Shown: positions 1 to 38,479, counted from the stretch's first letter. The stretch is 38,479 nucleotides of DNA from an uncultured Candidatus Saccharibacteria bacterium (GCA_937996675.1 CALKUN010000033.1:1-38479), one strand, 5' to 3'. Made by a program: numbers and translations. Notes: generated by a model not told the origin, from the sequence alone.

Positions 1-1
1 T

Positions 2-811
2 GATAGTGAAAAGAATGGAGATGCTTTTGCCAATGATGCCTATAACTTGAGGGCTGCCAATGGTGCAGAATTCGTCATGCGAATTCTTAAACTCCAACTT
101 CCTGAGACGGTTGAACGTGAAGTCGAAATGCAACATCGACTTGCCGAAGTGGGAATCGGTACCCCTCACTACCTAACGTTTGATAATGGCAAGCATGTCG
201 GTGAACATAATGGCCTGGCCTTTACTTTAAGCGAACGTATTGCGGGTGAAGTCCCAAAAACCGCTTCGCTCGATCTTATTCATAGCTTCGGATCAACGTT
301 AGCACAGTTTCATGATGCGCTTGATGATACCGAGGTACCTCTTAGTAAAATGCAGTGGTTTCAGCCCAAGAATGTCCATGAAGATCTTGAAAAATACGAT
401 GGCGAGCTAAAGCCAGGTATCACAAGACTCATCGCAGATGGTGAGCAACTGTTCCAGACCGATCTCCCGCAAACACTCATTCACGGAGACTTGTGGCTTG
501 GTAATGTATTTGCTGAAGGTGACGAGGTAACTGCCGTATTTGACATGGAAACTGCCGAACATAACTACCGCATCATTGACTTAGCACGCACCTACCTATC
601 AATGCGTCTAGAAACCGATTACACCAAGGAAGAAATTATCGACATGTTATTTTCAGGATATGACGAAGTGGCACCCAAGCCACTTACTCAAGATGAAAAA
701 GACAACTTTGGATTGGCGATTAGCTACACTGCCGGTGTTTGTGCGCTATGGCACGAACTCAATGGCACAAGGTATGCAGGTAACTACTTAGGCTTCGGGG
801 AGGATAGATAA
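2..811 (+). CDS. APH-family (aminoglycoside/homoserine-kinase-II type) phosphotransferase, probably 5-prime truncated by the window edge
   Basis: The frame is open from nt 2, and the ORF-track start at 47 is a TTG. It has the catalytic-loop motif HGDLWLGN followed by VFDMETA, typical of the APH kinase fold. Its stop overlaps the next start (TAATG). Confidence 0.75.
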   Translation, partial: DSEKNGDAFANDAYNLRAANGAEFVMRILKLQLPETVEREVEMQHRLAEVGIGTPHYLTFDNGKHVGEHNGLAFTLSERIAGEVPKTASLDLIHSFGSTLAQFHDALDDTEVPLSKMQWFQPKNVHEDLEKYDGELKPGITRLIADGEQLFQTDLPQTLIHGDLWLGNVFAEGDEVTAVFDMETAEHNYRIIDLARTYLSMRLETDYTKEEIIDMLFSGYDEVAPKPLTQDEKDNFGLAISYTAGVCALWHELNGTRYAGNYLGFGEDR

Positions 812-1182
812 TGACAACATTTGAGACCTGGAGAGATCCAGCAACTGGCGTTGAATTTAGTTTTAGTCATTCAGACGAGAACTTTACGACTGGCGTAATG
901 TATCTACCGCCTCATTCTGAGTTACCAAAACATAACAGGCCAAAAGCTTTTGAAAATCTAAAGCAAATTGCTGGCAAGTGTAACATGACTATATTTGACC
1001 CTGAGGGTGATGGTTCTTTTGATAAGTTACTTTCACCTGGCGACGAGTTAAGAATGGAAAAAGGACAATTCCATATCCATGCCAATCCATTTGAAGAAAA
1101 ATCATACACACTCTTTAAGGCCGAGGGTGATATTACTGAAGTCATGAGGGCACTTAGAGAAAACTTTATGAGAATTAACTAA
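811..1182 (+). CDS. hypothetical protein (possible small beta-barrel/cupin-like)
   Basis: A 123-aa ORF joined to both neighbours by TAATG overlaps. No diagnostic motif was recognised. Confidence 0.6.
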   Translation: MTTFETWRDPATGVEFSFSHSDENFTTGVMYLPPHSELPKHNRPKAFENLKQIAGKCNMTIFDPEGDGSFDKLLSPGDELRMEKGQFHIHANPFEEKSYTLFKAEGDITEVMRALRENFMRIN

Positions 1183-1628
1183 TGAATACCAAAGGCAAGG
1201 AAATTCTTGAAAAAATACGGTACGCTACCATATCTTCGGTAGACCAAAGTGGTGCGCCTTGGGCTGCCCCGGTGTGGTATGTTTTTGATAAGAACTTTGA
1301 TATTTACTGGTGGTCACCACAAGGAGCACAACACTCAAAAAATATTGCTTCAAATCCCAATGTATATATAACAATTTTTGATTCAAGCGCGCCAGAAGGC
1401 GAAGGCGTAGGTCTCTATTTACGAGCGCAAGCTAATCTATTAGATGAAAAATATCTTGATGATGCAATAGAACTCTACAACACCTCCACCAAAGTATTTA
1501 AGCTTGATCAAGAGAATTGTACGGATAATGCTCCAACAAGGGTTTACAAAGCAATTACAAAAGAAGGCTGGACCAATGATGGCGAGACTAAAGATGGCTT
1601 CTACATCGATAAGAGGGTGGAATTATGA
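1182..1628 (+). CDS. pyridoxamine 5-prime-phosphate oxidase-like FMN-binding family protein
   Basis: The N-terminal pattern ATISSVDQSGAPWAAPVWYVFD...IYWWS...HSKNIASNPNVYITIF resembles the general-stress-protein-26/PNPOx split-barrel family. It has an ATGA overlap with the next gene. Confidence 0.7.
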   Translation: MNTKGKEILEKIRYATISSVDQSGAPWAAPVWYVFDKNFDIYWWSPQGAQHSKNIASNPNVYITIFDSSAPEGEGVGLYLRAQANLLDEKYLDDAIELYNTSTKVFKLDQENCTDNAPTRVYKAITKEGWTNDGETKDGFYIDKRVEL

Positions 1629-2107
1629 CAGACGAACAGTTTATGCAAATAGCCATCGATGCTGCTAAAGAAGCTGAGTCAACCGGTGGCGCTGCCATTG
1701 GTGCCATCATGATAAAAGATGGAAAAGTGATTGCTCGAGGTCTGAGTAACCCTTGGGGCAAACGTGATCCTTCAAATCATGGTGAAATCGATTGCATCCG
1801 TAATACTGCTAAAGATAATGATCTAATGGATATGGCGGGCTGTACAATGTATGGCACACTCGAACCCTGCTCGATGTGTGTCGGTGCCGCCCTCTGGGCT
1901 GGTGTGGATCGTATAGTTTTTGGTGCGTATGCCGAAGATGTTGCTGACAATAACTACGAATATGATGACTACAGTTCCGAGCAACTTGCAAAGACGTCTC
2001 GAAGAGCAGCCGATCCTACACGGGGCAAGATTGAAATAGTTGGCGGAGTGTTACGCGAAGAATGTACGGGGCTTCTGAGGGGATATAGGGACTGGCAGAA
2101 ACAATGA
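1625..2107 (+). CDS. CDA-fold zinc deaminase (TadA/guanine-deaminase-like nucleoside or nucleotide deaminase)
   Basis: Zinc-ligand motifs HGE (HGEIDCIRN) and PCxxC (EPCSMCVGA) sit at the canonical spacing. Confidence 0.85.
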   Translation: MTDEQFMQIAIDAAKEAESTGGAAIGAIMIKDGKVIARGLSNPWGKRDPSNHGEIDCIRNTAKDNDLMDMAGCTMYGTLEPCSMCVGAALWAGVDRIVFGAYAEDVADNNYEYDDYSSEQLAKTSRRAADPTRGKIEIVGGVLREECTGLLRGYRDWQKQ

Positions 2108-2649
2108 AGCTTTATAGATTTAGCCCAATTCAAAATCAAGACGAACTATTGGAAGCAATAAAATACATTCACTTTGCCTGTTATAAACTATGCAAACAAA
2201 CCTTTGGCGAATATCTTCCAAATGCTGGGAACATGGGGGTATTCTGTCACTACGATGATGAATACCAGAAATTAGTAGCTATTAGGAACCAAATCGTAGA
2301 GCCATCAGACGATCCGAATCAGAAATATTTTGAGCTACTCGAGCCAATAGTTATTCCTGCACACAACGACATTCCAGAAACAACCTATACCCATTTATAC
2401 ATACGTAAACCCGACATCTATCGAGCACAAGTTGGTGATATTGATTTCTTTTTAGACCAGCAAGAGTATGACAAACTCAAACAATCCTTAATCGACGGCA
2501 AAGAGATTAAAGGTGCGAGAGTATTCCCGCGTAAGGATTTAGATATGATTGAACTTTATGATCCAGACGTAGATGCACTTGGTTATGTAAGTACCAATAT
2601 TATGAGTGAAAAAGTGCGAATTAAGTTATCTGACGAGACTAATCTATGA
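2104..2649 (+). CDS. hypothetical protein
   Basis: A 181-aa ORF with an ATGA overlap with the deaminase gene. No motif was recognised. Confidence 0.6.
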   Translation: MKLYRFSPIQNQDELLEAIKYIHFACYKLCKQTFGEYLPNAGNMGVFCHYDDEYQKLVAIRNQIVEPSDDPNQKYFELLEPIVIPAHNDIPETTYTHLYIRKPDIYRAQVGDIDFFLDQQEYDKLKQSLIDGKEIKGARVFPRKDLDMIELYDPDVDALGYVSTNIMSEKVRIKLSDETNL

Positions 2650-2704
2650 TTACAAATTTGTCAGTTCGCTGGTGGGCAAATATTGAAAGGTTTTATCATA
2701 ATTT

Positions 2705-5572
2705 ATGTCCACAAAAACGTACATATATAAACTAAGATATAAGTATCAATTTTGGTACAGAAGTTTTTTATGGTGCGCCTTACTTATACTCGCATGGCTT
2801 ATTTGGGGTTTCATACTTTCATTGCCTGTAATTAATGACATCTTTCCGGGCAGTATCAAAGTATTAGATAAAGGCAACACTCTCGGTTATTTGTCTGCTG
2901 TTCTTGCAATCCAAATACCTTTGTTTATTTTGTTTTTAGAAAAGATGGCAAACTCTGGGTACATCTACAGAAAACTACTTCCTCGGGTAGTAAGCTTTCG
3001 CGAAATCATAACCTTGTTACTTGTTGGCAGTACGTTGATCTTAGTATCGCCTCGTGAGTCTTTTTTGTACTTTCCTGTTCTCCTATTGTTTTGGTTAAAC
3101 ATAATAGCAATATATCGCGCCCTAACAACTGTTTTTCAACCAGATCTTTTTGATACACAAATTAACGATTTTCTAAAGCAGTCCGTGAACAAATCATTTG
3201 ATAAAATGCTTGAACACAGAAAGCAACACAACGAATTCTACAAACAACTCGAAGAACTAGAAACAGTAAAAAGATCATTCCTGAAAGCTCGGCCAGACGA
3301 TGATTTAATTAACCTAGAAATTCGTTCAGAAAAATCAGGTTTTATAAACAATATAGATCTCGCAACTATAGTTCGTATTAGAGATAAAGAATTCAACATT
3401 ATTGGTGAAACAAAGGATACTTCGCAGCAAAACAGAAAAAGTTTGGCCATAGTGGTCAATCTTAATGTGTCTCCCACAAATTCAATCAAAAGGGATCGTA
3501 CGCTTATGACAATCTCTATCCCCAAAGATTACTCTAATACTGCAAAACTACGTAAACCGCTTGTTAAATGCTTCGAGATCTTACCGCAGAGCGATATTGA
3601 TGTGCGCTGGCTTGAAGAATTACTGGGTGAGTTTGATCAGCAATTAAATAAAGCAATATTATCAAGTGACACGATACTCATTAATCAAACTTTCACTCAG
3701 TTACAAGTCGTATTAGATAGCGTCGATGACTTTATTAAATCCAAACAGGAAGATGATTATAAACTTGGTCAGGCTTTTGAAGAAATTAGTCGCTTTGCGG
3801 GCGATGAATTAAGCACTGGTCTAGAGAAGATGTTTGAAATTTTAAGTGATCTTACTGCAAAATCAGTAAGGTACGACCAGCCGGATATCAACAGAGAAAT
3901 TATTCGATTTATATATGGCAACTCGCTAAATTGTATACATTCAAAAAATATCACTTCAATAGCTCGGTATGATAGGTTACTGATTAATGCAATCTCTTTA
4001 TTTGTATATTCAAATGCCTGGAATAAAAATCTCAGTACTACACAACGCGACCTAAGAGAATCTTTGCTTAGCAGACTTAAGGAGCATACTGACATTCTTG
4101 TCTATGAACTCAAAGAGCTAAAAGAAGACATTACAAAGTCTGATGACGGTACGCTAGAGCTTTGGTTTGAAAGACGATTAAGTGATATTAGAAGTTTAAC
4201 CTTAGCTTCGTTTTCTAATAAGCTTGATGTACCGTTTATGAAATTCGTAGAAATACTTGAAAGAGTCGAGCGTGATCGCCACTACGACCGGCTTGAACTC
4301 GATACCTACTCACTAATTAAATGCAATATTCTTATTATTGCCGCCTATATTCACAATAAAGGTGAACTTAATGGTGAATTCGGCAAACTAATAGTAAATA
4401 TTATTAGCCGATGGTCTGAACACGAACTAACTCGAACTTTCTTAGAATGTACAGACAATGATTATGCTGATAAATGGCACGTAAACACTCGAGACCTACT
4501 TGCAGATGGTGAGATGCACTCCGTGCCAAGCTACGACCTTGTATTAAAGTCGCTCTGGGTTGAAATAATGCTCGGTAAAACTATTCATCAAAACACCGAT
4601 ATTTATGGAGAGGAAAAGTTATTTGAGCAAACCTTATTCTTCTCCAATGCAACTTCATCCAACGAGAACAATCCATTACTAAATATTGTTGCTGAAAAGG
4701 ACCCTGAAAATACAACCAAACTAAAAGACTTAATAGAAAAGTTAATTGAAATACGCCACAACTGGGAGAATACGAAACTCATTGACGAAGATATAGATGA
4801 TGAGAAGGTAGTAAAACTTCGAGAAAATGTTAATAAAGCATATATTGAAGCATCTTTGGCTGAAAAACTTTTTGGGAAAGAGCTAATTAAATCAGATGAA
4901 TCAAGAAAAGAAAAAGGATTTATGCAATCAGGCATTAATCAAGTCTTCGATAAAGAAGCGTTCATTAAAGATTGGCATATAGGATACGGCAATGAATTCA
5001 TGGGTGAACAGCTAGGCTCTCAAATAGCCACAAACCAGGATAGGAATATTCTGAGTAACCTTGCCAGTAAGCCGGTTACCAGAAAAGATATAGCGAAATT
5101 ATTAACCAAGCTATCTCTAATGGACGGCAGAAAATGGTTAGTGGTAGCAGTAGGGATGGGCATCTGGAGTATTGAGCACAGGTATAAAAACTTCGTAACC
5201 ATGGCCGATGGAGGCAATGAACTCTACTTTAAAAGCATTGATCAAATTTTGCCAGTTCAGACAATCTACATGGATGGCCTGCACGAAGGACTATATTTCA
5301 TTGACGCAGGTAAAATTGGCACTTTGACTGTTAAGTCTGATAACTATGATCCACCTGTTAAGGTGGAGGTAACGGCTTACTCAAAAAGTGACTATTTAAT
5401 GGATGGCCTCATAAGCACATCTCCAAAATGGCTGACTGATAAAGGGGATGAAGCAGCACAAAGAGCGTACTTAGGGACAAAGGCTCGATTATTAGTAGAA
5501 AGGGTTTTCAAACATACCGCCCCTAAGAAGACTGTGGTGTACTTCCTGAAGTCAGATGATGACATAATTTAG
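2705..5572 (+). CDS. large membrane-anchored hypothetical protein (955 aa)
   Basis: A single long ORF in the most AT-rich stretch. The first ~150 aa contain about four hydrophobic helices and are followed by ~800 aa of predicted soluble, helix-rich sequence. No catalytic motif was recognised. Confidence 0.75.
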   Translation: MSTKTYIYKLRYKYQFWYRSFLWCALLILAWLIWGFILSLPVINDIFPGSIKVLDKGNTLGYLSAVLAIQIPLFILFLEKMANSGYIYRKLLPRVVSFREIITLLLVGSTLILVSPRESFLYFPVLLLFWLNIIAIYRALTTVFQPDLFDTQINDFLKQSVNKSFDKMLEHRKQHNEFYKQLEELETVKRSFLKARPDDDLINLEIRSEKSGFINNIDLATIVRIRDKEFNIIGETKDTSQQNRKSLAIVVNLNVSPTNSIKRDRTLMTISIPKDYSNTAKLRKPLVKCFEILPQSDIDVRWLEELLGEFDQQLNKAILSSDTILINQTFTQLQVVLDSVDDFIKSKQEDDYKLGQAFEEISRFAGDELSTGLEKMFEILSDLTAKSVRYDQPDINREIIRFIYGNSLNCIHSKNITSIARYDRLLINAISLFVYSNAWNKNLSTTQRDLRESLLSRLKEHTDILVYELKELKEDITKSDDGTLELWFERRLSDIRSLTLASFSNKLDVPFMKFVEILERVERDRHYDRLELDTYSLIKCNILIIAAYIHNKGELNGEFGKLIVNIISRWSEHELTRTFLECTDNDYADKWHVNTRDLLADGEMHSVPSYDLVLKSLWVEIMLGKTIHQNTDIYGEEKLFEQTLFFSNATSSNENNPLLNIVAEKDPENTTKLKDLIEKLIEIRHNWENTKLIDEDIDDEKVVKLRENVNKAYIEASLAEKLFGKELIKSDESRKEKGFMQSGINQVFDKEAFIKDWHIGYGNEFMGEQLGSQIATNQDRNILSNLASKPVTRKDIAKLLTKLSLMDGRKWLVVAVGMGIWSIEHRYKNFVTMADGGNELYFKSIDQILPVQTIYMDGLHEGLYFIDAGKIGTLTVKSDNYDPPVKVEVTAYSKSDYLMDGLISTSPKWLTDKGDEAAQRAYLGTKARLLVERVFKHTAPKKTVVYFLKSDDDII

Positions 5573-5690
5573 CGCAAATTGGCAAAAAACACATAAAGAG
5601 GCTTACGTCCTCTCGCAAGAAACACAAACCTCTTAAGGCAAGTATACATGAGGGCTTTACTTTCCGTAGGTCTCTAAGTGTACAGGCCGA

Positions 5691-5735
5691 GCAAAGTAGT
5701 CAAGGTAGTACAAGTCTCCACCTTGACTACTTTGC
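5691..5735. repeat. perfect 16-bp inverted repeat (hairpin, 13-nt loop)
   Basis: GCAAAGTAGTCAAGGT-N13-ACCTTGACTACTTTGC, with flanking GGCC...GGCC able to extend the stem. No T-tract follows. Confidence 0.85.
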
Positions 5736-5787
5736 CTTGCGGCCTTGTGTTCAACCTCCGTTACAAAAAGTAAAGGAGGATAGCGTC

Positions 5788-6069
5788 ATGCATGATGCAG
5801 CAATACAAACTTTAACCTTCAACGGTTGGTGCAACCGTGAAACGTGGGTCATGAATTTATGGCTCACCAACGATGAGTATGCATACAATGCACTGCAACA
5901 TGTCTTAAAGGCATTCGAGAGTATCGGAGAGCAGGTTGAAGAACTTGAGCACTGGGTTAGGTGTGAATATGGCCTTGATGATCTTGATGCATCAGTTGTA
6001 AGTGACTTACTCGGATCGTCGTTAGGCAGAATTGATTGGTACGAGATTGTACAGAACAATCAAGATTAA
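5788..6069 (+). CDS. hypothetical small protein (93 aa)
   Basis: The ATG at 5788 is preceded by AAAGGAGGA. The ORF-track start at 5737 is a non-ATG codon inside the hairpin region, so the shorter form is preferred. Confidence 0.6.
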   Translation: MHDAAIQTLTFNGWCNRETWVMNLWLTNDEYAYNALQHVLKAFESIGEQVEELEHWVRCEYGLDDLDASVVSDLLGSSLGRIDWYEIVQNNQD

Positions 6070-6125
6070 TTAATCGTCCTGAGCAAGACATTAAACGGCT
6101 CTATTTTTAATTTAAGGAGATTTCT

Positions 6126-6446
6126 ATGAACACAAATGATACTGCCGTAAGAATAGCTAAACTTAACGATGAATTCAGAAGATCAATGATCGGATGTACC
6201 GTTACCTCAGGTGTAGTTGCGTTAACTCACATGATGAATGACGTTTTCGTTGCGGTCAGAGATTACAGTGACTTCAATCAAGGAAACGATCCGTATGGCG
6301 AGCATGACTTTGGTAGTTTCCAAATAGCTGGCATTAAGTTCTTCTGGAAGATAGATTACTATGATCAGGAACTTGAAGAGTGGTGTGATCCGCTAAGCAA
6401 TGACTGTCGCAGGCATCTCACTGTCATGAGAGCTGAAGAGTATTAA
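6126..6446 (+). CDS. DUF3768-like protein (plasmid/ICE-associated small protein)
   Basis: The motif string GNDPYGEHDFGSF...FFWKIDYYD matches my recollection of the DUF3768 signature. An AAGGAG RBS lies upstream. Confidence 0.6.
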   Translation: MNTNDTAVRIAKLNDEFRRSMIGCTVTSGVVALTHMMNDVFVAVRDYSDFNQGNDPYGEHDFGSFQIAGIKFFWKIDYYDQELEEWCDPLSNDCRRHLTVMRAEEY

Positions 6447-6476
6447 TATGTAGTCCTGAGTATGACCTCAAACTGC

Positions 6477-7247
6477 TCAGCTCACCAAACTTACATATTT
6501 AGTAGGATTAAACGCACTCGCCCAGCCGGGGTTTTCGCCCTCTACAAGTTGTTTAATGTCAGTTGCGATTATAGATATTTCGTTTTCCTCATAGCCAAGC
6601 TCCTCAAGTTTCTTTTGAGCTTTATATAAGAAGCCGAGTTTTGATCGACTATCCTTAAATACAAACGCCATGGTAGGGTATGCACCATTCCAGCCGTCTT
6701 CTTCACTATGTTCTAAATACTCGTCACGTCTTTTGTTAACAAAGTATGGCAGCTTGTCCGGTACGATAATGATGAAAGCCTCGTGGCCCTCTGGTGTCTT
6801 TACGTACAACTCAGGTCGTTGCTTTGGGAATATCTTGAAACGGTTAATCTCAGTCTTAGTCCGAATAACGGTATTTTCGGGGAGTTTCTTTTTTATTGAT
6901 ATATAGCACTCCAAGTTATTGAAGCACTCTCGAATGAATTCTTGAGTTGCTCTGTAGTCGTTATAAACGGAGTTTACTGCGCGATCATCTAGTTCTAGGA
7001 TTTTCTTAACTGTCGTAACACCTGACTTGCTGAGATAGTAATATGCTGGTTTTCGATCAATTCTCCAAGACTGTTCATACACACGATCTAGTAGTTTAAG
7101 TTTATGTAGAGATTGTAGTGATTCATATGCTGTATCTTTTCTAATGTTTAGTAGTTTTGCTAGTAATGGGGCAGTTATGAATCTGAATTTATAGACAAGA
7201 GTTAAGAGGCGTTGTTGCTGTTTTGTAAGTTGCTTTTTCTCCGCCAC
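6477..7247 (-). CDS. replication-relaxation family protein (N-terminal winged helix)
   Basis: The N-terminus LTKQQQRLLTLVYKFRFITAPLLAKLL...LHKLKLLDR...YYYLSKSGV is typical of the replication-relaxation family. It has a GTG start with AAAGGAG 8 nt upstream. Confidence 0.6.
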   Translation of the reverse strand: MAEKKQLTKQQQRLLTLVYKFRFITAPLLAKLLNIRKDTAYESLQSLHKLKLLDRVYEQSWRIDRKPAYYYLSKSGVTTVKKILELDDRAVNSVYNDYRATQEFIRECFNNLECYISIKKKLPENTVIRTKTEINRFKIFPKQRPELYVKTPEGHEAFIIIVPDKLPYFVNKRRDEYLEHSEEDGWNGAYPTMAFVFKDSRSKLGFLYKAQKKLEELGYEENEISIIATDIKQLVEGENPGWASAFNPTKYVSLVS

Positions 7248-7470
7248 GTTTATGTTCTCCTTTACTATACTTTAGTATAAAGAGAGATAAAGTAAATAGA
7301 GTATATTTGTATCTGTTAATTAATGACTTTTTACCCCGTATGCATATGGGGTAAATTTTACTATAGAAATATGGTAATTAGTATTGCTTTTTATTTTAAT
7401 TAGTAATACTATTTATATAGAGATTGTACGTTAACAATTCGGCTAATTGAGGGTAGAATAAGGGGTAATT
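7248..7470. promoter_or_regulatory. AT-rich divergent control region with several palindromes and direct repeats
   Basis: Palindrome TATACT-TT-AGTATA lies at 7266-7279. TTTACTATA occurs at 7261 and 7357. TAATTAGTA occurs twice, near 7376 and 7399. TTACCCC-N10-GGGGTAA lies at 7331-7354. Confidence 0.45.
7331..7354. repeat. inverted repeat TTACCCC-N10-GGGGTAA
   Basis: Read directly from the sequence. Its right arm plus flank (GGGGTAAATT) recurs at 9669-9678. Confidence 0.8.
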
Positions 7471-7623
7471 ATGGTTGATAGAGAAGTCCTAGAAAAACAA
7501 GCATTAGAAGAAGTTTGCGCGTGTTTGTATTACGACCTAGCGGACAATATCGATATAGAATCAGACGATACATTGCTTGCAATTACAGAGCATACGATAG
7601 TATGTGATATCTGCGGAAAATAG
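7471..7623 (+). CDS. possible 50-aa ORF (below the ORF-track cutoff)
   Basis: ATG preceded by AAGGGGTAATT. It translates to MVDREVLEKQALEEVCACLYYDLADNIDIESDDTLLAITEHTIVCDICGK with a TAG stop at 7621. There is no other support. Confidence 0.3.
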   Translation: MVDREVLEKQALEEVCACLYYDLADNIDIESDDTLLAITEHTIVCDICGK

Positions 7624-7656
7624 AAAAAAGCAACACTATGCGTTAAAATAGGGCTG

Positions 7657-7860
7657 ATGTCCAGAAAGATTGTAAACATGCAAGTTAAGGTTTCGGAAGC
7701 GGTCAAAGACCGTGCTAAAGCCGTAGCCAAGGCTAATGGCAAAACTCTGAGCGAACTTGTTCTGAAGTTACTGGCAAATGCCGGCGATAAAGAACTAAAG
7801 TCTCTAGTAGAGCAGGAATTAAAAGAACGACCAAAGCCAGGACGACCCTGGGATAAATAA
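7657..7860 (+). CDS. ribbon-helix-helix (CopG/Arc-like) DNA-binding protein
   Basis: KIVNMQVKVSEAVKDRAKAVAKANGKTLSELVLKLLANA fits the beta-strand/helix/helix RHH pattern. Confidence 0.55.
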   Translation: MSRKIVNMQVKVSEAVKDRAKAVAKANGKTLSELVLKLLANAGDKELKSLVEQELKERPKPGRPWDK

Positions 7861-7925
7861 TCTCTAGTTAGTCGAATTGTTAACGCACTGATCTCCAGTG
7901 TGTTTTTTATGTTCGGAGGGTAATT

Positions 7926-8144
7926 ATGGACATATTCGAAAATCAGGAGCCAGAAGAAGTAGTCTCGGATTTTTGCATTCCAAACGAGAAGAAGATTGAG
8001 CTGTTACGATCAATTCTTGAGACTGAATCAGAATCTTCTGTGACATTCAGGGACGCAGAAGAAGTTGCACGCCGACTTGTTTCGTTCTATGAGTCTCTTG
8101 CTGGAGATAGAAAAATAATTCCTGGGCTGCAAGATGAAAGCTAA
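7926..8144 (+). CDS. small acidic hypothetical protein, overlaps the recombinase start (possible directionality or accessory factor)
   Basis: A GGAGGG RBS lies upstream. It overlaps the recombinase gene by 11 nt. Confidence 0.5.
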   Translation: MDIFENQEPEEVVSDFCIPNEKKIELLRSILETESESSVTFRDAEEVARRLVSFYESLAGDRKIIPGLQDES

Positions 8145-9633
8145 CGATAGTAAGGCTGTAATTCTTGCAAGAGTATCGTCAAAAGGACAGGAAGATGAAG
8201 GTTATTCACTAGACTCACAAATCAAATTACTTAAAAACTACGCTGAGAGTAAAGAACTCTGGGTAGCAGAAACATTTAAGATTACTGAAACAGCCTCCAA
8301 GTCATCACAGAGAAAAATTTTTAAGTTAGCAATGAAATATATTGCCGACCATGATATCAAGCACCTCATTATTGAGAAGGTGGATCGACATGTAAGAAAT
8401 TTGCATGATGCGGTAGAAACTCACGATTGGCTTGTTGCAGACGAGCATCGCCACGTCCACTTCGTGAAAGATAGTCTAATCATGCACAAAAACTCGCGAT
8501 CTCAAGAATGGCTAAACTGGGGCATACGCGTTGTAATGGCGAAGAACTATATTGATAACTTGCGCGAAGAAGCTATGAAGGGTTGGGCCGAGAAACTTGC
8601 CCAAGGATGGCTTCCAGCACCACCTCCGCCCGGATATCATACAGTCGTAAAAGATGGAAAACGAATCCATGAACCAAATCCGAAAACGTACCGAACCATG
8701 CAGAAAGCTTTTAAGCATTACCTGAGTCCGAGCGGAAGTATTGATTCAGTTGCCGAGCTAATGACTAAGTCGGGAATAGTAACACGCGGCGGACGTCCGT
8801 ATGCAAAAAGCGCAGTTCATAGACAGTTAAGTAATCCATTCTATATAGGTATAAACTTTTTTGATGGCAAGAGTTACCCAGGCAAGCAAACACCACTCAT
8901 TACTAAACGTATGTTTGATAAGGTTCAGGAAAAACTCCATGGCAAACGCAACCCTAAACAAAGACTACATAATCCTTTGTTTAAAAACATGATTGTTTGC
9001 GGTCACTGCAATAAGGTTGTTACTTGGCAAAAGCAGAAAGGCAAATACTACGGAGCGTGCCAGCGAGATCTACCTGAATGTAAACAAGAGAAATATTTGC
9101 GCGAGTCAGTCATACAAGAACAAGTGATAGACATGCTTGACGACCTGATAAGTCCATCTCAAATGGTAATTGCTTGGCTGACAGACCTTCTGAAGTCAGA
9201 TTTTAAATTGCAGTTAAGTGACACAGAGCAAGCTAAAGCTAATATCGAACATCGCATAGCTAAGATTAAGCGCATGGATGAGATGCTTTACGACGACAAG
9301 TTGAATGGCGATATATCGACCGACCGTTATCGTGAGAAACACGAGGCGTTTATGAGTGAAATTAAAGAGCTCAGTGAGCAGAAAGGAGGCATGAGTCAAG
9401 ACTACGAGGAGAGGTATATGGAAGGTATTACATTAATAGAGCTTACACAGTCAGCAAAACAGCAGTTTATTGACGATGAAGTCGAGGTCGACGAAAAACG
9501 AACTATTTTAACCGAACTTTTCGAAAAAATGGTACTTAAAGACGGATTTGTATCTGTTAAATACACTAAGCTAGCACAAGCAATAGCACGTAAAAGTGCT
9601 CAATCAAGGGAGATTTTAGCATATGGCAAATAA
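8134..9633 (+). CDS. large serine recombinase (integrase type)
   Basis: The N-terminal resolvase catalytic motif is AVILARVSSKGQ...GYSLDSQ. A recombinase domain follows, then a Cys-rich zinc-ribbon segment (CGHCNK...GACQ...C) and a C-terminal coiled-coil-like region. Confidence 0.9.
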   Translation: MKANDSKAVILARVSSKGQEDEGYSLDSQIKLLKNYAESKELWVAETFKITETASKSSQRKIFKLAMKYIADHDIKHLIIEKVDRHVRNLHDAVETHDWLVADEHRHVHFVKDSLIMHKNSRSQEWLNWGIRVVMAKNYIDNLREEAMKGWAEKLAQGWLPAPPPPGYHTVVKDGKRIHEPNPKTYRTMQKAFKHYLSPSGSIDSVAELMTKSGIVTRGGRPYAKSAVHRQLSNPFYIGINFFDGKSYPGKQTPLITKRMFDKVQEKLHGKRNPKQRLHNPLFKNMIVCGHCNKVVTWQKQKGKYYGACQRDLPECKQEKYLRESVIQEQVIDMLDDLISPSQMVIAWLTDLLKSDFKLQLSDTEQAKANIEHRIAKIKRMDEMLYDDKLNGDISTDRYREKHEAFMSEIKELSEQKGGMSQDYEERYMEGITLIELTQSAKQQFIDDEVEVDEKRTILTELFEKMVLKDGFVSVKYTKLAQAIARKSAQSREILAYGK

Positions 9634-9654
9634 CGTTAACCGAACCAATAAAAA

Positions 9655-9674
9655 TACCCCAAACAACAGGGGTA
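9655..9674. repeat. inverted repeat TACCCC-N8-GGGGTA between recombinase stop and tRNA
   Basis: Read directly from the sequence. It shares GGGGTAAATT with the 7331-7357 palindrome. Confidence 0.8.
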
Positions 9675-9715
9675 AATTAACTGAAAAAGAAAAATTTTTG
9701 CTTCTTCGTTCTGTT

Positions 9716-9792
9716 TGGCAGGGGTGGAGGGACTCGAACCCACGGCCTTTGGTTTTGGAGACCAACGCTCTAGCCAACTGAGCTACACCCCT
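9716..9792 (-). tRNA. trnW: tRNA-Trp (anticodon CCA), CCA end encoded
   Basis: The reverse complement folds by hand into a cloverleaf. The acceptor stem AGGGGTG/CACCCCT has 7 bp. The D arm is GCTC/GAGC. The anticodon stem is TTGGT/ACCAA with loop CTCCAAA. The T arm is GTGGG-TTCGAGT-CCCTC with one U-U mismatch. The discriminator is G, followed by CCA. Confidence 0.9.
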
Positions 9793-9879
9793 GTAGAACC
9801 TCATAATTATAGCAAACATTGATAAATCCGAAGAATGTAGCGAAAATTCATAGACTTTGATAGGATAAGCATAATCATT

Positions 9880-10392
9880 ATGAACCGCCAGATATCCCAG
9901 CCAGATAGCTCTCGTCGAGGATTTACCCTCATCGAAATCGTTATTGTCCTCGCAATCGCAGCGATCATTATCGTCGTAGTATTCCTAGCTGTTACCGGCG
10001 CCCAGAAATCAAGCCGAGATAATGAACGAAAAGCCTACGCTCGGTTACTATACACGGCTGTCTATACTTTTATGGGGAATAATGGGGGAAGTACGGCGGC
10101 CCTTGATACAGCAACCTTACTAGACTACGTAGGCAGGAATAAAAAAGTGCTTGGACAATCTGTCGTCGCAGTAGACTTGGATGCACCTGATGGGGGCGGG
10201 CTACCGGATGGAGTCAGCGTAACATTTAGGAATGGGGCGCTAGATACAGATCCTGTCACCGAGAATGGTGACGCCTGCACGGTATTAGGTGCGAACTATG
10301 CTTGGTTTAACGTAGCGATTCCTCAAAACTCGAGCGCTCCAAGTGTGGGCGTCTGTCTAGAAACCTCCCAAACCTACTTTGTTACGAAGTAA
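9880..10392 (+). CDS. type IV pilin-like / pseudopilin protein
   Basis: It has the prepilin cleavage/methylation motif RRGFTLIEIVIVLAIAAIIIVVVF after a short basic leader. Confidence 0.8.
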   Translation: MNRQISQPDSSRRGFTLIEIVIVLAIAAIIIVVVFLAVTGAQKSSRDNERKAYARLLYTAVYTFMGNNGGSTAALDTATLLDYVGRNKKVLGQSVVAVDLDAPDGGGLPDGVSVTFRNGALDTDPVTENGDACTVLGANYAWFNVAIPQNSSAPSVGVCLETSQTYFVTK

Positions 10393-10467
10393 CGCTAATA
10401 TTCTAGATATCCCTCGAACATCATCGAGTACGCAGGGTATACAATAGATACATAATAGGAGACAGCA

Positions 10468-10896
10468 ATGACAGACCATGACAAGCAAGTCTATATTCTT
10501 GATATTGAAGAAGCTACTACGAGCAATACGAATTTTCGTACCACCCTCTGGACTGGTGAACATACACAGCTGACCGTCATGTCTGTGAAGCCCGGCGAAG
10601 AGATCGGACTCGAGGTACACCACGTTGATCAGTTTTTACGTGTCGAAGCAGGCGAAGCAACTATCTTCACAGGACCAAGCGAGGATGCTGTATCTGAGCA
10701 CGGTAAAGTATCGGCTGACATGGCCATCCTCGTACCAGCCGGCACATGGCACAACTTCGTGAATAACGGCACCGAGGATCTCAAGCTCTACTCACTCTAC
10801 AGTCCAGCCGAACATGATCCGGGTACCATACACGTCACGAAGGCAGAAGCCGATGCCGCCGAGGCAGAGGAACACGCCAAGCCTACTGATCAATGA
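10468..10896 (+). CDS. cupin domain protein
   Basis: Cupin motifs G-x5-H-x-H (GLEVHHVDQ) and P-x-G-x2-H-x3-N (VPAGTWHNFVN) are present. Confidence 0.75.
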   Translation: MTDHDKQVYILDIEEATTSNTNFRTTLWTGEHTQLTVMSVKPGEEIGLEVHHVDQFLRVEAGEATIFTGPSEDAVSEHGKVSADMAILVPAGTWHNFVNNGTEDLKLYSLYSPAEHDPGTIHVTKAEADAAEAEEHAKPTDQ

Positions 10897-11336
10897 GCGA
10901 GCGCTCAGGACCTGAAGGCCGCGAATCAGGTCCGAACAGCGACGATACGCCAGTCAAACTCCGAGACAGTCTTCTCGATATCCAAGCAGACACCCAGCAA
11001 CGGCTGGCCGAAGAAGATGGCGCTGAAGCAACTGCAGAAGTCATTGAAGCTCCTGAAAACGACACTAATGCAGTAGAACAGCCGAAAGCGAGCACAATGG
11101 AAGTACCCTACGCAGCGCCCATGCCACCCGCTGCTGCACCACCAATCACTCTAGTTGCAGCTCCTGCCGAAGTTAAGTCTGCGGCTTTGAGTGGTGTCGG
11201 CGGCAAGGCAGGGCGAGGTGCGGTTACAGTACTAGGCGGAATCGGAATTGCAATTATGTCTATCCTTGGCCTTGCAGGGAAAATGGCTAAAGAGCTCCTC
11301 TTGCCAAGCAATAACTCACAATCCAAACGAAAGTAG
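10893..11336 (+). CDS. hypothetical Ala/Pro-rich protein with C-terminal membrane anchor
   Basis: It has an ATGA overlap with the cupin gene. The N-terminal half is acidic and looks disordered. The hydrophobic segment VTVLGGIGIAIMSILGLAG lies near the C-terminus. Confidence 0.55.
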   Translation: MSERSGPEGRESGPNSDDTPVKLRDSLLDIQADTQQRLAEEDGAEATAEVIEAPENDTNAVEQPKASTMEVPYAAPMPPAAAPPITLVAAPAEVKSAALSGVGGKAGRGAVTVLGGIGIAIMSILGLAGKMAKELLLPSNNSQSKRK

Positions 11337-11351
11337 TCTGACAGCGCAACC

Positions 11352-11386
11352 AAAAACGACTCTTGCTCGGTGGCAGAGTCGTTTTT
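11352..11386. terminator. bidirectional intrinsic terminator between convergent genes
   Basis: AAAAACGACTCT-N11-AGAGTCGTTTTT has A- and T-tracts on both sides. Confidence 0.7.
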
Positions 11387-11403
11387 AGTTGCGCAAGAGG
11401 GTA

Positions 11404-11865
11404 TTAGGCCTCGGCTCGACCGAGCTTGGCTGAGATAAGCACACTACGTGTCTCGCCGTCACGATCAACAATCTTTGTCTGCTGCGTCTGGTCGTAGTAG
11501 AGGACCAAGTGCTGGCTGAGGATCTCATTGATGTCCTTCAGCTTCAGCCGATAGTCATCGAGGTCTGCAGTGAGTGACTGATAGTCCTTGTCTTCTGCGA
11601 GAAGCGTCTTCGTGACAGATCGCTTCTTTGTCAGCTCTTTGATCTGATCGCTAATCTCACGATATTCATCGTTCTGATCTAGGACATCCTTGAGCTGTTC
11701 ACGAATATCGCGAGTTTTTTCGCGAGTTTCGGCCGCCTCTACTGTTAGTCTGTGAATTGTTTCGAGTGTTGAGCTCGTGTCTTTATTTGGTGTTGCTTCT
11801 GCGCTATCTGGTTGGGGTGATTGTGTTGTTTCCATATTGAAATCCAGTCTAGCACATTTTGACAA
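11404..11865 (-). CDS. hypothetical coiled-coil protein
   Basis: A charged, heptad-like sequence. An alternative start is the ATG at 11835 (METTQSP...). Confidence 0.6.
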   Translation of the reverse strand: MSKCARLDFNMETTQSPQPDSAEATPNKDTSSTLETIHRLTVEAAETREKTRDIREQLKDVLDQNDEYREISDQIKELTKKRSVTKTLLAEDKDYQSLTADLDDYRLKLKDINEILSQHLVLYYDQTQQTKIVDRDGETRSVLISAKLGRAEA

Positions 11866-12043
11866 AGTGCCAATGCTAGAGCTAAACTATTTAGTAATGA
11901 GTAAGTAGGTAACATATCTAACCCAGCTGAACCCACAGGAGGTGGTGTCGCTGGCGATTTTTTTCTACTCAGCCATGTAGCCAAGGCAGCCCAAAAAAAA
12001 AGTAATTATTAGCACGATCTTTATGTTCGAAAGGAAACCAAAA

Positions 12044-13801
12044 ATGCCCTCAGCAAGCAAGACAACACAAAAATCCTCAGCCAAGGCAGCACCGCAGACG
12101 GCTTTCCGAAAGTGGGGCAAGCTCGTAGTCATCGCTCTTGCGGTCGCAATTATTATCATCGACACGACACTCCTCAACGTCAGTCTTCGTAACATCGTCG
12201 AAGACCTAAACTCAAACTTTACCGACATTCAGTGGGTCATCACTCTGTACACACTCGTTCTCTCGGCCTTCACGATTACGGGTGGTCGTCTCGGTGACCT
12301 CTATGGTCGCAAGAAGATGTTCATGCTCGGTGCAGTCCTGTTCGCGATCGGTAGCTTCGTCGCATCCATTTCTCACAACATCGGCATGCTCCTCGTAGGG
12401 GAGTCAATCGTCGAAGGCATCGGCGCAGCTCTCATGATGCCGGCAGCTGCTTCACTCATCCTGACAAACTACGAGGGTAAGGATCGTGCTGTTGCCTTTG
12501 CAATCTTCGGTGCGATCGCCGGTGCGTCCAGTGCATTGGGGCCGATTCTCGGTGGCTGGCTCACCAGCTCATTCTCATGGCGTTGGGGCTTCCGTATCAA
12601 CATCGCAGTCGTTATCGTTCTCTTGATCGGCTCTGCACTCATTAAGGAGAGTAAGGACCTCGGCGAGAAGAAAGAGCTCGACCTTGTTGGCGTCGGACTC
12701 ACTTCTGTCGGTCTGCTTTCGCTAGTCTTCGGTATTATCGAAAGCTCAAGCTATGGCTGGTGGCGCGCACTCAAGCCATGGACACTCGGCAGCTTTACCT
12801 TCGACTTCTTCGGCCTCTCGATCACACCTGTAGCTATTGGACTTGGACTTCTTTTGCTCGGTATCTTCGTCTGGGATCAACTCCGTCGAGAAGCCAAGGG
12901 ACACACTCCACTCGTCAGTATGCGTATGTTCAAGAACCGCCAGTTCGTCAGCGGTATGCTCGTCAACACCGCACTCTCGCTCACTATGACTGGTCTGATC
13001 TTCGTCTTCCCAATCTACTACCAGTCAGTCCACGGACTGGATGCCTTCCACACCGGCCTGTCCCTCTTCCCGTTGTCCCTCACGGTCTTCATCATCTCGC
13101 CACTATCGCTCTTCATCGCACGCAAGGCTCGCCCGAAGACAATGATCATCGCTGGGCTCGTCCTCACATCTCTCGCACTTCTCACTATGATCTTCATGCT
13201 CAAGCCTGACTCACCAGCCTCAGTGCTCCTCCCAGGTCTGGTCCTGTTCGGAGCGGGTATGGGCCTCATCTTCAGCCAAGTAAACAACCTCGCACTCTCA
13301 GCCGTCAGTGCAGACCTCGCCGGAGAAGCCAGTGGAGTAAACAACACTATGCGTCAGGTCGGAGCTAGCTTCGGAGCCGCCATCATAGGCGCTGCACTCT
13401 TCACGAGTATTGCCGGTACGATTACCGCAAATATCCAGTCAGACATACAGATCCCAGATCGCGTAAAGCCCCAGATCATCGAGCAGGCTAAGACTGCCGC
13501 ACAAGATGGTGGCATGAGTAGCAACAGCGACAAGCAAGAGCTTCCTCAAGAGGTAAAGACCCTCCTTCAAAACGCCCCAGCCTCACAACGAACGATGATC
13601 ATCGACACCTACCAGAGACAGCAGCAGAAGATTGGCGCCGCTGTGAAGACCGATGTGAAGAACGGCATCACCGAGTCGATCAAGAATACTCTCTGGATTG
13701 CGTTCGGCTTCAGTGTTCTGAGTATCGTAGCTGGCTTCAGCATCCCGAACATCGAGTCTATGATGAAGGATGGACCAGCCAAGGCACCGACCGTTCATTA
13801 A
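12044..13801 (+). CDS. MFS transporter, DHA2 (EmrB/QacA-like, 14-TMS) family
   Basis: MFS motif A is GGRLGDLYGRKKMF. There are about 14 hydrophobic segments and a hydrophilic insert before the last helix. The ATG at 12044 has AAAGGAAA upstream, and the ORF-track start at 12023 is the alternative. Confidence 0.85.
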   Translation: MPSASKTTQKSSAKAAPQTAFRKWGKLVVIALAVAIIIIDTTLLNVSLRNIVEDLNSNFTDIQWVITLYTLVLSAFTITGGRLGDLYGRKKMFMLGAVLFAIGSFVASISHNIGMLLVGESIVEGIGAALMMPAAASLILTNYEGKDRAVAFAIFGAIAGASSALGPILGGWLTSSFSWRWGFRINIAVVIVLLIGSALIKESKDLGEKKELDLVGVGLTSVGLLSLVFGIIESSSYGWWRALKPWTLGSFTFDFFGLSITPVAIGLGLLLLGIFVWDQLRREAKGHTPLVSMRMFKNRQFVSGMLVNTALSLTMTGLIFVFPIYYQSVHGLDAFHTGLSLFPLSLTVFIISPLSLFIARKARPKTMIIAGLVLTSLALLTMIFMLKPDSPASVLLPGLVLFGAGMGLIFSQVNNLALSAVSADLAGEASGVNNTMRQVGASFGAAIIGAALFTSIAGTITANIQSDIQIPDRVKPQIIEQAKTAAQDGGMSSNSDKQELPQEVKTLLQNAPASQRTMIIDTYQRQQQKIGAAVKTDVKNGITESIKNTLWIAFGFSVLSIVAGFSIPNIESMMKDGPAKAPTVH

Positions 13802-13854
13802 GAATCGTATGATTCTTCACACACTTCTCGCCTCAAACATGGTACGGTAACCAT

Positions 13855-14076
13855 ATGAGACTCGTTTTCAAACATATCAAACGCGGTGTTGTCCTACTCG
13901 TAGGCAGCACCGTTCTGATTATCGGCGCCCTGATGATCGTACTCCCAGGGCCGGGCATCCCAGTGCTCATCGTCGGCTTTGCGATACTCGCGACCGAGTT
14001 TGTGTGGGCCGAGCGAATAGTTGAGCGACTACGTAAGTACTGGGATGAGACTATCGCACGGCTGAAGAAATCATAA
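13855..14076 (+). CDS. PGPGW-motif small membrane protein
   Basis: It has two hydrophobic helices with LPGPGIPVLIVGFAILATEFVWAER. Confidence 0.65.
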   Translation: MRLVFKHIKRGVVLLVGSTVLIIGALMIVLPGPGIPVLIVGFAILATEFVWAERIVERLRKYWDETIARLKKS

Positions 14077-14195
14077 GTACTTCGTAATAGCGCTTTTACT
14101 TAGGTAGAATACTACGACATAAGCATTTGATCTCGTGATAGTGCTTGAGAGATACAGCGTTTCAGAATATGTAACTTCAATCTTTTAAAAAACTA

Positions 14196-14225
14196 TTGAC
14201 GAAAAGTTTTATCGACCTGTATACC
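14196..14225 (+). promoter_or_regulatory. candidate sigma70-type promoter for the peptide/ABC operon
   Basis: TTGACG-18 nt-TATACC with an A-rich tract upstream, 33 nt before the GTG at 14258. Confidence 0.3.
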
Positions 14226-14257
14226 TGGGCTATCACTAATTCAGGGAGGGATACATC

Positions 14258-14452
14258 GTGAACGGGTTGATCACATTAGATGACACAGCGCAATACGCAA
14301 CTAAAGAAGTAGCCATACTCGTCGTAGCGGCTGCTTTTGTCATTTCACTAGCTGGAGTTGCTGCTGCTGCCTACATCATCTGTGGCTGGAAGGGTGCTAA
14401 AAACGTCGTAATGGATTTTGTGCACGGTAAAGCAACGTTTGTCTGCCGGTAA
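14258..14452 (+). CDS. 64-aa hydrophobic peptide (candidate precursor, immunity or substrate peptide)
   Basis: A GTG start lies 7 nt after AGGGAGGG. The peptide has an acidic 17-aa N-terminus, a 27-aa Ala/Val/Ile core (VAILVVAAAFVISLAGVAAAAYIICGW) and a basic 20-aa tail with a second Cys. Its stop lies 12 nt before the next start. Confidence 0.55.
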   Translation: MNGLITLDDTAQYATKEVAILVVAAAFVISLAGVAAAAYIICGWKGAKNVVMDFVHGKATFVCR

Positions 14453-14464
14453 AGGAGTAGCAGG

Positions 14465-15298
14465 GTGCTCATACTCAGTAATCATGACACTATCGAGCTA
14501 GGCTACGGCTACACTATTGAATCAACGCACCTGGTTGATTCAATAGTGGCCGCACGGCATAAGCTCGATAGTCGCATCGTGAATATACTGCGGAGCCTCA
14601 AGCTGCAACCGATGGCCTACCGCGATCTTGTCGGTAAGCTTGAAGAACAAGAGATAGATAGAGCACAAGGGGAAGGCCTTATTCTTACGCTGAATTCAAT
14701 AGGTGCTTTGAAGATACGGCGCAGAATAGGAGCAGTCAAAGAGCGAGCCATGCTTACTACTCGTGCCCTTCTTCTTCATCGAAAGATAACTGCGGTCCAG
14801 CAGAGAGACCGGACCAACTTTTACTCGCTCGTCCTGGCACTCAGTAGGGCGACAGGATTCCTGCTCTTGCTCTGGTGTTTTGCATGCAGTCTGGTCGTCG
14901 CAATCGGGACTATTTCAATGTCATACTTTATTGCACTCAGTGTCGGTGCTTACGTCACGCTTTTGATAAGTCTTATTTGCCACGAATACGCGCACGTGAT
15001 GATATTAGGGGAAGCCAAGAAAACATCAGCCATCGTTCGTAATGGCTGGAGAATTGGCATACTTCACGAGCAGCAATCCGCTCAAAGGGAGCTATTTTCT
15101 GCAGTATTGGGACCACTGGCCGGCGCGTTAACTGCGCTCGGTCTATGCACTCTGCTGCATACCATCACTCATGAGCCCGTATGGCTGGCTATTGGTTGGG
15201 TTTTTGTTGGCTGCCACTTCCTGAGTCTCCTGCCGAGCTTCGGTGATGGCTGGACAATCGTACGAGCATTTGAGAAAGGAGCCGCACGTGATATTTGA
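14465..15298 (+). CDS. membrane metalloprotease, M50 (site-2 protease)-like, with an N-terminal PqqD/RRE-like cytoplasmic domain
   Basis: A GTG start lies 7 nt after AAAGGAG. HEYAH sits inside a hydrophobic helix (LICHEYAHVMILG), and a downstream LLPSFGDGW resembles the M50 NxxPxxxLDG motif. The N-terminal ~110 aa (HKLDSRIVNILRSLKLQPMAYRDLVGKLEEQEIDRAQGEGLILTLNSIGAL) fits a PqqD-like winged-helix pattern by eye. Confidence 0.7.
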   Translation: MLILSNHDTIELGYGYTIESTHLVDSIVAARHKLDSRIVNILRSLKLQPMAYRDLVGKLEEQEIDRAQGEGLILTLNSIGALKIRRRIGAVKERAMLTTRALLLHRKITAVQQRDRTNFYSLVLALSRATGFLLLLWCFACSLVVAIGTISMSYFIALSVGAYVTLLISLICHEYAHVMILGEAKKTSAIVRNGWRIGILHEQQSAQRELFSAVLGPLAGALTALGLCTLLHTITHEPVWLAIGWVFVGCHFLSLLPSFGDGWTIVRAFEKGAARDI

Positions 15299-16013
15299 AG
15301 TAGAGCAGCTCAAGTATCATCATTCGTCAACCTTTCAGCTTGAGGTTGAGCGAATGACAGTATCTGCAGGAGAACTCATATGTATAGTTGGCCCAAATGG
15401 AAGTGGCAAAACAACCTTCCTCAATAATCTAAGTGGCATAACGCTCCCGCAGCATGGACGCGTCAGTCTGATGGGAATTCCAATGAGCCCTAACCTAGCG
15501 CTCATCAAGCGTAATCTAGGATACATCCCTGATGATGACAACTGGTTTGTGTCCGAGCTAACGGCTCGTGAATACTTAGTACTCCTTGAAAAAGTCTACG
15601 CCAAGGCTGGATGCTACGTGAACATGCATCGACGCGCAAAACAATTAGCTCAGGCTCTAAAATTCATACTTTGGGACCAGCCACTCATGACGCTCAGTCA
15701 CGGCAATAAGCGAAAGGTGCAAATCATAGCCGGGCTCATGCATCAGCCAAAAGGTATTATTATTGACGAGCTCAGAAATGGCCTTGATCCACTCGCAGTT
15801 ATTGCCGCTGAACACATTATTCTTGAAGAAGTAGAACGCGGAGCGGCGGTTATTACAGCCTCCCACGATCTATGGTGGGCTGAACGATTGGCCCAAAAAA
15901 TCATTCTCCTCAACGAGGGTAAGATTGCCCATGAGCTCATTCCCGACCAGCTACGCAAGAAAGGGAAGTCGGTTGAATCAATATTTATCGAGATGGTGGA
16001 GCAGACAGCATGA
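15288..16013 (+). CDS. ABC transporter ATP-binding protein
   Basis: Walker A is GPNGSGKTT, the signature is LSHGNKRKV and Walker B is IIIDE. The GTG at 15288 lies 7 nt after AAAGGAG, so it is preferred over the ORF-track start at 15243. Confidence 0.9.
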   Translation: MIFEVEQLKYHHSSTFQLEVERMTVSAGELICIVGPNGSGKTTFLNNLSGITLPQHGRVSLMGIPMSPNLALIKRNLGYIPDDDNWFVSELTAREYLVLLEKVYAKAGCYVNMHRRAKQLAQALKFILWDQPLMTLSHGNKRKVQIIAGLMHQPKGIIIDELRNGLDPLAVIAAEHIILEEVERGAAVITASHDLWWAERLAQKIILLNEGKIAHELIPDQLRKKGKSVESIFIEMVEQTA

Positions 16014-17377
16014 CGTCAACTTTATTCTCGGCTGTTATCGTCCATACCTTTGGTCGAAATTCGCTACGCCCGCAGAAAACAGCCTGGCGGCGTCTACTAT
16101 TTGCCATAGGGATCGCTACTGTGCTTGATGTCATCGTCACCGGTAGCCTCAGTACATTGCAATTGCCGTCGGACCTCTTTCAAAGCTGGGTAGCAATCAT
16201 GCTCATTCTCACGATTCAAATTGTAGTTGGGCTTATTATGTTGATTGTCCGAGCTAGTGGCTATGGCCTACACGATGATCAGATAAATGACATACTTAGT
16301 GTGATGCCAGTGTCAGAGTTGAGCCGTTGGGTCATCGCCCTTGTGCCCGGGCTAGTGGTTGTAGGGCTGCTGTACATCGTTACGATTGGACCGCTCATTA
16401 TCATAGCGAGCACTCTTCACTTGCCGTTATATCTCTGTATCTTGAGTATTATCATAGGCACACTCTCAGGCATCGGGCTGGGTACATACCAACCTCACAC
16501 TTCCATAGCTCTAAACTTCTTGCTTATGGCCCTCCTCGTTGCCGCTGAGCTGCAGCTGCTTGAGCGCATCATGACAACTTACCAGATTTACCAAAACCCA
16601 TTTCTTGTTGGTTTCGCAACACTCTTAGTACTCATAGTCATTCCGTTTTATTGGCTGGCTCGTAGCGTGCAGACATGGTCACACGCTCGACAGCGCAAGT
16701 CGACAGCAGTCTATTCTTTTAGTATATTCCCGATCGGTGTAAATACATGGCTGGCGCACAAGGTGACACGGCACCCCAAGATAATCCGTTCTGCGGTTGT
16801 GCTGACCGGAATCAGCAACCTGCTCACATACATGTGGCTTCAATCGAGTAATGGTGGCGATCCAGATATGTCCATAATCATTATTGGATTATCATTTATA
16901 GCTTCACTCGCTACATCGGATATTCGCGGACTCACTCGATCGGAAGCCGCACCTGAAATAATTATGGTCCGAGGTAGTCTGTTCTTTGTGATACAACAGA
17001 TCTGCACAGGATTAATACTCAGCACCATTGTCACAGCACCGATCTGGCTTAGTCTGGTCATATCCCACAGCCATCATCCGACCATGCTTCTAGCAATCCT
17101 AGGTCAATTAGCGCTCGGCAGCACAACCGCACTCCTGACGAGCACACTCTTCGTACCGAGTCAGCAAGATGTTTCAGCTGAATTCTTCAGCGCCACAATT
17201 AGTGCCTGTCTTATTATTGCTTTAGAAAAAATCTCGACATCACTCAAGCTTGCCACAACACTGCAAGCTAAATCCATCATTTGGATTATTACCGCAAATA
17301 TCATTGCGATATGCATCTTCAGTGTCGAGCGGCGACGTAATAACTATTATTGGAAGGGGATCAATACCTATGCATAA
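16010..17377 (+). CDS. polytopic membrane protein, putative ABC permease partner (455 aa)
   Basis: It has an ATGA overlap with the ATPase gene and about 10-12 hydrophobic segments. No family was recognised. Confidence 0.7.
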   Translation: MTSTLFSAVIVHTFGRNSLRPQKTAWRRLLFAIGIATVLDVIVTGSLSTLQLPSDLFQSWVAIMLILTIQIVVGLIMLIVRASGYGLHDDQINDILSVMPVSELSRWVIALVPGLVVVGLLYIVTIGPLIIIASTLHLPLYLCILSIIIGTLSGIGLGTYQPHTSIALNFLLMALLVAAELQLLERIMTTYQIYQNPFLVGFATLLVLIVIPFYWLARSVQTWSHARQRKSTAVYSFSIFPIGVNTWLAHKVTRHPKIIRSAVVLTGISNLLTYMWLQSSNGGDPDMSIIIIGLSFIASLATSDIRGLTRSEAAPEIIMVRGSLFFVIQQICTGLILSTIVTAPIWLSLVISHSHHPTMLLAILGQLALGSTTALLTSTLFVPSQQDVSAEFFSATISACLIIALEKISTSLKLATTLQAKSIIWIITANIIAICIFSVERRRNNYYWKGINTYA

Positions 17378-17687
17378 CAATTCAACTGCGCAAAAGAGCA
17401 TTGGACAATGGCTCGCTGCAGTATTTTCTGGTGGAGCCGCGTTGTTTTTCATCATATTTCTTGCACAAGCTTCGAGCCTATCGAGTACGACCGAAACAAC
17501 AAAACGCATAGTCGGACTTGGGCCGCTTCATTTTCTGCAGATTACGAAAAGCATCGATGGAGCTGGGACAAGTGCAAGCTTTGAATTCTTGCCAGGAATA
17601 ATCGGGTACATTATTGTCTTAGCGCTCCTCACCGGTGCTGGAGTTTGGTACAGCCTACGTCGCACCCAGACTGTTTCTGCAGAATAA
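17370..17687 (+). CDS. small two-helix membrane protein (105 aa)
   Basis: The ATG at 17370 has GGAAGGGGA upstream and overlaps the permease stop by 8 nt. The longer ORF-track form (17250) lies inside the permease gene. Confidence 0.5.
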   Translation: MHNNSTAQKSIGQWLAAVFSGGAALFFIIFLAQASSLSSTTETTKRIVGLGPLHFLQITKSIDGAGTSASFEFLPGIIGYIIVLALLTGAGVWYSLRRTQTVSAE

Positions 17688-17715
17688 ATCACACAGAGCT
17701 TGATATACTAGAGGA

Positions 17716-18534
17716 ATGAGCATTCCCGAAAAGTTCCATCGCTGGCTACGCATACCGTACACACTCCACATCGAACGTCGCGGGAAGCGGGGACCACTCG
17801 TGATTTTCCTCCACGGGCTCGCATCCCGCGGAGATATCTGGGACGAGACTGCTGCTGAGTTGATGCGCAGTTATCGCTGTGTGCAAGTCGATCTCCTCGG
17901 GCATGGAGCCAGCCCTAAGCCGACCAAGCTCCTGTATGACACGGCCGATCACGAGCGTAGCCTCGCCTGGACACTCTTCTGGCGAGGGCTGTGGGGTAAG
18001 AAGATATTTGTGACCCACTCAATGGGTGGACTCGTCGCACTCCGGTACGCGTCGCTGCATCCTAGGAGCGTCAAACGAATGGTGCTAGTCGGACTCCCAG
18101 TCTATCGTCGGGCCGAGGCAAAGGACGAAGCTCGCAAGTTTGAGGCTACGCTCGACAAGGGTTTTCTCGTGTTCTATCGAGCCATGCGCGCCTTGCCGAA
18201 GTCTGCAGCTATTCGCTCGGCAAAGGCGCTCATGCGTGCCTTGCCGCGTCTCGTCGGATCTACCTATCTGGATGAAGAGACCTGGTACCCAGCCGTATCA
18301 TCACTGGCGCACACTATCGAGCTCCAGACTGCCCTGGCCGACCTCGACAAGATACCAGGTGACCTTAAGATCACACTCATTTATGGTCGCCTCGACCAGC
18401 TCGTCTTGTCTCGCAACCTCAAGCTCGTCAAAAAGAACCACCCCAGTACAAAGCTCGTACCAATCGTCACATATCACGAGATCAGTCCCAAGACTGTACG
18501 GCCTATCGTGCGAGCTGTGAAGCAACACTTCTGA
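17716..18534 (+). CDS. alpha/beta-fold hydrolase
   Basis: The oxyanion region is VIFLHGL and the nucleophile elbow is THSMGG. A His lies near the C-terminus (TYHEI). Confidence 0.8.
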   Translation: MSIPEKFHRWLRIPYTLHIERRGKRGPLVIFLHGLASRGDIWDETAAELMRSYRCVQVDLLGHGASPKPTKLLYDTADHERSLAWTLFWRGLWGKKIFVTHSMGGLVALRYASLHPRSVKRMVLVGLPVYRRAEAKDEARKFEATLDKGFLVFYRAMRALPKSAAIRSAKALMRALPRLVGSTYLDEETWYPAVSSLAHTIELQTALADLDKIPGDLKITLIYGRLDQLVLSRNLKLVKKNHPSTKLVPIVTYHEISPKTVRPIVRAVKQHF

Positions 18535-18547
18535 ATAAAAACACGGC

Positions 18548-18946
18548 CTAGCCAGTGACTAGACCGTGAAACGGTGGAATGGGACGAAGGTGAGTAGGGA
18601 CTCGGTGAAAGATACTCTGGCTGTACTGCAGTGTCGCGTAGTAGGCCTGAGCGACAATCACGAAGTGAGCCTGTTCCTCTGTTAATGCTTGGAGCTGAGG
18701 AAAATCCTTTGCGAGGCCCGCAAAGCTCCCGCGGTACTCCTGCAGGTAGAAATCATTGTGCCGACGGATACGACGCTCCAGCTGCCAGCGCCAAATCACT
18801 AACTGCCGCGAGTGAATCATGCGTCGGGTCGAGATATCTTCCGCTAGCCGGCGTCGCAGTATGACCAGCCCGCTGGCCGGAGAGTTCAGAGCGAAGTCGA
18901 TCTCGCCATAGGTGGCGTTGATGCCCAGTAAGAAGTGGGGATCCAT
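18548..18946 (-). CDS. hypothetical protein (132 aa)
   Basis: The ATG at 18946 (MDPHFLL...) is preceded by AGGAGG. The ORF-track start at 18979 is the alternative. Confidence 0.5.
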   Translation of the reverse strand: MDPHFLLGINATYGEIDFALNSPASGLVILRRRLAEDISTRRMIHSRQLVIWRWQLERRIRRHNDFYLQEYRGSFAGLAKDFPQLQALTEEQAHFVIVAQAYYATLQYSQSIFHRVPTHLRPIPPFHGLVTG

Positions 18947-19094
18947 GGTCCTCCTGGTACAAGGCAGACTTTCTGCCATAGTGAAACTACTATAGACGCT
19001 CTACGCGCACTTTCATAGCAAAATACTCCTCGAGTACATGCTAAAATAGCCGTATGCATATTCAGGGATATCGACCGACGAGCTACTCACCAAT

Positions 19095-21428
19095 GTGGAG
19101 TCGGGCGTGAGCGTCCTGAAACCTACTACGGCTGCCAAGCAACTGCGCATCGATATACGGCGCATCATTCGACGCCATGGGCTCAGTATCGTCAACCTCG
19201 TCATCGGTACAATCATAGCTCTGCTGTTATTTTTCGGTGAAGGTCGAGACGCACTCTTCCTCTCTAGTGTCCTCACAATTAATATTTGTGTCGGCATTGC
19301 CCAAGAAGTACGCGCACGCCTGACGCTCGAGAAACTGCGCGACAAAGTCGCCGGCAAGGTACGGGTGGTGGCGCACGATACAACTATTGCTGAAGTGACA
19401 CTCGACAAGGTAGAGCCAGGCATGCTGATCGAGCTACGGCGAGGCGATCTCAGTCCTGTCGATGGCGTCGTGGAACAATCCATCGGCCTTGAAGTCAGTG
19501 AAGCCTTTCTCACCGGCGAGTCTATTCCGCTAGCAAAGGCGAAACAGGCTAATATCCTAGCCGGAAGTTGGGTGACGGCTGGCCGGGGACAGATCCGCGT
19601 AGAGCAAGTGGGGGAATCTACTCGAAACGGCTCACTCATGCAGATCGCACGCAAGTACCGCGTCAAACAAACGCCGATCGAGCGGGCGATCGCCTGGATG
19701 ATTAGTATCCTAACCTATACATTGCTTTTCTCAGTCATCGCGCTCTCTGCCAGCCAAGGGTGGGGAATTGGCTCCAGTCCAACCGACTCCAGCCCGGCGG
19801 CGCTTGTCGTACAGATCGCTGCGCTCACCGCCACGATCGTGCCAGAGGGTCTCGTGCTGGCCGTTACGATTCTCTTCGCCTACGGCGCTGTCCAGCTGAT
19901 GAAACGTCGACTCGTCGTCCAGCGACTGTCGGCCATCGAGATGATGGCGCGCATCCAGATACTGTGCCTCGACAAGACCGGTACGCTGACCGAAGGATTT
20001 CTGTCCTTTCAGACGATCCTAGCTGCGCCTAAGCAAGATCTGAAATCCGTGAAGGGCATACTAGCTAGCTATCTCATAGCGACTGAGCCAGAGGGTGAGC
20101 TGGCTGCTGCCACACCATTTGCCACCCGTGCAGATCCAGCAGAAGTCATCAAAGCTTTTTCGAGCCACAGTGGCTACGGATCAATCCGAAGGGGCAAGGA
20201 CACCTACCATATCGGTACACCAGAATCCATCATGGACAAACTATCCGACCATGATAATACCTGGCTCACGACACAGACTGACACCATGACGGCGCAGGGG
20301 GAGCGTATTCTCGCCATCGCCAGCACGTCTGGGTCAAAGCCCAAGATTCTCGGTGTGGTCAGCTATGCTCAGCCGCTCAAGAAAAATGCGCGACCAGTAC
20401 TTGATTTCTTCCGGGAACGATCAGTTGATATCAAGATTTTCTCCGGTGATCACCCGAAGACTGTCCGCAGTATCGCACTTGCCCTTGATCTACCCAAAGC
20501 GAGAACCGTCATAAGCGGAGAGGACATCAAGAAGCTTCCAAAGGCAAAACTACGAGCCATCGTACACGAAAATAACTATTTTGCCCGGGTCAGTCCAGAG
20601 CAGAAGGCCGAGCTCATCAAGCTGTGTCGCGAAAAAGGCATCGTGGGGATGGTGGGAGATGGCGCAAACGACGCGCTGGCCATCAAGGCATCGGATGTCG
20701 GGCTCAGTATGTTTGCATCTGCCGAAGTCACTCGATCGTTAGCCGATATCGTCATGCTCGACAATGACTTTGACCAATTTCCACGAGCCGTAAAGCTGGC
20801 CGATGCTGCCATCACGACCATTGAGCTGATTGGCTGCCTGTTCCTTAACAAGGTCACGATCGGCCTCGTCCTCATCGTCACTTCGCTGATCGCACACCAG
20901 CCCTATCCACTCACGCCGCGCAATATTACGGTACTCAACTACTTCATCATCGGTGTACCGATCCTGCTCTGGACCTACTATCCACGACTCCGCCAGCGCA
21001 GCCCGCACGAAGCCGGCTTTCTTACGCGCATCCTGCCCTTCGTACTGGCCAGCGGTATCATAGCCAGCATCATTACCATCATTGGCTACATCCTAGCGCA
21101 ACAAGGCGGACAGGACCTGCAGATGACGACCTTTGTAATCGTACTCGTACTCGGAATGGGGATGCTCATTACTGCTCCCCGAGCCATGGGTGTATCGACA
21201 TCACCACACTACTTGCGTCGAGTCGCGGGTGTGGCGGTAGCCTCGGCACTCATTCTCTTCGCCCTGATGAACTGGGAGATGGGTCGAGTGTTCTTTGGGC
21301 TCGATGAGCTCCAGGCTGGCTGGCTCTTCCTGGGGGCTGGGCTGGGCTTTATCGGACTTGGGTTACAATTTCTCAGTCTGCGGCCACATTGGATCGATCG
21401 ATTCCGCAGACTTATCGACCGTCACTAA
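19095..21428 (+). CDS. cation-transporting P-type ATPase (P2-like, PEGL motif)
   Basis: The phosphorylation motif is DKTGTLTEG, TM4 carries IVPEGL and the hinge is GDGANDALAIKASDVG. It has a GTG start. Confidence 0.9.
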   Translation: MESGVSVLKPTTAAKQLRIDIRRIIRRHGLSIVNLVIGTIIALLLFFGEGRDALFLSSVLTINICVGIAQEVRARLTLEKLRDKVAGKVRVVAHDTTIAEVTLDKVEPGMLIELRRGDLSPVDGVVEQSIGLEVSEAFLTGESIPLAKAKQANILAGSWVTAGRGQIRVEQVGESTRNGSLMQIARKYRVKQTPIERAIAWMISILTYTLLFSVIALSASQGWGIGSSPTDSSPAALVVQIAALTATIVPEGLVLAVTILFAYGAVQLMKRRLVVQRLSAIEMMARIQILCLDKTGTLTEGFLSFQTILAAPKQDLKSVKGILASYLIATEPEGELAAATPFATRADPAEVIKAFSSHSGYGSIRRGKDTYHIGTPESIMDKLSDHDNTWLTTQTDTMTAQGERILAIASTSGSKPKILGVVSYAQPLKKNARPVLDFFRERSVDIKIFSGDHPKTVRSIALALDLPKARTVISGEDIKKLPKAKLRAIVHENNYFARVSPEQKAELIKLCREKGIVGMVGDGANDALAIKASDVGLSMFASAEVTRSLADIVMLDNDFDQFPRAVKLADAAITTIELIGCLFLNKVTIGLVLIVTSLIAHQPYPLTPRNITVLNYFIIGVPILLWTYYPRLRQRSPHEAGFLTRILPFVLASGIIASIITIIGYILAQQGGQDLQMTTFVIVLVLGMGMLITAPRAMGVSTSPHYLRRVAGVAVASALILFALMNWEMGRVFFGLDELQAGWLFLGAGLGFIGLGLQFLSLRPHWIDRFRRLIDRH

Positions 21429-21448
21429 GGTACAATACCAGTACTACT

Positions 21449-22423
21449 ATGAAGTTCTTGCGATTCTTTACTCAGCTCCTCCTGGCTGCCTCACTCACTA
21501 CCCTCATTGTGAGCTATTCACTCCTCCAGCTCGTCGCTACTGGCACCGGTATGAGTGATACGCTCAATAAAAGCGGGATCTACGATATGGTCGCAGCTGA
21601 AGCCCGGAAGGGACTTGGTTCGTCACCAAAAGTACCAGCTAAGTACCAGGAACTCTTCACGACCAGCCTCAACAAAGCTATTGATACCGCGCAGATCGAA
21701 GCCATGCTCAAGCCTGCTATCGTCGATATTGCGGCCTGGCTCAATCAGCCCGACGACACGCCACCGCCAGATGTCGTAATTGTGATCAAGCCTGCAAAAG
21801 ATGCGCTCATCAAAGAACTCAGCGACGGGGGACTGAGTGGCTTAGAGCTCACTGCGCTGCAGATGCAACTCAGCCAGCAAGTGCCTGATCAGCTGCGTCT
21901 ATCCAGCCTAGGCGACCTACTCGGTGAGTCAGACAGTGGTGATGCTTCGGGAGCGAATTCAAACACAGCCAAGCCGCAAACCACCACGAGTCAAAGCGAT
22001 GCCGTAGTCGAAGGCCTCAAGAACCTGAAATCCGGCGTGTCAGCCCTCCGGCTCGCATTCATGATTAGTATCGGCGCAACCGCGTTATTCAGCCTTCTCG
22101 TTATTCTCATGAGCCGCAAGTTGGGTCGATCGGCCTTCAAGGCGGTATCGATGAGCTACCTGTCCGAAGGCGGCCTCTGGCTAGCTCTTGGACTTATTGT
22201 ACCGGCTGTATTCCACCCAGCCACAGATGCTGTCACAGAGTCAACTATCGCCATGCACTTGGCTCCTGTCTTTATAGCCCGCGTACTCAGTGCCTCACTT
22301 CTCCCAGCCGGTATCATCGTACTCATTGGCGCGATTGGGCTCGCCATTACGCTCCTGCGTCGCCCGAAGACCCCCGCAGCTACAGCACCAGTCCAGCCTC
22401 TCGCTGCACCACCTCGTCGCTAG
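21449..22423 (+). CDS. hypothetical membrane protein
   Basis: The ATG at 21449 gives a signal-anchor-like N-terminus (MKFLRFFTQLLLAASLTTLIV). It has C-terminal hydrophobic helices and a Pro/Ala tail. Confidence 0.6.
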   Translation: MKFLRFFTQLLLAASLTTLIVSYSLLQLVATGTGMSDTLNKSGIYDMVAAEARKGLGSSPKVPAKYQELFTTSLNKAIDTAQIEAMLKPAIVDIAAWLNQPDDTPPPDVVIVIKPAKDALIKELSDGGLSGLELTALQMQLSQQVPDQLRLSSLGDLLGESDSGDASGANSNTAKPQTTTSQSDAVVEGLKNLKSGVSALRLAFMISIGATALFSLLVILMSRKLGRSAFKAVSMSYLSEGGLWLALGLIVPAVFHPATDAVTESTIAMHLAPVFIARVLSASLLPAGIIVLIGAIGLAITLLRRPKTPAATAPVQPLAAPPRR

Positions 22424-24486
22424 ACGACGAGCTCAGTACGTGTCTGCCACCGAGGTTTGAAGAGCTCGTAATGAAGCATAGAAGCGATCAGGACACCCAT
22501 AATAAATACATTCGTAAACGGTGCCAGTATCTGAGCGGGCAAGTTCTGACGCGTTTCGAGGGCTACGATCCAACGAGTAATAAGGTGAGCTACGATCACG
22601 ATGACCGCGAGTAGCGCGTGAATGTTCTGGCCGCTTAAGATATCCCAGATCAAGATTAGCGACGGGAGAGTAAAAACAAACAAGCCTCCCAACGTCAGGA
22701 ACCAAACAATCGGGAAGTGATAGTTCAGGGCCGGATAGTAACGCTGTATATCGTCTTCGAGGATAGCTTGGATACCCTGGTGATTTTGTGAGGTCGCAAG
22801 GTCACTGGCTCGGTAGAGTTGAGCCTTGAGCCCGAGGTTACGAGCTCGACGGAAGAGCTCCTGATCTTCCAGAGGACTGGCTCGAACCTCTGAGAAACCG
22901 CCAATCTCACGAATAGGATGCACCGCAAAGGCCGTAATGCCACCTTGAGCAGATGAGCGTTCGGGGGCATGAGCCTGCAAGTATGCAGCCGGGTAGGCCG
23001 ATAGCAGGAGGTATTGATTGTGACTCAAGATCGTCTTCTGAGCCAGTGATTTGTTTTGGTCTGACGGCAGAAGCGAGAGGAAGTGGACGTGCTTTTCTTC
23101 CATGAGTGAAGCAATCTGCGCCAGGGCGTTTGGCAGCAATACAGTGTCAGCCGAGACGAGTACAGCATATTCGCCAGTGGCTTTTTTGAGGAGCTGATCG
23201 CTAGCCCAAGCATTCACACTCCAACCAGCCTCGATAGGCGCAATACTCACTCGCTTGAAGCGCTTATCAGAGTACGAGTCGGCGATACTGACAGTATTGT
23301 CGTCCGAGCCCAAGTCAGTCAGGAGAATCTCAAAGTCTGGATAGTCCTGGCCAAGCGAAGCCAAGATGGTGCTAGCGATATTGTCAGCTTGGTTGTAGCT
23401 ATGGATCAAGATACTCATACGAGGCCACTCCTCGAGCCGCTTGGTGGTCGGGCGGCGAAAAGCCGTCAGATTGTATCCAATGAGTGCAAATTGCAAGATG
23501 CTAAAGCACAGGCAGAAGAGGAGGATATTGTCGATGCGGGATGGGCCGAGCTGGAGAGGGTCAAACACATACAGGAGGAGCTGGGTGAGCCAGAAACCGA
23601 CGAAGCCGTTCAGCCACAGAAAGTTGGTCCAAGCCCGCCGGAACAGCTTGGACTGAGCATCGGAGGTGTACTTGAGGAAGAAGGCTGCGTTGAGCACATA
23701 GGGCAGTAAGAGAAATGCGGCCGCCAAAGACACCGGCCAGGCTATCAGTGCCGTGAGGATACAGCTCAACACATACAGCACAAATGAGAAGCGGAGCGTT
23801 TTTCGGGCACCCCACATCGTAGCAATAGATCGGATCTTACCAGCTCGGTCAGGCTTGATGTCCTGAATCGCCCCCAGCGCATGACTAGCCATGCCCCATG
23901 CGAAGAAAGCCACTGCAACCATCCAGGCGACCTCACCCTTGGGGCTCACGAGCCAGCCAAATACTGCCGGCCCAACAAAATGGCAGGCTGAATTGATCGA
24001 GTCTAGGATCGGAATCTCCTTAAAGCGCAAACCTTTAACAGAATACGACAGCGCAAGGGCGATTAATGCACCAAGGGTCCAGCGCCCCACTACTGACGTG
24101 AGCGGCCATAAGGCACCCAAGCTAATGATGAGGATGAGGATGATCGCTATCCAGAACATCCGCCGACGATCTGGAGCCACCAAGCTACCCTCGAGGCCAC
24201 CCTTGCGAGGGTTTTTGATATCCGACTCATAGTCGAAAATGTCATTTACTCCATACATGAGCAGATTGTAGGGAAGAAGGAAGAATATTGTACTCAGTAT
24301 AAAGAAAGCATTGATTTGGCCGCCACTCGTTAGGAAAGCAGCCATAAATGGAATGGCAGTATTCGCCCAGCTGACTGGACGACTAGCGGCGAGTATTTCG
24401 CGTACGACGTCGAGGGCGCTGTGACTTGGTGTGTCTACGTGGCGGTGGCGTTTTGGCGGGTGTGGCGATGTGTTGAGTTGATTCAT
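22420..24486 (-). CDS. fusion protein: UbiA-family prenyltransferase (lycopene-elongase-like) + family-2 glycosyltransferase with C-terminal TM helices
   Basis: The N-terminal half has the UbiA Asp-rich motif NDIFDYESDIKNPRK within multiple TM helices. The C-terminal half has GT-A motifs (MSILIHSYNQADNI...DYPDFEILLTDLGSDDNT, VSADT, LEDQELFRRA). The start is taken as MNQLN at 24486, though the frame is open to 24552. Confidence 0.8.
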   Translation of the reverse strand: MNQLNTSPHPPKRHRHVDTPSHSALDVVREILAASRPVSWANTAIPFMAAFLTSGGQINAFFILSTIFFLLPYNLLMYGVNDIFDYESDIKNPRKGGLEGSLVAPDRRRMFWIAIILILIISLGALWPLTSVVGRWTLGALIALALSYSVKGLRFKEIPILDSINSACHFVGPAVFGWLVSPKGEVAWMVAVAFFAWGMASHALGAIQDIKPDRAGKIRSIATMWGARKTLRFSFVLYVLSCILTALIAWPVSLAAAFLLLPYVLNAAFFLKYTSDAQSKLFRRAWTNFLWLNGFVGFWLTQLLLYVFDPLQLGPSRIDNILLFCLCFSILQFALIGYNLTAFRRPTTKRLEEWPRMSILIHSYNQADNIASTILASLGQDYPDFEILLTDLGSDDNTVSIADSYSDKRFKRVSIAPIEAGWSVNAWASDQLLKKATGEYAVLVSADTVLLPNALAQIASLMEEKHVHFLSLLPSDQNKSLAQKTILSHNQYLLLSAYPAAYLQAHAPERSSAQGGITAFAVHPIREIGGFSEVRASPLEDQELFRRARNLGLKAQLYRASDLATSQNHQGIQAILEDDIQRYYPALNYHFPIVWFLTLGGLFVFTLPSLILIWDILSGQNIHALLAVIVIVAHLITRWIVALETRQNLPAQILAPFTNVFIMGVLIASMLHYELFKPRWQTRTELVV

Positions 24487-24772
24487 AGTGTTGTAAGAAT
24501 GCCGTGTATAGCCCGGGAGCAAGGAAGATTGCGACAAGCAAGTAGCCAACATCTTCGATTGGCCAGGTCAGAATCTTCGCACCTAGTATGTACGCGGAGT
24601 TATATTCTACTATAGGTAGCGATGTTAAGTACGTATTAAATATCACCATCATCAAATAGAGGATAATGAGTGAGACGACGAGTGCCGTAGGCTCGCTCTC
24701 TAGCTTGAGACGCTTGGCAGCAATCCAGGCGATAGCAACCCAAGCAAGATTCAAGATGAGATACCGAATCAC
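24383..24772 (-). CDS. lycopene cyclase domain protein, second subunit (CrtYd/CrtYf-like)
   Basis: The conserved motif WPIEDVGYLL sits in a small 3-TM protein. A GTG start forms a GTGA overlap with the upstream subunit's stop. The basic tail overlaps the next gene out of frame. Confidence 0.7.
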   Translation of the reverse strand: MIRYLILNLAWVAIAWIAAKRLKLESEPTALVVSLIILYLMMVIFNTYLTSLPIVEYNSAYILGAKILTWPIEDVGYLLVAIFLAPGLYTAFLQHYESTQHIATPAKTPPPRRHTKSQRPRRRTRNTRR

Positions 24773-25149
24773 TTTGAGACTCCCTTCAAGGGTACACTCG
24801 GCGCCAGCTTGTAGACAATCAGCGTCACGTAGACCAGCAAGGTCAGGAAGAGCACCTCTTCTATAGGTAGATTGGGCGTAATCAGATTCAGCCCCAGCGT
24901 GTATTGAGGATTTGTACGGAAGATACCGAGAATAATCCCACAGATATCCCACAACAAAAACAGTGTGAGCATGACGACAAGCGTTGAGATAAATGCCAGA
25001 AGCCGTGGTGATGTCTTTGCTGGGCGCTTTTTCGAATCAAATATCACCAATCCATAGCGCCAATCGGCTATACCGAGTCCAAACAAGGACACCACAAGTA
25101 TAGCCAGGTACATCCAGTGCGCGTGAAATAAGAAGATAATACTCTGCAT
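24769..25149 (-). CDS. lycopene cyclase domain protein, first subunit (CrtYc/CrtYe-like)
   Basis: The conserved motif LPIEEVLFL sits in a small 3-TM protein of 126 aa. Confidence 0.75.
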   Translation of the reverse strand: MQSIIFLFHAHWMYLAILVVSLFGLGIADWRYGLVIFDSKKRPAKTSPRLLAFISTLVVMLTLFLLWDICGIILGIFRTNPQYTLGLNLITPNLPIEEVLFLTLLVYVTLIVYKLAPSVPLKGVSK

Positions 25150-25254
25150 GTATTAATGATACCAGTTCAAGCCGCGACATGATTGGTCTATTGCAAATCT
25201 TCAATATCAGTGTTTTAATAATTCACACACTTTGTACCGACAGATGGAGTAGCC

Positions 25255-25752
25255 ATGCCAACCACCAGCAAGAAGGCAGGGAAGAGCAAGCGACAAACGA
25301 AGCTTGCACCCTCGAAGCGGAGCGCCAGCAAGAGGAGGGCGAAGAAGCATTCGCACAAGAAGAAGCCGGCTCCCGCCAAGCCGATCACCATCGAGGCGAT
25401 CAGGGCCTTGCGGGTGGCCTTCCCTGAGGTCATGAGCCACGCCAACGGCATCAGCCTCACCAATGCGCGGCTTGCCAAGTCCCTGAGAGCCATTTGCAGG
25501 TCAGCCCAAGACTCAGCAGAGCACGAGATCACGAAGGCCCTGACCAAGCTTGGGCGTCAGCTCAACGGATCTCAGGGAGACGGGGCCTATGAGCCGGTAC
25601 TGACAACCCGGCAGATCAGCAAGATCATCAAAAAGCCCAAGAGCGTGGCAGCCATCCGCGAACGCAATCCCGGCTCGCTGGGCGACGCCGCCATCGCGGA
25701 ACTCAAGACGGTGATCGATCTCGTCCTCGGTCGCACCACACAGTCCAGCTGA
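25255..25752 (+). CDS. hypothetical protein with Lys/Arg/Ala/Pro-rich N-terminal tail
   Basis: A GGAG RBS lies upstream. About 50 aa of basic low-complexity sequence (KKAGKSKRQTK...KKHSHKKKPAPAKP) precede a helical domain. Confidence 0.55.
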   Translation: MPTTSKKAGKSKRQTKLAPSKRSASKRRAKKHSHKKKPAPAKPITIEAIRALRVAFPEVMSHANGISLTNARLAKSLRAICRSAQDSAEHEITKALTKLGRQLNGSQGDGAYEPVLTTRQISKIIKKPKSVAAIRERNPGSLGDAAIAELKTVIDLVLGRTTQSS

Positions 25753-25762
25753 GGACCCTTCC

Positions 25763-25794
25763 GACTCAGAATTTCCGTATGGGAATTCTGAGTC
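25763..25794. terminator. 14-bp stem hairpin after the basic-protein gene
   Basis: GACTCAGAATTTCC-GTAT-GGGAATTCTGAGTC has one G-U pair and no clear T-tract. Confidence 0.4.
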
Positions 25795-25822
25795 AAGTCA
25801 TTTTACCTATATACTAATAAGC

Positions 25823-27316
25823 ATGAAACAAACTGCTATTGTTATCGGCGCCGGAATCGGCGGGCTCTGTACTGCCGCACGTCTCGCCCATGACGGATAC
25901 AAGGTCACTATAGTCGAAAAGGAGCGTCTCGTGGGTGGGCGGGCCCATCGCCTCCAACAGGATGGTTACACATTTGACACAGGTCCGACGATCCTCATGA
26001 TGACCGACGTGCTGTATGACACTTTTAGTTACTGCGGCAAGGACCTCGATGATTACATCAGTTTGCTGCAGCTGGAGCCAAACTATAAGGTCTGGTATCC
26101 GGATGGTGAAACCCTCGAAGTCAGCTCGAATTTGCCCCGCTTTGCGGCCGAGTTGGCTCGCTTTGATCCCAAGGCGCCAGAGCAGTTTTACCGTTTCTTT
26201 GCCGACGTCGCCGAGATGTATCGTATCTCTCGGCACAAGTTCATCGATAAAAACTTTGATAAGCTCACAGACTTCATCGACCTCAAGGCTGGTATCCAAC
26301 TGTTGCGTCGACGCGGACTTACCAAGCTATATAGCTTTGTCTCGCGCTACTTTGATGATCCGCGTCTACGACAACTCTTCTCGTTTCAATCAATGTACCT
26401 TGGTGTCACACCCTACGAAGCACCCGCTATATATAGTGTGGTGAGCTATATGGAGACTGGTCTCGGTATCTGGTATCCCAAAGGTGGTATGCACGCCTTG
26501 CCACAAGCGCTCGCGCAACTCTGTCAGGACCTTGGCGTAGACATCCGACTCAATACGCCCGCGCAAGGGATTACCACCAAGGACAAGCGCGTCACCGGGA
26601 TCGATCTCGAATCAGGCGACCATCTCAAGGCCGATATCGTGATCTCCAATGCAGATCTAACCTACACGCATCGTCAACTCATTCCGAGTAGTGGCAAGGA
26701 TTACTCCGATAAGCAACTCAATAAGCTGAAGCAAGCCAGCAGCGCGCTCCTATTCTACTGGGGCGTAGACGACGATCTCGATGGAATCCTACACCACAAC
26801 GTATTTTTCTCTCAAGACTTCAAGCACAACCTTGAGGAGATCTTTCATGACAAGAAACTACCCGAAGACCCGGCCTTCTATCTCTATGTACCCACCAAGA
26901 CAGATCCAACCTTAGCACCAAAAGGAAAGCACGTACTCTACGTACTCGTACCAGTACCAAATCTCGAGGGCGACGTCGAATGGAGTGCGGCTACGAAGCA
27001 AATCAAGGCTAAAGTACTGGCCCGTCTCAAGACTGACCTGGGCGTCAATATTGGGAGGCACATCCAGACCGAAGCTGTCTTCACTCCAGAAGATTTTGAG
27101 ACGAAGTTTAACCTCACAAATGGATCAGCTTTTGGCCTGAGCCACACATTCTTCCAATCCGGATTCTTCCGTCCGCATAATGTCAGCCGAGCCGTTAAAG
27201 GACTCTATTTTGTGGGTGCGTCTACCTATCCTGGTAGTGGTGTACCTATGGTGACCTTATCTGGTAAGCTGGTCGTAGAACGGATTCATCATGACAGACA
27301 CACCACTTCCAGCTGA
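25823..27316 (+). CDS. crtI: phytoene desaturase
   Basis: The N-terminal FAD fold is IVIGAGIGGLCTAARLAHDGYKVTIVEK. The C-terminal signature is YFVGASTYPGSGVPMV. Confidence 0.9.
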   Translation: MKQTAIVIGAGIGGLCTAARLAHDGYKVTIVEKERLVGGRAHRLQQDGYTFDTGPTILMMTDVLYDTFSYCGKDLDDYISLLQLEPNYKVWYPDGETLEVSSNLPRFAAELARFDPKAPEQFYRFFADVAEMYRISRHKFIDKNFDKLTDFIDLKAGIQLLRRRGLTKLYSFVSRYFDDPRLRQLFSFQSMYLGVTPYEAPAIYSVVSYMETGLGIWYPKGGMHALPQALAQLCQDLGVDIRLNTPAQGITTKDKRVTGIDLESGDHLKADIVISNADLTYTHRQLIPSSGKDYSDKQLNKLKQASSALLFYWGVDDDLDGILHHNVFFSQDFKHNLEEIFHDKKLPEDPAFYLYVPTKTDPTLAPKGKHVLYVLVPVPNLEGDVEWSAATKQIKAKVLARLKTDLGVNIGRHIQTEAVFTPEDFETKFNLTNGSAFGLSHTFFQSGFFRPHNVSRAVKGLYFVGASTYPGSGVPMVTLSGKLVVERIHHDRHTTSS

Positions 27317-28382
27317 ACTCCTTAAAACCGCCATAGGCAAGATCAAAGTCGATGTAGACCGCGAACTTGCCCTGTTTTTTGATCACAAAATCGCCGAGGC
27401 CGGTCGAGTCGACCCACAATACCGCAAGCTGATGCTCGAGACCAAGAAGCTCATACTGCGAGGCGGCAAACGTCTACGGCCATTTATGGTTTGGCTCGGC
27501 TGGCGACTAGCGGGCGGCACAAAATATGATGACTTTCTCAAACTTGCTGTAGCCTGGGAGATTTATCACAATAGCGCACTCATTCTCGACGACATCATGG
27601 ACCAAGACCATACCCGGCACAACGGCCTGAATATCTATGGTGTATATGAGAAATCACTCAAGCGTAGCCACGCACCCGAGGTAGCCACAACCCACGCCCG
27701 AAATGCCGCACTGATGTCAGGCATTTCTACGCTTATGCTTGCTGTTGAGAGCCTTCGCACGATACGGCTCGAGCCCGATCATGCCAAGGCGCTCGAAAAT
27801 GAGTTTCTCAAGATGCACTTTCGCTTGGTCGGAGGCCAGTTTGTCGAAGACCAAGCTGCACTCCAAAAAGTCATCAAACCAAGTCAGATTCGCAAGATCT
27901 ATCTCAATAAGTCTGGCTATTTCTCAATGGTGTCGCCCCTCCAGTCCGGCGCACGCCTAGCTGGCACAAATGAGGCTATTCTCGACGTCCTCAAGCAATA
28001 TGGTGAACACGCCGGCGTGGCCTACCAGATCATCGACGACGTCATTGGTACATTTGGATCGAGTCGTGAAATAGGGAAGTCCAACACGACCGACGTAGAA
28101 GAAAACAAGCACACGCTCCTTATGCATTACGGACTTGAATTTGCTGACGACGCTCAAAAAGCTATCCTCAAAAAATACCTGGGCCAGCCCAATCTCACCG
28201 GCGCAGAGCTGAAGCAGGTCCGCAAAGTCCTCACCGACAACGGCGCCAAAGCGAAAACAATGTTTGTGGCCCAGGCTGAAGCCGAAGCTGCTAAAAAAGC
28301 CTTCAAGAAGCTCGCCTTGGCTGGCGATGTCCCCATACTCTTTGACGCGCTGACCGACTATCTCGTCAAACGATCGGTCTAA
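27291..28382 (+). CDS. crtE: polyprenyl (geranylgeranyl) diphosphate synthase
   Basis: The first Asp-rich motif is LILDDIMDQD..R. The second is YQIIDDVIG followed by GKSNTTDVEENKHT. It overlaps crtI by 26 nt. Confidence 0.8.
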   Translation: MTDTPLPAELLKTAIGKIKVDVDRELALFFDHKIAEAGRVDPQYRKLMLETKKLILRGGKRLRPFMVWLGWRLAGGTKYDDFLKLAVAWEIYHNSALILDDIMDQDHTRHNGLNIYGVYEKSLKRSHAPEVATTHARNAALMSGISTLMLAVESLRTIRLEPDHAKALENEFLKMHFRLVGGQFVEDQAALQKVIKPSQIRKIYLNKSGYFSMVSPLQSGARLAGTNEAILDVLKQYGEHAGVAYQIIDDVIGTFGSSREIGKSNTTDVEENKHTLLMHYGLEFADDAQKAILKKYLGQPNLTGAELKQVRKVLTDNGAKAKTMFVAQAEAEAAKKAFKKLALAGDVPILFDALTDYLVKRSV

Positions 28383-28383
28383 T

Positions 28384-29277
28384 ATGGCTGATCTGTCGCT
28401 CCATCAAAGCTACGTCGCTTGCCGCAAGGTCACTCGACAAGCTAGCTCGACATTCTGGCTCGCTTCGCTGCTTTTTGACCTAGATACCCGCCGTAGCATT
28501 CGAGCCCTCTACGCATTTTGTCGTACGGCCGACGATATTGTTGACGCTAGTAAGCTCAATAAAAGTGAAAAGATTGCCCAAATCCGCGCCATGCGCCAAG
28601 CCCTCATCACCAAACAGCCAGCCGAGATAGCACCCGATATCTGGCTCGCCGTCTTTGACACCATGCAATCCCACAAGCTCCCGATTGTCGAGATGGAGAC
28701 AGTCTTGCGAGGAGTAGCTCAGGATATTACCTTTCGCCAGCCCACGACCCTGCAGGAGCTCGACCGTTACAGCTATATGGTGGCCGGCATAGTCGGTATC
28801 CTTTCAGCTCGAGTCCTGGGCGGGTATCGCAAGGCGACACTAGAGGGCGCCAAGCAGCTCGGCATCGCCATGCAATACACCAATATTATTCGCGACGTCA
28901 CAGCCGACGGTCAGCTCGGCCGGATCTATCTGCCACTATCCGTCATGCGCGCCCAAGGACTGAGTCCGAAGGACCTTGCCGAAGGCAAAAATCAGGCGGC
29001 GCTGCGGCGCACGCTGACAGCCTTGGCAAATCGAGCCGAAACGTACTACGACCATGCCGAGTCATCAATTCGCGATCTTCACCCCAGTTATCAGCTTGGC
29101 GTCAAAGTTGCACTCGAATTGTATCGATCGATTCTCGAACGAGCCAAGCAAAAGCGGTATACTGTTACCAAAGGTCGTATCCGTCTGAATCGTCGCGAAA
29201 AAATAGCGCTGGTTTGGCGGGTCTACCAGACACATCGCTCCACCAAGACTACCCATGCCAACAAAATCACACCGTAA
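28384..29277 (+). CDS. crtB: phytoene synthase
   Basis: It carries the squalene/phytoene synthase signatures YAFCRTADDIVD and YTNIIRDVTADGQLGRIYLP. Confidence 0.9.
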   Translation: MADLSLHQSYVACRKVTRQASSTFWLASLLFDLDTRRSIRALYAFCRTADDIVDASKLNKSEKIAQIRAMRQALITKQPAEIAPDIWLAVFDTMQSHKLPIVEMETVLRGVAQDITFRQPTTLQELDRYSYMVAGIVGILSARVLGGYRKATLEGAKQLGIAMQYTNIIRDVTADGQLGRIYLPLSVMRAQGLSPKDLAEGKNQAALRRTLTALANRAETYYDHAESSIRDLHPSYQLGVKVALELYRSILERAKQKRYTVTKGRIRLNRREKIALVWRVYQTHRSTKTTHANKITP

Positions 29278-30634
29278 CCAACCCGTAGGACCCATCGATG
29301 GTATTCGCCGCACACAGAAGCGCACCGTACCGACTTCAGCCGTGCCCAAGCCGGCACCAGTAAAGGCAGCCATTCCAGCTCACCATGGCATCCCCGAGCG
29401 ACCGCTGCCGCAGGGGCTTACAATGGGGCACGGCAAAACACTACAGCTCAAGCAGTCGCACAGCCCGATTGATACCGGCGAGCTCATCACGCACCCCAGC
29501 CTGCCTCTACCGTCAGCTTCGGCGCCAGCCCGAGGCACCAAATCTTCGATGATCCGCCAGGTCATTGGCCGATCTTTTCACGTCACCCATGACAAGCGTT
29601 CTACTCGAGCTATTCTCATCGCCACACTTATTAGTCCGACGTTCTGGCTCTTTTTGATCTCGCCCTGGGTAATCGAGGCCATCAGTACCCCGGGCAGCCC
29701 TGGATGGAATACGATTGCGAGTGGCGTCAATCGAGTCCTGAACCTATCGTTCAGCGCCCTCAGCGGACGTCTTCTCATCCTCGGGGTCGGACTCTTTCTC
29801 ATCTGGGTTGGGCGTCACGCGCTACTCTTAGTCAGCCACGCCGTCCACGTACGACAGATCGACCACCGACTCTCGGACAGCCATGCCTTCTGGTGGGCCG
29901 CCATTCACAAGCTGAGCCGTAGCTTCACACTAGGCACCTTCGATCTAGCCCTCAGTGGCGCAATCGTCGGATCAATCGTTGGCACCATAATCTGGATAGG
30001 GAGCCAGAATAGCACCGCAAACCTTTTCACTCAAGGCCTCATCCTTAATGTCCTCATAGTCTTCGCAGGTCTTATATTCGTCATTCTCTCGGTACACCGC
30101 CCACTGGCGCGTGTTATGTTAGCGTCAACTGGTCTCACTGCATGGCAGCTCGTGAAGTACTCCTTTGGCATGATTATCTACAACTTTGGCCGCACGCTCG
30201 TCATGGGTGTCTGGTGGCTCATCATGGTCACCGTCACTGTGGGTCTCCTCGCTGGAATCAGCTGGGCTACTATCAGCTACGGCATCCATGCGGCAGAACA
30301 CGCTCTCATCGGCAAAATCCTCCTTGGCTTGGCCTCAGCTGGGCTGATGTATGTCGTGTTGGCTGCTTTCTTACTCTGGAATCAAGGCTACTGGTCGCTG
30401 GCTTACCACTACCTTGCACACCGCACCTATCCCGCTCAAGTTTCACGATTCTTCACAACCGAACCGCATCGAGCCAGTCGCCGTAGTAGCCTCATCCGCG
30501 TAGTATTGATCACTATCGTCTTCGGAGGGGTGCTGTTTGGGGCGGTCTATGTCGTTCGCCAGCCCCTCGGCGCAGCGTGGCAGCGAGTGCAAGACAACAA
30601 GCCAGCTATCCAAGACTGGTTGAAGCAGCAATGA
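29255..30634 (+). CDS. hypothetical polytopic membrane protein with a Pro-rich, disordered-looking N-terminus
   Basis: It overlaps the crtB stop by 23 nt. Alternative in-frame starts exist, for example the ATG at 29420 after AGGGG. Several long hydrophobic segments begin around aa 120. Confidence 0.6.
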   Translation: MPTKSHRNQPVGPIDGIRRTQKRTVPTSAVPKPAPVKAAIPAHHGIPERPLPQGLTMGHGKTLQLKQSHSPIDTGELITHPSLPLPSASAPARGTKSSMIRQVIGRSFHVTHDKRSTRAILIATLISPTFWLFLISPWVIEAISTPGSPGWNTIASGVNRVLNLSFSALSGRLLILGVGLFLIWVGRHALLLVSHAVHVRQIDHRLSDSHAFWWAAIHKLSRSFTLGTFDLALSGAIVGSIVGTIIWIGSQNSTANLFTQGLILNVLIVFAGLIFVILSVHRPLARVMLASTGLTAWQLVKYSFGMIIYNFGRTLVMGVWWLIMVTVTVGLLAGISWATISYGIHAAEHALIGKILLGLASAGLMYVVLAAFLLWNQGYWSLAYHYLAHRTYPAQVSRFFTTEPHRASRRSSLIRVVLITIVFGGVLFGAVYVVRQPLGAAWQRVQDNKPAIQDWLKQQ

Positions 30635-30651
30635 CAGCAGCGTCAAACCTG

Positions 30652-30680
30652 TTGACAAGGAGTAGAAATACACATAGAAT
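30652..30680 (+). promoter_or_regulatory. near-consensus sigma70 promoter upstream of secE
   Basis: TTGACA-17 nt-TAGAAT. Confidence 0.45.
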
Positions 30681-30687
30681 AGTGGGG

Positions 30688-30707
30688 AAAGCCCGTGCGG
30701 CTTTTTT
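30688..30707 (+). terminator. short hairpin with T-tract (terminator of the upstream gene or a leader structure)
   Basis: AAAGCC-CGTGC-GGCTTT followed by TTT. Confidence 0.35.
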
Positions 30708-30728
30708 AGGTTGAAAAGGAATTATCCC

Positions 30729-30914
30729 ATGCAAGGTCTCATACGATACATCAACGGGTCCATCGAAGAACTCAAGCGAGTGGTTTGGCCTACCCGTAAA
30801 AAAGCCCTGACACTAACCGCCATCGTATTGAGCTTCACTGTCATCCTTGCCATCTACCTGACCGGACTCGACCTCATTTTCCGCACAGCGCTCGAAAAAC
30901 TATTAAGCCTTTAA
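30729..30914 (+). CDS. secE: preprotein translocase subunit SecE
   Basis: ELKRVVWPTRKK is followed by a single TM helix, and the gene sits directly upstream of nusG. The ATG at 30729 has AAAGGA upstream, and the ORF-track TTG at 30711 is the alternative. Confidence 0.8.
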   Translation: MQGLIRYINGSIEELKRVVWPTRKKALTLTAIVLSFTVILAIYLTGLDLIFRTALEKLLSL

Positions 30915-30932
30915 CTCTGACAGGGACTATTT

Positions 30933-31490
30933 ATGACTACCGAAGAACAGCCGAGCACCCCTTCCGCCAGCGCCCAATGGTATGTGATCCACACGTACTC
31001 TGGCTATGAAGATCAGGTAGCCCAAAACCTCAAGCACCGCATCGAGACTATGGGAATGACCGACCGCATCCACGAAGTGATTGTGCCAAAGGAAAATCAG
31101 ATCGAGATCAAGAACGGTAAGCGCCGCGTTGTAGAGCGCAAGATCTTCCCTGGATATATCCTGGTCAACATGGATGTCACCGAAGACAGCTGGTACGTTG
31201 TCCGCAACACGCCAAACGTCACTGGTTTCGTCGGAACCGGCACCAACCCTTCACCAATGAGCCCGGAAGAAATCCGCGTCATCCAGAAGCGAATGGGCGT
31301 AGAAGAACCAAAGTTCTTGATGGACTTCAGCCTCGGCGAAGTTGTAGGTATCACCGATGGTCCATTCAAGGGATTTGATGGTCAGGTCTCAGAGATTGAT
31401 GAATCAAAAGGCAAGATAAAGGTGCTCGTCTCGATGTTCGGTCGAGAAACACCAGTCGAACTCGATAGCCTTCAAGTGAAAAAAGTATAA
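30933..31490 (+). CDS. nusG: transcription termination/antitermination factor NusG
   Basis: The NGN domain begins WYVIHTYSGYE and includes FPGYILV. The KOW motif is GEVVGITDGPFKGFDGQV. Confidence 0.92.
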   Translation: MTTEEQPSTPSASAQWYVIHTYSGYEDQVAQNLKHRIETMGMTDRIHEVIVPKENQIEIKNGKRRVVERKIFPGYILVNMDVTEDSWYVVRNTPNVTGFVGTGTNPSPMSPEEIRVIQKRMGVEEPKFLMDFSLGEVVGITDGPFKGFDGQVSEIDESKGKIKVLVSMFGRETPVELDSLQVKKV

Positions 31491-31516
31491 CGAAGAAAGA
31501 TTAAGGAACTATTTTT

Positions 31517-31951
31517 ATGGCAGCAGCAAAGAAAGTATCAGCCCAGCTCAAGATGGTGATTCCAGCCGGAGGCGCGAGTCCAGCTCCTCCAGTCGGATCG
31601 TCACTCGGTCAGCACGGCGTCAACATGATGGACTTCATCAACGCCTTTAACGAGCAGACCAAAGACATGCGTGGCGCACAGTGCCCAACCAAGATCACGA
31701 TCTACGAAGACAAGAGCTTTACCTTTACGGTAAAAGGCACACCAGCCAAGATCCTGATCAAAGAAGCCCTCAAGCTCAAAAAAGCCAGCGGCGTACCAAA
31801 CAAAGAAAAAGTCGGCACATTGACCGATGCCCAGCTCACCGAAATCGCTGAGACCAAGATGCAAGACCTCAACGCCAACGATCTCGAAGCCGCCAAGAAG
31901 ATTATTGCTGGAACGGCTCGCTCAATGGGTGTAGAAGTCGCCGCAAAGTAA
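31517..31951 (+). CDS. rplK: 50S ribosomal protein L11
   Basis: KMVIPAGGASPAPPVGSSLGQHGVNMMDF is the canonical L11 N-terminal domain. Confidence 0.95.
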   Translation: MAAAKKVSAQLKMVIPAGGASPAPPVGSSLGQHGVNMMDFINAFNEQTKDMRGAQCPTKITIYEDKSFTFTVKGTPAKILIKEALKLKKASGVPNKEKVGTLTDAQLTEIAETKMQDLNANDLEAAKKIIAGTARSMGVEVAAK

Positions 31952-32023
31952 GTTTAGATACAGTCAAAATCATAACCCGTGGGAGGCCATAAGAAGCCGT
32001 TCGGACCACAAGGAGAACTCATC

Positions 32024-32992
32024 ATGGCAAAAAAAATCCAAGAAGTAGAAGAGACAAAGGAAGAAGCGATTGAAGAAATCGTCGCTGAAGAAGCTGTACT
32101 TGAAGCGACTGAAGCAGTCGATGAAATCATAGCCGAAGAAAACGCTAAAGCCGAAGAGCCTAAGACTACTAAGGCAGGCAAGAAGAGCGCCAAGGCCGTC
32201 AAAGAAGCTGAAGCTGCTGAGGCTAAGGCTGAACGTAAGGCCGAACAAGCCGAAGCTGGCGAAAAGACTCCGCACATTCAGAAGCCACGCGTGAAGAAGT
32301 ACTCTAAGAACATGAAGAGCATGCGTGAAGCCGTCGAGCTCGAGAAGCTCTATACGGTCACCGAAGCTGTAGCCCTCATCCAGAAGATCTCAAAGGCCAA
32401 GTTTGACCCAACCCTCGAAGTACACGTCCGACTCGGCATTGACCCACGACAGGCTGACCAGCAGCTCCGTGCTTCGACCGTACTCCCAGCCGGTTCTGGT
32501 AAGTCAGTCACTATTGCTGTTCTCACTGGCGATGCCAAGAAGGCTGCTGCTGCCAAGGAAGCTGGCGCTGCCCACACTGAAAGCGAAGTGCTGCTCGAAG
32601 CCATCGGCAAAGGTACATTCGACTTTGACGTCCTCATCGCGACTCCAGACATGATGGTCTCACTCGGTCGTCACGCCAAGAGCCTCGGACCAAAGGGACT
32701 TATGCCATCACCTAAGAGCGGAACCGTTACCGCTGACCCAGCTAATGCTGTCAGCGAGATCAAGAAAGGTCGACTCGAAGTGAAGAACGACGCTACTGGC
32801 ATCATCCATGCTGCCCTCGGTAAGCTCTCATTCTCAGCCGACGATCTCGTCAGCAACGTGAAGGCTGTCCTGGCCTGTGTCCAGACCAACCGTCCAACTG
32901 GCGTCAAAGGTACATACGTGAAGAGCGTGAGCCTCTCAGCTACCATGACTCCCGGTGTCCGGATCGACCCAACGGAAGTCACCGGCAAGTAA
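32024..32992 (+). CDS. rplA: 50S ribosomal protein L1 with a ~90-aa Glu/Ala/Lys-rich N-terminal extension
   Basis: The canonical L1 core runs from about nt 32294 (FDPTLEVHVRLGIDPRQADQQLR, ATPDMM, LGPKGLMPSPKSGTV). The ATG at 32024 lies 8 nt after AAGGAG. Confidence 0.9.
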   Translation: MAKKIQEVEETKEEAIEEIVAEEAVLEATEAVDEIIAEENAKAEEPKTTKAGKKSAKAVKEAEAAEAKAERKAEQAEAGEKTPHIQKPRVKKYSKNMKSMREAVELEKLYTVTEAVALIQKISKAKFDPTLEVHVRLGIDPRQADQQLRASTVLPAGSGKSVTIAVLTGDAKKAAAAKEAGAAHTESEVLLEAIGKGTFDFDVLIATPDMMVSLGRHAKSLGPKGLMPSPKSGTVTADPANAVSEIKKGRLEVKNDATGIIHAALGKLSFSADDLVSNVKAVLACVQTNRPTGVKGTYVKSVSLSATMTPGVRIDPTEVTGK

Positions 32993-33010
32993 GCCGTCTT
33001 TTAAACTGGC

Positions 33011-33040
33011 TAAAACACCCCTCGGATGAGGGGTGTTTTA
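33011..33040. terminator. intrinsic terminator after rplA (symmetric A/T flanks)
   Basis: TAAAACACCCCTC-GGAT-GAGGGGTGTTTTA. Confidence 0.75.
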
Positions 33041-33111
33041 GCTTGTGCTTTGGGGCCACCAAACACAATGCTAAGCTGGTAACAGTACCTATAGAAACAG
33101 AGGGAGGAGTT

Positions 33112-33732
33112 ATGCCCGGTATCCCAGGCAGCAAGCCAGTCGATCCGATGGACCGGCTCGTGCCGGACATTATTCGCTTACAGGAAATCGCCACAGCGCT
33201 TCGCGCACTTGGACGCACCATCGTGCTTACGCAAGGAAGCTTTGACCTTGTGCACGTTGGCCACGCCAAATACTTGGCAGCTGCCAAGGCACGCGGCGAT
33301 GTACTGCTCGTAGGTGTCGATAGTGATGCCAAAGTACGCGCCCGCAAAGGTGAAGGTCGGCCCGTAGTCCCGGAGGGTGAACGGACCGAAATGCTGTGCT
33401 TCTTTGAGTCTGTCGACTATGTCATCTTGAAGTCGGCGGAAGCGCCACGCTGGGAGATCATTCGGACGATTTGTCCTGATGTCCTCATCGCGACGTCGGA
33501 AACCTATAGCGAGTCAGATCTTGTCGAGCTAGGGGAGATCTGCGGCGAAGTCGTCGTCCTCGATCCGATGTCCGAGACGTCGACCAGCGCTAAGATCCGT
33601 AAGTCACAGATCGATATTGCGAAGCGACTCGAAACCGCGCTGGCACACAGCCTCAGCGATGCCATTCCCGAACTCGTCAGTGCGACCGTTAGGGACGTAC
33701 TGGACCCCGATAAGAAAGCAGGCATGACATGA
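33112..33732 (+). CDS. cytidylyltransferase-like nucleotidyltransferase (RfaE domain II / TagD-like family)
   Basis: It has the GSFDLVHVGHAKYL (HxGH) motif and C-terminal SETSTSAKIRK (ISxTxxR-like). The ATG at 33112 follows GGGAGGAG. Confidence 0.8.
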   Translation: MPGIPGSKPVDPMDRLVPDIIRLQEIATALRALGRTIVLTQGSFDLVHVGHAKYLAAAKARGDVLLVGVDSDAKVRARKGEGRPVVPEGERTEMLCFFESVDYVILKSAEAPRWEIIRTICPDVLIATSETYSESDLVELGEICGEVVVLDPMSETSTSAKIRKSQIDIAKRLETALAHSLSDAIPELVSATVRDVLDPDKKAGMT

Positions 33733-34565
33733 CCTACTCACGGACACTCATCTGGTGCTACGTGCCGGTGATCCATGAGGGATACCTGCGTTGGTTCGCG
33801 GAACACCCCGGAGCCGATATCGCAATCGTCACACAGTCGGACATCCTGGATCAGCGCTACCTCGTCAAGGACATTCGCCGGCTTCATCCGAACAAAGCGC
33901 AAGCCATGCTGGCCCGCATCTTGAACGTACGGGTGATGACCGTGGGCAAGGACGAGATGCAGCATCTCGTTCGTGGCTACAGTAATGTGGTCATGCCGGA
34001 CGAGCCGATCATGCACGAGCTGTGGTCCACTGTGATGACAGACATTCCAGCCGAGTTTCGGCCGGTGTTCCTGCGCTGGCATAGGGACAATATCCTGCTG
34101 GAATCTCAACCAGCCAGCACAGGCCCCGTTAGCGAAGCGCACGGTGCGTTTTGGGTCGAGGCACAAAGACTCGCTCGGCAAAGCCCGGATTGGTGGCGAC
34201 AGATTGGTTGCTGTGTCGTTCGCGACGGAGAAATCCTGGTCGGTGGGTACAACCACCCACTCCCATCTACCGAGACGGTGCTCTTCCAGGGCGATCCTCG
34301 TGCTGTCTTCAACAAGGGCGTACACCTCGACCTGTCCAGCTTCGTCCACGGCGAAGCGAGTGTGATCAGTCAGGCGGCTCGACACGGTATCGCACTGGAG
34401 GGGACCGACATGTACGTCACCACTTTTCCATGTCCTCCTTGTGCCAAGCTGGTGGCCGAGTCTGGGATCAGCCGCCTCTTCTTTGGCTCCGGCTATTCAG
34501 TCCTAGACGGCAACGAAGTGCTGGCTGCAGCCGGTGTCGAAGTCATAGGGCTGACCATTGAATAA
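33729..34565 (+). CDS. dCMP/CMP deaminase-family protein with an extra ~135-aa N-terminal domain
   Basis: The C-terminal half has HGE (VHGEASVI) and PCxxC (TFPCPPCAKLV). It has an ATGA overlap with the upstream gene. Confidence 0.8.
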   Translation: MTYSRTLIWCYVPVIHEGYLRWFAEHPGADIAIVTQSDILDQRYLVKDIRRLHPNKAQAMLARILNVRVMTVGKDEMQHLVRGYSNVVMPDEPIMHELWSTVMTDIPAEFRPVFLRWHRDNILLESQPASTGPVSEAHGAFWVEAQRLARQSPDWWRQIGCCVVRDGEILVGGYNHPLPSTETVLFQGDPRAVFNKGVHLDLSSFVHGEASVISQAARHGIALEGTDMYVTTFPCPPCAKLVAESGISRLFFGSGYSVLDGNEVLAAAGVEVIGLTIE

Positions 34566-34570
34566 AATAC

Positions 34571-34598
34571 GCCTCCTCACCCCGAAGGGTGAGGAGGC
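34571..34598. terminator. 12-bp GC-rich hairpin between convergent genes
   Basis: GCCTCCTCACCC-CGAA-GGGTGAGGAGGC. Confidence 0.7.
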
Positions 34599-34614
34599 TT
34601 AGTCATTAGCGCTG

Positions 34615-35556
34615 TCAGCGAGGACGACTTCCGAGCTTGACTTTGATGTTTTCAAAGTCAGGGGCATCAACGTCAGGAGAGATGACGTGGCCATGCAGAT
34701 GACCAATGCTCGCACCAGTCAGTGTCATTTCGCCAGCCCGCATGAACTGGGAATAGCCTGTGAGCTTGTAGGAGCGCACAATCCAGTTCACCATCTCGAA
34801 GTACTCCACCATGGCTTCGGGCGACAACGTCGCCGTCGTGACATGATGGCACGTCGGCACGATCAGACAATGCACCTTGGTGTACCTGTACGGGAAGGTG
34901 TTCGGATACACCGACCAGTGCTTGCCGGCCTTAAGCGGCGTATGCCGGAGATTTGGGAAACACATATAGCACTTATCAGCCGCCTGAAGATTCTGCATAT
35001 CTTCCAGCTGCTGCGGCCCGCGAGCTGCAGAAAACTCGTACAGCCGGGAGCCAGCCGGCGCAACACGCACCCAGCGCTGAAAGTACACCATCAGCTTGGC
35101 TTCAACATCCATAACCGGGACATCTTCTCGCATCTCCCACTGCCACAATTCAGTGTCAGGGAACCTCACATCCGCAGGGAAGCTCTCGGCTGCAAACATC
35201 TCGCCGACTCGAGTAATACGCATCTCGGAAGCCATCGGAAGAGCCAGCTCATACAAGCTTGCTCCACCGATGACCCAGACCATCTCGCGTGAGTCACGAA
35301 ATGGCTCAAGAAATGCTTGAGGGTCAGCAACCACCTGAACAGCTTCAGCAACCAAAGGATGTGAGGTCACCACGACGTTGTGGCGATGGGGGAGTGGCCG
35401 GCCGATCGAGTCATAAGTCCTGCGACCCATCACGACCACATGGCCCTCGGTGATCTCACGAAAGTGCCTCATGTCGGACCCAATGCGAGGCCAGGGCAAC
35501 GTGCCCTCGTTACCAATTCCTCGCTGGGAGTCCATCGCAACGATGATGCCGATCAT
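34615..35556 (-). CDS. folA: dihydrofolate reductase fused to a C-terminal HIT (histidine triad) domain
   Basis: The DHFR motifs are IVAMDSQRGIGNEGTLPW and VVMGRRTYDSIGRPLPHRHNVVVTS. The C-terminal ~150 aa end in the histidine triad GHLHGHVIS. The ATG at 35556 forms an ATGA overlap with the thyA stop. Confidence 0.85.
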   Translation of the reverse strand: MIGIIVAMDSQRGIGNEGTLPWPRIGSDMRHFREITEGHVVVMGRRTYDSIGRPLPHRHNVVVTSHPLVAEAVQVVADPQAFLEPFRDSREMVWVIGGASLYELALPMASEMRITRVGEMFAAESFPADVRFPDTELWQWEMREDVPVMDVEAKLMVYFQRWVRVAPAGSRLYEFSAARGPQQLEDMQNLQAADKCYMCFPNLRHTPLKAGKHWSVYPNTFPYRYTKVHCLIVPTCHHVTTATLSPEAMVEYFEMVNWIVRSYKLTGYSQFMRAGEMTLTGASIGHLHGHVISPDVDAPDFENIKVKLGSRPR

Positions 35557-36419
35557 GTCGCCACCGGAATCCCAGGCATGGGTGCGTTGGGGTGATAGCC
35601 ATGCAATTCGAACTGGTCGGCCCGCACCCACTTGATATCGGTCGCGTTGCCGACATACTTCATGAACGGGAGTGGTGGCGAGGATCGCTCATATGCCAGC
35701 TCGTGTGCAGCTGGCAGTTGATCCTCATAGAGATGGGCGTTGACGATGTGGTGATGAAACTCACCCGGGGCATATCCGGTCAAGTGACACAGCGCCAGCG
35801 CGATAGCCGCGTACTGCACCATGTTGGCGGGCACGCCTACGGGTACATCGCCGGATCGCTGCACCATCGTGAGATGGAGCTTGCCATCCAGAATGGTCAC
35901 CTGTACGTGCCCGTGGCAGGGAGCAATGGTGGCTGTCGGCTGATGACCGTAGGCACGCGTCAGATGCCCAGCCTTCCAGTTTGTAATGACATGTGTCTTC
36001 ACTTCGGGGTTGGTCTTGATCTGATCAACGAGTGCGGGCCACTGGTCGAACATCGTGCCGTCAGGGCCGGGGAAATTGGTGAAGACATCGCCGTATGAGC
36101 CGGGACCGATGTCACCAGTCTCAAGGCCGCGTTTGTGACACTTGTTCTCGGAACCCCATGGGTCCCACCAAGTGCAGCCATACGACCGCAGTTCATCGAG
36201 GGTGCGAGCACCGTTGATGAAAGCAACCAGCTCACCGATGGGTGCTTGCCAGAAATTGGCAATGCTCCGCTCGGTGATCATCGGGAATTCTGCGGCGAGG
36301 TTGTACCGCATCGTGAAGTTGAGATACGTCTGCGTCCGAGGACCCTGACGCGTTGGTGACCAGCTGCCGTGCTCAAGAATGGCACGGAGCAGCTGCTGAT
36401 ACTGCGACGGTTCCGTCAT
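35553..36419 (-). CDS. thyA: thymidylate synthase (ThyA family, divergent)
   Basis: The catalytic motif is APCH (IAPCHGHVQV). It also has QRSGDVPVGVPANM and NAHLY. It is translationally coupled to the DHFR gene. Confidence 0.85.
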   Translation of the reverse strand: MTEPSQYQQLLRAILEHGSWSPTRQGPRTQTYLNFTMRYNLAAEFPMITERSIANFWQAPIGELVAFINGARTLDELRSYGCTWWDPWGSENKCHKRGLETGDIGPGSYGDVFTNFPGPDGTMFDQWPALVDQIKTNPEVKTHVITNWKAGHLTRAYGHQPTATIAPCHGHVQVTILDGKLHLTMVQRSGDVPVGVPANMVQYAAIALALCHLTGYAPGEFHHHIVNAHLYEDQLPAAHELAYERSSPPLPFMKYVGNATDIKWVRADQFELHGYHPNAPMPGIPVAT

Positions 36420-36509
36420 ATCTGTATCCTGTTCTGTGAAAGATCGATAGCTCCACCCAATATCCTATCAAAACCCTCGTAGTACTCGAAGCATAAGGAG
36501 AATATTTTA

Positions 36510-36538
36510 TTGACCAACTGCACGTAATCTGTTAAATT
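36510..36538 (+). promoter_or_regulatory. candidate promoter of the rplJL operon
   Basis: TTGACC-17 nt-TAAATT. Confidence 0.45.
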
Positions 36539-36544
36539 ATCTAG

Positions 36545-36697
36545 GTACGAACCGAAGACAGTAGCTGACCCCCGGGTCTTAATCTGCTACCGAGGCCATA
36601 AACACTTCAATATGAATGTTTTCTCGATGTCTTTGGCTGTTCTCCTTGGAGGATAAGTACCAAAGATTTTTTATATCTAAAGAAGAAAAGGTCATTT
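36545..36697 (+). promoter_or_regulatory. structured 5-prime leader of rplJ (L10-leader-like, with an attenuator-like hairpin)
   Basis: The ~150-nt untranslated leader contains CAGTAGC...GCTACCG and GACC-CCCG-GGTC pairings. It also has CTTTGG...CCAAAG followed by ATTTTTTAT about 30 nt before the start codon. Confidence 0.4.
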
Positions 36698-37231
36698 ATG
36701 GCAAAAACCCGCGAACAAAAGACCCAGGATCTACAAAAACTTGTAGACAGTCTTAACAGTTCAAAGCTTGCCGTTCTGACCGACTACCGTGGACTCGACG
36801 TCCCATCGATCAATGAACTGCGAAACACTGGTCGCGAACGAGGCATCCGCTTCGCCGTTGCGAAAAACACCCTTCTCAAGAAGGCTATCAGTGAGAGCAC
36901 CAAAGAAGTCGGTGATATGTCAGTCTTCGTGGGACCTATGGCTGTTGCCTTTGGTGCAGACGAAGTCGAAGCTGCCAAGCTCGTCGTCGAATTTGCCAAG
37001 ACCAATGAAGCTGTCGAAGTACTTGGAGCAATCAATGAGACCGGCGACATTCTGTCAAAAGAACAAGTCATGGCGCTCGCTGCTCTCCCAAGTCGAGATC
37101 AGCTCCTCGCCCAGGTAGTTGGCACGATTGCCGCACCAGTCACCGGATTTGTCCGCGTGATGAATGCCAATCTTTCAGGACTCGTGCAGGTACTGAACGC
37201 AGTAAGAGAAAAGCAAGAAAACGCTGCATAA
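36698..37231 (+). CDS. rplJ: 50S ribosomal protein L10
   Basis: Its position upstream of rplL and the sequence TDYRGLDVPSINELRNTGRERGIRFAVAKNTLL are typical of L10. Confidence 0.93.
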   Translation: MAKTREQKTQDLQKLVDSLNSSKLAVLTDYRGLDVPSINELRNTGRERGIRFAVAKNTLLKKAISESTKEVGDMSVFVGPMAVAFGADEVEAAKLVVEFAKTNEAVEVLGAINETGDILSKEQVMALAALPSRDQLLAQVVGTIAAPVTGFVRVMNANLSGLVQVLNAVREKQENAA

Positions 37232-37253
37232 GTAGCACTTAAGGAGATATATA

Positions 37254-37694
37254 ATGGCTGAAGAAGCAAAAACCGAAGCAGCAGAAGCTGCTGTAGAAGA
37301 AGTAAAGACCGAAGTCCCAGAAAAGTTTGCAAAGATCGTTGCCGAACTCGACAAGATGAGCGTCCTCGACCTCTCAGAGTTCGTTAAGACCCTCGAAGAT
37401 CACTACGGCGTATCTGCCGCAGCTCCAGTAGCTATGGCTGCTGCACCAGCTGCTGGTGGCGAAGCTGCAGCTGCCGAAGAGAAGTCTAGCTTTAACATCT
37501 ACCTTGCTGCCACTGGCGACAAGAAGATCGATGTTATCAAGGCTGTCCGTGAAATCACTGGTCTTGGTTTGGCTGAATCAAAGGGTGTCGTCGATGGCGC
37601 TCCTACGATGGTCAAAGAAGATGCTACCAAGGACGAAGCTGAAGACGCTAAGGGCAAGCTCGAAGCTGCTGGCGCAACTGTCGAACTCCAGTAA
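37254..37694 (+). CDS. rplL: 50S ribosomal protein L7/L12 (with a ~22-aa acidic N-terminal extension)
   Basis: It has [24 protein letters not shown], an Ala-rich hinge and the C-terminal domain [27 protein letters not shown]. Confidence 0.95.
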
Positions 37695-37715
37695 TCTGCT
37701 TACAGGCTCTTCATC

Positions 37716-37744
37716 AAAAACACCCTCATCACGAGGGTGTTTTT
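37716..37744. terminator. intrinsic terminator after rplL
   Basis: AAAAACACCCTC-ATCAC-GAGGGTGTTTTT. Confidence 0.75.
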
Positions 37745-37776
37745 GTGTAAGGTCACCGTGTCGATACCTCTCGTGT

Positions 37777-37806
37777 TTGGCTCATATACGGCTCGCATGA
37801 TATACT
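37777..37806 (+). promoter_or_regulatory. candidate extended -10 promoter
   Basis: TTGGCT-18 nt-TATACT, with TG one base upstream of the -10 (TGATATACT). Confidence 0.35.
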
Positions 37807-37867
37807 CCGGCTAAAGGTGTACAGCTCTGATTACCCTATAAAATACCGACAGAAAGCGAGTGCAGTG

Positions 37868-38407
37868 ATGGTGGCGACAGAAAACAACAACGACGAACGA
37901 CTAGCTGAGCTCATGGCCCAGCTCAAAGCAGCTGAGGACAATATCAAGAATCTCCATTCCCAGCTCAATACGATGGGAGTTCCACCGGAGACTGCTTCGC
38001 CGCGTCCAGCCGCACCGCAACTTGATACTGATGCGCCATCAGTCGGTAAAATCATCGAAGGCGTCTTCGATGGACAGAACATGATGGGCCCTGGCGACAA
38101 GACCTATCCCGTCCCAGCCAACTACGCCTCAAAGTCTAAACTCGTCGAAGGTGACATCCTCAAGCTCACCATCTCAGATGACGGTAGCTTCATTTATAAG
38201 CAAATCGGACCAATCGAGCGCAAGAAGCTCATCGGTAAAGTCGTTCTCCAGGACGGTACATACATGGTCGAGGCTGGCGGCAAGCTCTTCCACGTCCTCT
38301 TCGCGAGCGTCACGTACTTCAAGGCGCAACCGAACGACGAAGTGACCGTCGTCATCCCAGCTGATCGCGATGCTAGCTGGGCCGCAATCGAAGCGGTGAT
38401 TGGGTAA
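37868..38407 (+). CDS. hypothetical protein (179 aa; N-terminal coiled coil, C-terminal beta-rich domain)
   Basis: An ORF with codon usage like its neighbours. The ATG at 37868 is preferred over the GTG at 37817, but no strong RBS supports either start. Confidence 0.55.
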   Translation: MVATENNNDERLAELMAQLKAAEDNIKNLHSQLNTMGVPPETASPRPAAPQLDTDAPSVGKIIEGVFDGQNMMGPGDKTYPVPANYASKSKLVEGDILKLTISDDGSFIYKQIGPIERKKLIGKVVLQDGTYMVEAGGKLFHVLFASVTYFKAQPNDEVTVVIPADRDASWAAIEAVIG

Positions 38408-38479
38408 CATTTACCATGCGACTCACTTCTTAAACGCCTGACTGCGTTTACGAACTAAAAATACCCCTCACCGTACCTC

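What the first reader, a model, noticed from the sequence alone, without database searches (positions are those of the whole stretch)
14196..17687. Candidate undescribed peptide maturation/export cassette: small hydrophobic peptide, RRE-like/M50 protease fusion, ABC ATPase, orphan permease and small membrane protein
Five co-directional genes are packed with gaps or overlaps of 12, -11, -4 and -8 nt behind one promoter-like site. Both the 64-aa peptide ORF and the next gene have strong SD sequences at ideal spacing. That next gene combines a putative peptide-recognition (PqqD/RRE-like) domain with an intramembrane zinc protease signature (HEYAH in a helix plus an LLPSFGDG motif). An ABC ATPase and a 455-aa polytopic protein of no family I recognise follow. 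This is the logic of a RiPP or bacteriocin locus (substrate, recognition and processing, export or immunity). It does not match the canonical lanthipeptide, lasso, sactipeptide, circular-bacteriocin or lactococcin-972 layouts that I know. The alpha/beta hydrolase 29 nt downstream (17716-18534) may belong to it.
Basis: partly seen in the sequence, partly recalled or inferred. Interest (0 to 1): 0.8.

Follow-up and report, generated by a model that had tools for sequence, protein, structure and literature searches.

The report
Conserved Saccharibacteria peptide-processing and export operon
A five-gene operon found in many Saccharibacteria (tiny bacteria that live on other bacteria) encodes a highly conserved 64-residue membrane peptide, a membrane protease fused to a peptide-recognition domain, and an ABC transporter, so it most likely cuts and exports that peptide, whose role is unknown.

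Summary
Genes at 14258-17687 form a tight five-gene unit: a 64-aa peptide, a 277-aa protein, an ABC ATPase, a 455-aa polytopic protein and a 105-aa two-helix protein.

The 277-aa protein folds confidently (pLDDT 88.8). It is an N-terminal RRE-type winged helix joined to a minimal site-2-protease (M50) core. HExxH and PxxxDG are invariant or nearly so in 153 diverged relatives, and the family profile hits the M. jannaschii S2P structure at E=9e-9.

The gene order was the same in all 33 related loci I fetched, as far as each contig reached. All named relatives are Saccharibacteria or Patescibacteria MAGs annotated "hypothetical protein".

The peptide is as conserved as the ATPase and about twice as conserved as the protease. 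It carries an invariant CGW[KR]G motif and a C-terminal Cys-Arg/Lys.

The alpha/beta hydrolase does not belong: no other locus has it.

The architecture has precedents: daptide clusters (RRE-S2P fusion plus DrrA-type ABC) and epeXEPAB. This cassette has no tailoring enzyme and fails their family models.

Best reading: RRE-guided intramembrane cleavage of the peptide, then ABC extraction or export. Cleavage, the recognised end of the peptide, and the product's role are inferred, not shown.

It is a new variant of a known kind.

The parts
14196..14225 (+). Promoter-like site: TTGACG, 18-nt spacer, TATACC
   Evidence: Read. Not listed by the consensus scan because the -10 hexamer lacks the final T. 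TTGACG and TGTATA are conserved in relatives L005 and L006 while the flanks diverge. Function is inferred.
14244..14250 (+). Shine-Dalgarno GGGAGGG, 7 nt before the peptide start codon
   Evidence: Sequence; the GGG core is conserved in L005 and L006.
14258..14452 (+). 64-aa precursor-like peptide. It has an acidic N-terminal 17 aa ([LM][IV]xxD..Y..KE), a 24-aa hydrophobic helix, an invariant CGW[KR]G, and a basic 20-aa tail ending in Cys-Arg.
   Evidence: ORF. 65 homologous clusters, all 63-65 aa in core length. C42, G43, W44, G46 and C63 are invariant; Y13, E17, A37, D53, T60, F61 and R64 are at least 90% conserved. One copy per locus in all 34 sequences.
14465..14815 (+). RRE-type winged-helix domain (aa 1-117) of the 277-aa fusion protein, plus a K/R-rich linker. 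Predicted to be cytoplasmic.
   Evidence: AF2 pLDDT is about 90 over this part, with four strands, three helices and one strand. Foldseek hits the RRE regions of MadB, TbtB, MibB, NisB, McbB, TbiB1, CteB and PbtF. D8 and D25 are invariant; L12, H32, R86 and R114 are at least 90% conserved. K+R is enriched in the linker.
14816..15298 (+). Minimal site-2-protease (M50-like) core: four TM helices plus a beta-hairpin. HEYAH lies at aa 173-177 (nt 14981-14995) and D261-G262 at nt 15245-15250.
   Evidence: Foldseek top hit is 3b4r_A, the M. jannaschii S2P (E 8.8e-3, probability 1.0), followed by SpoIVFB 8vjl. The family profile against PDB gives 3b4r at E=9e-9 and aligns HExxH and PxxxDG. Motif conservation is 152-153 of 153. 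57 of 127 relatives weakly hit PF02163.
15288..16013 (+). ABC ATPase of the DrrA / ABC-2 type
   Evidence: PF00005 at 8.6e-23. Best NCBIfam hit is TIGR01188 drrA at 5.8e-32, followed by GldA, and further down the list galliderm_ABC and PmtA. The start is supported by relatives. Present in every locus long enough to reach it.
16010..17377 (+). 455-aa polytopic membrane protein, presumed to be the transporter's membrane subunit. About 12 hydrophobic segments and a K/R-rich loop at aa 212-266.
   Evidence: ATGA overlap with the ATPase stop. No Pfam, NCBIfam or PDB sequence match. Conserved in position in every locus that extends that far, at about 20% identity. Hydropathy and charge. The AF2 model is unreliable (pLDDT 42).
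17370..17687 (+). 105-aa protein with two TM helices and a loop of roughly 50 aa between them carrying a G-P-L-x-[LF] motif
   Evidence: 8-nt overlap with the permease gene. Homologues follow the permease in all 19 related loci that reach that far. Alignment. No family match.

Best explanation
The five genes form one operon dedicated to a single, highly conserved 64-aa hydrophobic peptide.

The 277-aa protein is a zinc intramembrane protease of the site-2-protease (M50) type. Its cytoplasmic N-terminus is a RiPP-recognition-element (RRE) domain.

Proposed mechanism:
1. The RRE captures the peptide. The most likely handle is the acidic N-terminal segment ([LM][IV]xxD..Y..KE), used as a leader.
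2. The RRE presents the adjoining hydrophobic helix to the H173/E174/H177/D261 site at the cytoplasmic face of the membrane.
3. The protease cuts off the leader.
4. The remaining hydrophobic helix and basic tail, with the two invariant cysteines C42 and C63, is pulled out of the membrane and exported by the DrrA-type ABC ATPase, the 455-aa permease and the 105-aa accessory protein. The transporter may also protect the producer from the product.

Shown by computation: operon structure, fold and catalytic motifs of the protease, topology by charge, strict gene order, and strong purifying selection on the peptide.

Inferred: that the peptide is the substrate, where it is cut, which end the RRE reads, export, and disulfide formation.

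Because the cassette is single-copy, widespread in Saccharibacteria and carries one nearly unchanging peptide, its product is more likely a lineage-wide envelope, signalling or host-interaction factor than a variable bacteriocin.
For: - Operon: overlaps of -11, -4 and -8 nt, a 12-nt gap, and two strong SD sites.
- Protease fold: AF2 pLDDT 88.8, pTM 0.77. Foldseek gives mjS2P, SpoIVFB and many RRE domains.
- Sequence link to S2P: the family profile hits 3b4r at E=9e-9, aligning HExxH and PxxxDG.
- Catalytic motifs: conserved in 152-153 of 153 representatives that share under 50% identity with one another.
- Closest curated models: the weak best NCBIfam matches among relatives are the daptide intramembrane metalloprotease, the YydH/LiaK epipeptide protease, RseP and PqqD-type models.
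- Topology: K/R enrichment places the RRE, the hairpin loop and the C-terminus on the cytoplasmic side, so the active site faces the cytoplasm as in known S2Ps.
- Synteny: peptide, protease, ATPase, permease and small protein keep the same order in all 33 loci as far as the contigs reach; 20 of 20 peptide-seeded loci have the protease next.
- Peptide conservation: mean pairwise identity 0.51, against 0.29 for the protease, 0.26 for the permease, 0.27 for the small protein and 0.53 for the ATPase.
- Substrate features: conserved mid-helix G32-S/G33. That S2P substrates need helix-destabilising residues is from my own knowledge.
- Precedents: RRE-fused S2P leader peptidases with DrrA-type ABC genes in daptide clusters (PMC10036551), and the M50 protease EpeP in epeXEPAB (PMC10885120).
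Against: - There is no direct evidence of cleavage or export.
- I could not model the peptide-protease complex.
- The peptide's charge distribution (N-terminus -1.8, C-tail +3.3) predicts an N-out/C-in orientation if it inserts on its own. That would put the presumed leader on the opposite side of the membrane from the cytoplasmic RRE.
- The RRE's invariant residues are acidic (D8, D25), which would suit the basic C-tail better than the acidic N-terminus.
- Conservation along the whole peptide is unusual for a leader/core precursor.
- No modification enzyme is present.
- The permease has no recognisable ABC-permease family or fold.
- The window protein itself does not reach any M50 or PqqD family threshold.
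Confidence: 0.6

Rival explanations
1. Same machinery, opposite polarity. The peptide first inserts N-out/C-in, as its charges predict. The cytoplasmic RRE then reads the basic C-terminal tail (VxxDWxHxKATFxCR) as a follower. The protease cuts at the invariant CGW[KR]G at the cytoplasmic membrane boundary. The acidic N-terminus plus helix is then expelled by the ABC transporter, while the tail stays inside.
For: - N-terminus net -1.8 and C-tail net +3.3 across 66 peptides.
- The most invariant peptide residues (C42, G43, W44, G46) lie exactly at the C-terminal end of the hydrophobic stretch.
- The active site and the RRE are both on the cytoplasmic side.
- The invariant RRE residues D8 and D25 are acidic, and the tail has invariably basic positions 45, 58 and 64.
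Against: - Known S2P substrates are N-in, and known RRE-protease systems read N-terminal leaders (own knowledge; PMC10036551).
- A reversed chain direction in a zincin active site would need the tail to loop back.
- The N-terminal motif (D8 89%, Y13 92%, E17 98%) is also strongly conserved, which would be left unexplained.
Confidence: 0.2
2. The peptide is cleaved as in the main model, but the ABC ATPase, permease and small protein are not a dedicated exporter. They either protect the producer (immunity, as proposed for EpeAB and LanFEG-type pumps) or clear cleaved hydrophobic remnants so the protease can keep working (as proposed for EcsAB with RasP).
For: - The ATPase belongs to the DrrA/ABC-2 group, which includes lantibiotic-protection and PSM-export ATPases.
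- The role of ABC transporters in daptide clusters is still open and resistance has been suggested (PMC12749797).
- EpeP has been suggested to both cleave and export its product (PMC10885120).
- The EcsAB-RasP link is from my own knowledge.
Against: - No other exporter is encoded in the conserved cassette.
- Strict 1:1 coupling with overlapping genes fits a single pathway.
- The permease matches no immunity-pump family; the single LacI-type immunity hit, in 1 of 14 members at E=0.18, is noise.
Confidence: 0.2
3. The peptide is not a protease substrate. It is a stoichiometric small subunit or regulator of a membrane complex, for example an ABC transporter for some other substrate. The RRE-protease would then act as its docking or quality-control partner.
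For: - The peptide is conserved along its whole length and as strongly as the ATPase, as expected for a structural subunit.
- One copy per locus.
- No tailoring enzymes.
- The cassette is widespread and chromosomal, with varied neighbours.
Against: - Invariant catalytic residues show that the protease is active on something.
- In every characterised case known to me, RRE domains bind a co-encoded short peptide.
- First position in the operon with a strong SD is typical of a precursor gene.
Confidence: 0.12

Closest known systems
Daptide biosynthetic gene clusters: the DapP/MpaP RRE-site-2-protease fusion with DrrA-type ABC transporters (Ren et al. 2023, PMC10036551)
   Same: Both have an N-terminal RRE fused to an intramembrane HExxH metalloprotease. 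Both have short co-encoded precursors with a conserved acidic N-terminal motif, an aliphatic-rich middle and an invariant C-terminus. Both have TIGR01188/TIGR03740/TIGR03522-type ABC ATPases. The daptide protease model is the NCBIfam family that most relatives touch, though only weakly.
   Different: This cassette has no DapB (DUF-RRE), oxidoreductase, aminotransferase or methyltransferase. The peptide ends in Cys-Arg/Lys rather than Thr. There is one precursor per locus rather than about 2.3. The window protein does not hit NF041824 or PF02163. The host lineage is Patescibacteria, not Actinomycetota or Bacillota. The precursor is far more conserved.
Epipeptide operon epeXEPAB (yydFGHIJ) of Bacillus subtilis (PMC10885120, PMC12871923)
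   Same: The gene logic and order match: peptide, membrane M50 protease, ABC ATPase, ABC permease. EpeP is an intramembrane M50 enzyme that matures a small peptide.
   Different: This cassette has no radical-SAM epimerase. As far as I know, EpeP has no fused RRE. Only 8 of 127 relatives touch the YydH/LiaK model, at E of 0.018 or worse. The permease is unrelated at the sequence level and roughly twice as long (size comparison from my own knowledge).
Eep/RseP-type site-2 proteases working with the PptAB (EcsAB-type) ABC exporter for hydrophobic peptide pheromones (PMC4173765, PMC5167397)
   Same: An S2P cuts a small hydrophobic precursor in the membrane, and an ABC-2-type transporter releases the hydrophobic product.
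   Different: Those genes are unlinked housekeeping genes. Those proteases carry PDZ domains and no RRE (own knowledge). Their products are 7-8-mers from signal-peptide-like precursors. The permease family here showed no match to any Pfam model.
Solved site-2 proteases: M. jannaschii S2P (3b4r) and SpoIVFB (8vjl)
   Same: The core fold matches. HExxH lies in one TM helix, and Asp of the PxxxDG motif is the third ligand in another.
   Different: This enzyme has only four TM helices, no CBS or PDZ domain, an RRE instead, and about 20% identity.

Membership tests
Site-2 protease / peptidase family M50 | HExxH zinc-binding motif inside a transmembrane helix | tested here: met
   HEYAH at aa 173-177, within predicted helix 152-181. 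H173 in 152/153, E174 in 153/153, H177 in 153/153.
Site-2 protease / peptidase family M50 | Second motif (N/H)xxPxxxxDG, supplying the Asp ligand from another membrane segment | tested here: met
   H251-x2-S-x-L-P257-x-[YF]-G-D261-G262. P257, D261 and G262 are each 153/153. The motif aligns to the IPAFPmDG of 3b4r.
Site-2 protease / peptidase family M50 | Sequence match to the curated family model (PF02163) above its threshold | tested here: not met
   The window protein has no hit at E<=1. 57 of 127 relatives hit only weakly (best 1.8e-4). The family profile nevertheless hits the 3b4r sequence at E=9e-9, so this is a distant homologue rather than a model-defined member.
Site-2 protease / peptidase family M50 | S2P core fold | tested here: met
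   Foldseek top hit is 3b4r_A (E 8.8e-3, probability 1.0, 141 columns); 8vjl_A SpoIVFB is rank 6. No hit reached E<=0.001 for the two-domain query.
Site-2 protease / peptidase family M50 | Zinc-dependent intramembrane proteolysis of a substrate | not testable with these tools
   Needs biochemistry.
RiPP recognition element (PqqD-like winged helix) | Three-stranded sheet followed by three helices (strands before helices, unlike DNA-binding winged helices) | tested here: met
   DSSP of the model: strands 9-12, 16-19, 22-25 and 30-33, then helices 36-47, 52-61 and 66-78. Foldseek returns the RRE regions of MadB, TbtB, MibB, NisB, McbB, TbiB1, CteB and PbtF with rmsd 2.4-4.1 A over 76-91 columns (6.9 A over 113 columns for TbtB).
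RiPP recognition element (PqqD-like winged helix) | Sequence match to PqqD/RRE models | tested here: not met
   No PF05402 hit. Only 4 of 127 relatives touch PqqD-type NCBIfam models, at E of 0.003-0.019.
RiPP recognition element (PqqD-like winged helix) | Binds the leader of a co-encoded precursor peptide | not testable with these tools
The conserved residues D25, H32 and L76 lie on the strands and helix that form the groove in known RREs (inference).
Daptide biosynthetic cluster | Precursor with an invariant C-terminal Thr that is converted to an amine | tested here: not met
   The C-terminus is Cys-Arg or Cys-Lys in 66/66 peptides.
Daptide biosynthetic cluster | DUF-RRE (DapB), oxidative decarboxylase, aminotransferase and methyltransferase genes | tested here: not met
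   None within the cassette or its flanks in the window. None among the called genes of the related loci.
Daptide biosynthetic cluster | RRE-fused intramembrane metalloprotease (NF041824 model) | tested here: inconclusive
   The architecture is the same. The window protein has no hit, and 11 of 127 relatives hit at E of 0.0014 or worse, well below a trusted level. No DapP sequence was available for a direct profile comparison.
Epipeptide (epeXEPAB / yydFGHIJ) cluster | Radical-SAM epimerase acting on the precursor | tested here: not met
   No radical-SAM gene in the window cassette or in any related locus.
ABC transporter (ATPase subunit) | Walker A, signature and Walker B motifs, plus a match to PF00005 | tested here: met
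   PF00005 at 8.6e-23; TIGR01188 at 5.8e-32. GPNGSGKT, LSHGNKRK and IIIDEL are visible in the translation.
ABC transporter (membrane subunit) for the 455-aa protein | Recognisable ABC permease family or fold | tested here: inconclusive
   No Pfam, NCBIfam or PDB sequence match. The AF2 model has pLDDT 42. No internal repeat was detected. The assignment rests on translational coupling to the ATPase and on strict co-occurrence.

The most novel reading that the evidence does not exclude
The peptide is neither an antibiotic nor a classical RiPP. It is a core, lineage-defining factor of Saccharibacteria. In this reading it is matured by RRE-guided intramembrane proteolysis with no other modification, then delivered to the cell surface or into the host membrane, for example as a disulfide-stapled anchor, a pore or a signal needed for the epibiotic lifestyle. 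That would make this the first RRE working outside a tailoring pathway, together with a new ABC permease family.
Probability: 0.25. Interest if true: 0.85.

Novelty: new variant of a known kind. Interest (0 to 1): 0.6.

Why it matters
Saccharibacteria are abundant, small-genome bacteria that live attached to other bacteria. Most of their conserved lineage-specific genes have no known role.

This five-gene operon is kept in the same order across hundreds of diverged lineages. Every part is annotated "hypothetical", and the peptide at its centre barely changes. Such conservation implies an important function.

The operon also extends RRE-fused intramembrane proteases, so far known from daptide antibiotic clusters in Actinomycetota and Bacillota, to Patescibacteria and to a context with no tailoring enzymes. 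That bears on how RRE-guided proteolysis evolved and on whether RREs serve simple leader-cleaved peptides.

The hypothesis is directly testable by heterologous expression with mass spectrometry. It could also be tested genetically in cultivable Saccharibacteria, if they carry the cassette.

Tried and rejected
- Complex modelling of peptide with protease. The read-through translation was rejected because of the stop codon.
- Permease structure. Only four close homologues were available for the alignment. The model had pLDDT 42 and was not used for fold search.
- Permease family. Pfam, NCBIfam and a profile search against PDB gave nothing. hhalign of the N-terminal half against the C-terminal half found no internal repeat.
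- Anti-phage defence reading. PADLOC gave only generic P-loop hits for the ATPase. Rejected.
- Alpha/beta hydrolase as a cassette member. It is absent from all 33 related loci. Rejected.
- Direct comparison with a daptide DapP sequence. No sequence is held in the paper's supplements. tblastn against plasmids found nothing relevant. The hominicin cluster uses a serine protease.
- First word-based homologue search. It found only 5 clusters and so suggested a very rare family. The exhaustive profile search corrected this to 414 representatives.
- Literature. I found no description of this cassette in Saccharibacteria or Patescibacteria in the held library.
- Lipobox reading of I-I-C-G. Rejected because position -1 is a bulky residue (own knowledge).
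- Zn-site reading of C42/D53/H56/C63. Weakened because H56 is only 71% conserved.

Full report
OBSERVATION

The region 14196-17687 holds five co-directional ORFs: 14258-14452 (64 aa), 14465-15298 (277 aa), 15288-16013 (241 aa), 16010-17377 (455 aa) and 17370-17687 (105 aa). They are separated by +12, -11, -4 and -8 nt. GGGAGGG lies 7 nt before the first start codon and AAGGAG lies 7 nt before the second.

The promoter-like TTGACG-18-TATACC at 14196-14225 does not pass the consensus scan. Its two hexamer regions are nevertheless conserved in the two closest relatives while the surrounding sequence diverges. The 15288 start of the ATPase matches the N-termini of close relatives.

WHAT THE GENES ARE

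The ATPase is an ordinary DrrA/ABC-2-type ABC ATPase (PF00005 8.6e-23; TIGR01188 5.8e-32). The other four products match no Pfam or NCBIfam model.

The 277-aa protein was modelled from a five-sequence alignment with high confidence (pLDDT 88.8, pTM 0.77). Residues 1-85 form four strands, three helices and one more strand. Four long helices and a beta-hairpin follow.

A Foldseek search against the PDB gave the M. jannaschii site-2 protease as top hit (3b4r_A, E 8.8e-3, probability 1.0) and SpoIVFB at rank 6. For the N-terminal part it returned a run of RRE-containing RiPP enzymes: MadB, TbtB, MibB, NisB, McbB, TbiB1, CteB and PbtF. No hit reached E<=0.001 for this two-domain query.

Sequence evidence is independent of the model. 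A profile of 127 family members hits the 3b4r sequence at E=9e-9 and aligns HExxH with HELGH and LLPxYGDG with IPAFPmDG. 57 of 127 members weakly touch PF02163. The NCBIfam models most often touched are the daptide intramembrane metalloprotease, the YydH/LiaK epipeptide protease, RseP and PqqD-type chaperones, all far below trusted scores.

In 153 representatives that share under 50% identity with one another, H173 is present in 152, and E174, H177, P257, D261 and G262 in all 153. The single exception is YEYSH in P0002.

Lys and Arg are concentrated in the RRE-TM linker, the hairpin loop and the C-terminus, while the other two loops are tiny and uncharged. So the RRE and the active site face the cytoplasm, as in known site-2 proteases.

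CONSERVATION AND SYNTENY

A first word-based search found only five clusters. The exhaustive profile search found 414 representatives at E<=1e-3 and 171 at E<=1e-30. Most of the best 150 listed are 260-300 aa (range 211-303).

The peptide family has 65 clusters at 90% identity, all with a 63-65-aa core. Every named member comes from Candidatus Saccharibacteria or Patescibacteria MAGs and is called "hypothetical protein".

I collected 33 related loci:
- 13 through protease or peptide relatives in public assemblies and one GTDB genome;
- 20 from a metagenome scan seeded on the peptide motif.

In every one the order peptide, protease, ATPase, permease, small protein is kept as far as the contig reaches. 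All 20 peptide-seeded loci have the protease immediately downstream. There is exactly one peptide gene per locus.

Flanking genes vary. FolD and murein genes are common neighbours elsewhere. An MFS pump and a PGPGW protein precede the cassette in the window and its two closest relatives. The alpha/beta hydrolase at 17716-18534 occurs next to the cassette only in the window and is not part of it.

THE PEPTIDE

Mean pairwise identity across loci is 0.51 for the peptide and 0.53 for the ATPase. It is 0.29 for the protease, 0.26 for the permease and 0.27 for the small protein.

The consensus is MxxxLIxADxSxxYxxKE-AAxIVxALAWVIAxGSVAxAAIII-CGWKGAKxVxxDWxHxKATFxCR. C42, G43, W44, G46 and C63 are invariant. 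Y13, E17, A37, A47, V50, D53, T60, F61 and R64 are at least 90% conserved. Position 64 is always Arg or Lys.

The N-terminal 17 residues are net acidic (mean -1.8) and the C-terminal tail is net basic (mean +3.3). A conserved G32-S/G33 pair sits in the middle of the helix.

TRANSPORTER PARTS

The 455-aa protein has about 12 hydrophobic segments, K/R-rich N- and C-termini and a large K/R-rich loop at aa 212-266. Its conserved motifs are W..K..R, DxRG, PPE and TLFVP. It has no family, no PDB sequence relative and no detectable internal repeat. The structure prediction failed (pLDDT 42).

Its role as the membrane subunit of the ATPase is inferred from the ATGA start/stop overlap and from strict co-occurrence.

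The 105-aa protein has two helices flanking a loop with a conserved GPL motif.

MECHANISM

Best-supported model, at confidence 0.6 for the overall logic:
1. The cytoplasmic RRE captures the peptide.
2. The fused zinc protease cuts it at the cytoplasmic face of the membrane.
3. The ABC system extracts or exports the hydrophobic product.

By analogy with daptide and epipeptide precursors, the acidic N-terminal segment is the more likely leader. The mature product would then be the helix plus the basic tail, whose two invariant cysteines could form a disulfide outside the cell.

The main unresolved point is polarity. The charge pattern predicts N-out/C-in insertion, and the invariant RRE residues D8 and D25 are acidic. 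A follower-type recognition of the basic tail, with cleavage at the invariant CGW[KR]G, therefore remains a serious rival (0.2).

Other rivals:
- The ABC system serves immunity or remnant clearance rather than export (0.2).
- The peptide is a structural subunit rather than a substrate (0.12).

Nothing here shows antimicrobial activity. The wide distribution, single copy and slow evolution of the peptide fit a lineage-wide role better than a strain-level weapon.

COMPARISON WITH KNOWN SYSTEMS

The closest known system is the daptide cluster. [quoted passage not shown] It has short precursors carrying an acidic N-terminal motif, an aliphatic middle and an invariant C-terminal residue, and DrrA-type ABC ATPases are among the most frequent co-occurring genes (PMC10028931 / PMC10036551).

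The present cassette works like that protease-export module but is not a daptide cluster:
- its C-terminus is Cys-Arg, not Thr;
- it has none of the four tailoring enzymes;
- it fails the daptide protease model.

epeXEPAB shares the order peptide, M50 protease, ABC, but it has a radical-SAM epimerase (PMC10885120; PMC12871923).

Eep with PptAB shares the idea of an S2P plus an ABC exporter for hydrophobic peptides, but those genes are unlinked (PMC4173765, PMC5167397). That those proteases carry no RRE is from my own knowledge.

I found no paper describing this cassette.

VERDICT

This is a real, strongly conserved operon.

Caveats:
- the architecture has precedents;
- the hydrolase does not belong;
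- the label "RiPP/bacteriocin" is unproven.

It is a new variant of a known kind, with a new peptide family, a new divergent M50 subfamily, an unclassified permease and a new host lineage. Interest 0.6.

Noticed in passing
window 1-9800: A low-GC segment (0.35-0.44, against about 0.52 elsewhere) ends with a large serine recombinase (8134-9633; phrog_95 integrase, 4e-64) beside tRNA-Trp (9716-9792, minus strand). It also holds a dCMP-deaminase-like gene (1625-2107), a replication-O-like gene (6477-7247, minus strand) and a 955-aa protein with no family (2705-5572). It is probably an integrated mobile element or prophage remnant.
   Followed up: partly
window 22420-30634: A carotenoid-type isoprenoid cluster: a UbiA prenyltransferase-GT2 fusion (22420-24552, minus strand), a lycopene cyclase domain (24383-24952, minus strand), an amine-oxidase/phytoene-desaturase type enzyme (25823-27316), a polyprenyl synthase (27291-28382), a phytoene/squalene synthase (28384-29277) and a 459-aa protein with no family (29255-30634). 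This is unexpected for a reduced Patescibacteria-type genome.
   Followed up: partly
window 9880-10392: A 170-aa protein with a type IV pilin N-terminal methylation motif (PF07963, 4.6e-8) lies just after the tRNA-Trp. In locus L012 a type IV pilus gene set lies a few kb upstream of the cassette.
   Followed up: no
L001, L004, L007, L008, L010, L012 flanks: In other Saccharibacteria loci the cassette often sits just after folD and within a few kb of murein genes: Mur ligase, Glu racemase, MurL, Ala racemase, S66 LD-carboxypeptidase and YkuD transpeptidase. The window lacks this neighbourhood. It may be plain chromosomal synteny or a hint of an envelope role.
   Followed up: partly
P0002 (locus L006 2989-3819): This 62%-identical relative has YEYSH instead of HExxH. 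It is the only exception among 153 family members. It could be a sequencing error or an inactivated copy.
   Followed up: no
window 12023-14076: A DHA2-type MFS efflux pump (TIGR00711, 2.4e-73) and a 73-aa PGPGW membrane protein precede the cassette. The same pair precedes it in L006, and the PGPGW gene precedes it in L005, but not in more distant loci.
   Followed up: partly
window 18548-18979 (minus strand): A 143-aa ORF with no family match converges on the hydrolase gene. A strong terminator-like hairpin (12 pairs plus a T-run) lies at 18568-18542.
   Followed up: no
window 36534-36682 and 34615-36419: A ribosomal L10 leader (RF00557, 55.9 bits) lies upstream of the L10 and L7/L12 genes. 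Next to it, on the minus strand, are thymidylate synthase and a DHFR-HIT fusion ORF.
   Followed up: no
L016 9489-10205: One relative carries a second, different ABC ATPase directly after the five-gene cassette.
   Followed up: no

Follow-up and report, generated by a model that had tools for sequence, protein, structure and literature searches.

The stretch of DNA analyzed here, hereafter the window, comprises 38,479 nucleotides from an uncultured Candidatus Saccharibacteria bacterium (GCA_937996675.1, CALKUN010000033.1:1-38479). It contains a five-gene cassette on the plus strand, whose second gene, at 14465..15298, starts with a GTG located about 8 nt downstream of an AAGGAG Shine-Dalgarno sequence and encodes a protein of 277 aa. 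This open reading frame had been proposed in the initial annotation to fuse a PqqD-like RiPP recognition element (RRE) to an M50-type intramembrane metalloprotease, and the frame, the HEYAH and LLPSFGDGW motifs and the other quoted strings (RIVNILRSLKLQPMAYRDLVGKLEE and GEGLILTLNSIGAL, both in the N-terminal part of the protein) are all present as claimed. The features of the cassette are as follows.

14258..14452, plus strand: gene for a candidate precursor peptide of 64 aa, with a GTG start (open reading frame; homologous ORFs of about 65 aa in relatives)
14465..15298, plus strand: putative RRE-like/M50 (site-2 protease) fusion protein, 277 aa (GTG start, ORF listing)
14465..14722, plus strand: predicted N-terminal RRE-like domain, residues 1 to about 86 (AlphaFold, Foldseek, conservation)
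14726..14812, plus strand: linker with a helix (88 to 103) and a strand (112 to 116), R114 at least 90% conserved (AlphaFold, alignment)
14819..15295, plus strand: M50/site-2 protease membrane core, residues 119 to 277 (AlphaFold model, profile match to the Methanocaldococcus jannaschii site-2 protease, Foldseek, hydropathy)
14981..14995, plus strand: HEYAH, residues 173 to 177, predicted zinc-binding/catalytic HExxH near the end of the second membrane helix (aligns to HELGH of the M. jannaschii enzyme)
15227..15253, plus strand: LLPSFGDGW, residues 255 to 263, second M50 motif (aligns to LIPAFPMDGG of the M. jannaschii enzyme)
15288..16013, plus strand: ABC transporter ATP-binding protein (PF00005, E 8.6e-23)
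16010..17377, plus strand: 455-aa membrane protein, presumed to pair with the ATPase as its permease (about 10 hydropathy segments; positional homologues)
17370..17687, plus strand: fifth cassette gene, about 105 aa, two hydrophobic segments (2-TM protein; position, sequence pattern, hydropathy)

The reading frame of the ABC ATPase, whose closest similarity in NCBIfam is to DrrA-type ATPases, is listed from a GTG at 15243, and its likely start is the GTG at 15288, which leaves an overlap of 11 nt with the end of the protease gene, stop codon included. The 455-aa protein belongs to an orphan family, for which neither single sequences nor a 10-sequence profile gave a Pfam or PDB match, and its homologues occupy the equivalent position in 13 related loci. 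The start of the gene of about 105 aa overlaps the end of the preceding one, and its position and sequence pattern are kept in eight loci. The gene order is conserved, namely, the 65-aa peptide, the RRE-M50 protein, the ABC ATPase, the membrane protein of about 450 aa and the 2-TM protein of about 105 aa. In particular, an ORF of about 65 aa lies directly 5' of the protease gene in nine of nine related loci, the protease gene adjoins the peptide in all 20 peptide-retrieved loci where the contig extends past the peptide, and the ABC ATPase comes next, 3' of the protease gene, in the loci with enough downstream sequence. Pfam contains no match for three of the cassette families, i.e., the peptide, the protease and the permease of about 450 aa. 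In the window, the cassette is flanked by genes for an MFS transporter, a PGPGW protein and an alpha/beta hydrolase, no tailoring enzyme adjoins it, and a promoter/terminator scan returned nothing that exceeded the shuffled expectation.

The peptide encoded in the window shows an acidic, leader-like N terminus of about 18 aa (LITLDD..Y..KE), followed by a hydrophobic segment of about 24 aa and by a cationic tail of 22 aa. Throughout its family, the leader follows the pattern (L/M)(I/V)xAD-x4-Y-x2-KE, with conservation of positions D9, Y14, K17 and E18; the tail presents the invariant elements CGW-x-G, D(W/F) and KATF, together with two invariant cysteines, and the peptides end in Cys-Arg. The peptide search retrieved 71 protein clusters, almost all of 65 aa, most of them designated as hypothetical protein or devoid of a name, and the only organism names among them refer to Candidatus Saccharibacteria. 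The identity of the peptide is about 50% along its whole length, versus about 25% for the protease. Such a full-length conservation is unusual for a fast-evolving bacteriocin and would fit a constrained membrane component equally well.

Protein family and membrane core

Searching 1.84 billion representative proteins with a HMMER profile retrieved 414 homologues of the 277-aa protein with an E value of 1e-3 or lower (171 at 1e-30 or lower), nearly all of them full length, at about 280 aa. Word-indexed searching with the 277-aa protein yielded only five relatives, the same search with the 141-sequence family profile gained one ordinary M50 protein and no more, and a scan of a genome collection with a 5-sequence alignment gave a single match, in a Saccharibacteria metagenome-assembled genome. 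All the organism names attached to the relatives are Candidatus Saccharibacteria, the sampled relatives are annotated as hypothetical protein or lack a product name, and our literature searches found no description of this Saccharibacteria protease family.

Of the 153 retrieved family proteins, all but 1 keep the HExxH motif and 126 keep LPx(2-4)DG; one close orthologue (P0002) features YEYSH in place of HExxH. The 141-sequence alignment shows no variation at E174, H177, P257, D261 and G262, with conservation of 90% or more at H173; D261 is the predicted third zinc ligand. Both HEYAH and LLPSFGDGW are conserved throughout the family, which numbers 414 representative proteins or more, and their occurrence is thus not due to chance.

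In the AlphaFold model of the 277-aa protein, built from five input sequences (pLDDT, 88.8; pTM, 0.77), the core consists of the helices 119 to 147, 152 to 181, 206 to 235 and 239 to 253 plus 260 to 276, with a beta-hairpin at residues 189 to 200. HEYAH lies inside the predicted helix 152 to 181, and D261 is located at the break of the last helix. The model thus presents four long helices past residue 119 and the hydropathy scan four segments.

The relationship to site-2 proteases emerged from profile and structure comparisons. The 141-sequence family profile matched the M. jannaschii site-2 protease (mjS2P, 3b4r_A) with an E value of 3.3e-8 over residues 138 to 279, with H173, E174, H177 and D261 falling on the HExxH and Asp of mjS2P, and with SLLPSFGDG aligned to NLIPAFPMDG, where a Ser takes the place of the usual Asn. 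The same chain was the best Foldseek match of the model (E value, 8.8e-3; probability, 1.00; 141 columns), and SpoIVFB (8vjl_A) was also among the matches, the E values being modest. By conventional searches, the 277-aa protein had no match in Pfam and NCBIfam at an E value of 1 or lower or among the PDB sequences at 10 or lower, and the family stays below every curated cutoff of Pfam and NCBIfam: PF02163 was matched weakly by 40 of the 141 members (best E value, 1.8e-4) and DUF3267 by 10, while the consensus of the C-terminal half scored 26.0 bits against PF02163, whose gathering score is 27.2. Even though the PF02163 score is below threshold, the profile match to mjS2P supports homology. From the profile alignment and the model, the family is clearly a relative of M50/site-2 proteases, its proteolytic activity being a prediction. 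The M50-type core of the initial annotation is therefore confirmed, and HExxH was found within a membrane helix of a protease family, which is the opposite of the arrangement (HExxH outside the membrane, in a nonprotease family) that would have spoken against it.

As in mjS2P and SpoIVFB, HExxH and the DG-motif Asp sit in different membrane helices, and a beta-hairpin comes after the HExxH helix. In these enzyme families, the accessory domains are CBS (SpoIVFB) or PDZ (RseP) domains rather than an RRE, and the substrates are sigma or anti-sigma factors rather than a dedicated small peptide.

The N-terminal domain

The AlphaFold model predicts, with a pLDDT of about 90 across the N-terminal domain, four strands (9 to 12, 16 to 19, 22 to 25 and 30 to 33), three helices (36 to 47, 52 to 61 and 66 to 78) and a final strand (82 to 85). 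In the 141-sequence alignment, D25 is invariant, and conservation reaches 90% or more at D8, L12, H32, L76 and R86. The presence of strands ahead of the three helices corresponds to the order typical of RRE/PqqD domains, different from that of classical winged helices, which begin with a helix. In agreement with this topology, about 12 of the top 30 matches of a Foldseek search covering 350,542 PDB chains are RiPP enzymes bearing an RRE, including MadB, TbtB, MibB, NisB, McbB, TbiB1, CteB and PbtF. The target-normalized TM scores were 0.63 for TbiB1 and 0.57 for the isolated RRE of PbtF, the alignments with the RRE neighbors spanned 76 to 113 columns with 2.4 to 6.9 Å rmsd, and the E values of the RRE chains were modest (0.045 to about 3).

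Sequence methods gave a different picture. PF05402 was absent in Pfam scans of the 277-aa protein, of the 141 members and of the family consensus; the PqqD-type models of NCBIfam matched neither the 277-aa protein nor the consensus, and three different models of this type were matched by one member out of 141 each (E values, 0.003 to 0.019). Moreover, hhalign comparison of the N-terminal profile with three PqqD sequences, two of which were taken from PDB alignments, returned a probability of 0.2%. Thus, the PqqD-like character noticed at first stands as regards the RRE topology of the predicted fold, whereas the supposed sequence pattern is invisible to sequence tools and the link to PF05402 by sequence did not hold.

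Since no sequence method detects PqqD, the assignment of the N terminus as a predicted RRE-like domain rests on the fold, as seen in one predicted structure built from five sequences, and on the gene context. Compared to the RREs of RiPP maturases (NisB, MibB, MadB, TbtB, McbB, TbiB1, CteB and PbtF), the predicted fold and topology are alike, but the model shows an extra N-terminal strand (four rather than three), sequence homology is not detectable, and the domain is joined to a membrane protease. On the whole, structure prediction did not assign the N terminus to an unrelated fold, and the two-domain reading, with an mjS2P-matching C-terminal core and an N-terminal domain of RRE topology, is upheld.

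Proposed processing of the peptide and alternative readings

We consider it reasonably probable that the protein is a compact M50 intramembrane zinc metalloprotease with a cytoplasmic RRE-like domain, acting as the processing enzyme of the five-gene cassette. Most likely, it would remove the leader of the adjacent peptide, a step coupled to export by the ABC system. The open reading frame, the motifs and their conservation, the homology of the site-2 protease core, the predicted RRE-like fold and the strict gene linkage were obtained directly, and from them we infer leader binding, the cleavage site, export, the disulfide and the biological role of the product. The RRE-like domain would bind the acidic N-terminal 18 or so residues of the 65-aa peptide, and the hydrophobic segment of the latter would enter the HExxH/Asp site in the membrane from the cytoplasmic side. 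At the active site, the hairpin at residues 189 to 200 would be a likely strand-addition element; strand addition of the substrate to a hairpin occurs in RseP and SpoIVFB. The cut would fall at, or just within, the boundary between leader and hydrophobic segment, and the ABC ATPase, together with the permease of about 450 aa and the 2-TM protein, would extract and export a hydrophobic, cationic product of about 45 residues; this transporter may in addition shield the producer. Once outside the cell, the product could close a disulfide loop of 22 residues through its two invariant cysteines, and it could be a membrane-active or signaling peptide of Saccharibacteria. AlphaFold modeling of a fused peptide-protease sequence (7 alignment rows) gave a pLDDT of 56, with the peptide below 40 and unstructured, and thus lends no support to docking of the leader.

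The charge distribution of the peptide counts against this reading. The N-terminal flank of its hydrophobic segment is acidic and the C-terminal one is basic, which, according to the positive-inside rule, favors an N-out/C-in insertion, opposite to the usual N-in orientation of site-2 protease substrates. A different reading has also to be weighed, namely, that a resident small membrane protein undergoes regulated intramembrane proteolysis, with no secreted product being matured. In this case, the 65-aa peptide would act as a structural or regulatory subunit, e.g., of the adjacent ABC transporter, and the RRE-M50 protein would set its level or free its short cytoplasmic end as a signal. Signaling is the classical role of site-2 proteases, tailoring enzymes are absent, and the conservation of the peptide extends over its full length, hydrophobic segment included, and exceeds that of any cassette enzyme. 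Furthermore, the cassette occurs commonly among the relatives sampled and often lies amid peptidoglycan genes (YkuD, Mur ligase, racemase and S66 carboxypeptidase), a setting that resembles core-genome housekeeping. However, no sigma, anti-sigma or other transcription factor is encoded in the cassette, a freed fragment of 18 residues would be very small as an effector, and the RRE-like fold, together with the precedent of daptide and epipeptide proteases accompanied by ABC exporters, points toward peptide maturation. We regard regulated proteolysis as unlikely, though it is the main alternative.

It could also be hypothesized that the N terminus is an ordinary winged-helix domain for DNA binding or dimerization, that the protein is a membrane-tethered regulator or protease with no part in peptide recognition and that the peptide is a mere neighbor. 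The only hints at the sequence level for the N terminus are indeed of the helix-turn-helix/winged-helix type: the family profile matched an AsnC-family chain (4czd_B; E value, 0.062) and the consensus matched HTH_26, HTH_7 and wHTH-PRTase_assc (E values, 0.06 to 0.2), while the hhalign comparison with PqqD was negative. Nonetheless, all these matches are nonsignificant, and the strand-first topology described above differs from that of classical winged helices. Moreover, the Foldseek neighbors are overwhelmingly RRE bearing, the lone generic winged helix in the top 30 being 2yu3, with a probability of 0.41, and in none of the loci examined does the protease occur without the peptide gene, which makes this reading improbable.

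Related systems and broader meaning

The fusion of the two domains had been initially annotated as unusual, but it has a precedent. Daptide clusters encode DapP/MpaP, in which an RRE is fused N-terminally to a site-2 protease, and these proteins have been proposed to remove the leader, with ABC transporters encoded within the daptide cluster (Ren et al., Nat Commun 2023, PMC10036551). The same authors reported 80 RRE-peptidase fusions beside short ORFs with a conserved leader motif and an aliphatic core, and their daptide clusters come from Actinomycetota and Bacillota (PMC10036551). In Microbacterium sp. PF5, we found an ABC ATPase gene directly 3' of the gene carrying the DapP RRE match, whereas a serine peptidase is used instead in the hominicin daptide cluster. 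Since it was published in 2023, the architecture alone holds no surprise for specialists.

The likeness to DapP concerns several aspects, i.e., an N-terminal RRE (predicted, in our case) followed by an M50/site-2 protease core, an equal distance of the membrane/HExxH region from the N terminus, short precursors nearby with a conserved leader motif and then a hydrophobic stretch, and an ABC ATPase directly next. In addition, daptide_HExxH (NF041824) is the NCBIfam model most often matched by the family (8 of 141 members; best E value, 4.4e-5), and the matches are collinear, with protein residues 124 to 189 corresponding to model positions 121 to 186. On the other hand, this similarity is marginal and far under the curated cutoff, the inspected matches scoring 9.5 to 14.9 bits against a cutoff of 300, and the 277-aa protein itself has no NF041824 match. 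The protein is also much shorter, since its 277 aa compare with about 530 aa in the Microbacterium example and with the 379 positions of the model. Neither in the window nor in the related loci does the cassette have beside it a gene for an aminotransferase, an alcohol dehydrogenase, a methyltransferase or a DUF-RRE protein (DapB), so that DapB, DapC, DapD and DapM are all missing, and the peptide, 65 aa long with two Cys, lacks the ELExMEAP leader motif and ends in Cys-Arg rather than in the invariant Thr of daptides. Finally, the organism names are Candidatus Saccharibacteria instead of Actinomycetota and Bacillota. Given that neither the class-defining enzymes nor the C-terminal Thr occur here, we reject the hypothesis that the protein is a DapP orthologue, with the peptide as a daptide precursor, as most improbable. 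Thus, the cassette would work like the protease/transport module of daptide clusters, yet it is neither a daptide cluster nor the source of a demonstrable DapP orthologue, and it lies outside the class for want of those enzymes, of the Thr and of the leader motif.

According to the literature, M50 proteases also mature epipeptides (EpeP/YydH) and pearlins, and YydH/EpeP has been implicated in the cleavage and export of an antimicrobial peptide. Our cassette resembles these systems (LiaK; yydFGHIJ/epeXEPAB) in that a small intramembrane M50 protease is encoded alongside a precursor peptide and an ABC ATPase/permease pair. The YydH/LiaK model NF058609 is the second most-matched NCBIfam family, with weak matches in 5 of 141 members (E values of 0.018 or higher) and a consensus score of 13 to 14 bits against a cutoff of 225. 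Different from epipeptide clusters, the Saccharibacteria cassette has no radical-SAM gene (epimerase). To our knowledge, no RRE domain has been described for YydH/EpeP.

A further term of comparison is provided by streptococci and enterococci, where small hydrophobic pheromone peptides are cut in the membrane by Eep, an RseP-type site-2 protease, and are then exported by the ABC transporter PptAB. These components are general purpose and their genes are unlinked, whereas in the cassette the putative protease, its candidate substrate and the transporter would be gathered in one dedicated operon, and the protease would carry its own recognition domain.

It follows that the design made of an RRE and a site-2 protease is known from daptide clusters, and what is new here is an unannotated family, with its own peptide family and without tailoring enzymes. 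If the preferred reading of the protein as the processing enzyme of the cassette is correct, the RRE plus site-2 protease module would exist beyond the daptide class, in a stripped-down form devoid of tailoring enzymes, and the use of RREs would widen to the selection of substrates for an intramembrane protease alone. For genome mining and engineering, the protein would offer a compact, self-contained leader peptidase. As for Saccharibacteria, we describe a conserved and completely unannotated five-gene unit, which probably makes a secreted or surface peptide and is thus a testable candidate for host interaction or competition in these poorly understood organisms.

Candidatus Saccharibacteria are ultrasmall epibionts of Actinomycetota. 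It is then possible to speculate, tentatively and with doubts about the scheme taken as a whole, on a lineage-wide minimal RRE-guided pathway, limited to intramembrane leader removal and disulfide formation, whose product would serve the epibiont-host relationship. Within this scheme, the product would be a strongly conserved peptide, either membrane active or signaling, and the pathway would represent the first RRE-dependent system without any tailoring enzyme. The protease and the ABC module may go back to a common ancestor with the daptide module of the host phylum. Moreover, the N-terminal strand of the protease, which resembles the leader motif of the peptide, might act as a pseudosubstrate in cis, gating the RRE.

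The leader-like N terminus of the protease

The RRE-like/M50 fusion protein (the protease, 277 aa; window 14465..15298, + strand) carries at its own N terminus (14465..14510) a stretch similar to the leader motif (14258..14300) of the candidate precursor peptide encoded directly upstream. The N terminus of the protease reads MLILSNHDTIEL in the window, with the family consensus GLLLESDvlSLS, in which D8 and L12 show at least 90% conservation, while the leader of the peptide reads GLITLDDTAQY, with the consensus SLIvAD..vdY. The two stretches were repeatedly placed on each other by MAFFT. In the structure predicted by AlphaFold, the leader-like stretch of the protease forms a fourth strand, different from canonical RREs, which are three-stranded and lack it. 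It is possible to hypothesize that this stretch might represent a pseudo-leader acting in cis.

Reading frames and an orthologue with an altered zinc motif

The peptide and protease ORFs of the window (14258..15298) share the same reading frame and are separated only by a TAA stop codon and four codons, an arrangement in which read-through of the stop codon would give rise to a natural peptide-protease fusion. Since the two genes lie in different frames in the related locus L004, the shared frame is probably coincidental.

The closest orthologue outside the 90%-identity cluster of the window protein, P0002 (locus L005, 2989..3819; 62% identical), presents YEYSH where HExxH is expected, and thus the first zinc-binding His is missing. 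P0002 could be an inactive copy or a variant that is tolerated, or its altered motif could result from a sequencing error.

Downstream cassette genes

Two further genes complete the cassette downstream of the ABC ATPase gene:

16010..17377, membrane protein (455 aa; about 10 hydrophobic segments), presumed partner of the ABC ATPase
17370..17687, fifth cassette gene, conserved, encoding a protein of about 105 aa with two hydrophobic segments

Pfam and PDB searches with the 455-aa protein, including a 10-sequence profile, returned no match, and the protein may represent an undescribed ABC permease family. In the ~105-aa protein, which could have an accessory or immunity role, a GP(L/I)xLF..K....G motif is conserved between the two hydrophobic segments.

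Genomic surroundings of the cassette

In one clade of related loci (L001, L007, L008, and L009), the cassette is surrounded by cell-wall genes, encoding a YkuD L,D-transpeptidase, an S66 LD-carboxypeptidase, an Asp/Glu racemase, a Mur ligase, and MurL; in the clade of the window, an MFS transporter and a PGPGW protein precede the cassette in their place. The window also includes the following:

8134..9633 and 2705..5572 (listed jointly), upstream of the cassette, large serine recombinase with domains of the Resolvase, Recombinase, and Zn-ribbon types, and an ORF of 955 aa
within 22420..28382, fusion of a UbiA prenyltransferase with a GT2 glycosyltransferase
within 22420..28382, flavin amine-oxidase (phytoene-desaturase-like) protein
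within 22420..28382, polyprenyl synthetase

The 955-aa ORF had no Pfam match at an E value of ≤1e-5; together with the recombinase, it may be the remnant of a mobile element. The genes at 22420..28382 are isoprenoid or carotenoid-like.

What the first reader, a model, noticed from the sequence alone, without database searches (positions are those of the whole stretch)
34615..35556. DHFR fused to a HIT (histidine-triad) nucleotide hydrolase/transferase domain
The first ~160 aa are a standard DHFR. The next ~150 aa contain a Cys pair (DKCYMC) and end with the triad GHLHGHVIS. I know DHFR-TS fusions, but I do not know a described DHFR-HIT fusion. The HIT domain could process a nucleotide adduct or link folate recycling to nucleotide salvage.
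Basis: partly seen in the sequence, partly recalled or inferred. Interest (0 to 1): 0.6.

Follow-up and report, generated by a model that had tools for sequence, protein, structure and literature searches.

The report
DHFR fused to HIT nucleotide enzyme
A tiny symbiotic bacterium (Saccharibacteria) makes one protein that joins the folate-recycling enzyme DHFR to a histidine-triad nucleotide enzyme, and this pairing is a fixed part of a previously undescribed gene set for making the DNA base thymine that is shared by many such bacteria.

Summary
A 313-aa ORF on the minus strand (34615-35556) encodes an intact DHFR (aa 1-163) joined without a break to a zinc-type HIT domain (aa ~173-300; CxxC, HLHGH).

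It is not an assembly artefact. About 20 of 61 related genomes carry the same fusion. Others carry DHFR and HIT as overlapping separate genes, and fused and split forms interleave on the HIT tree.

The same or a sister HIT is elsewhere fused to thymidylate synthase or to dCMP deaminase.

In all 30 loci examined, the HIT lies in one conserved module:
- an RfaE-II-like nucleotidyltransferase (NTase);
- a dCMP deaminase with an extra N-terminal domain;
- ThyA;
- DHFR and HIT.

In this order the module usually sits between rplA and rplJ. Relatives without it can hold a ThyX cassette in that slot instead.

In a 251-genome phylum sample, the HIT, the NTase subfamily and the deaminase N-domain are co-inherited.

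No paper describing this architecture was found.

The HIT substrate is unknown. My best inference (about 0.4) is that the HIT cleaves a nucleotide conjugate made by the NTase and so feeds dCMP or dUMP into the deaminase-ThyA-DHFR line.

The idea that it replaces thymidylate kinase was tested and weakened.

The parts
34615..35556 (-). Whole DHFR-HIT gene (313 aa, P0001). The ATG at 35556 overlaps the thyA stop (ATGA). The stop codon is at 34615-34617.
   Evidence: ORF and translation; Pfam; full-length homologues start at the same position.
35068..35556 (-). DHFR domain, aa 1-163. The catalytic and cofactor residues are invariant in the family: W22, D28, F32, R45, T47, L55, R58, G97, G98, Y102, T115.
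   Evidence: DHFR_1 E=6e-41; invariant columns. Foldseek matches to solved bacterial DHFRs, E~1e-17, TM(target) 0.83-0.90.
34654..35040 (-). HIT domain, aa ~173-301. It has a family-specific N-terminal helix (R179-x3-Q183-x3-M187) and a CxxC (C196, C199). It also has the N219-x2-P222-Y223 motif, H229, H237, the M-R273-x-G275 motif, S283 and the triad H286-L-H288-G-H290.
   Evidence: Pfam HIT 25.9 bits, cutoff 21.5; profile against PDB, 3oj7 E=6e-9; conservation in 75 members; model pLDDT 93.5. Z 12.3 to the zinc HIT protein 3r6f.
34618..34653 (-). Conserved basic C-terminal tail (I-K-V-K-L-G-S-R-P); K307 is invariant among the 11 closest relatives.
   Evidence: alignment A1. pLDDT falls to 47-78 here.
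35553..36419 (-). thyA (288 aa), directly upstream and translationally coupled to the fusion gene. It has K-T where E. coli has R126-R127, and a 7-aa insertion before the catalytic Cys.
   Evidence: Thymidylat_synt E=2e-57. HMMER alignment to solved TS; motif across loci.
33729..34565 (+). dCMP deaminase (aa ~136-278) with a module-specific N-terminal domain ('deamN', aa 1-135; motifs YxPVxHxGY, KDIR, PDE, FLRWD). It converges on the fusion gene.
   Evidence: Pfam; alignment A4; deamN found in 9 of 251 phylum genomes, all of them HIT-positive.
33043..33732 (+). RfaE-domain-II-like nucleotidyltransferase (HxGH / ISSTxxR type). Its end overlaps the deaminase start. The true start may lie downstream of the TTG at 33043.
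   Evidence: CTP_transf_like E=5e-16; rfaE_dom_II 109.7 bits, below the 181.5 cutoff; 5x9q E=3e-17; the profile's top 11 scores are the 11 HIT-positive genomes.
34572..34597 (.). GC-rich hairpin (cctcctcaccc ... gggtgaggagg) between the two convergent operons. Probably a bidirectional terminator.
   Evidence: Read directly from the sequence. Not tested further.

Best explanation
SHOWN. The gene encodes a genuine two-domain protein: a catalytically complete FolA-type DHFR, then a zinc-type (CxxC...H...H) HIT domain with an intact HxHxH nucleophile motif. It is co-translated with ThyA.

It belongs to a conserved Patescibacteria module of four genes and six domains:
- an NTase;
- a dCMP deaminase carrying an extra N-terminal domain (deamN);
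- ThyA;
- DHFR joined to, or next to, the HIT.

INFERRED (about 0.4). The module is a self-contained route from a deoxycytidine nucleotide to dTMP, and the HIT domain is a working enzyme in it.
1. The HxGH-type NTase joins a (deoxy)pyrimidine NMP from its NTP to a phosphorylated acceptor, giving an NDP-X conjugate and PPi.
2. The HIT histidine (H288) attacks the alpha-phosphate of that conjugate, or of its deaminated form. It releases the acceptor phosphate and then the free dNMP (dCMP or dUMP).
3. The dNMP passes to the deaminase and ThyA, while DHFR regenerates tetrahydrofolate.

Fusion of the HIT to DHFR, ThyA or the deaminase in different lineages suggests the enzymes work as one assembly. 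The acceptor X and the exact substrate are unknown.
For: Domains and fold:
- Pfam hits for both domains.
- Invariant DHFR and HIT catalytic residues.
- HIT profile matches solved HIT proteins at E=6e-9.
- Confident models, with DHFR matches and HIT matches up to Z 12.3.

The fusion is real and recurrent:
- Full-length copies in about 20 of 61 relatives, and split-adjacent forms in G001 and G060.
- DHFR and HIT ORFs overlap by 17-41 nt in split forms.
- Fused and stand-alone forms interleave on the HIT tree; well-supported branches force at least 5 changes.

Other fusions of the same or a sister HIT:
- HIT-ThyA, P0276.
- HIT-dCMP deaminase, L139.

Module conservation:
- The NTase, deaminase, ThyA, DHFR and HIT are adjacent in 21 loci of the order plus Wolfebacteria.
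- The same holds in all 9 other HIT-positive genomes of the phylum sample.

Co-inheritance in 251 phylum genomes:
- The HIT subfamily is in 11 genomes.
- deamN is in 9 of those 11 and in 0 of 240 others.
- The 11 best NTase-profile scores are exactly those 11 genomes.

Sister module A':
- It has an APH-like kinase, then NTase, then a different HIT subfamily, then deaminase, then ThyA, all in one operon.
- hhalign gives 97% probability and 21% identity between the two HIT subfamilies.
- NTase and HIT therefore recur together in two diverged versions.

From established knowledge:
- HxGH NTases transfer NMP to phosphate monoesters.
- HIT enzymes cleave NMP-X phosphoanhydrides through a His-NMP intermediate.
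- Cdh, a HIT-like enzyme, hydrolyses (d)CDP-diacylglycerol made by CdsA.
Against: - No substrate evidence exists. Fold and profile searches cannot place the domain in the Hint, Fhit, Ap4A-phosphorylase or GalT branch; the Z scores are tied at 11-12.
- A two-enzyme relay merely to turn dCTP into dCMP is uneconomical.
- In module A the HIT lies in the ThyA-DHFR operon, not beside the NTase.
- The third triad residue is Gln in 10 of 75 members. This hints at transferase or phosphorylase chemistry rather than hydrolysis in some members.
- The NTase could serve another purpose, with co-inheritance reflecting only a shared operon history.
- deamN is not detectably related to the NTase or to any solved structure, so its proposed role in binding a conjugate has no support.
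Confidence: 0.4

Rival explanations
1. The HIT domain acts alone, independently of the NTase. It would be a dCTP/dUTP or dCDP/dUDP (or NpnN) hydrolase supplying dCMP or dUMP. This is the role that gp56 dCTPase/dUTPase plays beside Cd, Td and Frd in phage T4.
For: - Trimeric dUTPase (PF00692) was found in only 4 of 61 related genomes. The module genomes therefore lack an obvious dUTP- or dCTP-to-dNMP enzyme.
- G000 has a class I/II ribonucleotide reductase, so deoxycytidine nucleotides arise at the di- or triphosphate level, yet the deaminase needs dCMP.
- In relatives, the ThyX cassette in the same slot can carry a dCTP-deaminase-like gene, a functionally equivalent position.
- The HIT is fused to the enzymes that would consume its product.
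Against: - It leaves the strict co-inheritance with the NTase and deamN unexplained, as well as the NTase-HIT adjacency in module A'.
- From general knowledge, HIT enzymes are poor NTP pyrophosphatases.
Confidence: 0.2
2. The NTase and HIT together bypass thymidylate kinase. The NTase would adenylylate dTMP. The HIT would then phosphorolyse or pyrophosphorolyse the dinucleotide to dTDP or dTTP, using Ap4A-phosphorylase-type chemistry.
For: - G000 (97% complete) has no PF02223 match.
- In the order, 22 of 24 module genomes lack a strong Tmk hit. Among the 36 genomes with neither module A nor A', about 20 have a strong Tmk hit, usually beside ThyX. The two states interleave within genera.
- Tmk was also not found in the Wolfebacteria genome, G083 or G230.
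- The weak 'Tmk' hits in module genomes are adenylate kinases.
- 10 of 75 HIT domains have the transferase-like HxHxQ motif.
- Rv2613c Ap4A phosphorylase matches at Z 11.3.
Against: - Tmk lies in or next to the module in G108, G133 and G143 and is also present in G216 and G287.
- A Tmk-ThyX fusion sits beside an A' module in L139.
- Several ThyX genomes without the module also lack Tmk: G022, G025, G038, G040 and G052. The order therefore seems to have another dTMP kinase activity anyway.
Confidence: 0.1
3. The HIT domain is not a pathway enzyme. It would serve as a dimerisation or scaffold module. Alternatively it would be a regulatory nucleotide sensor, or a Hint-like 'repair' hydrolase that removes stray nucleotidyl adducts (protein or small-molecule AMP/CMP adducts made by the NTase).
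For: - Closest sequence and fold matches are Hint-branch proteins. These include ecHinT, one of whose structures is a complex with AMPylated GlnA (8v1y).
- From general knowledge, HIT proteins are obligate dimers, as is ThyA.
- The Nit-Fhit fusion (1ems) is a precedent for a HIT fusion whose metabolic logic has stayed unclear.
Against: - Near-absolute conservation of the nucleophile His, the phosphate-binding Ser/Thr, the zinc ligands and subfamily-specific residues (R179, Q183, W214, Y223, R273) argues for a specific catalytic site.
- G000 also has a canonical Hint elsewhere (C48, 64 bits), so a housekeeping Hint is already present.
Confidence: 0.15
4. The fusion is an artefact: a frameshift, a misassembly, or two genes wrongly read as one.
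For: Split forms with overlapping DHFR and HIT ORFs exist in relatives, so a single indel can toggle the state.
Against: - The reading frame is continuous.
- A 79%-identical fused copy comes from an independent metagenome, and 10 further fused clusters exist.
- Fused copies occur in about 20 independent genome assemblies and in other CPR classes.
Confidence: 0.01

Closest known systems
Bifunctional DHFR-TS of protozoa and plants
   Same: DHFR is covalently joined to another enzyme of the thymidylate cycle. Here too, DHFR is co-expressed with TS.
   Different: The fused partner here is a HIT domain at the C-terminus of DHFR. TS is a separate upstream gene. In one relative it is TS that carries the HIT, at its N-terminus (P0276).
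Hint-branch and zinc-containing HIT proteins (E. coli HinT 3n1s, E. cuniculi 3r6f, human HINT2 6yi0)
   Same: They share the fold (Z 11.6-12.3), the HxHxHxx motif, the CxxC plus His zinc site and a Ser/Thr before the triad.
   Different: Identity is only 16-20%. This domain has an extra N-terminal helix with invariant R/Q/M, an NxxPY motif and an MRxG motif. The partners are always thymidylate enzymes. The substrate is unknown.
Ap4A phosphorylase Rv2613c (3ano) and the GalT-type HIT transferases
   Same: The fold match is Z 11.3 and includes the N-terminal helix. Some family members carry HxHxQ, as GalT-branch transferases do. JGI labels some members 'ATP adenylyltransferase'.
   Different: The window protein has HxHxH. 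The NCBIfam ATP adenylyltransferase model scores only 13 bits. There is no evidence of phosphorolysis.
NitFhit Rosetta-stone fusion (C. elegans, 1ems)
   Same: A HIT domain is fused to an unrelated metabolic enzyme, and the two occur as separate genes in other lineages.
   Different: The partner (nitrilase-like against DHFR), the lineage and the HIT branch all differ.
Phage T4 dNTP-synthesis set (gp56 dCTPase/dUTPase, Cd, Td, Frd) - from general knowledge
   Same: It has the same core trio (dCMP deaminase, thymidylate synthase, DHFR) plus an enzyme that makes the monophosphate substrate, and it is thought to act as a complex.
   Different: The extra enzymes here are an HxGH NTase and a HIT, not a MazG/dUTPase-type hydrolase. 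No viral relative of this HIT was found.
CdsA / Cdh pair of E. coli - from general knowledge; Cdh fold match 2pof Z 5.0
   Same: A cytidylyltransferase makes (d)CDP-X from (d)CTP, and a HIT-like hydrolase splits it to (d)CMP plus X-phosphate. This is the chemistry proposed here.
   Different: The enzyme families differ (membrane CdsA against soluble HxGH NTase), and Cdh is only a remote fold relative. The acceptor X is unknown here.

Membership tests
Dihydrofolate reductase, FolA type (Pfam PF00186) | Profile match above the curated threshold over the whole domain | tested here: met
   140.3 bits against a cutoff of 25; aa 1-163 cover profile positions 1-158 of 159.
Dihydrofolate reductase, FolA type (Pfam PF00186) | Catalytic carboxylate and folate/NADPH-binding residues (E. 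coli D27, W22, F31, R44, T46, L54, R57, G95-G96, Y100, T113) | tested here: met
   D28, W22, F32, R45, T47, L55, R58, G97-G98, Y102 and T115 are invariant in 11 family members.
Dihydrofolate reductase, FolA type (Pfam PF00186) | DHFR fold | tested here: met
   Foldseek E~1e-17 and TM(target) 0.83-0.90 to solved bacterial DHFRs, using a model with pLDDT 86.9.
Dihydrofolate reductase, FolA type (Pfam PF00186) | NADPH-dependent reduction of dihydrofolate | not testable with these tools
   Needs an enzyme assay. CPR folA genes were reported to complement E. coli (PMC11974145), but this protein was not among them.
HIT superfamily (Pfam PF01230) | Profile match above the curated threshold | tested here: met
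   25.9 bits (27.1 for the domain alone) against a cutoff of 21.5. The family profile matches solved HIT proteins at E=6e-9.
HIT superfamily (Pfam PF01230) | H-phi-H-phi-H-phi-phi motif with the central nucleophilic His | tested here: met
   H286-L-H288-G-H290-V-I. H286 and H288 are invariant in 75 members; H290 is His in 65 and Gln in 10.
HIT superfamily (Pfam PF01230) | HIT alpha+beta fold | tested here: met
   Domain model pLDDT 93.5. VIA Z 12.3 (3r6f), 11.6 (HINT2) and 11.3 (Rv2613c). Foldseek E 5e-6.
HIT superfamily (Pfam PF01230) | Zinc site CxxC + His + first triad His (in the zinc-containing subset) | tested here: met
   C196, C199, H237 and H286 are conserved in at least 74 of 75 members. 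Metal binding itself is not testable here.
Hint branch (nucleoside phosphoramidase / acyl-AMP hydrolase) | Closest relatives are Hint proteins, and branch-specific substrate residues are present | tested here: inconclusive
   The best sequence and fold hits are Hint-like, but at 16-20% identity and tied with the Ap4A phosphorylase. The ribose-binding Asp position is Asn219 by the HMMER alignment.
GalT / Ap4A-phosphorylase branch (nucleotidyl transferases and phosphorylases) | HxHxQ motif or a phosphorylase-specific active site | tested here: inconclusive
   The window protein has HxHxH, and 10 of 75 relatives have HxHxQ. 3ano matches at Z 11.3 and GalT at Z 6.5-7.3. The NCBIfam ATP adenylyltransferase model gives 13 bits against a cutoff of 290.
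Bifunctional DHFR-TS | DHFR and thymidylate synthase in one polypeptide | tested here: not met
   ThyA is a separate ORF (35553-36419) that overlaps the DHFR start by 4 nt.

The most novel reading that the evidence does not exclude
The module may be a 'handle'-based or kinase-independent route of pyrimidine deoxynucleotide synthesis. The NTase would attach a nucleotidyl or phospho-alcohol handle. The deaminase, through its extra N-domain, would work on the conjugate. The HIT would then remove the handle by hydrolysis or phosphorolysis. Free dU nucleotides would never accumulate, or dTDP would be formed without thymidylate kinase. That would be a new step in one of the best-studied pathways of central metabolism.
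Probability: 0.15. Interest if true: 0.85.

Novelty: new variant of a known kind. Interest (0 to 1): 0.65.

Why it matters
Thymidylate synthesis (dCMP deaminase, ThyA, DHFR) is textbook biochemistry and a classic drug target. Yet here two extra nucleotidyl-transfer enzymes, an HxGH NTase and a HIT, are locked into the pathway. They are strictly co-inherited with it and repeatedly fused to it across a large bacterial radiation. This implies a required reaction that the textbook pathway lacks.

The finding gives a defined, testable four-gene system for discovering that reaction. It also assigns a context to a HIT subfamily with hundreds of unnamed members and to an orphan deaminase N-domain. Finally, it shows that in Saccharibacteria the rplA|rplJ junction is a swap site for alternative thymidylate cassettes (ThyX against ThyA-DHFR-HIT). 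That bears on how these host-dependent organisms obtain DNA precursors.

Tried and rejected
- Complex prediction of ThyA (A6) with the HIT domain (A3): the machine was busy three times, then gave 'no answer', score 0.00. This is not evidence either way.
- Fold search with the full-length model returned only DHFRs. A domain-only model was needed.
- The genome-contig scan with A1 used DHFR patterns and mostly returned ordinary DHFRs. Only the Wolfebacteria locus L011 was useful.
- The viral-contig scan failed with A3 because no conserved stretch was available. With A2 it found no relative.
- deamN as a degenerate copy of the NTase: hhalign probability 0.7%. deamN against PDB: nothing below E=0.07. 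deamN against the N-extension of the A' deaminase: no similarity.
- Loss of the ThyA Arg-Arg pair as a marker of an unusual substrate: rejected. The first basic residue is kept (K/R). RR is retained in the module ThyAs of G060 and Wolfebacteria. The canonical ThyA of G016 has K-A.
- 'HIT replaces thymidylate kinase': pursued, then downgraded (see rivals).
- The weak 'Tmk' hits in module genomes are adenylate kinases.
- The APH-like kinase of module A' has no homologue in G000. Its fusion to the NTase is unique to G016 among 1132 homologues.
- Literature searches and three papers read gave nothing on a DHFR-HIT protein.
- An earlier-findings search by sequence found no copy on other DNA.

Full report
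**1. The observation**

The stated coordinates are a minus-strand ORF (34615-35556, 313 aa, P0001) with no internal stop.
- Pfam finds DHFR_1 over aa 1-163 (E=6e-41).
- Pfam finds HIT over aa 226-294 (25.9 bits, above the 21.5 gathering score), with weaker DcpS_C and CwfJ_C_1 matches. Both of those are HIT-like families.
- The ATG at 35556 overlaps the stop of the upstream thymidylate synthase gene (35553-36419, ATGA). All homologues start at this position, so the longer GTG ORF is not the gene.
- A GC-rich hairpin (34572-34597) separates the gene from the convergent deaminase gene.

**2. The fusion is real and recurrent**

- The protein collection holds 11 full-length relatives (31-100% identity, 309-330 aa), all unnamed.
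- Aligned (A1), they keep every DHFR catalytic residue. On the HIT side they keep C196, C199, H237, H286, H288, H290, N219, P222, Y223, R273 and K307.
- The window's genome (G000) is 1.2 Mb in 163 contigs and 97% complete.
- Of 61 related genomes, about 20 carry a full-length fused gene without stops. G001 and G060 carry DHFR and HIT as adjacent separate genes.
- Stand-alone HITs of about 150 aa found by a profile search are the unfused state of the same arrangement. That search gave 643 representatives at E<1e-10, a mix of about 150-aa and about 310-340-aa proteins. In the unfused state the DHFR and HIT ORFs overlap by 17-41 nt.
- On a tree of 75 HIT domains, fused and free forms interleave. 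The quick tree needs 17-18 changes, and well-supported branches force at least 5.
- The fusion is therefore one state of a gene pair that fuses and splits easily. It is not an artefact.

**3. The HIT domain**

- A profile of the HIT parts matches solved HIT proteins from the CxxC to the triad (3oj7 E=6e-9).
- A domain-only AlphaFold model is confident (pLDDT 93.5).
- The model matches these solved structures:

| Structure | Z |
|---|---|
| Zinc-containing HIT protein 3r6f | 12.3 |
| Human HINT2 | 11.6 |
| M. tuberculosis Ap4A phosphorylase Rv2613c | 11.3 |
| Fhit | 9.3 |
| Aprataxin | 8.5 |
| GalT | 6.5-7.3 |

- The fold is certain, but the branch is not resolved.
- Across 75 members, Y223, G275, H286 and H288 are invariant. 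R179, Q183, M187, C196, C199, W214, N219, P222, H229, H237 and R273 are at least 90% conserved.
- The third triad position is His in 65 members and Gln in 10.
- This is a distinct, catalytically intact HIT subfamily with its own N-terminal helix motif.
- G000 also has a canonical Hint elsewhere.

**4. Context: a conserved module**

The window reads, in order:
- rplK and rplA;
- NTase (33043-33732, +);
- deamN-dCMP deaminase (33729-34565, +);
- DHFR-HIT (-) and ThyA (-), converging on the deaminase;
- rplJ and rplL.

tblastn of these proteins against 21 fetched loci shows the same four genes in every fusion-bearing relative. In the window's order they always lie between rplA and rplJ. The same four genes occur in G060 and in a Wolfebacteria MAG.

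I drew a 251-genome sample of the phylum:
- The HIT subfamily is present in 11 genomes of 9 families.
- All 9 that I fetched have the whole module.
- The deaminase N-domain occurs in 9 of those 11 and in none of the other 240.
- The 11 best scores of an NTase profile are exactly those 11 genomes.

The NTase is an RfaE-domain-II-like HxGH nucleotidyltransferase that scores below the equivalog cutoff.

**5. More fusions and a sister module**

- In a Paceibacterota contig the HIT is fused to the N-terminus of ThyA (P0276, 464 aa, motif HLHGQ). The NTase, deaminase and a separate DHFR lie alongside.
- Elsewhere ThyA is followed directly by the HIT.
- A sister module (A') occurs in G016, G176, G202 and metagenomic contigs. 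Its order is DHFR, APH-like kinase, NTase, a different HIT subfamily, N-extended deaminase, then ThyA.
- hhalign gives 97% probability and 21% identity between the two HIT subfamilies.
- In one Saccharimonadales MAG that HIT is fused to the dCMP deaminase (L139).
- HIT domains are thus found fused to each of the three core enzymes, and NTase and HIT recur together in two diverged versions.

**6. Alternative cassettes and the thymidylate-kinase lead**

- In the order, genomes without the module carry a tandem ThyX (550-650 aa), often with Tmk beside it.
- In G038 and G022 this cassette sits in the same rplA|rplJ slot, with SHMT and sometimes a dCTP-deaminase-like gene.
- Tmk was not found in G000, nor in 22 of 24 module genomes of the order. 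This suggested that the NTase and HIT might bypass Tmk.
- The lead weakened on three counts:
  - Tmk lies in or next to the module in G108, G133 and G143 and is present in G216 and G287.
  - A Tmk-ThyX fusion neighbours an A' module.
  - Several ThyX genomes also lack Tmk.
- Trimeric dUTPase is rare in the order (4 of 61).
- G000 has a class I/II RNR.
- The source of dCMP or dUMP in module genomes is therefore an open step that the extra enzymes could fill.

**7. Explanation**

*Shown:* a bifunctional DHFR-HIT with intact active sites, translationally coupled to ThyA. It is a core, co-inherited part of a Patescibacteria thymidylate module that always includes an HxGH NTase and an N-extended dCMP deaminase.

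*Inferred (about 0.4):* the NTase makes a (deoxy)pyrimidine NDP-X conjugate from an NTP. The HIT cleaves it through a His288-NMP intermediate and delivers dCMP or dUMP to the deaminase/ThyA/DHFR assembly.

*Rivals:*
- HIT acting alone on dNTP or dNDP (0.2);
- a non-pathway scaffold, sensor or repair role (0.15);
- a Tmk bypass (0.1);
- an artefact (0.01).

None can be settled without biochemistry.

**8. Novelty**

Both domains belong to known families. The following are not described in the literature I could search:
- the DHFR-HIT architecture;
- this HIT subfamily;
- its obligate partnership with an NTase and an orphan deaminase domain;
- the cassette swap with ThyX.

Noticed in passing
window 35553-36419 (-): By HMMER alignment, ThyA has K-T where E. 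coli has R126-R127, plus a 7-aa insertion (AGHLTRAYGHQ) before the catalytic Cys. Across loci the pattern is K/R-T-H with the insert in this order. G060 and Wolfebacteria keep RR. The canonical ThyA of G016 has K-A. The pattern is therefore not diagnostic of an unusual substrate.
   Followed up: partly
window 32993-36697; L124 (G038), L125 (G022), L115 (G016): The rplA|rplJ junction is a swap site for alternative thymidylate cassettes in this order. It holds either NTase/deaminase/ThyA/DHFR-HIT, or tandem ThyX with SHMT (plus Tmk or a dCTP-deaminase-like gene), or the A' module with an APH-like kinase.
   Followed up: partly
window 33729-34133 (+): The 135-aa N-terminal domain of the dCMP deaminase carries the motifs YxPVxHxGY, KDIR, PDE and FLRWD. 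It has no detectable relative in PDB and no significant similarity to the neighbouring NTase. It occurs only in HIT-positive genomes.
   Followed up: partly
G000 contigs C36, C58, C114, C161 (ThyX) and C107, C118 (dUTPase): G000 has four ThyX and two dUTPase matches on small contigs. Its module-bearing relatives have none, and G000 is 1.2 Mb against 0.8-0.9 Mb for relatives. These contigs may be foreign (phage or another organism in the bin).
   Followed up: no
L139 (GCA_025450795.1, JANRHI010085298.1) 2028-4289 and 8094-9077: One Saccharimonadales contig carries two unusual fusions: Tmk-ThyX (753 aa) and HIT-dCMP deaminase (327 aa).
   Followed up: no
L115 8446-10023 (G016) against L136 4009-4563 (G176): The NTase part of the G016 kinase-NTase fusion is 81% identical to the NTase of G176, which belongs to a different family of the phylum. 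This suggests recent horizontal transfer of the A' module. The kinase-NTase fusion itself is unique among 1132 kinase homologues.
   Followed up: partly
relatives G002, G020, G027, G054 and others: ThyX in this order is a tandem duplication (two Thy1 domains in one 550-650-aa ORF).
   Followed up: no
L117 5286-5864: A DUF1599 gene and a dUTPase/DCD gene lie directly upstream of the HIT-ThyA fusion in the Paceibacterota contig.
   Followed up: no
window 34572-34597: An 11-bp GC-rich inverted repeat lies between the convergent deaminase and DHFR-HIT genes. It is probably a bidirectional terminator.
   Followed up: no
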